From Candidatus Saccharimonadota bacterium (GTDB lineage: Bacteria > Pseudomonadota > Gammaproteobacteria > Johnevansiales > Johnevansiaceae): a DNA stretch of 32,000 nt. A model generated the notes under the pieces. The model made no database searches. It was not told where the DNA came from and saw nothing but the letters and a program-made list of their open reading frames with translations. The stretch spans positions 1-32,000 of the forward strand of contig NC_018677.1 of NCBI RefSeq assembly GCF_000300075.1. The letters run 5' to 3'. Shown piece after piece: positions 1 to 32,000 of this stretch (positions within the stretch are counted from its first letter, which is position 1; the number at the start of each line of letters is the position of its first letter). The translations under genes and the position numbers were made by a program.

Positions 1-1926
1 ATGATAAGAATTATAGGTATTGATTTAGGTACTACTAACTCGTGTGTTGCAGTTTTAGAAAATGGAAAAAGTCGTGTTATAGAAAATTCAGAAGGTGCCC
101 GTACTACTCCTTCTATAATTGCATATACTGATGATAATGAAATATTAATTGGACAAACCGCAAAACGGCAGGCTGTAACTAATCCGTCTAATACTTTATA
201 CGCAATTAAACGTCTTATTGGGCGTAAATTTAATGATGATATAGTGCAAAAAGATATAAAAATGGTGCCATATAAAATTGTAAGTGCTGAAAATGGAGAT
301 GCATGGGTACAAGTGAAAAATAGAAAATTAGCACCCCCACAAATCAGTGCAGAAATATTAAAAAAAATGAAAAAAACAGCAGAAGATTATTTAGGGGAAA
401 AAATTACAGAAGCTGTAATAACTGTACCAGCTTATTTTAATGATTCACAAAGACAAGCTACTAAAGATGCTGGGCGCATAGCAGGGCTTAATGTTAAACG
501 TATAATTAATGAACCTACAGCTGCTGCTTTAGCATATGGTATGGATAAAAATAGAGGGGATAAAAAAATAGCTGTTTATGATTTAGGTGGTGGAACATTT
601 GATATATCAATCATAGAAATAGCTGATGTTGACGGTGAAACTCAATTTGAAGTTATGGCAACTAATGGGGATACTTTTTTAGGAGGAGAAGATTTTGATC
701 TTAAATTAATAAACTATATAGTTAAACAATTTAAATTAGAAAGTGGGGTTGATTTATCTGGAGATTCTTTAGCAATGCAACGTTTAAAAGAAGCAGCTGA
801 AAAAGGAAAAATAGAGCTTTCTAGTTCTCAACAAACAGATATTAATTTACCTTATATAACTGCTGATAAAACAGGTCCTAAACATCTTACTTTAAAAATT
901 ACTAGAGCTAAATTAGAATCATTAGTTGAAGATTTAATAAAAAGATCGCTTTTACCTTGTAAAAAAGCTATAGATGACGCCAAATTAACTACTAAGGAGA
1001 TAGATGATATAATATTAGTCGGTGGTCAAACACGCATGCCTTTAGTACAAAAAAAAGTGGCAGAGTTTTTTGGCAAAGAAGCTAGAAAAGATGTAAATCC
1101 AGATGAAGCTGTAGCAATGGGTGCGGCTATTCAAGGAGGCGTATTAGGTGGCGATGTAAAAGATGTTCTTTTATTGGATGTCACTCCTTTAACTTTAGGT
1201 ATAGAGACTATGGGTGGTATAATGACTCCTTTAATAGAAAAAAATACTACAATACCTACTAAAAAAACACAAATTTTTTCAACAGCAGAAGATAATCAAA
1301 CAGCTGTTACTATTCATGCTTTGCAAGGAGAAAGAAAAAAAGCGTTACAAAATAAATCATTAGGTCGGTTTGATTTGACTGATATACCCCCAGCTCCTCG
1401 AGGAACACCACAAATAGAAGTAGCTTTTGATTTAGATGCTAATGGGATCTTAAATATTACCGCTAAAGATAAAGCAACTGGTAAAGAACAGTCTATAATA
1501 ATCAAATCTTCGGGTGGTCTTTCAGAAGAGGAAATAAATAAGATGATTCAAGATGCAGAAACAAATAAAGAAGAAGATAAAAAATTTGAAGAATTAGTTC
1601 AAACAAGAAATCAAGCAGATGGCATGATTCATACAATACGTAAAACATTAAAAGAAATAAAAAATGAAGATGAAAAAAACAAACTTGAATCTTTAATTAA
1701 TAACTTAGAACAAACTTTGAAAAGTGATGATATCAAAACAATCAAAGAAGATCTTAATAAACTCACTGAAGAATATAGTACAATATATCAAAAAATATAT
1801 TCAGAAAAAAAACCACAAAATCATAATTCTGAACCAGCACAAAAAAACGCAGAAAAGTCTTCTAGTAAAAAAGAAGGAGATGTTGTGGATGCTGAATATG
1901 AAGAAGTTAATAATAAAACAAAATAA
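1..1926 (+). CDS. dnaK: Molecular chaperone DnaK (Hsp70)
   Basis: 641-aa ORF beginning at window base 1. Hsp70 signatures [37 protein letters not shown] and C-terminal [12 protein letters not shown]. dnaJ follows 15 nt downstream, as in the canonical dnaKJ operon. Confidence 0.97.
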
Positions 1927-1941
1927 AGGCTTGATTTAGTA

Positions 1942-2985
1942 ATGTCCAAACGCGATTATTATGAAATTTTAGGTGTTAATAAAACTGCTGATCAAAAACA
2001 AATAAAAAAAGCATTTCGTAGATTAGCTCAAAAATATCATCCTGATAGAAATCCTAACAATAAACAAGCAGAACAAAAATTCCGTGAAATATCTGAAGCG
2101 CATGAAGTTCTCTCCGTTAAAGAAAAAAGAAATGCTTATGATAAATTTGGCCATTCAGGATTAGATGGACGGCACACAAATAATAGTTTTCATACAGGTT
2201 TTAGTGACATGTTTTCCGATGTTTTTGGAGATATTTTTGGTAATAACAACAACAACAATACGCCTCAAAGAGGTTCTGATTTACGTTATAATTTAAATAT
2301 TAAACTCGAAGACGCTATTTATGGAACAAAATTAAATATTAATTTAACAAAGCTAGTAAAATGTAATAGGTGTAATGGAACTAGGTCTGAACCTGGTTAT
2401 AAAAACAAGTATTGTCATAGTTGTAAAGGATTGGGACAAATACGTATGCATCAAGGTTTTTTTTCTATACAACAAACTTGTCAAAATTGTAATGGGACCG
2501 GTGAGATTATAGATAAATATTGTATGAGTTGTAATGGGGAAGGACGTATAAATGATAAAAAGATTTTATCAATAAAAATTCCACAAGGTGTAGATAATGG
2601 GGACCGTATAAGAATTACAGGAGAAGGTGAATGTGGTGTAAATGGAGGCCCATATGGTGATTTATATGTCCAAATATCTATTAAACCACATAAAGTGTTT
2701 ACTAGAGAAGGTAAAAATTTATACTGTGAAATACCAGTTAACTTTGTTGATGCTGCATTAGGAGGTATATTAGAGGTGCCTACGCTTGAAGGCAATACGG
2801 TAAAATTAAAAATTCCAGCGGAAACACAAACAGGAAAACAATTTAGAATAAAAGGTAAAGGAGTAAAATCAATACGTAGTAACTTACCAGGAGATTTAAT
2901 TTGTAAAGTAATCATAGAAACACCTGTTAATTTGAATAGATTTCAAAAAGAATTATTACGTAATTTCAAAGCTAGTTTTGTTTAA
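1942..2985 (+). CDS. dnaJ: Co-chaperone DnaJ (Hsp40)
   Basis: 347-aa ORF. J-domain with HPD (KYHPDRNP), G/F linker (FSDMFSDVFGDIFG), and four CxxCxGxG zinc-finger repeats (CNRCNGTR, CHSCKGLG, CQNCNGTG, CMSCNGEG). Contains an in-frame (AAC)n run encoding poly-Asn at about 2242-2258. Confidence 0.96.
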   Translation: MSKRDYYEILGVNKTADQKQIKKAFRRLAQKYHPDRNPNNKQAEQKFREISEAHEVLSVKEKRNAYDKFGHSGLDGRHTNNSFHTGFSDMFSDVFGDIFGNNNNNNTPQRGSDLRYNLNIKLEDAIYGTKLNINLTKLVKCNRCNGTRSEPGYKNKYCHSCKGLGQIRMHQGFFSIQQTCQNCNGTGEIIDKYCMSCNGEGRINDKKILSIKIPQGVDNGDRIRITGEGECGVNGGPYGDLYVQISIKPHKVFTREGKNLYCEIPVNFVDAALGGILEVPTLEGNTVKLKIPAETQTGKQFRIKGKGVKSIRSNLPGDLICKVIIETPVNLNRFQKELLRNFKASFV

Positions 2986-3735
2986 TTTATTAACTTTTTT
3001 ATTTGTTGTGTAGTTGTCATTTTATTTATTTTTAACTATTTTTCGGTTTTAGTATTTTCTGTCTTCTTAATCGTTGTTTTTATTTTGCTTTTTGTTTTAT
3101 TTGTTTTTTTTAGATTTTTTATTTTTTTTTGATGGAGTTAGCTGTTATGTTTTTTTGTTCTTATTATTAGTTGTTGTATTCTAGTTTATATTTTTTTATT
3201 AGTTATTTTATTTGGCTGTTATGTTTTGTTTGTTAAACTTGTGTTATTTTGTTTTGCTGGTATATTTGTATGTATAGAATTTGTTGTATTATGAGTAAGT
3301 AAGGGAAAAGTAGTTATATGCAAAATATCAAAATATAATAAATGATGGTTTAAAACGGTTAAAAGGTTTTTTGTTAACTGGCTAAAATAGTGGTAAGTTT
3401 GTTGTTAACAGATTATTGTTATAATTAATAAAAAAAATATATGTTAATATATATAATTGCTTTAGAATTTAGAATTTAGAGGTTAGAGTTGTTAGGTTAG
3501 AGGTTTGTTTAAAAGCTTTTAGAGGTTGGTTTAAAGAGTTTTTATTTATTTTTATTAGAGGTTTAATGTTTGCTTTAAAGATTTAAGACTTTATTTATTA
3601 GAGGTTATTTGTTTAGAGGTTAGAGTTGTTAGGTTAGAGGTTAGAAGTTTAAATAGTTAAAATGGTTGCTTTTATTATTTATTAGAGGTTATGTGTTATG
3701 TGTTAGATTTTAGATTAAAGATTTTATATGTTAAA

Positions 3736-3763
3736 GGTAAAAGGTAAAAGGTAAAATGTAAAA
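3736..3763 (+). repeat. Heptanucleotide tandem array (GGTAAAA)x3 plus variant TGTAAAA
   Basis: Read directly: ggtaaaa ggtaaaa ggtaaaa tgtaaaa. Confidence 0.9.
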
Positions 3764-3791
3764 TAAAAGAGGTTAGTTGTTTAGAGGTTAT

Positions 3792-3820
3792 CTGTTGCTG
3801 TTGCTGTTGCTGTTGCTGTT
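3792..3820 (+). repeat. Hexanucleotide microsatellite (CTGTTG)n, about 4.5 units
   Basis: Read directly: ctgttgctgttgctgttgctgttgctgtt, flanked on both sides by TTAGAGGTT. Confidence 0.9.
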
Positions 3821-4375
3821 AGAGGTTTATTTTTAAAAAAAGTTAATTGTTTAAATGTTTGCTTTTATTATTTATTATTAGATGTTTTCTATGTTATTTT
3901 TTAGATGTTAGTTGTTTAGTGGTTATATTAAAGTAAAGTTTTTATATGTAGTAAAAAATTAAAATATTGTATTTATATTATTTATGCTTTTTTTGGTTTT
4001 TAATAATAAGTTAACAACTAACATTAACTATCAACAAACAAAACAAATTTACAAGAAACAAATACACTAAAGCTAATAAACAACAAACCTTTTTCCCTTA
4101 AGCTATCAACTAATTAACAACAATTTTTACAATTACTAATAAACAACAAACATTTAGTTACGCTAACAAAAATTTACTACAACCATTTCTTTTTAAAATA
4201 ACAAACATACAACTATATACAAACATACCTTTTGATTTTAACAACACAAAACATAACTACAAATAAAAAAATAAAAGCAAGTAACACATAACTAGCACAA
4301 CGAAAACAAACAACAAAAAAAAATAAAATTACATATCACATATTTACTTAAAAAAAAGAATATAATTAAATTAGA

Positions 4376-5767
4376 TTAACTAAAGACTCTTATTAACGAA
4401 ATTATATTTTGTGGAAATAGTCCGAAAACTAAAATAAATAAAGATAAAGATAAAACCAAATAATAAACAAAAGAGTTGAGATCAAAAATAAGTTGTTTTT
4501 TATTTACATTCATATATAAAAATGAAATTATTCTAAAATAATAATAAATTCCTATTGAATTGCCTATACCTATAGAAATAAGTATAAACCATAATTGATA
4601 ATTTAAGGCATTTAAAAATATATAAACTTTACCTATAAATCCTGCTGTTAAAGGTATACCAGCTAAAGATAACAACATTATCGTTAAGACAATAGCTAAA
4701 TCTGGTTTACTCCAAAATAAACCTTTATAAAAAGATAACGTTTCATTATTTATTAAACTTATAATGCCAAATATACCTAAAGTTGTTAAAGTATAAGTTA
4801 ATAAGTAAATATTTATTGTTTCAAGTATAAATTTACAAATATGCATTTGCATTGCAATTATTACTGTAAGTAAATAACCCAAATTAGCTATCGATGAATA
4901 ACCTAATATACGTTTTAAATTATTTTGTTTAAGCGCTAAAATATTGCCAAATAGTATTGTAACAATAGAAATTATAGTAAGTACATTATTTAAAAAACTA
5001 GTTATATTGGGTAAGATCATTAACAAACGCATGAAAGCTACAAATACGGAGATTTTAGTAACAGTGGCGATAAAAGCTGTAATTGGGGGCATTGTTCCTT
5101 CATAAAGATCTGGCGTATAACTGTGAAAAGGTATAATAGATAATTTAAATCCTAAACTAATTAGAATTAACACAATGCCTATTATTGTCCATAAAGTAGT
5201 ATTATCATCTAATTTAAAATAATAATTAGTAAACGTTAAATTTCCATAATAAAAATATAATAAAGCCATACCAAACAGTAAAAAACAAGATGCCATAGAA
5301 GAAAGTACCATATATTTAATTCCTGATTCCAAAGCTTTTAAATCATTATCTTTATCATTACGTAAATAAATTATTAGCCCATATAAAGCGATAGACATTA
5401 ATTCTAATCCAATAAAGAAAGTAGTCATATGTATGCTTAAAACTAATAATATAGCTCCAATAGTTGAACAGATTATTAACATATAAACTTCTTCATTTTT
5501 ATTTAAATATGTATAAGAAAAAATAGAACAATATAAAGCTGATATTAAAATTAAAAACGTATAAAATAAGGAATAATTATCTATCATTATTAAAGGATAA
5601 AATAAAGTATGTTTAATCAAAAATATAGATAATAATGAAATTAATAACCCTATTATGGTTATTATAAATATAATTAAATTTTTACGATTAAATGATATAG
5701 TAATAATTAATATTATTAATGTTATAAATAAAAAACTAATAGGTAATATTTGTGCATTCTTAATCAT
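4376..5767 (-). CDS. nuoN: NADH-quinone oxidoreductase subunit N
   Basis: 463-aa polytopic membrane ORF of the antiporter-like family. Terminal position in a colinear nuoA-N operon, 2 nt after nuoM. Confidence 0.9.
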   Translation of the reverse strand: MIKNAQILPISFLFITLIILIITISFNRKNLIIFIITIIGLLISLLSIFLIKHTLFYPLIMIDNYSLFYTFLILISALYCSIFSYTYLNKNEEVYMLIICSTIGAILLVLSIHMTTFFIGLELMSIALYGLIIYLRNDKDNDLKALESGIKYMVLSSMASCFLLFGMALLYFYYGNLTFTNYYFKLDDNTTLWTIIGIVLILISLGFKLSIIPFHSYTPDLYEGTMPPITAFIATVTKISVFVAFMRLLMILPNITSFLNNVLTIISIVTILFGNILALKQNNLKRILGYSSIANLGYLLTVIIAMQMHICKFILETINIYLLTYTLTTLGIFGIISLINNETLSFYKGLFWSKPDLAIVLTIMLLSLAGIPLTAGFIGKVYIFLNALNYQLWFILISIGIGNSIGIYYYFRIISFLYMNVNKKQLIFDLNSFVYYLVLSLSLFILVFGLFPQNIISLIRVFS

Positions 5768-5769
5768 TT

Positions 5770-7245
5770 TTAATAAAAAAACATTGTTTTTTGTGCGATG
5801 TTGGTTATAGATTTAATTGATAAATCAAAAATTATTTGAGGATAAAAACCACTAATAAATATTAAAAATAAAATTATACTTAATATATTTACTTCACTGA
5901 AATTTAAAAATATATTTTTTAGAGCTTTATTTTTTGTTTTTCCATAATATACTTTATGTATTAAGTTTAATGAATATATAGCTGTTAATATTAAACCTAA
6001 ACTAGAAATTATAGTTATTTTTGGATATAATTTAAAATTACCTAATAAAATTAAAAATTCCCCGATAAAATTTCCTGTTCCTGGTAAACCTAAGACTGCT
6101 AATGTTAATGATAATGCAAAACCAGGAATAGCTCCTAACTTACCAAATAATCCTCCCATAAAACGTATATCAAATGTATTTAATCGTTCATAAAGTAAGC
6201 CACTTATTATTATTAAACCCGCAGACGATAATGTATTTGAGATAACAAACATAATAGCGCCTTGTAATGATAAAATATTACTTGAAAAAATACCTATTAA
6301 AACATACCCCATATGTGATATGCTTGAATAAGCCATTAATCTTTTAATATTTCTTTGAGAAAAAGCCAAAACTGCACCATAATATATACTGATAATACCA
6401 ACTATCATTGCATAAGGCGCAAATGAAAGTGATTGTTTGGGAAATAAACCTAAATTTAATCTTAATAATCCATAAGCTGCTGTTTTTATCAAAATACCTA
6501 TTAAATCCAAGCTCCCATATTTAGGATTTTTAGCCATAACATCTGGTAACCAAGTATGTAAAGGAAAGATTGGTAATTTTATTGCGAAAGAAATAAACAA
6601 GCCTAACATTAATAAAACTCCTACTTTGTCCCCGATTTGAGCATTTACTAAACTTTGATACTCAAAAGTTAGTTTTCCAGTTACATAAAAGTTACTTACT
6701 ACTAAAGTGAAAATTGTTATTAACAATATTACCCCTGAAATTTGAGTATAAATAAAAAATTTTATAGCTATTTGTTCTTTATATGCACTTCCCCACATAG
6801 AAATTATAAAATACATTGGAAATATCATTATTTCCCAAAAAAATAAAAATAAAAAAAGATCCATTGCAAGAAACACACCAATAATTGAACCTAAAATCCA
6901 CAACAAATTAAAATAAAATAATCCAATACATTTATTAATTTCTTTAAAAGAACAAATGATAGATAATAAACCCAATACTACACTTAATAAAACCATACTT
7001 AAAGATATACCATCCACTGCTAAATTAAGATATATACCAAATCTATCAATCCATATTGTTCGGTATTTAACCACCCATATATTGGTTGTATTTAGATTTA
7101 AATAACATAAATATATGGATAAAACTAACAGTATAATCATAGTAAAAAGAGCTGAACAACGTGAATATTTTATATTTATTTTTTCAAAACTTAAAGATAA
7201 CAATCCACCGATAAAGGGTATAAATAAAAAACATAACAATATCAT
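5770..7245 (-). CDS. nuoM: NADH-quinone oxidoreductase subunit M
   Basis: 491-aa antiporter-like membrane ORF (PLHTWLPD motif). Its start overlaps the nuoL stop by 4 nt. Confidence 0.92.
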   Translation of the reverse strand: MILLCFLFIPFIGGLLSLSFEKINIKYSRCSALFTMIILLVLSIYLCYLNLNTTNIWVVKYRTIWIDRFGIYLNLAVDGISLSMVLLSVVLGLLSIICSFKEINKCIGLFYFNLLWILGSIIGVFLAMDLFLFLFFWEIMIFPMYFIISMWGSAYKEQIAIKFFIYTQISGVILLITIFTLVVSNFYVTGKLTFEYQSLVNAQIGDKVGVLLMLGLFISFAIKLPIFPLHTWLPDVMAKNPKYGSLDLIGILIKTAAYGLLRLNLGLFPKQSLSFAPYAMIVGIISIYYGAVLAFSQRNIKRLMAYSSISHMGYVLIGIFSSNILSLQGAIMFVISNTLSSAGLIIISGLLYERLNTFDIRFMGGLFGKLGAIPGFALSLTLAVLGLPGTGNFIGEFLILLGNFKLYPKITIISSLGLILTAIYSLNLIHKVYYGKTKNKALKNIFLNFSEVNILSIILFLIFISGFYPQIIFDLSIKSITNIAQKTMFFY

Positions 7246-9125
7246 AAAATATTACTCATTAATAATGAAGTTATAATACCAACAATAAATATTGTTAAAT
7301 AAAAACTTAAATTACCATTATGTAGTTTTGTCATTACAGTATAAAAAAACAAAATTACTTTATTTATTATATTATTTATTATGAAAGTAATACAATCAAA
7401 TTTATTTATCCGAACTAAATATAAATAAGGTATAATTACTAATTTAATATATAACCAATCAAACCCTCCAATAGTATATATAATATTTAGAACTAATTTT
7501 CCTAAAACAACTTCAATTATATCCATGTAATAAACATTAGAAAATAAAAATATTTTAGCAGCTATGGTAATACCAACTATGACAATTATTGAAGAAATTA
7601 TATTACAACAATTTTCTACTTCTATATTATACATTGTAATTTCCTTTTGCATAGGTATTTTAATTAAAGAACCTAAGTAAGTAGATAAAATTAATAATAT
7701 AAATAAAGGTAAATTATGTGATACATTATATATTAATGGTTTTTGGTTATTAAAAAAAATAATAAACTTATTAATATTTTTGTTAAACATAATTAAAATA
7801 GTGCGAAATGTATAAATAGATGTTATAAAAGCACCAACTAAACCTACTATCCAAATCTTGTTGTAGCCACTTATTTTAGATAACAAAATAATTTTTTCTT
7901 TTGAATAAAAACCAGCTGTAATAATGGGTAATGCAGATAAAGCTGAACCACCTATAACAAAACAAAAATAATATGCTATTCTTATGTTTTTAGATAAAGA
8001 TAAAAATATTGATCTAATCTTTAAAATATTTTGTGAGTGTTTACAACTAATTATTAAAGAACCAGCTGATATAAATAATAAAGCTTTAAAAAATGCATGT
8101 ATCATCACATGAAATATAGCCGCATGCCATGCTTTTATTCCTATAGCTACAAACATATAACCTACTTGACTCAATGTTGAACAAGCCAAAATACGTTTAA
8201 TATTGTTTTGAGTTAACGCAGAGATACCTGCTAATAATAAAGTAATTGTTCCAATTAAGCCAATTGTATTAAGAGTTATTGGTGCGAGTTCAAATAAGAA
8301 ATGTGTTCTAATTATAAAATATACTCCCGAAGTGATCATAGTTGCTGCATGAATTAATGCAGAAACGGGAGTTGGTCCAACCATAGCATCAATTAACCAA
8401 GTATGTAAAGGAATTTGTGCGGATTTACTTATTGTTCCAAGCATAAACATAAAAGCAATAAGTTCATATCTAAAAGAATTAGTATTATTTAATAAAGAAA
8501 ATTTAGTTAAAAGTTGTTGAATATCGAAAGTATTAAATTGAATCCATACAAAGAAAATACCTATGGCAAAAAACAAATCGCCTATTCTTGTAGTAATAAA
8601 CGCTTTAAAACCAGAAATAACATTATTATAAACACGATAATAATAACTAATTAATAAATATGAACAAAATCCTACACCTTCCCACCCTAACAACAATAAA
8701 ATTAAATTATCACCTAAAATTAATATCAACATATTTAACATAAATAAATTCATGTACAAAAAAAATCTAGACAATAAATAATCTTTCTTATATTTAAAAT
8801 TTTCACACATATACCAAGTAGAAAATAAATGAATTAATAATCCTATTCCATTAACTATACAAATCATTACTACTGATAAACCATCAATATAAAAATTAAA
8901 ATTTATTTTTACATCATATATACTAATCCAACTATATAAATGTTCTAAAAAAGGATTAGGTTTTAAATAATAATAAAAGGCTAGTAATATTGCAAATATT
9001 GTAGAACTAACTATTGATCCAACACCAATTATACAAACCAATATTTTTGACATACATCTTAAACTAGCTAGTAATAGTGTACTAATTAAAGGAAATAAAC
9101 AAATTAAAATTAATATCTTCTTCAT
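7242..9125 (-). CDS. nuoL: NADH-quinone oxidoreductase subunit L
   Basis: 627-aa antiporter-like membrane ORF (QIPLHTWLIDAM, SALIHAATM motifs). Operon position between nuoK and nuoM. Confidence 0.93.
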   Translation of the reverse strand: MKKILILICLFPLISTLLLASLRCMSKILVCIIGVGSIVSSTIFAILLAFYYYLKPNPFLEHLYSWISIYDVKINFNFYIDGLSVVMICIVNGIGLLIHLFSTWYMCENFKYKKDYLLSRFFLYMNLFMLNMLILILGDNLILLLLGWEGVGFCSYLLISYYYRVYNNVISGFKAFITTRIGDLFFAIGIFFVWIQFNTFDIQQLLTKFSLLNNTNSFRYELIAFMFMLGTISKSAQIPLHTWLIDAMVGPTPVSALIHAATMITSGVYFIIRTHFLFELAPITLNTIGLIGTITLLLAGISALTQNNIKRILACSTLSQVGYMFVAIGIKAWHAAIFHVMIHAFFKALLFISAGSLIISCKHSQNILKIRSIFLSLSKNIRIAYYFCFVIGGSALSALPIITAGFYSKEKIILLSKISGYNKIWIVGLVGAFITSIYTFRTILIMFNKNINKFIIFFNNQKPLIYNVSHNLPLFILLILSTYLGSLIKIPMQKEITMYNIEVENCCNIISSIIVIVGITIAAKIFLFSNVYYMDIIEVVLGKLVLNIIYTIGGFDWLYIKLVIIPYLYLVRINKFDCITFIINNIINKVILFFYTVMTKLHNGNLSFYLTIFIVGIITSLLMSNIL

Positions 9126-9430
9126 CCTTTTAACCTACTAAATTTATCTATATCAAAACTTTTTAAATTTTTCTGTAATTGAATTAATAAAGCTAACCCT
9201 ATACTTATTTCTGCTGCAGCTACCGTCATAATTAAAATAAACATAACCTGACCATCTGGTTGCCCCCAATACTCTCCAGATATAACATAAACATAAGCTG
9301 AAGAATTTAACATTATTTCTAAACAAATAAATATAACAATTATATTTCGACGAATTAATAAACCGAATATACCTATAAAAAATAAAATTAAAGATAATAT
9401 AAAAACATAATCTATGGGGATTAACGTCAT
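9122..9430 (-). CDS. nuoK: NADH-quinone oxidoreductase subunit K
   Basis: 102-aa, three-helix membrane ORF. 4-nt overlaps with nuoJ and nuoL; size and position are typical of NuoK. Confidence 0.9.
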   Translation of the reverse strand: MTLIPIDYVFILSLILFFIGIFGLLIRRNIIVIFICLEIMLNSSAYVYVISGEYWGQPDGQVMFILIMTVAAAEISIGLALLIQLQKNLKSFDIDKFSRLKG

Positions 9431-9915
9431 TGTTTACGTCCTAAATAAGAAGCAATAATTAATGCTGTTAATAAAATGATAGCGGATATTTCTACAGTAA
9501 TTAAATATGTTGTAAATAATAAAACACTAAAAGGATGTGGAGTGTGTGGTATTGTACTACCCACTAAAATATTACGATTATTTAAACCATATTTGAGAAT
9601 AGTGATTAATAATAAACCTAATAAAGTTATTGTCAAACTAGATGTACTTATCCAATTTTTTAAATTAATAAAACTTAATTTCTTCTTAATAGGATTTAGT
9701 AACATCATTACAACAAAAACAAATAAGACCATAATTGCACCAGCATAAATAATAATTTCTAAGACTCCAGCATAATTTGCTCCAATAAAAAAAAATATCA
9801 TAGAAATTGAAATCAATGATATAATAAAGTGCAACAAAGCATGTATAATATTATTACTTATAATAACGTTCAACGTTGAAACTATTGCAATTATTGCTGA
9901 AATATAAAATAACAC
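9427..9915 (-). CDS. nuoJ: NADH-quinone oxidoreductase subunit J
   Basis: 162-aa membrane ORF between nuoI and nuoK. Contains YAGAIMVLFVFVVMML-type NuoJ core. Confidence 0.88.
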   Translation of the reverse strand: MLFYISAIIAIVSTLNVIISNNIIHALLHFIISLISISMIFFFIGANYAGVLEIIIYAGAIMVLFVFVVMMLLNPIKKKLSFINLKNWISTSSLTITLLGLLLITILKYGLNNRNILVGSTIPHTPHPFSVLLFTTYLITVEISAIILLTALIIASYLGRKQ

Positions 9916-9929
9916 AATTTACCTTTTTA

Positions 9930-10469
9930 TTATGGTAATAACGATTTTACATTTATTGGTTTTTTTTCTTTTTTACCAAAGCCTTTACATTTATCAAAAC
10001 TAGCTATTCCTGTATTTTCATAAAATTTGTAATTATGATCTTTTCCTGTACCATAAATTAATAAATCTTCTTTTTCAAAAACTAAATCTTTCCGTTTAAA
10101 TTCTCCTAACTCAAAATCCGGCGTTAATTGAATAGCTGAAGTTGGACAAGCTTCTTCACATAATCCACAAAAAATACAACGTGTAAAATTTATTCTAAAA
10201 AATAAAGGATACCAACTTCCATCTTTACGTTCAGCTTTTTGCAAACATATACAATCCACAGGACATACCACTGCACAAAGATTGCAAGCAACACACCGTT
10301 CTTTACCGGTATTATCTCTAGTTAATACAATACGACCTCTATAACGTGGTGATAAATATACAGATTCTTCTGGATATTGTAACGTAACTCTTTTATTAAA
10401 AGAATGTGTAAATATTATATAAATCGTACGAAAAATACTAAATATTGAAATAATTAATTTTCTTATCAT
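9930..10469 (-). CDS. nuoI: NADH-quinone oxidoreductase subunit I (2x[4Fe-4S] ferredoxin-type)
   Basis: 179-aa ORF with two CxxCxxCxxxCP motifs ([24 protein letters not shown]). Confidence 0.95.
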
Positions 10470-10470
10470 T

Positions 10471-11421
10471 TTATGTATTGTAGCATAATATTATTATACC
10501 TGTTAATAGTAAATTTATTAAATTTAAAGGCAAACAATATTTCCAACAAAAGCTCATTACTTGATAATATTTTGGTCTTGGTATTGAAGCACGAATAATA
10601 ATAAATAACACAATAAAAACTAATATTTTAGTTATAAACAAAATTAATAAATGTAAACCTGAACAACTCTTATACCCACAAAAAAACAAATTTACAATTA
10701 AAATAGAAATTAAAATAATATTAACATATTCACTAATAAAAAACATGCCCCATTTCATTCCAGAATATTCTATGTGATAACCATCTGCCAATTCTTGTTC
10801 TGCTTCTGGTTGATCAAAAGGATGTCTATGCGTTACACATATACCAGAAATTAAAAAAGTTATAAATCCTATTGTTTGAGTTATTAAAAACCAAAAATGA
10901 GTATTTTGATAGTCAATAATATTTATTAAATTTAATGATCCTGAAATAGAAACTATGCCCATTAAAGAAAGACCTATAAACACCTCATAAGAAATTGATT
11001 GAGCTGAAGCTCTAATAGCTCCTATTAAAGCATATTTATTACAACTTGAATATCCAGCAAACAGAATCGAATATACATTTATACCTGCCATAGCTATAAC
11101 AAATAAGATTCCAACATTATTTAAATCAGTTTCATTATTAATTGCATTTGGTAATATAATAAAAGACAAAATTATTGTAATTAAAGATATAATAGGTGAA
11201 AAAACAAATAATTTATTGTCTGAAAAAGGTGGAATCCAATCTTCTTTAAATATAATTTTAATAACATCAGCAATAAATTGAAATATTCCAAACAATCCCA
11301 CTCTGTTAGGACCATATCTATCTTGCCACAAACCTAAAGCCCTACGCTCGATAAAACTCATAAAAGCTCCACTTATAAATATAACAACTATAAATATAAT
11401 ATGTTTTATTATATTGTTCAT
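10471..11421 (-). CDS. nuoH: NADH-quinone oxidoreductase subunit H
   Basis: 316-aa membrane ORF. NuoH/ND1-like motifs ([41 protein letters not shown]). Confidence 0.95.
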
Positions 11422-14105
11422 TTTATTATTATAATTTTAAAACACATACAAAAAATTTCTAATGGTATTCCTTTAATACCAAACGGAAAACCTATAAACC
11501 CATTACGCATATTATTAGTATTTTTAATTATAATATTTACTTCCTTGTTATTAACAATAGCTTTAATTTTAGATCCTGGAGTTACTTTTAGCAATTTTAT
11601 ATCCTGTTTACTTATTTTTATATAAGGCTTTTTTGTACATTTGTTAATAGAATGTGTTAATGCACTATTTTCTTCACTACCTAATAGATGATATATTGGA
11701 ATAATTTGCCAACGTTTATTTTTTTTAAACCCAACATATTTATAATATGATAAATACTTTTTTTTCTTACAATAATTTATTAACCTAATACCTGGATTGC
11801 CTGCATATAATTTTACACCTATTTCTTTTTGAAATTTATTCCATGCTTGAGGCGAATTCCATCCTGGATACCAAGCAAATGCTATTTCAGAACTATTATA
11901 ACCTTTTGTTGAAAACGTAAAAGTTGAATAAATATCTTTATGAATTTTTTTTTCATGTATTTGAATGTTTGAATTTATAGCAGTGCGTCCACTTAGTCTG
12001 TGAGGTAAACGTGCTAAATTTCTTTTCAATTGTGATAAATTTAATATCCTGTTAAAAGCAGGATGATATTTAGAACATACCTTTAGTACATCATTTAAAT
12101 GTATCCATTCTAACTTACTATTTTTTTTTGCTATAGTTAATGCATGTAACCATCTCCAACTTTCTTTTGTTAAATCTCCAGTACGATAATAACTTGGTTC
12201 ATAAATTTTAAAAAATCTTTGTGCTCTACCTTCATAATTAATTAAAGTACCATTACCTTCCGCTATAGTTGCTGCAGGTAAAACAACATTAGCCTTATCA
12301 ATAGTTGTATTTTTTTTATAATCAATCAAAATAATTTTTTTATTTTTTAATGCATTATAAACTAAAGATGATTTCATACGACGATAAATATTATTTTCTA
12401 AAATGATTACTGCATCTGCTTTATTTTTAATTAGTTTTTTTATTGCCCAATTTAAAGATTTTCCTCCTAACATAGTAACTCCAACACTATTAGAATCATT
12501 ACTATTTAGTATTATAGATCCTTTTTTTCCTAAAAATTTAAATGCACGAGATATATTATAAGCAGATTTTAAAACTAAAGAATGTTTTAGTGAACAACCA
12601 CTAATAATTAATGGTCTTTTTGAGCAACGTAATTTCTTTAAAAGTTTTAATAAAATTTTTTTGTTGTTATTATTAAATGAGTTTAATTTTTTTTTTGGGG
12701 AGTTATGATCTATGGAATTAGCTATTGCAAATCCGAATTTTGTAATTTCTTCTTTAGTACATATAACTGTTTCATAAGCTATAGCATCTAATCTAGTTTT
12801 ATTTGTTGTAAAAATATATATAGGATGTTTATTTTCATTATTAATATTCTTAACATCCCATTCATATATTTTATATTTTTGTGCAATATTAAAAGAACCT
12901 CTTTGAGCAGCTTGTCTTACTGCTAATGCAATTCTTGCTGAAATTTGAGTAATATCTTCACCTAAGATAATGATAAGATCGTGATCTTCAATATCAATTA
13001 TTGAAGAAAAAGGTAAAGCACCTTTATACAAAACATCTATATTTATTTTTAGACACTCTACTTCCCTTTTTTCAATGCCATTAGAAAAATTTTGTTTTCC
13101 AACTAACTTGCATAATGCAAAATTACTTTCTATACTTGCTCTTGGAGAACCTATACCTATAACTCTATTAGATGTATTTAACAAAGCAATACTATAATCA
13201 ATTGCTAAATCTATTGATTTAATAGGATTATTATTTATAAAAGGTATCCGATTACGATTAGAACTATTTATATAACCATAACCAAACCGTCCTCTATCGC
13301 ATATAAAATAATGATTAATTTTACTATTAAACCGATTTTCTATTTTACGAATTTTACCATACCGTTCTCCTACATTTAAATTACAGCCACAAGAACATCC
13401 CGTACAAATGCTTGGAGCATATTGTAAATCCCATTTCCTTGCATAATGCATAGAATATTGTTTATCTGTAAAAACTCCAGTGGGACATATCTCTATTAAA
13501 TTTCCAGAAAATTCATTTTCTAATCTACCATTCCTAAGTCTACCAAAATATATGTTATTACTACTACCAAAAACTCCTAAATCTTTACCACCAGCATAAT
13601 CTTTATAAAATCTTATACACCGATAACACGTAATACATCTATTCATTTCGTGATTTATAAAGGGTCCTAAGTATTGGTTTTTATGAGTTCTTTTATTAAA
13701 ATTATATCTTCTACTATTATGTTTTAGTATCACTGTCATATCTTGTAAATGACACTGTCCACCTTCTTCACATACTGGACAATCATGAGGATGATTAGTC
13801 ATCATTAATTCTATTATTTTAGAACGACAACTAAAACCTTCTGGATCTTTTGTAGTTATAAACTCATTTTTTTTAATTGCTGATGTTGTACAAGCTATAA
13901 CTATCTGTCCTAGTGTATCGTCTCTATTATTGTATCTTTTAATGATACATTGTCTACAAGACCCTACACTTCCTAAAATAGGGTGCCAACAGAAATAAGG
14001 TATGTCTATACCAAAAGATAAACATATTTCTAATAAATTTTTTTTATTTCTATTATTTTTTATTTCATAATCTTTATTGTCTACATTTATTATTGTCATA
14101 ATCAA
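11418..14105 (-). CDS. nuoG: NADH-quinone oxidoreductase subunit G
   Basis: 895-aa ORF. N-terminal Fe-S cysteine clusters (CRQC, HPHDCPVCEEGGQCHLQD, CITCYRCIRF) followed by a molybdopterin-oxidoreductase-like domain. Size matches enterobacterial-type NuoG. Confidence 0.95.
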   Translation of the reverse strand: MIMTIINVDNKDYEIKNNRNKKNLLEICLSFGIDIPYFCWHPILGSVGSCRQCIIKRYNNRDDTLGQIVIACTTSAIKKNEFITTKDPEGFSCRSKIIELMMTNHPHDCPVCEEGGQCHLQDMTVILKHNSRRYNFNKRTHKNQYLGPFINHEMNRCITCYRCIRFYKDYAGGKDLGVFGSSNNIYFGRLRNGRLENEFSGNLIEICPTGVFTDKQYSMHYARKWDLQYAPSICTGCSCGCNLNVGERYGKIRKIENRFNSKINHYFICDRGRFGYGYINSSNRNRIPFINNNPIKSIDLAIDYSIALLNTSNRVIGIGSPRASIESNFALCKLVGKQNFSNGIEKREVECLKINIDVLYKGALPFSSIIDIEDHDLIIILGEDITQISARIALAVRQAAQRGSFNIAQKYKIYEWDVKNINNENKHPIYIFTTNKTRLDAIAYETVICTKEEITKFGFAIANSIDHNSPKKKLNSFNNNNKKILLKLLKKLRCSKRPLIISGCSLKHSLVLKSAYNISRAFKFLGKKGSIILNSNDSNSVGVTMLGGKSLNWAIKKLIKNKADAVIILENNIYRRMKSSLVYNALKNKKIILIDYKKNTTIDKANVVLPAATIAEGNGTLINYEGRAQRFFKIYEPSYYRTGDLTKESWRWLHALTIAKKNSKLEWIHLNDVLKVCSKYHPAFNRILNLSQLKRNLARLPHRLSGRTAINSNIQIHEKKIHKDIYSTFTFSTKGYNSSEIAFAWYPGWNSPQAWNKFQKEIGVKLYAGNPGIRLINYCKKKKYLSYYKYVGFKKNKRWQIIPIYHLLGSEENSALTHSINKCTKKPYIKISKQDIKLLKVTPGSKIKAIVNNKEVNIIIKNTNNMRNGFIGFPFGIKGIPLEIFCMCFKIIIIK

Positions 14106-15407
14106 TTAAACCATTAACTTATCAAAATCATTACGAAAATATTTTATTGCACTAATTAAAGGTTCACTTGCTCCAGGTGCAAGAGCACAAAAAGTTTTTC
14201 CATTTGTTAATTGTTTTGTTAAATCTATCAATATATCTAAATCCTTATATTTACCTTTCTTATTTTCTAAAGTTTTTAATATTTTAACAATCCATGGCAA
14301 GCCTTCACGACACGGAGTGCACCAACCACATGATTCTCTATTAAAAAACTTTTCTATATTTTTTAAGAAATATATTATATTAACAGTATCATCAATAGCT
14401 AATATTATAGCCGTACCTATTCTTGTACCTAGTTTTCTTATTCCATTTGAACACATTTGCACTTTTAAATGTTTAGGTAATAAAATTCCTGTGCTTGCAC
14501 CACCTGGTTGCCAGGCTTTTAATTTATAACCCTTTATCATTCCTCCAGCAAACTCTTCTATTATTTCCATTGCTGTTATACCCATTGGAACTTCCCACAA
14601 TCCAGGATTTTTTACTTTACCTGAACAACCCATAAGTTTTGTTCCATTATCTTCTGATCCAGGTAAACATAACTTCTTATACCAATTAAGACCATAGTTT
14701 ATAATAGAAGGAATATTACATAATGTTTCTACATTATTTATTACTGTAGGTTTTCCCCACGCACCTAGTTGACCAGGAAAAGGCGGTTTTCTTTTTGGAT
14801 TTGCTCTATAACCCTCTAATGAATTAATTAAAGCAGTTTCTTCACCACAAATATATCTTCCAGCTCCTGAATGAACACATATATCAAAACAAAACTCAGA
14901 ATTTAAAATATTTTTTCCTAAAAAGTTTTTTTTACGAGCTTCTTTTATAGCAATATTAATAATATTTATTGCATCAATATATTCTCCTCTTATAAAAATA
15001 TACCCTTTATAAGAATTATTTGCGTAAGCTGCAATTATCATACCTTCTATTAATAAATGAGGTTCTTGTTCTAATAATAATCTGTCTTTATATGTATTAG
15101 GTTCCATTTCATCTGCATTGCATAATAACAAACTTTCTTCATTTGTTAAACTCCATTTTATTCCAGTTATAAAGCCAGCACCTCCTCGACCTTTTAAGCC
15201 TGAATCTTTTATTTCTGTTTTTACCTCTTCTGGTGTTGATTTTTTTAATATACGTTTCACAGCAATATATCCTTCTTTTTGTACGTATTCATTTAACCAT
15301 ATTGTTTTACCTTCTTTATTTAATCGCCAAGTCAATGGATGAGTTTCTTTTGATTTTTTTACTATATTTGCTGTACAAACTGACTTTATGCGTTTATTTA
15401 CAATCAT
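14106..15407 (-). CDS. nuoF: NADH-quinone oxidoreductase subunit F
   Basis: 433-aa ORF. Motifs [25 protein letters not shown] (FMN/NADH site), CNADEMEP, and [12 protein letters not shown] (4Fe-4S). Confidence 0.96.
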
Positions 15408-15912
15408 TTTTATAAATTTCCAAAATATTACTTATATTTTTTTTTATTAATTTAGAATAAAGTTCATTATTTATCATCATATTTGGGGCTTTATCACAAT
15501 TACCTAAGCAACATATAGGCAATAATGTATAACGTTTATCCTTAGTAGTTTCTCCAATACTTATTCCTAACAAAAATTTTAATTGCTTATAAATAAATTC
15601 ATAACCATTTATATAACACGTGATACTATCACATAACAATATTATATTTGTTCCTACTGGTTGTCTGTAAATTAAATTATAAAATGTGGCTATACTATCG
15701 AGTTCCGTTGGAGTTATTCCTATTATCTTTGCAAGATCATTAATAATATTATCAGATATCCATCCTCTATATTTTTGTATTATTTTCAAAGCACCAATTG
15801 AAGCTGCTTTACTATTTTTATAATTGTTTTTTTCAATAATAATTTCTGTAATTTCTTCTTTAGTTAATTTTTTAAACCTTTTAAGGTAACTATTTTCCAT
15901 AATCCATTCCAT
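15394..15912 (-). CDS. nuoE: NADH-quinone oxidoreductase subunit E
   Basis: 172-aa ORF. 2Fe-2S thioredoxin-like motifs ([25 protein letters not shown]). The first 3 codons lie in a pentanucleotide repeat, so the true start may be Met5 at 15900. Confidence 0.9.
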
Positions 15913-15943
15913 TCCATTCTATTCTATTGTATTGTATTGTACT
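15904..15943. repeat. Compound pentanucleotide microsatellite (CCATT)x3 (CTATT)x2 (GTATT)x2 GTACT, filling the nuoCD-nuoE junction
   Basis: Read directly: ccatt ccatt ccatt ctatt ctatt gtatt gtatt gtact. It overlaps the annotated nuoE start codon and touches the nuoCD stop. Confidence 0.9.
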
Positions 15944-17706
15944 TAACGATCTACATCTGCCATTACAAAATCAATACTTGCAATATGTGCTATCATGTCT
16001 GGTATGTACGCTCCTTGCATTATTGTAGACAGATGTTGTAAGTTAGGATAACTAGGTGTTCGTATGCGGGTACGATAACTAGTTGCATTACCATCAGAAA
16101 TTAAATAATAACTATTAAGCCCCTTCGTTGCTTCTATCATTTGAAAATTTTCATTTTGTTCTAATATTGTTCCCCAAGACATTTGTAAAAAATGTGTAAT
16201 TAATGTTTCTATATTCTTTAACATTTTGTTTCTATTAGGAGGTGTAACTAAATGTTGTTCCATTTTTATACTTCCTTCGGGAATATTATTTATACATTGT
16301 TTAATAATTCTTAAACTTTGATACATCTCTTCTATTCTTATATTTGCTCTATCAAACACATCTCCATTTGTACCTATTGGTATATCAAACTCTACTTTAT
16401 CATAACCGGAATAAGGTCTATTTTTTCTTACATCAAAATTTAAACCTGTAGCTCTTAAATTTGGCCCTGTTATTCCCCACTCCAATGCTTCTTTAGTATT
16501 ATAAGATGCAATAAATTTAGTACGTTTTCGTAATATGTAATTATTCATCATTGCCTTATTATATTCTTTAAGCCTTTTATTTATCCATTTTATAAAGTTC
16601 TTGATTAATTTATACCAACCTTTTGGCAAATCATGAGCCAATCCTCCAATACGAAACCAAGCAGGGTGCATACGAAAACCCGTTATAGATTCGATTATTT
16701 CATAACATTTTTGCCTATCTGTAAACGTAAAAAACACTGTACTCATAGCACCTAAATCTTGTAAAAAAGTACCTAAAAACAGCATATGCGAATTTATTCT
16801 AAATATTTCCATCATCATAACACGTATTATTTTTGTTCTTTCGGTAACTTGTATCTTTGCGATTTTTTCAATTGCTAATATATAAGGTAAATTATTTATT
16901 ACGCCACCTGTATAATCAATTCTATCAGTGTAAGGTAAATAACTATGCCATGCTTGTCTTTCTCCCATTTTTTCTGCTCCACGATGATGATAACCTATGT
17001 CTGGCATACACTTTTCTATTTTTTCTCCACAAAGCTGCATTATTATTCTAAAAGCTCCATGTGCAGAAGGATGATTCGGTCCAAAGTTTAAAAACATATT
17101 ATTTTTCTTATTTGAAAGTCCCCATTCGTCAGGAATTAAACATAATGAGTTTTGTTCTTTATATTGCTTATATCTATTTATTTTTAAAACTTTAAATTCA
17201 GTTGCACGTGATGGATAATCTTTACGCAATGGATAGCCTTTCCAATTTAAAGGCATTAATACTCTTCTTAAGTTTGGATGGCCATAAAATTTAATTCCAA
17301 ACATATCATAAACTTCGCGTTCATACCAGTTTGCATTCTGCCAAATTTTGACAATTGATGGTATTACTAAGTTTGGTTCTATTACCGCTACTTTTATTAT
17401 TAAATCCTTATTATCTTTTATTGACAACAAATGGTAAACCACTGTAAAATCTGCCTTTGGTAAATTTTTTCTGTTATTTCTTAATCTTTCATCTATGCAA
17501 TGTAAGTCATATAACATGTCTATTTTATATTGTTTGTTTCCATTACGTAAATATTTTATTATATCAAACATTTTATTTTTTTTTACCCATACAACAGGTA
17601 TTCCCATTAAAGTCTTTTGTGAATACAAAATGTTTTTTTTTCCAAATTTTTTATATAATATTTTTAAAACCATTTGTTCTTGTTTTCTTACTTGTTTATT
17701 AAACAT
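15943..17706 (-). CDS. nuoC: NADH-quinone oxidoreductase fused subunit C/D
   Basis: NuoC motifs ([24 protein letters not shown]) are fused to NuoD motifs ([28 protein letters not shown]-terminal [10 protein letters not shown]). The longest ORF runs to 17778 but then overlaps nuoB by 80 nt. I place the start at Met25 (17706, an 8-nt overlap); Met36 (17673) is also possible. Confidence 0.9.
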
Positions 17707-18358
17707 TCTTTTGTGTGCGTAATTTTTTTGTTTTAATACGCTTAATATATTTTTTTTGTTTTTGATTTGGCATATCATATCTATAAATCTTCTGATCCCC
17801 TATTATCCAAGATAAAGGCCGTCTTTCTTTATGTATTGATTTTTGTAACAATTGTATTCCTTGTAAAAAAGCTTCCGGTCTAGGTGGACACCCTGCTACA
17901 TAAACATCTACAGGTAATATTTTATCTACCCCTTGTACAACTGAATAACTATCATACATTCCACCTGAATTTGCACAAGAACCCATTGAAATTACCCATT
18001 TTGGATCTAACATTTGATCATATAAATGCTGTATTACTGGAATCATTTTGATAAAACAAGTTCCCGCAATTACCATTAAATCTGCTTGCCTAGGTGATGA
18101 TCTAATAACTTCAGCTCCAAATCTAGATATGTCATGTGGTGATGTAAAGGAAGTTGTCATTTCTACATAACAACAGGATAATCCAAAATTAAAAGGCCAT
18201 AAAGAATTTTTACGCCCCCAATTAATTAATAACTTTGAAAGTTTTTTAAGTTTACATAACCAAATATTGTTTCTTAGTTGCTCAAAGTTTTTATCTTTCT
18301 CTCTAGTGGTTTTTTTAAAATCTAAGTTATTTAATATGTATTTCATTGTTTTCTCCAT
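17699..18358 (-). CDS. nuoB: NADH-quinone oxidoreductase subunit B
   Basis: 219-aa ORF. Motifs [21 protein letters not shown] and GCPPRPEA (N2 cluster ligands). An alternative start at Met5 (18346) is preceded by GGAG. Confidence 0.95.
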
Positions 18359-18364
18359 TTAAAG

Positions 18365-18706
18365 TTACTCAAACACTCCATTACATACATCATATATTAA
18401 ACCTACTAATAATATAATAATAAATAAAACTATTTCTATAAAACCTTGCCATCCAATCTCTCTAATTGCACTTGCCCAGCTAAATAAATAAATCGCTTCT
18501 AAATCAAATATTACAAATAATATGGCTAAAATATAAAATTTTGCAAAATAATTAATTTTTTTTATTGAATTTATAGAAATTATTCCTGATTCAAAAGGTA
18601 TTTCTTTGTTAGGCGACCAACTATATCCCCCTAAAATATATGATATTATGCTTATCATTACTAAAATTAATAAGGTGATAATTAAAAAATTCAACAATTT
18701 ATTCAT
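18365..18706 (-). CDS. nuoA: NADH-quinone oxidoreductase subunit A
   Basis: 113-aa, three-helix membrane ORF at the head of the operon. NuoA-like core (FESGI, FVIFDLEAIYLFSWA). Confidence 0.88.
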   Translation of the reverse strand: MNKLLNFLIITLLILVMISIISYILGGYSWSPNKEIPFESGIISINSIKKINYFAKFYILAILFVIFDLEAIYLFSWASAIREIGWQGFIEIVLFIIILLVGLIYDVCNGVFE

Positions 18707-18885
18707 ATCTATATTAATCTCTTTTTTTTTCTATTGATTGTTTTTTATTAGTTAGATCTTTAGAATTTGTATGTAAGATGATGTTTGTTGCTTTTATTTT
18801 TAATTAGAGATTAGAGACTTGAGTTTTTGTTTAAAGTTTTTTGTTTTGAGTTTTGTGGTTTGAGTTTTAAGATTAGAGTTTGTAT

Positions 18886-18947
18886 GTTAGAGGCTAGTTT
18901 AAAGAGTTTTGTTGTTAGAGGCTAGTTTAAAGAGTTTTGTTGTTAGA
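18886..18947 (+). repeat. 28-bp tandem repeat, 2 exact units plus a partial third (GTTAGAGGCTAGTTTAAAGAGTTTTGTT)
   Basis: Units at 18886-18913 and 18914-18941 are identical; GTTAGA restarts at 18942. Confidence 0.9.
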
Positions 18948-18958
18948 TGTGTTTGAAA

Positions 18959-19014
18959 GCTTGTAGCTTGTAGCTTGTAGCTTGTATGTTGTAGAATGTA
19001 GAATGTAGAATTTA
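18959..19014 (+). repeat. Compound heptanucleotide array: (GCTTGTA)x4, TGTTGTA, (GAATGTA)x2, GAATTTA
   Basis: Read directly with strict 7-bp phase across 8 units. Confidence 0.9.
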
Positions 19015-19144
19015 GATGTATGGTATTTTATGGTTTGTGTGTTGCAGTTTTGTGTTATGTGTTAAAGTTATGATTAAACGGTAGAAAGGGTTAAAAAAAA
19101 TAGACTAATGTTTAAATAAGGATGTATGGAAAAACAGATTAGTC

Positions 19145-19468
19145 TTAAATATTATTTACTTTAGTTAATAAATTAGTTAATAACATATAATTTATTGTTT
19201 TAAAAATGTATTTGCTTATATAAAAACATAAATAGACTTGAATAAAATTATAGTTAAATATTCTTATATATTCTTTTAATAATCTTTTTAAAATATTACG
19301 ATAATTTGCTTTGTTTATTATCTTAGTTATAAAAGCTTTATATATTATCGAAGTTTCATTAGTTATAAAAAAACCAACACAAAAAAAATGCTTGTTGATT
19401 GCTTTAAAATTATAAGCTTTATTGATGGTTTTATGAACATTAAAAGGTTTAATTACTTTATAATTCAT
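19145..19468 (-). CDS. rnpA: Ribonuclease P protein component
   Basis: 107-aa basic ORF with an RNR-type motif (KANYRNILKRLLKEYIR). Its start overlaps the rpmH stop (TAATG), matching the conserved rpmH-rnpA pair. Confidence 0.85.
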   Translation of the reverse strand: MNYKVIKPFNVHKTINKAYNFKAINKHFFCVGFFITNETSIIYKAFITKIINKANYRNILKRLLKEYIRIFNYNFIQVYLCFYISKYIFKTINYMLLTNLLTKVNNI

Positions 19469-19602
19469 TATTTACAAAGTATGTTACGTTTTTTTTTTCT
19501 ACGATTTGAAATAATTCTTCTTCCAATCTTAGTACTCATCCGTCTTCTAAAACCATTAACACGTTTTATTTTTATTTTACTAGGTTGAAAAGTTCGTTTC
19601 AT
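19468..19602 (-). CDS. rpmH: 50S ribosomal protein L34
   Basis: Not in the ORF track (44 aa). My hand translation of the minus strand gives [44 protein letters not shown], the canonical L34 sequence pattern. Confidence 0.93.
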
Positions 19603-19608
19603 GAATAT

Positions 19609-19614
19609 CTCCTT
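19609..19614 (-). promoter_or_regulatory. Shine-Dalgarno AAGGAG for rpmH
   Basis: The + strand reads ctcctt, which is AAGGAG on the minus strand, 6 nt upstream of the rpmH ATG. Confidence 0.55.
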
Positions 19615-21210
19615 TATTTATTTTCTTTAGTATTAATCTATATACTGAACCGGCAAATTTAAATTATATTTAAACCACCAACTAGTTTCTTTTCTTCTGT
19701 ACCTTAATACTAATTGATATAAATGTACCTTAATACTTAACGAAAGAACTAGATACTTATTTAAGTTACTACTTTCTTTTTAACAAACCTTTGTTTTTTT
19801 AAACCCAAAGACTATACCTTTAATAAAAAGCATCAATTTAAACAAACCCAATTTTATGTTTCTATAACCACTACAATTTAACAATACTTCAACAATACTA
19901 TATCTCTCTTTTTATTTACAATTTAAATTATCAATTGTTTACTAATCAACAAAATACTTACAACTATTTATTAACAACACTGTAATCTCATCTAAACACA
20001 TTAATCCCTTACTCTACTGTTTTATTTTTTTTACTTGTTGATTCGTTGCTAAATGTTGCTTATTTTTTTATTTATGTTCTGTTTTAGATTATTTTGTTTT
20101 TGCTGTATTATTTACTTGTTTAATTGCGTTGAGCTCTCTATGTTTTACCATCGAAATGGTATACTTCTTGTTTTTTTTGTTTTATGTTTATTAATTTATG
20201 CTTTATGTGTTTTGATTTTTGTATTTTGTGTTATTTTTACTCTGCTTAGTTTGTCCTGTTGTTATATTGCTTGTTATTTTTTTTTTATTTTATTATGTGT
20301 ATATTGTTTATGTGACCGTAAACTTTCTATTTTATTACCGTTATACAAGTTTAAACTTTTCAATTTTTGTTAGCTTTTTAAAATGTTCTTATGTATTAAA
20401 GCGTCTTTATTTACCATATATGTTATATTGTTACTGTATTATCTTTTCTGATTTTGTGTAGTTGTAGTTATGGTTTATGGTTTGTGGTTTTTGGTTTTTG
20501 GTTTTGTACCTGTGTTTTCTGTTATCATTTAGCACTTATGTTTTTTTTTTGTTTGACAATTTTTGTGTTTTCTGGTTTCTATTTTTTTTCTGCTTATTAT
20601 TTTCTTCTCTTTTATTTTGTTGTATTTTTGTATCAGTGTCTTTATGTTTTGTTTAGTTGTGTTTGAAAAAAATACTATCGGTTATTTAAATATGTTATAT
20701 GTTTATTAGTAAGGATAAAAGTGAAAGCTGTTATATGCTGCTTAAATTAGATGTTAGATGAGATTTTAAGATGTTAGATATTTGATGGATTGTTTTTAAG
20801 AGGTTTGCTGTTAATTATTGTTTTTAAGAGGTTTGTGGTTGGAAGATATGTTTTTATCTGTTAGTTATTAGAGGTTTGTTGTTTTTATGTTAGAGTTTAG
20901 AAAGTTTCTGGTTAGAGGAATTTTTGTTTAAAGTTGTTGTTTGATGTGTTTTTTTTAGAGGTTATTTTTTAGTTTATTGTTTTTTTGTTGTTAGTTTTAT
21001 GTTTTTTCTGATGTTTGTTGCTTTTATTGTTAATTAGAGATTAGAGTTTGGTTTTATGTTTTTGCTTTTGAGTTTTTATGTTTATGTTTATATTTTGTTT
21101 TGTTTAAAGTTTATTTATTAGATGTTGTTGTTTAGAGGTTTAGATGTTGGTGTTTTTAGATGTTAGATTGTTTTTTTATCTTTTAGAGGTTATATTATTA
21201 TTTTTTATGT

Positions 21211-21238
21211 TTTGATGTTTGATGTTTGATGTTGTATG
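21211..21238 (+). repeat. Heptanucleotide array (TTTGATG)x3 plus TTGTATG
   Basis: Read directly: tttgatg tttgatg tttgatg ttgtatg. Confidence 0.88.
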
Positions 21239-21645
21239 TTGTTTAAAACAGTTAAATTGTTAGTCTGTTATTTGAAAATTTATTATATGTTATTTGTTTA
21301 GATGTTTAGATGTTATTTGTTGTTTAATTATATTATTTTTAAGAATTTATGTTAAATGTTAAATGTTGTACTATTAATAAATTAGAGGTTATATTAGATT
21401 TTAGTTTTGTACGAAATTTGATTGAATGATTTTTGAGGTTGTATGTTAGAGTTTTATTTTATTTTTGTATGTATCTATATTATTAGAGGTTAATAGTTGT
21501 GTAATGTAACAGAGTTTGTATACCTGCTTTTCTTTTACAACAACAATAAGAACTAACACCATTTGTATGTTGCATTATTTATTTATTAGATGTTGATTTT
21601 TTGTTGTTTTGTTAAACTGTTTGCTGTTATGCTTTGTTTTATTAA

Positions 21646-21680
21646 TTAGAGATTAGAGATTAGAGATTAGTAGTTAGTTG
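21646..21680 (+). repeat. Heptanucleotide array (TTAGAGA)x3, then TTAGTAG and TTAGTTG
   Basis: Read directly. The same TTAGAGATTAGAG unit recurs at 18811, 21041 and 29054. Confidence 0.88.
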
Positions 21681-22252
21681 TTAATAGAAGTTATAAGTTG
21701 TAAGTTATTTTTTTATTTTAATGTGTTGTAGTTTAAACATGAACATGATCATGATGTACGCTATTACATGATAAGAAACGTGTTACTTGTGTTATATAAC
21801 TAAGTAATACATACAAATGTAAGTTTGTTAGATAATATACAGTAGGCAGTAGGTTTAGTGTGTATAAATGTGTAAAGTTGTCATCAATGTGTTGTGTTAA
21901 CAGAATTATTGTTTTGATATTTGGTGTGTTGAAGGATATGTTGTTTAAAAGATAATAAAAGTTGTAGAAGAAAAAGGAGATATGTTAGTTTGAATTATAG
22001 GAAGGGGTTTGTTGTTTTGGGTTTGATAGAAACTGTGTAAATCGAAAGTCTGGGTTATGGGTCAACAGGTGTATAGTAAATATAAAATGTAAATACGTTA
22101 AAAGAGAAGTTAGGTTGGTTATTAAAGGAGGTTTGTTAAAGTATTTGTGTATAAGGTTAAAATTGTGTTATTTGAGTAGTTTGTTAAATTGTTTTGTGTG
22201 TGTGTATATGTATGGGGTAGGTTTTTGAGAAAGAAAAGAGTTGTATATTTAT

Positions 22253-22266
22253 GGGGTGGGGTGGGG
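22253..22266 (+). repeat. G-run microsatellite GGGGTGGGGTGGGG
   Basis: Read directly. A fourth GGGG lies at 22214-22217 and a (TG)6 run at about 22195-22206. Confidence 0.9.
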
Positions 22267-22845
22267 TTACTATACGATTGGAAAGTAATAGGATTATAGG
22301 TTTGATGGAAGACAAAATAATGGACAAGTATTTGTTAATAGTTACTTAACTTAAAAAAGAGTTTATGAAATGGTAATAAAGATGTATAAATGGTGAAGAA
22401 GGATGTTAGTATAAGTAAATAATGAAGATTAAAAAAGTCAAAAGGTAATAAACTAAAAAAAAAAGAAGAATCATATTTATAAAAAAAAATGAGTTATTAA
22501 AAAGTAAAGAGATAAAACAAAAATTGTTTAAACGGTTACACAGAAATTTTATAAATATATACTAAACTAAAGAAATAAATCAAGCAAATCACAAACGTGA
22601 TAAAAAATATAATATAAATTACTCAGGGTAATAAAACTTAGTTTTAAGGGATAGTTGTTAATAGATGTCTTTATCAAGATGTGATAGAAACAAATTCTAT
22701 ATATACTTTATATAATAAATATAATAGTTGATTATGAAAAAAAACTATAAATAACAAAAGACTAAATTTCTTTATAACAAGGAATAATTATTTTAATAGA
22801 TTGTAATAAAAGCATAAGGTTTATTTAAAATGTTTATAATTTTTT

Positions 22846-25068
22846 ATGTATGATTCATCCAAGATTAAGATCTTAAAAGGTTTAGATCCTGTAAAAAAAA
22901 GACCAGGAATGTATATAGGCAATACAGATGATGGTACTGGTTTGCACCACATGTTATTTGAACTTATTGATAATTCTATTGATGAATATTTAGCAGGTTT
23001 CTGTACAACTATTAGAATACAAATTATAAAGTATAAGATACTAACAATTGAAGATAATGGAAGAGGAATACCTATAGATACTCACTCATTCGGCATATCA
23101 GCTGCAGAGATAATTATGACTATATTACATGCAGGAGGAAAATTTGATAATGATTCTTATAACTTTTCTGGCGGTTTACATGGTGTAGGTTTATCGGTAG
23201 TAAATGCTTTATCTGAATTTATGAAATTATATATTTATAGAAAAAATAAATCTTATAAACAACTATATTTAAATGGAATACCAACAACGCCTTTAAAAAC
23301 AATTGGAAGAACAAAAAAAAACGGTACCAAAATAAGTTTTAAACCTTCAACAAAAATTTTTATAAATAGCAGTTTAAATTACAATATAATCTATAAAAGA
23401 TTACAAGAAATGTCTTTTTTAAATAAGAAATTAAAAATCGTTTTAATAAATAACGAAAAACAAATAGTATTGTATAATGAAGGTGGAATTAAGACGTTTG
23501 TTGCAAAACTTAATAATCATAAAACTAATATATGCCCAATTTTTTATTTACATTCAAAAAAAACAAATATGCTTATAGAAGTAGCAGTTCAATGGAATAA
23601 TTCATTTACAGAATTAGTTAAATGTTACACAAATAATATACCACAAACTGACGGTGGAACTCATTTGTTTGGTTTTCGCACAGCTTTAACAAAAGTTATT
23701 AAAACGTATATTAAAAAGGAAAACATAAAGAATAACTATTCTATAAATAGTGATGATATAAAGGAAGGAATAACTGCAATTATAGCTATTAAAATGCAAA
23801 ACCCAAAATTTTCTTCACAAACAAAAAATAAATTAATATCATCAGAAATAAAAATAGCGGTAGAAAACGAATTAAACAAAACATTTTATCTTTATTTATT
23901 AGAGCATCCTAAAGAGTCAAAAAACCTTATAAATAAATTTATTAATTCCGCAAAAATACGAGAATCTTCTCGTAAAGCAAGAAATGTTGCTAGAAAAAGA
24001 CTAGCTTTAGATGTTGCTAAATTGCCGGGTAAATTATCTGATTGTCAAGAAAAAAATCCAAAAAAATCGGAATTATATATCGTAGAGGGCGATTCTGCTG
24101 GTGGATCAGCTAAGCAAGGAAGAGACAGACGTATACAAGCAGTTTTAGCTTTAAAAGGAAAAATAATTAATGTAGAAAAATCAGGGTTTGAAAAAATATT
24201 TGTATCAAATGAAATAGTCACGTTAATAACGGCATTAGGTTGTGGAATAGGACAAAAAGAATTTGATATAAAAAATTTACGTTATCATACAATTATAATT
24301 ATGACAGATGCAGATGTAGATGGTTCACATATAAGAACATTATTATTAGCATTTTTTTTTAGATATATGCCTAAACTAATTGAAAATGGTTATGTATATA
24401 TTGCACAACCACCTTTGTTTAAAATTAAACATATAAAAAAAGACATATATATAAACAATGAAAAAGATCTACATAAACATACACTTAAAATATGCTTAAA
24501 AGAAAAACAACTTCTAAGCAATAAAAAATATATAAGTATAAAGAAATTACTGTTGAAGTATATAAGTGTTTATAATATTTCAAACAAAAGAAAAAAAAGT
24601 GATTTAAAATTAGAAAAAAATTATTTAAATGATGCTTATTATCTAAATAAGTTTTATTCTTTCTATTTTTATTTAAATAAATTGGTATTATCATCTAATA
24701 TCTATTACGTGTTAATAAGCTTTAAAAAACAACTAAACAAATTAAATAATTTTAATGATAAGATTAATTTATTCTTTAATAAAAAGATATTTAAAAGTTT
24801 TTATAAACTCTATGATTTAATACAACTTATATTTTACAAATTGTTCTATAAAAGTTTTTATATACAGAGATATAAAGGGTTAGGAGAAATGAATCCTAAT
24901 CAATTATGGGAAACATCAATGAACCCCTTTAAACGAATATTATTCAAAATGATAATTAAAGACGTTTGTAAAGCAAATTTACTTTTTAATATATTAATGG
25001 GTGAGAGCGTTAAACCTAGAAGACACTTTATCCAAAATAATGCGTTACTTGCTAATATAGATCTTTAG
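22846..25068 (+). CDS. gyrB: DNA gyrase subunit B
   Basis: 740-aa ORF. Motifs YDSSKIKILKGLDPVKKRPGMYIG, LHHMLFELIDNSIDE, GGLHGVG, YIVEGDSAGGSAKQGRDR, IMTDADVDGSHIRTLLL and QRYKGLGEMNP. Residues about 545-660 are low-complexity K/N/Y/F/L sequence. Confidence 0.96.
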   Translation: MYDSSKIKILKGLDPVKKRPGMYIGNTDDGTGLHHMLFELIDNSIDEYLAGFCTTIRIQIIKYKILTIEDNGRGIPIDTHSFGISAAEIIMTILHAGGKFDNDSYNFSGGLHGVGLSVVNALSEFMKLYIYRKNKSYKQLYLNGIPTTPLKTIGRTKKNGTKISFKPSTKIFINSSLNYNIIYKRLQEMSFLNKKLKIVLINNEKQIVLYNEGGIKTFVAKLNNHKTNICPIFYLHSKKTNMLIEVAVQWNNSFTELVKCYTNNIPQTDGGTHLFGFRTALTKVIKTYIKKENIKNNYSINSDDIKEGITAIIAIKMQNPKFSSQTKNKLISSEIKIAVENELNKTFYLYLLEHPKESKNLINKFINSAKIRESSRKARNVARKRLALDVAKLPGKLSDCQEKNPKKSELYIVEGDSAGGSAKQGRDRRIQAVLALKGKIINVEKSGFEKIFVSNEIVTLITALGCGIGQKEFDIKNLRYHTIIIMTDADVDGSHIRTLLLAFFFRYMPKLIENGYVYIAQPPLFKIKHIKKDIYINNEKDLHKHTLKICLKEKQLLSNKKYISIKKLLLKYISVYNISNKRKKSDLKLEKNYLNDAYYLNKFYSFYFYLNKLVLSSNIYYVLISFKKQLNKLNNFNDKINLFFNKKIFKSFYKLYDLIQLIFYKLFYKSFYIQRYKGLGEMNPNQLWETSMNPFKRILFKMIIKDVCKANLLFNILMGESVKPRRHFIQNNALLANIDL

Positions 25069-25076
25069 TTTTATAC

Positions 25077-25096
25077 TACTACTACAAGTAGTAGTA
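25077..25096 (+). terminator. Hairpin 9 nt after the gyrB stop; a weak candidate intrinsic terminator
   Basis: TACTACTA (25077-25084) pairs with TAGTAGTA (25089-25096) around a CAAG loop. The stem is made of a (TAC)n/(GTA)n palindrome. Downstream sequence is T-rich but has no clean U-run, and the stem has only 2-3 GC pairs. Confidence 0.3.
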
Positions 25097-25450
25097 CTTC
25101 TTTACTGGTTTTTCTTTTTAATTTCTATATTTTTCTGTAGCTGTTATATTTTTTTTTGTTACTCTTTGCACTTTTTTTTTATTATATTTTTATGTACTTT
25201 TAAAGACTTAAGTATTGTTATATCTTTTATATATTTTTATGCTATCTATTATAAACATAATTTATTGTTTCTGTTCTTTTTATGTTTAAAACTGTTTTGG
25301 TCGATTTTGGCTTTTGATTCTCTTAGTTAAATGATGTTGTTCTTGCTTTTAGTTTACTTATATTGTTTAAAGTTTATAGATGTTTTATAAGTTTTTGTTG
25401 CTTGGGGTAAGTAAATATTGTGTTGTGCAGTGAGAGAAATGTATAAAAGA

Positions 25451-25492
25451 GGAACAGGAACAGGAACAGGAACAGGAAGAGGAATAGGAATA
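25451..25492 (+). repeat. Compound hexanucleotide microsatellite (GGAACA)x4, GGAAGA, (GGAATA)x2
   Basis: Read directly in strict 6-bp phase. Confidence 0.9.
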
Positions 25493-25700
25493 GGTAGTAG
25501 TTAGTGTTATCAGTTAATAGGGGTTATCAGAGTATAAGTTAAATGTAAGATATAATAGAAGTGGTAGCGGGTAGATTCACATATGTAAGTGTAAGTATGT
25601 TAAAACTTTTTAAAATAGATAATTTGTATAATGTTAAAGAATATATGAATAATAAAAAGTTGATTTAAAGCATGGTTTGTGAATGCCGCTATAGATGGTA

Positions 25701-25774
25701 AGGCCTATAGCTCAATAGGTAAGAGCAGAGGACTCATAATCCTTGTGTTGTAGGTTCAAGTCCTACTAGGCCTA
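25701..25774 (+). tRNA. tRNA with CAU anticodon (elongator Met or lysidine-type Ile2; not initiator)
   Basis: Manual cloverleaf: acceptor AGGCCTA/TAGGCCT, D-arm GCTC-AATAGGTAA-GAGC, anticodon arm GAGGA-CTCATAA-TCCTT, variable loop GTGTT, T-arm GTAGG-TTCAAGT-CCTAC, discriminator A, no encoded CCA. It lacks the initiator features (1:72 mismatch, GGG/CCC anticodon stem). The AGGC... start and GTTCAAGTCC T-arm resemble E. coli ileX-type tRNA. Confidence 0.9.
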
Positions 25775-27695
25775 TAAAATCAGAAAGTCGGATAAAGATA
25801 TTAAATATAGTTAATAAGATTAAAATGTTGTTTTTAGTTACATTAATATTATTCTGAAAAATTTGAAGAGCTTTTATATATGCGTTAAATTTAGTATGTA
25901 GCGTATAACTTATATAAAAAATATCTTTGTAGTTACAATTACCGTTACTTAGTAACTTATTATAGGTTTGTTTAAAAAATAATATTGAATTAAATAATTT
26001 ATATTCTGCATTTGTTTTTAAATGTCTTATATTAACTGTCTTTTTTAAAAAGCAATTATGTTTATATTTTTTTTTAAATTGTTTTATAAAGTTATTTATT
26101 CTTTTATTAATTTCTATTATTTTGTAAATAAACGTATTATTAGTTAATAAATAATTAATTATATAACTCCGTCTAAACAAATCATAAGGACAATAACTTG
26201 TATGTTGTATAGAACCAAAACTTGTTTTATAGATATGTATTTTGTAAGTTATAATTAATAGTTTGTCTGTTATAAAACATATTATGTCCTTTACAAAATG
26301 ATTAAGTTTTAAAAAACAGTTGTACTGAGAAAAGGAATACAGAATCAAAAACCATAAATCTAAATTATATTCATTTAAAATAATAAGTTTTAATATTATA
26401 TAAGCTAATCTTCTTGTAAAGAAAATATCCTTACTATTATTAAATTTATAACCCAAATAAAAAAAACCTATTAAATCGTCTATTTTATTTGATAGGGATA
26501 AAGATATACCTTCTTTTGTATAAGGTAAAATATTTATATATTGATTTGGTAAATATTGTTGATACAATGTTTTATAGATTTCAAGTTTCTCTTTATTTAT
26601 ATAGCAATAATAAGATCCAATTAATCCTTTAAATAAGTTAAACTCATTAACAAAGTATGTAAGGAAATCACATTTTGCTAAATATCCAGCTCTAATAGTA
26701 ATGTAAACATTTCCACCTATATATTGTACATATTTTTTTAAAATGGTAATAATTCTACGAGTTTTATCAGCTAAAGTACCTAAGTTATATTGAAAAATTA
26801 CTAATTCTAAATCTTTAAAACGTTCATATAAATTTCTTTTTAAATCATATAGTACCAAACATAAAATATCATAAAAACAAATGTTTATATTCATTTCATA
26901 AAAAGTTATTAATTTTTTTTTATTTAAAGTATTTACATTTACAATAACAATGTATTTATTTGTTATAATGTTTTTTTTATTTAATAAAAGAAACCCTTTT
27001 TGTTTAAAATTAATAATAAAGATTGTTATTTCCTTCGGAAAATTTTTAAATATTTTATTAAAGTTTATAACTATCGCTACGGGCCACTCAACTAAATGAG
27101 TAATAAATCTTAATAGGACTTGATCTATACTTACGACTAAATTATGTTTATTAGAATTATATAAAATCATATGTCTAATTATTTCACATCTATAATTTAA
27201 TTTAACAAGTACATAACCAGGATACTTTACTTTTAATAAGTATTCATTACTATTTTTTAGTTTTATATATTTTTTACAATGTATTATATGACCATAAGTT
27301 TTTCTATTAGACAACATATTAAATAATTTAATGTTTATTATCTTTTTATTAAATAACAAAATAAACCATGTTATAGGACGTATAAACTTTTTTGACTTTT
27401 GTCCCCATCTCATTTGTTGTAATGCTGATATCTTTGTTAAAAAGATTTTTATAGCAATTTTAAGTATATGTTTTAATTTATTAACCAAAACTTTGTGTAT
27501 ACTGTCTATATGTATGGCAATACGTCTAGCTGTTGTAAAAACATTTATTGTATTAAAATAAAAATTTTCTTTATTTTGTTTATAGGTATATGTTCTGAAT
27601 TTTTGGTTTAAAATTCTTATAATATTGTTGATGATAATTTCATTAGCTTTTATAGGTAAGTTTTCAAAACCAACTTCAATAAATAAATTATTCAT
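25734..27695 (-). CDS. glyS: Glycine--tRNA ligase beta subunit
   Basis: 653-aa ORF, 8-nt overlap with the glyQ stop. GlyS-like blocks: VGFENLP, MRWG, LVEWPVAIV, LGTLADKTRRI, RAGYLAKCDFLT. The last ~10 residues (VGLEPTTQGL) are antisense to the tRNA gene. Confidence 0.9.
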   Translation of the reverse strand: MNNLFIEVGFENLPIKANEIIINNIIRILNQKFRTYTYKQNKENFYFNTINVFTTARRIAIHIDSIHKVLVNKLKHILKIAIKIFLTKISALQQMRWGQKSKKFIRPITWFILLFNKKIINIKLFNMLSNRKTYGHIIHCKKYIKLKNSNEYLLKVKYPGYVLVKLNYRCEIIRHMILYNSNKHNLVVSIDQVLLRFITHLVEWPVAIVINFNKIFKNFPKEITIFIINFKQKGFLLLNKKNIITNKYIVIVNVNTLNKKKLITFYEMNINICFYDILCLVLYDLKRNLYERFKDLELVIFQYNLGTLADKTRRIITILKKYVQYIGGNVYITIRAGYLAKCDFLTYFVNEFNLFKGLIGSYYCYINKEKLEIYKTLYQQYLPNQYINILPYTKEGISLSLSNKIDDLIGFFYLGYKFNNSKDIFFTRRLAYIILKLIILNEYNLDLWFLILYSFSQYNCFLKLNHFVKDIICFITDKLLIITYKIHIYKTSFGSIQHTSYCPYDLFRRSYIINYLLTNNTFIYKIIEINKRINNFIKQFKKKYKHNCFLKKTVNIRHLKTNAEYKLFNSILFFKQTYNKLLSNGNCNYKDIFYISYTLHTKFNAYIKALQIFQNNINVTKNNILILLTIFNIFIRLSDFIGLVGLEPTTQGL

Positions 27696-28551
27696 AATTG
27701 TTTATATATTTTTTTGCAATTTCAAAAGCCATAGATCTTACGCGATGTATATACATTTTTTTTTCTATAAAATCTATAATTTTACAAGAATCTAATAAGT
27801 TTAAAATGTGTGATGATTTTAATAAATTTTCATAAGCAGGCATGATTAATTTTTTTTGTAATAAATGAAAACACGTAGTTTCATATTTTAAAAACTTTTT
27901 TAACAAATTTTGTTTGTTTAAACAATTAAAGTTATAAGTTGATTGTTCTTTTTCATTTTGTAAAAATAGCTCACCATAACTAATATTTTTATTCCATTTT
28001 ATGTCATATATATCATCTATACTTTGCAAATGCATCGCTATTCTTTCAAGTCCATATGTAATCTCTCCTGTAACAGGAGAACAATCTATACCTCCTATCT
28101 GTTGAAAATAGGTAATTTGTGTAATTTCTATATTATTTAACCATACTTCCCAACCTAAACCCCAAGCTCCTAAACTAGGTGACTCCCATTTATCTTCTAA
28201 AAATCTTATATCATTTAATTTTAAATTAACACCTAACGTATTTAATGAATCTAAATAAAAATTTTGAAAGTTTTTTGGTGAAGGTTTAAAAACAACTTGA
28301 AATTGATAATAATGTTGTAATCTATTTGTTTTATTTCCATATCTACCATCTTTAGGCCTTCTACAAGATTGAACAAAACAAGTTTTAACAACTTTTATAG
28401 TTTTATTTATAGACGTAAAAAAAGTAAAAGGATGAAATGTAGCAGCACCTATTTCTAGATCAAAAGGTTGTAAAATAATACAACCCAAATTAGACCAAAA
28501 CTTTTTTAAACTTAAAATTATTTTTTCAATAGTAATATATTTTTTTTTCAT
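27688..28551 (-). CDS. glyQ: Glycine--tRNA ligase alpha subunit
   Basis: 287-aa ORF. Motifs RRPKDGRYG, QHYYQFQV, WESPSLGAWGLGWEVWLNNIEITQITYFQQIGG and ITYGLERIAM. Confidence 0.96.
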   Translation of the reverse strand: MKKKYITIEKIILSLKKFWSNLGCIILQPFDLEIGAATFHPFTFFTSINKTIKVVKTCFVQSCRRPKDGRYGNKTNRLQHYYQFQVVFKPSPKNFQNFYLDSLNTLGVNLKLNDIRFLEDKWESPSLGAWGLGWEVWLNNIEITQITYFQQIGGIDCSPVTGEITYGLERIAMHLQSIDDIYDIKWNKNISYGELFLQNEKEQSTYNFNCLNKQNLLKKFLKYETTCFHLLQKKLIMPAYENLLKSSHILNLLDSCKIIDFIEKKMYIHRVRSMAFEIAKKYINNYE

Positions 28552-28748
28552 TCTACTTGTTTTCAGTTTATATTTTTTTTATAGGTATTTTTTTATATTA
28601 GTGTTTTTTTTTTTAACTTTCAATTCTTTTTTTTTAACTAATTCTTTGTTTTATTATTTTTCTATGTTTATTGCTATTTGCTTTAGATCTTTGCTTTTGT
28701 TGTTTTTATAGTTATTTTTAGCTGTTTTTTATTATTTGCCTTTGATAT

Positions 28749-28814
28749 TTGCTCTTGCTCTTGCTTTTGCTCTTGCTCTTGCTCTTGCTCTTGCTCTTGT
28801 TATTGTTATTGTTT
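28749..28814 (+). repeat. Compound hexanucleotide microsatellite (TTGCTC)x8 (one TTGCTT variant), (TTGTTA)x2, TTGTTT
   Basis: Read directly. It generates the spurious poly-Leu ORF 28749..28940. Confidence 0.92.
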
Positions 28815-29007
28815 TATGCATTATATGTTTTGTTAAAATTAATAGTTGTATTAGATAATAGCAGTAGTAAAAAGTTGCAATTGATGTTAGCTCTTGTTTA
28901 TTATATGTTAGTTTTGGCTGTTAGTTTGTATTGGTTATAGGCTGTTTGTTAAGTTATTAATTGTTAGAGGTTATGTTGTAGTTTGAAAAATTCAGCTTTC
29001 AGAATTC

Positions 29008-29035
29008 AGCTGTTAGCTGTTAGCTGTTAGCTGTT
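29008..29035 (+). repeat. Heptanucleotide array (AGCTGTT)x4
   Basis: Read directly: agctgtt x4, followed by agttt. Confidence 0.9.
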
Positions 29036-29491
29036 AGTTTAAAGATGTTGCTTTTTAGAGATTAGAGATTATACTGTTTGCTTGAATTGTTTATTAGAGG
29101 TTTTAGGAATTGTTTTGTTTGTTTGTTAGTTGTTATTTATTAGAGGTTTATTTATTTTGGAGGTTGTATGTTAGAGTTTTTATATGTTTTATTTGATTTT
29201 TTATATTCTATGTTTTTTTTGCTTTCTTTGTTCTTCTCTTTTTAGTATTTTGTATGTTTTTTTCTGTATATTGTTTTGTTTTTATCTGTACTATAGTTAA
29301 GCCTTGTATAAACTCTTTCGTCTTTTTCTATTGTCTTTAGTATTATGTATAGCAATACTACTATATTGTGTATGTTTAAATTTTAGATATTGTAGGCATT
29401 ATGTTGTATTTTAGATATTTAGTTATTTGAGGTTTGAGGTTTTGTTAATTTTGTTAGTTAGAGGAAGTAGGATGTTATTATGTTGGATAGA

Positions 29492-29519
29492 GCTTGTAGC
29501 TTGTATGTTGTAGGTTGTA
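29492..29519 (+). repeat. Heptanucleotide array (GCTTGTA)x2, TGTTGTA, GGTTGTA
   Basis: Read directly. The first 22 nt are identical to 18973-18994 in a different spacer. Confidence 0.9.
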
Positions 29520-29592
29520 GGAAAGTATTGGCTAAAAAGATTAAAGCTTTTTGAGGTTATATTGTTAGTCTGTTAGAGGATTTGTTTTAAAA

Positions 29593-29615
29593 TTAGAGGT
29601 TAGAGGTTAGAGGTT
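29593..29615 (+). repeat. Heptanucleotide array (TTAGAGG)x3
   Basis: Read directly: ttagagg ttagagg ttagagg tt. This is the tandem form of the dispersed TTAGAGGTT motif. Confidence 0.92.
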
Positions 29616-30608
29616 ATTTGTAATTTGTTGTTGATAAAAGTTTTATGTTTGATATTGCTTTTTGTGTTAGCTGTAATTAATGTTTGATATTCTGTGTTAA
29701 CAGGATAAATGCACGATGTTATAGGAATTGAATTAAAGTTAGCTGTTATAAAGTTTATGGGTTATGAGTAAGGTGTATTTGTGTTAGTAGTTAGGTAAGA
29801 AGTTGTTAAAGTAAGGTAGTAGAGGTAGGTTGTTAAATAAGTAAAAGTGTGTTATGTAAAGAAAAAAATAGATTTAGATGATTTGTGGAAGCTGTTAAAT
29901 AAATTAGTGAAATGCTAAATGTGTGTAATTGGATAGGTTAATGTGGTAAAAAAGGTTTGTAGGTTAGACTAGAACGTGTTAAAGGAAAAAAGAGAGAAGA
30001 AATTGTGGTTAGGGGTTGTATAAAGTTTTTTTTATAGGAAAAAGGGTGTGTATAATTATGGTTTTATGAGGTGTTTGTAAGAAGTAATATAAGAAAGGTA
30101 AAGAGAAAAAAAGAAATGTAGTATAAAAGAAAAAAGGGTTTGTATAATAATGGTTAAATGCTGTGTTAGGTAAAAGAGAGATATTTGTTTTTGGTAGAGT
30201 GATGAGAAGGTTAGTTAAAATGTATTAGATGTTGTTTTGTTTAACATTTGTGGTAAAAAATAGATGAGTAGTTAAAAGATAACTGATAGATGTGGTATAT
30301 ATATGAATTGTTTTAAAGTTAAGTACATAAAATTATTAATTGTTAATGGTATTAGGGGTATGCGTTTTGTTGAATATGTCTTATTAACTTAATTAAAGGT
30401 TAAATTTTAGCTTAGATGTTTTATTTGTCTATTATTTAGCGATAACAGGCATTATTGAGTTATTTTCGGTATAGGTAAAGTAAATGTATAATCATATTAA
30501 AAATATAAATTAGATGTTATGATTAATAGTTGATTAAATAGAATATAGATAGAGTGGTGTTATTGGTATTAATGGAATAATAGTAAGATTAGTATACAGG
30601 TTATATGT

Positions 30609-30708
30609 AAAAATGGAAGAGTCGGATAGGTTGTCAAAAAAAATAAGAGAAGTTATATAAAAATGGAAGAGTCGGATAAGTTGTCAAGAATATAAGAGAT
30701 ATTATATG
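30609..30708 (+). repeat. Roughly 50-bp tandem duplication, 2 copies (AAAAATGGAAGAGTCGGATA[G/A]GTTGTCAA...)
   Basis: AAATGGAAGAGTCGGATA occurs at 30611 and again at 30661. The first ~30 nt of each copy differ at 2 positions; the remainder is related but has indels. It lies 115-215 nt upstream of the ilvA ATG. Confidence 0.85.
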
Positions 30709-30822
30709 AAAAAAAGTAAAGATATTCGGCAATATAAGTTTAAAAAAACAAGTAAAGTCGTACAGTTTTACTAATAGAATAAAATTAAAATCATAAAATA
30801 AACAAAAAAAAAAGAAATAAAT

Positions 30823-32000
30823 ATGAATAACAGTGAATATAAAAGATATAACTTCATAGTAGAGAATTATGTAAAAAAAATACTTAAAGCAAAAGTGTAT
30901 GAACTTGCTAAAGAAACACCTTTAGCTTGTACGCCGTTACTTTCTACTTATTTAAAAAACAACATATTTATAAAGCGTGAAGATTTACAACTAAACTTTT
31001 CGTTTAAAGTTAGAGGCGCTTATAACTGTATGAGAAACTTATTAAAAAATAAGAATATTCAATGCGTAATTACAGCTTCAGCTGGAAACCATGCACAAGG
31101 AGTTGCTTTAGCGGCAAAAAAATTGGGTATAAAATCAATTATTATTATGCCAAAAGTTACACCTGAAATTAAGGTTTTATCTGTACAATCGATTGGATGT
31201 GAAGTTTTAATAAAAGGTGATAATTTTAATTCGTCTTTAAAGTATGCGTTAAGTTTAGTAAAGAATTATGGTTATACTTACATACCTCCTTTTGATGACA
31301 CAGAAGTTATTGCAGGTCAAGGCACTTTAGCGATGGAAGTATTAAAACAATATAAAAATAAAATACATGCAATATTTGTTCCAGTTGGCGGAGGAGGATT
31401 AATTGCAGGTATTACAGCGTATCTAAAATATTTACGTCCTAAAATAAAGATCGTTGGTGTAGAGCCAGAAGATTCTGCTTGTTTAAAAGAAGCAATTAAA
31501 TATGGTTATCCAATAACATTAAATACTATAGACATGTTTGCAGAAGGAGTAGCAGTATCACGGGTTGGAAAGAAGCCTTTAAAGTTAATAAAAAATATAT
31601 TAGACGATCTAATAACTGTTAATATAGATGAAATGTGTAGTGCAGTAAAAGATATATTTGAAAATACAAGAGCATTGGCAGAAGTTTCAGGAGCTTTATC
31701 TTTAGCTGGTTTAAAAAAATATATAATAAAACAAAACATTACAAATAAAAATTTAATTTGTGTTAATACTGGAGCAAATATTAATTTTGACAAATTACAA
31801 TATATAGCACATAGAACAGCACTAGGGGAAAACAAAGAATTAATATTAGCTATAAAATTACCTGAATCTATAGGGAGTTTAAAAAGTCTATGTAATATAA
31901 TAGGAAACAAGAAAAGGTTTACTGAATTAAATTATCGGTTTTTAAATAAAAAAAAAGCAAATATATTGATAGGTTTAAAAATAATTCCAGGGAATGAAGA
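30823..32000 (+). CDS. ilvA: Threonine dehydratase (threonine ammonia-lyase), biosynthetic type; 3' end outside the window
   Basis: Not in the ORF track because no stop falls in the window. By hand, the frame from the ATG at 30823 is open to base 32000. Motifs: FSFKVRGAYN (PLP lysine), SAGNHAQGVALAA, PPFDD, VPVGGGGLIAG, then the start of the C-terminal regulatory domain (ELILAIKLPESIGSLK). Confidence 0.93.
   Translation, partial: MNNSEYKRYNFIVENYVKKILKAKVYELAKETPLACTPLLSTYLKNNIFIKREDLQLNFSFKVRGAYNCMRNLLKNKNIQCVITASAGNHAQGVALAAKKLGIKSIIIMPKVTPEIKVLSVQSIGCEVLIKGDNFNSSLKYALSLVKNYGYTYIPPFDDTEVIAGQGTLAMEVLKQYKNKIHAIFVPVGGGGLIAGITAYLKYLRPKIKIVGVEPEDSACLKEAIKYGYPITLNTIDMFAEGVAVSRVGKKPLKLIKNILDDLITVNIDEMCSAVKDIFENTRALAEVSGALSLAGLKKYIIKQNITNKNLICVNTGANINFDKLQYIAHRTALGENKELILAIKLPESIGSLKSLCNIIGNKKRFTELNYRFLNKKKANILIGLKIIPGNE

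What the first reader, a model, noticed from the sequence alone, without database searches (positions are those of the whole stretch)
3461..3827. Oriented 9-mer TTAGAGGTT dispersed through three separate spacers
I read 22 exact copies of TTAGAGGTT, all on the + strand. Ten are in 3476-3827, six in 20868-21491 and six in 28964-29615. There are also many one-off variants: TTAGATGTT at about 3879, 3901, 20751, 21119, 21157, 21299, 21588, 30226, 30412 and 30521; TTAGAGGCT at 18887 and 18915; TAAGAGGTT at 20806 and 20828; and TTAGAGA arrays. It often occurs as TTATTAGAGGTT(A/T). I noticed no copies in coding sequence and no reverse-complement copies (AACCTCTAA), not even in the A/C-rich blocks. For a three-G 9-mer in this composition, fewer than one chance hit is expected in 32 kb. 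At 29593 it forms a pure tandem array (TTAGAGG)x3. Elsewhere it is interspersed at irregular spacing. That pattern suggests either a slippage seed that keeps being re-amplified and dispersed, or a strand-specific functional site such as a protein-binding, polarity or packaging signal.
Basis: seen in the sequence. Interest (0 to 1): 0.72.

Follow-up and report, generated by a model that had tools for sequence, protein, structure and literature searches.

The report
Heptamer repeat debris in Portiera spacers
The 9-mer is the commonest surviving unit of a family of 7-base slippage repeats that fills the oversized gaps between genes in the whitefly symbiont Portiera; this was already published for this genome, and nothing suggests the 9-mer is a functional signal.

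Summary
There are 22 exact TTAGAGGTT copies, all on the + strand and all in three spacers, against 0.44 expected. Enrichment survives local null models and collapsing of tandem copies.

The window comes from Candidatus Portiera aleyrodidarum of Bemisia tabaci. Sloan & Moran (2013) already described expanded, microsatellite-filled spacers there, with a sharp 7-bp spike in repeat units and indels. They linked this to loss of dnaQ, mutL, dnaN, ssb and other genes.

TTAGAGG(TT) is the commonest unit of that heptamer family:
- Every large spacer shows 7/14/21-base periodicity.
- Motif flanks match TTAGAGG in register for about two units on each side.
- Sister strains differ mainly by indels that are multiples of 7 bases, including gains and losses of TTAGAGG units.
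- One 31-base tract was recently copied between two motif sites.

The strict + orientation is regional. Reverse-complement copies appear in A/C-rich blocks 1.2 kb beyond the window. In a region about 150 kb away the count is 4 forward and 5 reverse.

The motif is absent from the related Singhiella symbiont, whose spacers have a 5-base period and different units. No promoter, terminator, RBS, RNA-family, DnaA-box or folding signal was found.

Verdict: neutral slippage debris, already known in kind. The functional-site reading is unsupported.

The parts
2986..4375 (.). dnaJ-nuoN spacer (1390 bp). It has a G/T-rich (+) block at about 3114-3972 and an A/C-rich (+) block at about 4031-4323.
   Evidence: Gene calls; block limits from the skew scan; sequence. 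The ancestral neighbour pnp is gone from this position and left no remnant.
3461..3930 (+). Degenerate heptad array holding 10 exact TTAGAGGTT copies plus TTTAGAA, TTAGATT, GTTATGT, AAAGGTA, CTGTTG and TTAGATG sub-arrays.
   Evidence: Eight of the nine copy spacings are 0 or +/-1 modulo 7 (list). Autocorrelation peaks at lags 7, 14 and 21. Strain polymorphism consists of 7-, 14- and 21-base indels.
3475..3505 (+). 31-base tract TTTAGAGGTTAGAGTTGTTAGGTTAGAGGTT, first copy.
   Evidence: 100% identical to 3612-3642. Other strains have a pure (TTAGAGG)3 or a shorter form here.
3612..3642 (+). Second copy of the same 31-base tract. Other strains carry a single TTAGAGG here, 21 bases shorter.
   Evidence: The tract is present only in the window / CP016304 lineage, which indicates a recent non-tandem copy event.
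18760..19144 (+). G/T-rich block between nuoA and rnpA, with a 28-base higher-order repeat carrying TTAGAGGCT (18887, 18915) and AGCTTGT and TGTAGAA heptamer arrays.
   Evidence: It has the strongest heptad autocorrelation (0.18 at lag 7 and 0.17 at lag 14).
19603..22845 (.). rpmH-gyrB spacer (3243 bp), where the ancestral dnaN has been lost. It is A/C-rich (+) at 19793-20014 and G/T-rich (+) from about 20437.
   Evidence: No dnaN remnant. No excess of DnaA-box-like sites.
20655..21490 (+). G/T-rich block with 6 exact copies (20868-21491) and TTAGATG and TAAGAGG variants.
21645..21670 (+). (TTAGAGA)3.7 array, a one-mismatch derivative unit.
   Evidence: unit given as ATTAGAG.
28552..30822 (.). 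glyQ-ilvA spacer (2271 bp), mostly G-rich and C-poor on the + strand.
28964..29616 (+). Six exact copies, including the pure tandem (TTAGAGG)3.4 at 29593-29616. Neighbouring AGCTGTT, TTAGAGA, TTTGAGG and TTGTAGG heptamer arrays.

Best explanation
TTAGAGGTT is one 7-base unit (TTAGAGG) plus the TT that opens the next heptad. It is the most abundant surviving member of a family of heptamer microsatellites that has built the oversized spacers of Bemisia tabaci Portiera.

Proposed mechanism:
- This lineage lost the proofreading subunit, mismatch repair, sliding clamp, clamp loader and SSB. This is shown by the literature.
- Nascent strands then slip or re-anneal out of register, most often by 7 bases, adding or removing units. 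The link to the gene losses is inferred. The 7-base indels between strains are shown.
- Point mutations, mostly loss of G, turn units into variants such as TTAGATG, TTAGAGA and TTAGAGT. These variants are amplified in turn. Intact units are left scattered inside short degenerate arrays.
- Short tracts are also copied between motif sites and between spacers. This is shown for one 31-base tract, and 25-50-base tracts are shared at 90-97% identity.
- The strand polarity is inherited. Slippage copies in direct orientation, and the founder units carried G but no C. Under AT-biased mutation G is lost but C is rarely gained, so each block stays G/T-rich on one strand. Blocks of opposite polarity carry the reverse complement.

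The motif has no function of its own.
For: Source: gyrB is closest to Portiera. The window differs by 1 mismatch in 19 kb from CP016304.1, the Portiera of B. tabaci MEAM1.

Literature: Sloan & Moran 2013 (PMC3673631) report for this genome expanded intergenic regions, microsatellite proliferation, a 'dramatic spike at 7 bp' in repeat units, and 7-bp indels. They also report loss of dnaQ, dnaN, dnaX, holA, holB, mutL, ruvC and ssb.

Found here:
- 55 of 82 exact tandem runs in 45 kb have period 7.
- Every large spacer shows autocorrelation peaks at 7, 14 and 21, whereas coding DNA shows period 3.
- Motif flanks match TTAGAGG in register at 0.42 (1-7 nt) and 0.38 (8-14 nt), against about 0.29 out of register.
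- There are 44 one-mismatch variants on the + strand against 6 on the - strand. 31 of the 44 changes fall at the three G positions.
- Among sister strains, 13 of 24 gap events are multiples of 7, including 7- and 21-base changes of TTAGAGG units. Substitutions are few: 5 columns in 3.4 kb and 13 in 1.4 kb.
- An identical 31-base tract sits at two sites in only one lineage.
- Short tracts are shared between spacers in both orientations.
- Reverse-complement copies lie in A/C-rich blocks.
- There are 0 copies in 22 kb each of the Singhiella and Aleurodicus symbionts. Singhiella spacers have period 5 and different units.
Against: - Only 3 of the 22 copies are in pure tandem. Only 3 of the 66 exact period-7 runs use the TTAGAGG unit. 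Slippage is therefore not specific to this unit, and its dominance as a singleton is explained only by assuming it is old, ancestral, or preferentially copied.
- Polarity is uniform across about 50 kb around the window, with 40 forward and 0 reverse copies. BT genomes also have a net +9% whole-genome GC skew (PMC13637331). Both hint at a larger-scale organising force that local slippage alone does not predict.
- The direction of mutation (G loss, rare C gain) is inferred from variant spectra, not measured.
- The link between the 7-base step and the lost replisome parts is correlation only.
Confidence: 0.78

Rival explanations
1. A strand-specific functional site. TTAGAGGTT would be bound by a protein or read by a translocase as a polarity, packaging, replication or segregation signal (KOPS/Chi-like), and kept by selection in spacers.
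For: - Sharp 9-10-base core with unconserved immediate flanks.
- 22 exact copies against fewer than 1 expected.
- 40 forward and 0 reverse copies over about 62 kb around the window.
- Enrichment survives collapsing of tandem copies.
Against: - Orientation tracks local block composition and is 4 forward to 5 reverse in another 40-kb region.
- Polarity flips within single spacers.
- Copies are confined to spacers, unlike KOPS or Chi.
- Copy number in one spacer ranges from 4 to 10 among near-identical strains, and a deletion of about 300 bases removes several copies.
- The motif is absent from the Singhiella and Aleurodicus symbionts.
- Flanks carry decayed units in register.
- This lineage has lost most DNA-handling proteins.
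Confidence: 0.05
2. A by-product of replication- or transcription-coupled mutational asymmetry. One strand is driven towards G+T, for example by cytosine deamination of exposed single strands without SSB or repair, and the motif is simply what that composition favours.
For: - Spacers are T>A and G>>C, with skews of 0.6-0.9.
- B. tabaci Portiera genomes have a net whole-genome GC skew of +8.5 to +9.1.
- A polarity domain of about 50 kb surrounds the window.
Against: - Composition alone predicts 0.2-1.1 copies, not 21.
- Blocks of opposite polarity abut inside single spacers (3972/4031; 20014/20437).
- Spacers lying between two + strand genes can be either G/T-rich or A/C-rich on the + strand.
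- The Singhiella block is A/C-rich in the sense of both its flanking genes.
- No DnaA-box cluster or clean skew switch marks an origin.
Confidence: 0.1
3. A Shine-Dalgarno-like or translation-related element. GAGGT is complementary to the anti-SD, so copies might be ribosome-binding sites for small ORFs or decoys.
For: The sequence contains GAGGT (direct reading). A 2019 study predicted 37 SD sequences in B. tabaci Portiera spacers with consensus AGGAG (PMC6699477).
Against: - No copy is followed at 3-13 nt by a start codon opening an ORF longer than 28 codons, and 8 of 22 have no start codon at all.
- The G/T-rich strand is dense in stop codons in all frames.
- Most real genes here lack a recognisable SD.
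Confidence: 0.02
4. A small mobile or REP/MITE-like dispersed element that inserts into spacers.
For: Tracts of 25-50 bases containing the motif recur in different spacers at 90-97% identity, in both orientations.
Against: - No conserved element boundaries, terminal inverted repeats or palindrome.
- Folding is no better than shuffles: DNA z = -0.36, RNA z = +1.63.
- No transposase-like ORF in the spacers.
- Shared tracts are short and grade into generic heptad sequence.
Confidence: 0.03

Closest known systems
7-bp microsatellite proliferation in intergenic regions of Portiera from Bemisia tabaci (Sloan & Moran 2013, Genome Biol Evol 5:783; PMC3673631)
   Same: Same organism and same spacers. 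The unit length is 7, indels between strains are 7 bases, the repeats are concentrated in intergenic DNA, and they are associated with loss of dnaQ, mutL, dnaN and ssb and with the absence of a deletion bias (reproduced).
   Different: The text of that paper, as searched, does not name the units, their relatedness, or their strand polarity. New details here are TTAGAGG(TT) as the commonest unit, the G-without-C single-strand composition, the block-wise polarity, and a copy event between two motif sites.
Expanded repeat-rich spacers of Portiera from Singhiella simplex (Santos-Garcia et al. 2020, PMC7821994)
   Same: Sister lineage with a pseudogenised dnaQ and 40% intergenic DNA. Its spacers are likewise almost free of one of G or C on a given strand.
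   Different: The period is 5, 10 or 15, not 7. The dominant units are TGTTA/TATGT, and TTAGAGG is absent. The paper's table lists only 3 tandem repeats for this genome.
Oriented chromosomal oligomers (KOPS / FtsK-orienting polar sequences, Chi)
   Same: A short oligomer that is strongly over-represented on one strand over tens of kilobases.
   Different: KOPS and Chi occur throughout coding DNA and switch strand at the origin and at dif. This motif is confined to low-complexity spacers, flips at kilobase scale, and varies in copy number between strains.
Cryptic simplicity, or microsatellite birth-and-decay by replication slippage (general concept, from my own knowledge)
   Same: Short units are duplicated in direct orientation, mutated and re-amplified. 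The result is degenerate arrays with residual periodicity.
   Different: The scale is unusual for a bacterium: about 30% of a 350-kb genome. So is the sharply preferred 7-base step.

Membership tests
Portiera-BT intergenic heptamer microsatellites (Sloan & Moran 2013) | Genome is Portiera of the Bemisia tabaci complex | tested here: met
   gyrB is closest to Portiera. The window has 1 mismatch in 19 kb to CP016304.1. That record is titled Portiera ... MEAM1.
Portiera-BT intergenic heptamer microsatellites (Sloan & Moran 2013) | Repeats lie in abnormally long intergenic regions | tested here: met
   All 22 copies lie in spacers of 1.4-3.2 kb. There are 0 copies in 69 kb of coding DNA sampled.
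Portiera-BT intergenic heptamer microsatellites (Sloan & Moran 2013) | Unit length of 7 bases predominates | tested here: met
   55 of 82 exact tandem runs have period 7. Autocorrelation peaks at 7, 14 and 21. TRF reports (TTAGAGG)3.4 at 29593-29616.
Portiera-BT intergenic heptamer microsatellites (Sloan & Moran 2013) | Strains differ by 7-base indels inside the repeats | tested here: met
   13 of 24 gap events are multiples of 7, including TTAGAGG units.
Portiera-BT intergenic heptamer microsatellites (Sloan & Moran 2013) | Absent from Portiera lineages with stable, compact genomes | tested here: met
   0 motif copies and no period-7 spike in Aleurodicus Portiera L002 or in compact Portiera L221.
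Oriented polar motifs (KOPS/Chi type) | Strand bias follows replichores, with one switch at the origin and one at the terminus | tested here: not met
   Polarity flips within single spacers and several times within 40 kb. The counts are 40/0 forward/reverse in one region and 4/5 in another. Only about 100 kb of 352 kb was sampled.
Oriented polar motifs (KOPS/Chi type) | Occurs in coding as well as non-coding DNA | tested here: not met
   0 copies in 69 kb of coding sequence, although few are expected from composition.
Oriented polar motifs (KOPS/Chi type) | Cognate reader protein (FtsK, RecBCD/AddAB) is encoded | not testable with these tools
   The whole gene set was not available here. The literature lists extensive loss of replication, recombination and repair genes.
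Shine-Dalgarno site | Lies 4-12 nt upstream of the start codon of a real ORF | tested here: not met
   The longest ORF after any copy is 28 codons, and 8 of 22 copies have no start codon in range.
REP/BIME/MITE-type dispersed repeats | Palindromic or terminal-inverted-repeat structure with defined ends | tested here: not met
   No conserved flanks. Folding is no better than shuffles.
oriC DnaA-box / iteron cluster | Cluster of DnaA-box-like 9-mers in the rpmH-gyrB region | tested here: not met
   TTATNCACA with up to 1 mismatch gives 64 matches against 71 expected, with no cluster. The motif itself does not resemble the box, and only 6 of 22 copies are in that spacer.

The most novel reading that the evidence does not exclude
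The preferred slippage step (7 bases in the Bemisia lineage, 5 in the Singhiella lineage) and the G-without-C strand composition could be direct footprints of two differently crippled replisomes. TTAGAGGTT-type units would then act as the preferred microhomology for template switching. That switching would copy tracts between spacers and seed the inversions that scrambled this genome. The motif would be an active driver of genome instability, not inert debris.
Probability: 0.15. Interest if true: 0.55.

Novelty: already known. Interest (0 to 1): 0.22.

Why it matters
The finding matters mainly as a correct classification. An eye-catching oriented 9-mer turns out to be the visible tip of a published mutational phenomenon, not a new signal.

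Three details add modest value and could be followed up with complete genomes:
- The heptamer units form one related family centred on TTAGAGG.
- Each block contains G but almost no C on one strand, with block-wise polarity. This probably underlies the odd net GC skew reported for these genomes.
- The sister Singhiella lineage shows the same process with a 5-base step.

A lineage-specific slippage step in bacteria that lost the clamp, clamp loader, proofreader and SSB would be a natural experiment on what sets polymerase slippage length.

Tried and rejected
- Metagenome scan for motif pairs, meant to reach the complete JGI Portiera contig.
- Literature search for 'TTAGAGG'. It returned only primer and telomere hits.
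- Pseudogene remnants in the spacers. tblastn with ancestral DnaN, PNPase, RbfA, RpsO, MnmE, MnmG, YidC and others found nothing.
- Rfam at gathering and E-value thresholds. Only tRNA-Met was found.
- Promoter and terminator scan of spacer 1. It found 8 promoter-like sites against 11 expected and 0 terminators.
- DnaA boxes. No excess.
- SD plus ORF test. Negative.
- DNA and RNA folding of 3461-3827. No better than shuffles.
- Rule linking the G/T-rich strand to the sense strand of flanking genes, or to ancestral leading-strand genes. There were counter-examples in both directions.
- Inverted similarity between the G/T-rich and A/C-rich halves of spacer 1. None found.
I worked around this through cluster listings.
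- The PNPase homology search first suggested that B. tabaci Portiera lacks pnp. The cluster listing corrected this.
Full report
**Observation**

TTAGAGGTT occurs 22 times in the window, always on the + strand. There are 10 copies at 3476-3827, 6 at 20868-21491 and 6 at 28964-29615, and no reverse-complement copy. Whole-window shuffles give a mean of 0.44.

All copies lie between genes. The genes are dnaK, dnaJ, the nuoN-A operon (- strand), rnpA, rpmH, gyrB, tRNA-Met, glyS, glyQ and ilvA. TTAGAGGTT is the most frequent 9-mer in the spacers, ahead of poly-T.

TTAGATGTT occurs 13 times, one of them inside gyrB.

The spacers are strongly G/T-rich on the + strand, so I recomputed expectations from those blocks alone (4952 bp). 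Markov orders 0-2 give 0.2-1.1 copies. A self-trained order-3 model gives 4.1 +/- 2.1, against 21 observed. Only 3 copies are in exact 7-base register with another copy. Merging copies 14 bases apart or less leaves 20 clusters. The enrichment is real and is not a tandem-array artefact.

**Source**

GyrB is closest to Candidatus Portiera aleyrodidarum: 73% identity to the Singhiella simplex strain and 70% to the Aleurodicus strain. Exact-protein look-ups place the window on Portiera genomes of Bemisia tabaci.
- 19,155 bases differ by one mismatch from CP016304.1.
- That record is titled as the MEAM1 strain.
- The same sequences occur in several independent NCBI, JGI and Logan assemblies, so this is not an assembly artefact.

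**What is already known**

Sloan & Moran (2013, PMC3673631) described exactly this genome as having:
- abnormally long intergenic regions;
- a proliferation of microsatellites there;
- a 'dramatic spike at 7 bp' in tandem-repeat unit length;
- loss of dnaQ, dnaN, dnaX, holA, holB, mutL, ruvC and ssb.

Later papers tie the instability to dnaQ loss across the Aleurolobini (PMC7821994). They also note loss of a clear GC-skew pattern (PMC5322561) and a net positive whole-genome GC skew of 8.5-9.1 (PMC13637331). In the text I could search, none of them names the repeat units or their polarity.

**The motif belongs to that heptamer family**

- In 45 kb around the window, 55 of 82 exact tandem runs have period 7. 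In a second region 11 of 19 do.
- Every large spacer shows autocorrelation peaks at lags 7, 14 and 21. The nuo operon shows the coding period of 3.
- TTAGAGGTT is a TTAGAGG unit plus the TT that begins the next heptad.
- With other exact copies masked, flanks match the TTAGAGG consensus in register at 0.42 within 7 nt and 0.38 at 8-14 nt. Other registers give about 0.29, and the signal fades beyond 15 nt.
- In spacer 1, eight of the nine gaps between copies are 0 or +/-1 modulo 7 (list).
- One-mismatch relatives are 44 on the + strand against 6 on the - strand. 31 of the 44 are changes at the three G positions: TTAGATGTT 13, TTAGAGATT 7 and TTAGAGTTT 5. This is what decay under AT-biased mutation would give.
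- Many other period-7 units are one or two changes from TTAGAGG, for example TTAGAGA, TAAGAGG, TTTGAGG, TTAGATG, TTGTAGG and TTAGATT. However, 45 unit classes exist, and TTAGAGG itself forms only 3 of the 66 exact period-7 runs. The 7-base step is therefore a property of the process, not of this unit.

**Dynamics among sister strains**

The dnaJ-nuoN spacer ranges from 1096 to 1396 bases across nine assemblies. Across three spacers, 13 of 24 gap events are multiples of 7. Most of the rest are allelic states of hexamer arrays. Substitutions are rare: 5 variable columns in 3.4 kb and 13 in 1.4 kb.

TTAGAGG units are directly involved:
- At 3476-3505 other strains carry (TTAGAGG)3 or fewer units.
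- At 3613-3642 other strains carry a single unit, 21 bases shorter.
- The window lineage alone has an identical 31-base tract at both places (3475-3505 and 3612-3642). The tract includes an odd AGTTGTT insert. That points to copying between motif sites rather than independent slippage.
- The number of exact copies in this one spacer ranges from 4 to 10 among strains. A deletion of about 300 bases removes several copies.

Tracts of 25-50 bases at 90-97% identity are shared between different spacers. One of them links the pnp-downstream spacer, about 155 kb away, to 3483-3532.

**Orientation**

The reverse complement has three C's, so it cannot occur in blocks where C is about 3-7%. The real question is what A/C-rich blocks contain. 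The window has only about 0.5 kb of these.

- Just beyond the right end, the fpr-atpB spacer is A/C-rich on the + strand. Read on the - strand it shows the same family, including one AACCTCTAA.
- I extended the sampling through cluster listings and context look-ups.
- In about 62 kb around the window, spacers have 10.85 kb G/T-rich(+) against 3.4 kb A/C-rich(+), and 40 forward to 0 reverse copies.
- In 40 kb at CP016327 138-178 kb they have 3.85 against 4.15 kb, and 4 forward to 5 reverse copies.
- Polarity flips inside single spacers (3972/4031 and 20014/20437).
- Polarity bears no consistent relation to the orientation of flanking genes.

The 'oriented' property is therefore a block property. 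It happens to be uniform for about 50 kb here. It is not a genome-wide strand rule.

The excess of G/T-rich(+) blocks in my roughly 100-kb sample agrees in sign with the published net GC skew. I could not map the whole genome.

**Comparison with relatives**

The Singhiella and Aleurodicus Portiera loci (22 kb each) have no copy of the motif. Compact Portiera show no period-7 spike.

The Singhiella symbiont also has a dead dnaQ and 40% intergenic DNA. Its spacers show the same kind of sequence with a different step and different units:
- skews of -0.8 to -1.0;
- only 1.9% C on the G/T-rich strand;
- 46 exact period-5 runs in 22 kb;
- autocorrelation at 5, 10, 15 and 20;
- dominant (TGTTA)n, and no TTAGAGG.

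Lineage-specific units with a shared architecture argue for a mutational process rather than a conserved site.

**Origin of the spacers**

In compact relatives, dnaN lies between rpmH and gyrB, and pnp lies next to dnaJ. In B. tabaci Portiera, dnaN is lost and pnp has moved. The spacers at these places contain no detectable remnant of either gene. They are made of repeat-derived sequence, not recognisable pseudogenes.

**Tests for function**

- No Rfam family other than tRNA-Met.
- No excess of promoter-like sites and no terminators in spacer 1.
- No DnaA-box excess.
- GAGGT resembles a Shine-Dalgarno core, but no copy precedes an ORF longer than 28 codons. Real genes here mostly lack an SD.
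- The 3461-3827 stretch folds no better than shuffles: DNA z = -0.36, RNA z = +1.63.

**Mechanism I commit to (confidence about 0.78)**

Replication slippage and short-range template switching occur in a lineage with a stripped-down replisome and no mismatch repair. The preferred step is 7 bases. This repeatedly duplicates, deletes and copies heptamers. Point mutation, mainly loss of G, diversifies them.

TTAGAGG is the commonest, probably oldest, unit. It survives as scattered intact cores inside short degenerate arrays.

Strand polarity is inherited. Slippage copies in direct orientation, and the founder units had G but no C. Under AT-biased mutation G is lost while C is rarely gained.

Shown here or in the literature:
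- the periodicity;
- the 7-base indels;
- the copy event between two motif sites;
- the block-wise polarity;
- the lineage specificity.

Inferred:
- the causal role of the lost genes;
- the mutation direction;
- the ancestral status of TTAGAGG.

Unexplained:
- why the step is 7 here and 5 in Singhiella;
- why polarity is uniform over about 50 kb around the window.

**Verdict**

The phenomenon is already published for this genome, so interest is low. The motif identity, the polarity structure and the 5-base counterpart in Singhiella are modest new details.

Noticed in passing
L001 15814-19610 and 21348-22253 (Portiera of Singhiella simplex): These spacers are almost pure A/C/T on one strand, with GC skew -0.8 to -1.0. 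They are built from 5-base units ((ACATA)n, (AACCT)n, (ACTAA)n, (CAACA)n). There are 46 exact period-5 runs in 22 kb, and autocorrelation peaks at 5, 10, 15 and 20. The 2020 genome paper's table lists only 3 tandem repeats for this genome.
   Followed up: partly
Just right of the window: L081 20350-21670 compared with L227 10775-18601: CP016304.1 goes from fpr straight to atpB across a 1.3-kb spacer. CP007563.1 has yidC-mnmE-mnmG plus a 3-kb spacer between them. This matches the polymorphic segment of about 6.1 kb flanked by 349-bp repeats that Sloan & Moran 2013 described.
   Followed up: partly
window 25701-25774 (+) and 25734-27695 (-): The tRNA-Met gene overlaps the 3' end of glyS on the opposite strand by 41 bases.
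   Followed up: no
window 3792-3820: The (CTGTTG) hexamer array between two motif copies is length-polymorphic among strains (about 1 to 7 units). One lineage carries a CTGTTGATG variant.
   Followed up: yes
window 25450-25494, 28749-28799, 22252-22267, 30604-30713: Other simple repeats that are not heptamers: (AGGAAC)7.5, (TTGCTC)8.5, (TGGGG)3.2, and a 50-base unit repeated 2.2 times just upstream of ilvA.
   Followed up: no
window 4031-4323 and 19793-20014: These A/C-rich (+) blocks abut G/T-rich blocks within the same spacers. The first shows no heptad periodicity and carries no motif copies, so it may be an older or different kind of low-complexity sequence.
   Followed up: partly
L223 12443-12492 compared with window 3483-3532: A 50-base tract (TTAGAGGTTTGTTT(T)AAAGCTTTTAGAGGTT...) is 90% identical between the spacer downstream of pnp (CP016327, about 160 kb) and the spacer downstream of dnaJ. 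pnp and dnaJ are adjacent, convergent neighbours in compact Portiera (L221). The shared tract may therefore mark an old rearrangement breakpoint.
   Followed up: partly
window 20053-20373 (+), 20219-20461 (+), 31506-31910 (-): ORFs of 80-134 codons lie in a spacer or antisense to ilvA. The two I scanned (20053-20373 and 31506-31910) have no family match. All are probably spurious.
   Followed up: partly

Follow-up and report, generated by a model that had tools for sequence, protein, structure and literature searches.

The rpmH-gyrB locus of Candidatus Portiera aleyrodidarum, the endosymbiont of the whitefly Bemisia tabaci, raises the question of what the long stretch without genes between these two genes is and how it arose. 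The locus lies in a 32-kb stretch of this bacterium's DNA, called the window here. The gene rpmH (ribosomal protein L34, 44 aa, 19468..19602, - strand) matches Pfam Ribosomal_L34 with 58.9 bits and is assigned PF00468 in the NCBI assembly. It is adjoined, as in all Portiera relatives, by an ORF for the RNase P protein, rnpA (107 aa, 19145..19468, - strand), whose match to Pfam Ribonuclease_P is weak (18.9 bits, below the cut-off of 22.3). On the other side, gyrB (740 aa, 22846..25068, + strand) encodes HATPase_c, DNA_gyraseB, Toprim, and DNA_gyraseB_C domains. The gap between the divergent rpmH and gyrB, 19603-22845, is exactly 3243 bp long. A sequence-only reading of this DNA had described the two genes as divergent and as separated by 3243 bp without a gene, and scans for ORFs, Pfam families, tRNAs, and Rfam families agree with that description. 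The longest ORFs in the gap are of 106, 80, and 70 aa, and all lie inside the T-rich segment 20053-20666. Neither the 106-aa nor the 80-aa ORF has a Pfam match, and in two other Portiera genomes from B. tabaci a stop interrupts the former. A tRNA scan of the gap found none, an Rfam scan matched no family, and the NCBI assembly annotation calls zero genes inside it. A sigma-70 promoter scan gave 19 sites against 26.4 expected. The same GyrB and the same 3243-bp gap, base for base, are found in CP016304.1 (Ca. Portiera aleyrodidarum), and two independent Logan assemblies also carry a base-identical gap. Thus, an assembly artefact is ruled out. In two further B. tabaci Portiera genomes, the identity of the gap is 98%.

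What the slot once contained can be seen in AD-CAI (L002), L089, and L090, three Portiera lineages that keep the ancestral order of genes. These have yidC-rnpA-rpmH on the - strand and then dnaN-gyrB on the + strand. Their rpmH-gyrB slot measures 1217-1264 bp, including an intact dnaN of 1146 bp, with spacers of 56-66 bp between rpmH and dnaN and 5-11 bp between dnaN and gyrB. In the Portiera ancestor, rpmH therefore adjoined dnaN-gyrB, and the slot measured about 1.22 kb. In all 26 loci that were fetched from gammaproteobacteria other than Portiera, the order is dnaA-dnaN-recF-gyrB. In E. coli K-12, rnpA-rpmH is divergent from dnaA-dnaN-recF-gyrB, as the sequence-only reading had stated. From these orders, a deep ancestor possessed the dnaA-dnaN-recF-gyrB block. 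Portiera resembles this canonical block in that rpmH and gyrB are still divergent and that dnaN formerly lay between them. It differs in that the slot of its ancestor was already without dnaA and recF, and dnaN, the sole survivor there, is a relic in the window. Since dnaN stands alone in the slot of the three ancestral-order lineages, dnaA and recF had been deleted cleanly before the last common ancestor of Portiera. No dnaA is present in the slot of any Portiera examined, and the portions of the Portiera literature that were searched do not mention dnaA and make no statement either way.

It had been proposed that all three genes, dnaA, dnaN, and recF, decayed in situ, their 3.6 kb being reduced to the present 3.2 kb. 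The deep ancestor did have the three genes, and the two lengths are similar, but this history is hardly credible. The 1.22-kb slot of the ancestral-order lineages contains dnaN alone and leaves no room for remains of dnaA or recF beside it, and none were found. Profile HMMs of DnaA and RecF score within the shuffle null on the six-frame translation of the gap, and the interior of the gap carries a 7-nt repeat signature rather than decayed coding sequence. In addition, the slot ranges from 1595 to 3243 bp among related lineages. The sister lineage L088 has 1595 bp here, and other B. tabaci strains have 3219 and 3225 bp, so the agreement with the length of three genes, once taken as a sign of their decay, is a coincidence. 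The proposal thus fails for dnaA and recF, given the slots of the relatives, and survives for dnaN, which has left a relic of its 3' end beside gyrB.

This relic lies at 22522..22828 (+ strand) and corresponds to about nt 835-1146 of the 1146-nt gene, as placed by an nhmmer profile and by alignment. It ends at the former stop codon, 17 nt upstream of gyrB. The profile, built from three intact Portiera dnaN genes, matched 22606-22807 to profile positions 926-1130 with 24.1 bits (E 8.5e-8 for the whole 32-kb window). This was the sole strong match in the 32 kb, with a runner-up of 7.4 bits, and 300 block-shuffles of the gap reached at most 3.3 bits. Aligned with intact dnaN, the relic is 62-65% identical overall and 67-71% identical in its core. 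Its position and strand are those of dnaN in L002, L089, and L090. L088 (32.6 bits) and SiSi (14.8 bits) share this block, which an inversion has split in SiSi. When 22505-22715 of the window was aligned with 8793-9014 of L088, the score was 96, the null being 40.6 +/- 4.8. The reading frame of the relic is destroyed, and none of the ORFs extends across it. On these sequence comparisons, dnaN has ceased to encode a protein in the Bemisia-type lineage and decayed in place, with about 300 nt of its 3' end persisting beside gyrB.

Only the DNA-level profile found the relic; protein searches did not. HMMs were built for DnaA, DnaN, and RecF from 41, 52, and 28 sequences plus E. coli, together with a DnaN HMM from Portiera only. 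On six-frame translations of the gaps of the window, L088, and SiSi, they gave about 3 bits or less, which is within the shuffle null. The DnaN protein HMMs scored at or below 0 bits on the gap, against 400.9 bits for the intact AD-CAI gene in the same pipeline, a control that checks the pipeline only, since that gene was probably among the sequences used to build the profile. In tblastn, DnaN of AD-CAI gave scattered matches in the window that were driven by composition, and none were left with composition correction. Two weak collinear tblastn matches at 22473-22791 were real in hindsight. Of the checks that had been suggested, TBLASTN and profile-HMM searches of the gap for DnaA, DnaN, and RecF therefore gave no protein-level match. 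Comparison with relatives was productive, as it revealed the intact dnaN in the slot and allowed a DNA profile to recover the 3' relic.

The other end of the gap is less informative. The left flank, 19603..20010 (no strand assigned), is G-poor, C/A/T-rich, and non-repetitive, and it includes the upstream region of rpmH. Tandem Repeats Finder (TRF) covers 0% of it, and 7-nt periodicity is absent. Its homologue in L088 is the left-hand 410 bp of the slot, with a global score of 65 against a shuffle null of 39.1 +/- 5.5; non-syntenic A/C-rich controls score at most 31 in this comparison. The 5' relic of dnaN is significant in L088 and SiSi, where 0 of 300 shuffles reach its score. For the window, 199-258 of 300 shuffles do so, and the agreement in the alignment is positional only. 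The 5' end of dnaN in the window can thus be placed provisionally, solely via L088 and by position, and the former ATG start would be the CTG that now stands at 19645-19647. L088 has CTG here too, and SiSi has ATT. Past the first ~40 nt, the left flank has no similarity to dnaN. Segment 19645-20010 gave z <= 1 against each third of dnaN, and the ~330 bp at 19680-20010 match no part of the gene. A profile of the left flanks of the window and L088 found nothing better than E 8.9 in the intact slots.

Between these two old ends lies the interior expansion, about 2.4 kb at 20011..22400 (+ strand), which is delimited by 7-nt periodicity, TRF cover, and indels between strains. It is T-rich at 20011-20700, G/T-rich and depleted in C at 20701-21500, and G/A/T-rich at 21501-22400, and its GC skew reaches up to +1.0 per 100 nt. 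Its units are degenerate 7-nt sequences (TTAGAGG, TTAGATG, TGGTTTT, and ATTAGAG) and their multiples. Lag 7 tops the autocorrelation of the whole gap (z = 5.7) and of each of the three interior sub-segments. The gap had been described as laden with repeats. This is correct in that TRF covers 21% of it, most commonly with period 7, against 1-5% of the flanking genes. The repeats are uneven, however, with cover of 28% in the interior and 1.3% at 22401-22845, so that practically all of them lie within 20011-22400. Of the TTAGAGG copies in the window, 29 of 30 are on the + strand. For the strand asymmetry of this new DNA and for its lineage-specific heptamer, the account is descriptive. Neither L088 nor the ancestral-order lineages have a counterpart of the interior.

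A comparison of three Portiera genomes from B. tabaci gave 16 indels. All were in tandem arrays of the interior, most were of 5-18 bp, and seven were of exactly 7 bp. These genomes differ by 1.8-2.1% in the gap and by 0.2% in gyrB, and growth of the gap is still under way among B. tabaci Portiera strains. Some 2.4 kb of DNA with 7-nt periodicity was thus inserted between two old ends, which brought the slot to 3.24 kb, and the dead dnaN is swollen nearly threefold by 7-base slippage repeats. That slippage repeats overran the slot had already been suggested from the sequence, and the period, the repeat cover, and the 7-bp strain indels bear this out. A net gain of about 2 kb over the ancestral slot could also come from foreign or mobile DNA inserted there. 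This origin of the extra DNA is most improbable, since scans of the gap gave neither a family match for an ORF nor an Rfam or tRNA gene, terminal inverted repeats and long dispersed repeats are absent, and the composition and heptamer content are those of the genome's other spacers.

The strand asymmetry of the gap is also the basis for regarding it as an element that functions in replication. The change from C-rich to G-rich DNA at ~20010, beside rpmH, would then be an origin that works independently of DnaA, and the repeats would record fork direction. The cumulative GC skew of the window has its minimum at ~17.5-20.5 kb, the GC skew flips from -0.8 to positive at ~20000, and TTAGAGG has the strand bias given above. 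In many gammaproteobacteria outside the enterics, oriC adjoins rpmH and dnaA. However, the GC skew of four-fold degenerate sites follows the coding strand (+0.21 in + genes, +0.13 in - genes), and its replication-strand component is only ~0.04. The L088 slot is A/C-rich throughout, spacer polarity alternates along the collinear region, and in B. tabaci Portiera the first spacer past the window is A/C-rich and has its heptamer on the opposite strand. DnaA boxes (TTATCCACA-like, with at most one mismatch) number 11 in the window, where 11.35 are expected, and two of these are in the gap. The ancestral rpmH-dnaN spacer, at 56-66 bp, is too short for an inherited oriC. A replication element is therefore unlikely. 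The same low probability applies to the fuller version in which the ~2.4 kb would have been created de novo inside the dead gene by strand-polar amplification of the TTAGAGG heptamer family, background mutational skew being insufficient, with the polarity switch at ~20010 as the origin. Replication skew as the main explanation was ruled out by the four-fold-site skews and the mosaic polarity of the spacers. Should heptamer polarity follow the fork across the whole genome, the direction of replication would be preserved in the spacers like a fossil record. The switch at ~20010 would, if this were true, be the origin of a chromosome that is copied without DnaA, sliding clamp, clamp loader, and proofreading.

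The sister lineage L088 has the same relic of dnaN, but growth there affected another point and had the reverse strand polarity. In L088, DNA that is A/C-rich on the + strand was added 3' of the relic core, and in the window G/T-rich DNA was added 5' of the relic. Thus, the slot of the sister lineage grew independently of that of B. tabaci Portiera. A lenient blastn of the two gaps gave dozens of minus-strand matches, which are purely compositional (G/T-rich against A/C-rich). The neighbouring spacer between glyQ and ilvA has grown without the loss of a gene, from 93-209 bp (L089 and L090) to 1318 bp (L088) and 2271 bp (the window), so gene decay is not required for growth.

Taken together, the gap is very probably a dead dnaN gene inflated from within. 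Its DNA is most probably non-functional, except at the two ends, where the promoters and leaders of rpmH and gyrB lie. Following Sloan and Moran (2013), uncorrected replication slippage or template switching may drive the expansion. Slippage could go uncorrected because the lineage lost dnaN, dnaX/holA/holB, dnaQ, mutL, and ssb, and its deletion bias would be gone. The link between gene loss and slippage is correlative. Portiera BT is reported to have lost dnaN, dnaQ, dnaX, holA, holB, mutL, ruvC, and ssb (PMC3673631; PMC5322561; PMC12911140). Of these, dnaN encodes the clamp, dnaX, holA, and holB the clamp loader, dnaQ serves in proofreading, and mutL in mismatch repair (PMC3673631). Its intergenic regions are described as large, with a spike at 7 bp in both repeats and indels (PMC3673631; PMC5322561; PMC12911140). 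A loss of dnaN had seemed surprising, but it is real and has been in print since 2013 (PMC3673631 Table 3; PMC5322561 Table 2; PMC12911140 Table 2). A protein-database search listed no Portiera-type DnaN from contigs of 349-359 kb, a list that also missed the DnaN of L090. From the three papers and this non-exhaustive list, dnaN appears to be absent elsewhere in the genome.

The gap is one of the expanded spacers of Portiera BT, the same phenomenon in the same organism (Sloan and Moran 2013, PMC3673631; Santos-Garcia et al. 2015, PMC5322561; 2020, PMC7821994). It is in a Portiera genome from the B. tabaci complex, has 3243 bp in place of 1217-1264 bp, and contains 7-bp repeats and an excess of 7-bp indels. 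Since dnaN loss and spacers of 7-bp repeats were published between 2013 and 2026, the core finding is already known. In the text searched, these papers treat dnaN as simply lost and do not report a surviving 3' end beside gyrB. Repeats inside the former gene, the growth of opposite polarity in L088, and TTAGAGG as the dominant heptamer are likewise absent from that text. The relic of dnaN and the growth inside it are therefore small additions. With the central facts in print, the value lies in detail and in the correction of the three-gene reading, not in discovery. Candidatus Tremblaya princeps, which PMC3673631 compares with Portiera BT, is likewise an obligate endosymbiont with low gene density and large non-coding stretches. 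Growth with a 7-nt period and a strand-polar, G/T-rich composition are shown here for the B. tabaci Portiera lineage alone.

The textbook exception to the genome stasis of endosymbionts is B. tabaci Portiera, whose genome grew despite the loss of clamp, clamp loader, proofreading, and mismatch repair. At this locus, a replication gene died in situ and was then stretched by the slippage that its loss is thought to promote. L088 stretched the same dead gene differently, which makes the locus a dated and alignable example of a net gain of DNA by a bacterium.

The 32-kb window (G+C ~25%) carries dnaK, dnaJ, the nuoN-nuoA operon (-), rnpA (-), rpmH (-), gyrB (+), tRNA-Met, glyS and glyQ (both -) and the start of ilvA (+), set apart by several long non-coding spacers. 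Candidatus Portiera aleyrodidarum CP016304.1 (352-kb chromosome, from Bemisia tabaci) encodes an identical GyrB. The rpmH gene (Pfam L34, 58.9 bits) extends up to 19602 and gyrB begins at 22846, which leaves a gap of exactly 3243 bp (19603-22845). This gap is the same base for base in CP016304.1 and in two independent Logan assemblies. The NCBI record has no gene calls in it, and tRNA and Rfam scans of the gap found none. The longest ORFs in the gap, of 106, 80, and 70 aa, all lie within a stretch of ~60% T. The first two have no Pfam match, and in two other B. tabaci Portiera genomes an internal stop codon interrupts the 106-aa ORF. Tandem-repeat arrays take up 21% of the gap versus 1-5% of the neighbouring genes. 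Thus, the gap is repeat-laden and non-coding, as the sequence-only reading had described it.

Two genes downstream of the gap have features of their own. The tRNA-Met (25701-25774 (+)) and the glyS ORF (25734-27695 (-)) share the final 41 nt of the latter, so that the C-terminus of GlyS is encoded antisense to the tRNA. In Portiera with the ancestral order, the gyrB-glyS spacer is 33-41 bp and no tRNA lies in between. In CP016343.1, glyS is called as two pieces of 584 and 44 aa. Portiera GyrB proteins have 737-754 aa (window gyrB, 22846-25068) versus ~805 aa in Halomonadaceae relatives. They have no precomputed match to PF18053 or PF21249, both of which are listed for Halomonadaceae GyrB. An internal region of Portiera GyrB has apparently been lost.

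Relatives were gathered by a one-genome-per-species scan and protein look-ups. Three Portiera lineages, AD-CAI, a Logan contig (L089), and LR744089.1, share the order atp operon-mnmG-mnmE-yidC-rnpA-rpmH (-), dnaN-gyrB (+), glyS-glyQ (-), ilvA. The rpmH-dnaN spacer is 56-66 bp and the dnaN-gyrB spacer 5-11 bp; from rpmH to gyrB, the interval totals 1217-1264 bp. Neither dnaA nor recF is present in the slot in these three lineages. The order dnaA-dnaN-recF-gyrB was found in 26 non-Portiera gammaproteobacterial loci of the same scan, and E. coli has the full canonical block, unlike the Portiera slot with dnaN alone. Since dnaN stands alone in the three ancestral-order slots, dnaA and recF had already been removed, along with their DNA, when the sampled Portiera last shared an ancestor. 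Of the trio, the Bemisia lineage had only dnaN left to lose. The 3.2-kb gap had been likened to the combined 3.6 kb of dnaA, dnaN, and recF; this argument fails because the ancestral slot held only dnaN.

The TBLASTN and profile-HMM searches proposed in the sequence-only reading gave no remains at the protein level. With AD-CAI DnaN as the query, tblastn found nothing after composition correction. The DnaA, DnaN, and RecF HMMs scored ≤0 bits against the six-frame translation, within the shuffle null. The intact AD-CAI gene scored 400.9 bits in the same pipeline, a value that serves as a pipeline check only, since this gene is probably in the profile's own building set. At the DNA level, a relic was found. 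An nhmmer profile of 1146 positions, built from the intact dnaN genes of the three Portiera lineages and searched against both strands of the 32 kb, matched 22606-22807 (+) at profile positions 926-1130 (24.1 bits, E 8.5e-8). The second-best match anywhere in the 32 kb had 7.4 bits, and none of 300 block-shuffled versions of the gap scored above 3.3 bits. In an alignment with intact dnaN, similarity runs from ~22522 to the former stop TAA at 22826-22828, 17 nt upstream of the gyrB ATG. The aligned part is 62-65% identical to intact genes overall and 67-71% identical in its core, where the clamp has its conserved GFNVDYLIDVLNVIE stretch. This relic beside gyrB shows that dnaN decayed in place. 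Decay in place had been proposed for all three genes; it holds for dnaN and not for dnaA and recF.

The gap has three parts. The left flank (19603-20010) is poor in G and free of tandem repeats and 7-nt periodicity. Its homologue in a sister Bemisia-type lineage, L088, is the 410 bp at the left end of the corresponding gap (global score 65, shuffle null 39.1 +/- 5.5; non-syntenic A/C-rich controls ≤31). The rpmH-dnaN spacer and first dnaN codons are significantly matched by the initial ~85-100 nt in L088 and in the Portiera of Singhiella simplex (0/300 shuffles reach the score). The window's own left end has no significant match to them in the shuffle test. Alignment puts the old dnaN start codon at 19645-19647, which is now CTG, as in L088, and is ATT in S. 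simplex Portiera. No match to any part of dnaN was found in the other ~330 bp of the flank. The interior (20011-22400) has its top autocorrelation at lag 7 in every sub-segment, TRF cover of 28% and GC skew of up to +1.0 per 100 nt. The right flank (22401-22845) is A-rich like Portiera coding strands, has no periodicity and carries the dnaN relic.

Slippage repeats were said to have filled the slot, and for the interior this is borne out by its periodicity, its repeat cover, and its indels. The gap is 3243, 3219, and 3225 bp long in three B. tabaci Portiera genomes that are 97.9-99.0% identical across it. All 16 indels among them fall in interior arrays, seven with a length of exactly 7 bp and the rest of 1, 5, 6, 12, or 18 bp. 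The 7-bp spike in indels and repeats that Sloan and Moran (PMC3673631) reported genome-wide is seen again here at one locus. When each of the other two genomes is compared with the window, substitutions amount to 1.8-2.1% in the gap and 0.2% in gyrB. The glyQ-ilvA spacer is 93-209 bp in L089 and LR744089.1, 1318 bp in L088 and 2271 bp in the window (28552-30822), and never has a gene in between. It is pure net gain of DNA. Therefore, the size of a Bemisia-type spacer tells nothing of what was replaced. This spacer also contains a 50-bp unit repeated 2.2 times (30604-30713). A 38-nt stretch (TGATGTTTGTTGCTTTTATT.TTAATTAGAGATTAGAG) is common to the nuoA-rnpA spacer (18779-18816) and the rpmH-gyrB gap (21009-21046), 37/38 in direct orientation, which suggests sequence exchange or a common origin of both spacers.

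L088 comes from a metagenome, and the GyrB encoded on this contig is 77% identical to that of the window. Its gene order is the same, including a ~10-kb inversion that places the nuo operon beside rnpA. Relative to L089 and LR744089.1, the rnpA...fpr block (~10 kb ancestrally) is inverted in the window (4376-19602), with nuoA beside rnpA. As it is shared with L088, this inversion is older than the divergence of the two Bemisia-type lineages. Between rpmH and gyrB, L088 has a gap of 1595 bp, in which dnaN positions 859-1067 (32.6 bits) survive in a block ~960 bp upstream of gyrB. This block aligns to window 22505-22715 (score 96, null 40.6 +/- 4.8). An A/C-rich expansion has been inserted between it and the final few tens of nucleotides of the old dnaN. 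S. simplex Portiera has its rpmH-rnpA pair in inverted orientation. The 5' end of dnaN (positions 4-83) moved with rpmH (8846-8932 (-) of its locus L001) and the 3' end (996-1140) was kept by gyrB (9829-9983 (+) of L001); therefore, the breakpoint lies inside the dead gene.

Strand asymmetry is extreme in the spacers of the window and L088, which are made of G/T-rich DNA with hardly any C or of its complement. In the gap interior, the + strand has almost no C. The window contains 30 copies of the heptamer TTAGAGG versus 2.7 expected, with 29/30 on the + strand. Nearly all copies are in the four large spacers (2986-4375, 18707-19144, 19603-22845, and 28552-30822), at 3461-3825, 18887-18921, 20868-21489, and 28964-29613. 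It is absent from the L088 spacers and is not mentioned in the main text of the paper that reported the 7-bp spike (Sloan and Moran, 2013). The next B. tabaci spacer past the window is A/C-rich and has TTAGAGG on the other strand (L081, the record holding it, 21014 and 21260). L088 spacers alternate between G/T-rich and A/C-rich, and its rpmH-gyrB gap is A/C-rich throughout. Polarity is a mosaic along collinear regions in both lineages. GC skew at four-fold degenerate sites tracks the coding strand (+0.21 for + genes, +0.13 for - genes), with a replication-strand component of ~0.04. Given this skew and the mosaic polarity, the asymmetry is therefore a property of the sequence that was amplified and not of general mutation pressure. 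For the same reasons, the composition switch at ~20010 is poor evidence for a replication origin. DnaA boxes in the window show no excess over chance.

Loss of dnaN is on record. Portiera of B. tabaci lacks dnaN, dnaQ, dnaX, holA, holB, mutL, ruvC, and ssb (PMC3673631 Table 3; PMC5322561 Table 2), and has large repetitive intergenic regions and rearrangements (PMC3673631; PMC5322561). dnaN is also lost in Portiera of S. simplex (10.1101/2020.06.17.158493) and of Bemisia afer (PMC12911140 Table 2). A protein search with AD-CAI DnaN agrees with its absence from B. tabaci Portiera. Among the matches listed there were four Portiera-type clusters, followed by a drop to 40% identity. None of the Portiera-type matches listed came from a 349-359-kb contig, in a list that also omits the LR744089.1 DnaN and is thus non-exhaustive. 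The latter protein (8793-9995 of L090, the LR744089.1 locus) is intact at 400 aa, has no Pfam match on record and carries in-frame repeat insertions, (HKE)5 and KLKLKQEEE. These are microsatellite growth inside a replication gene that is still open.

Decay in the slot thus concerns one gene and not three, and most of the 3.2 kb is new repeat DNA, not what is left of an old gene. The core of the finding was already known. The additions are modest: a surviving 3' relic of dnaN, an expansion placed between the old ends of that gene, an independent and oppositely polarised counterpart expansion in the sister lineage, and the TTAGAGG heptamer.
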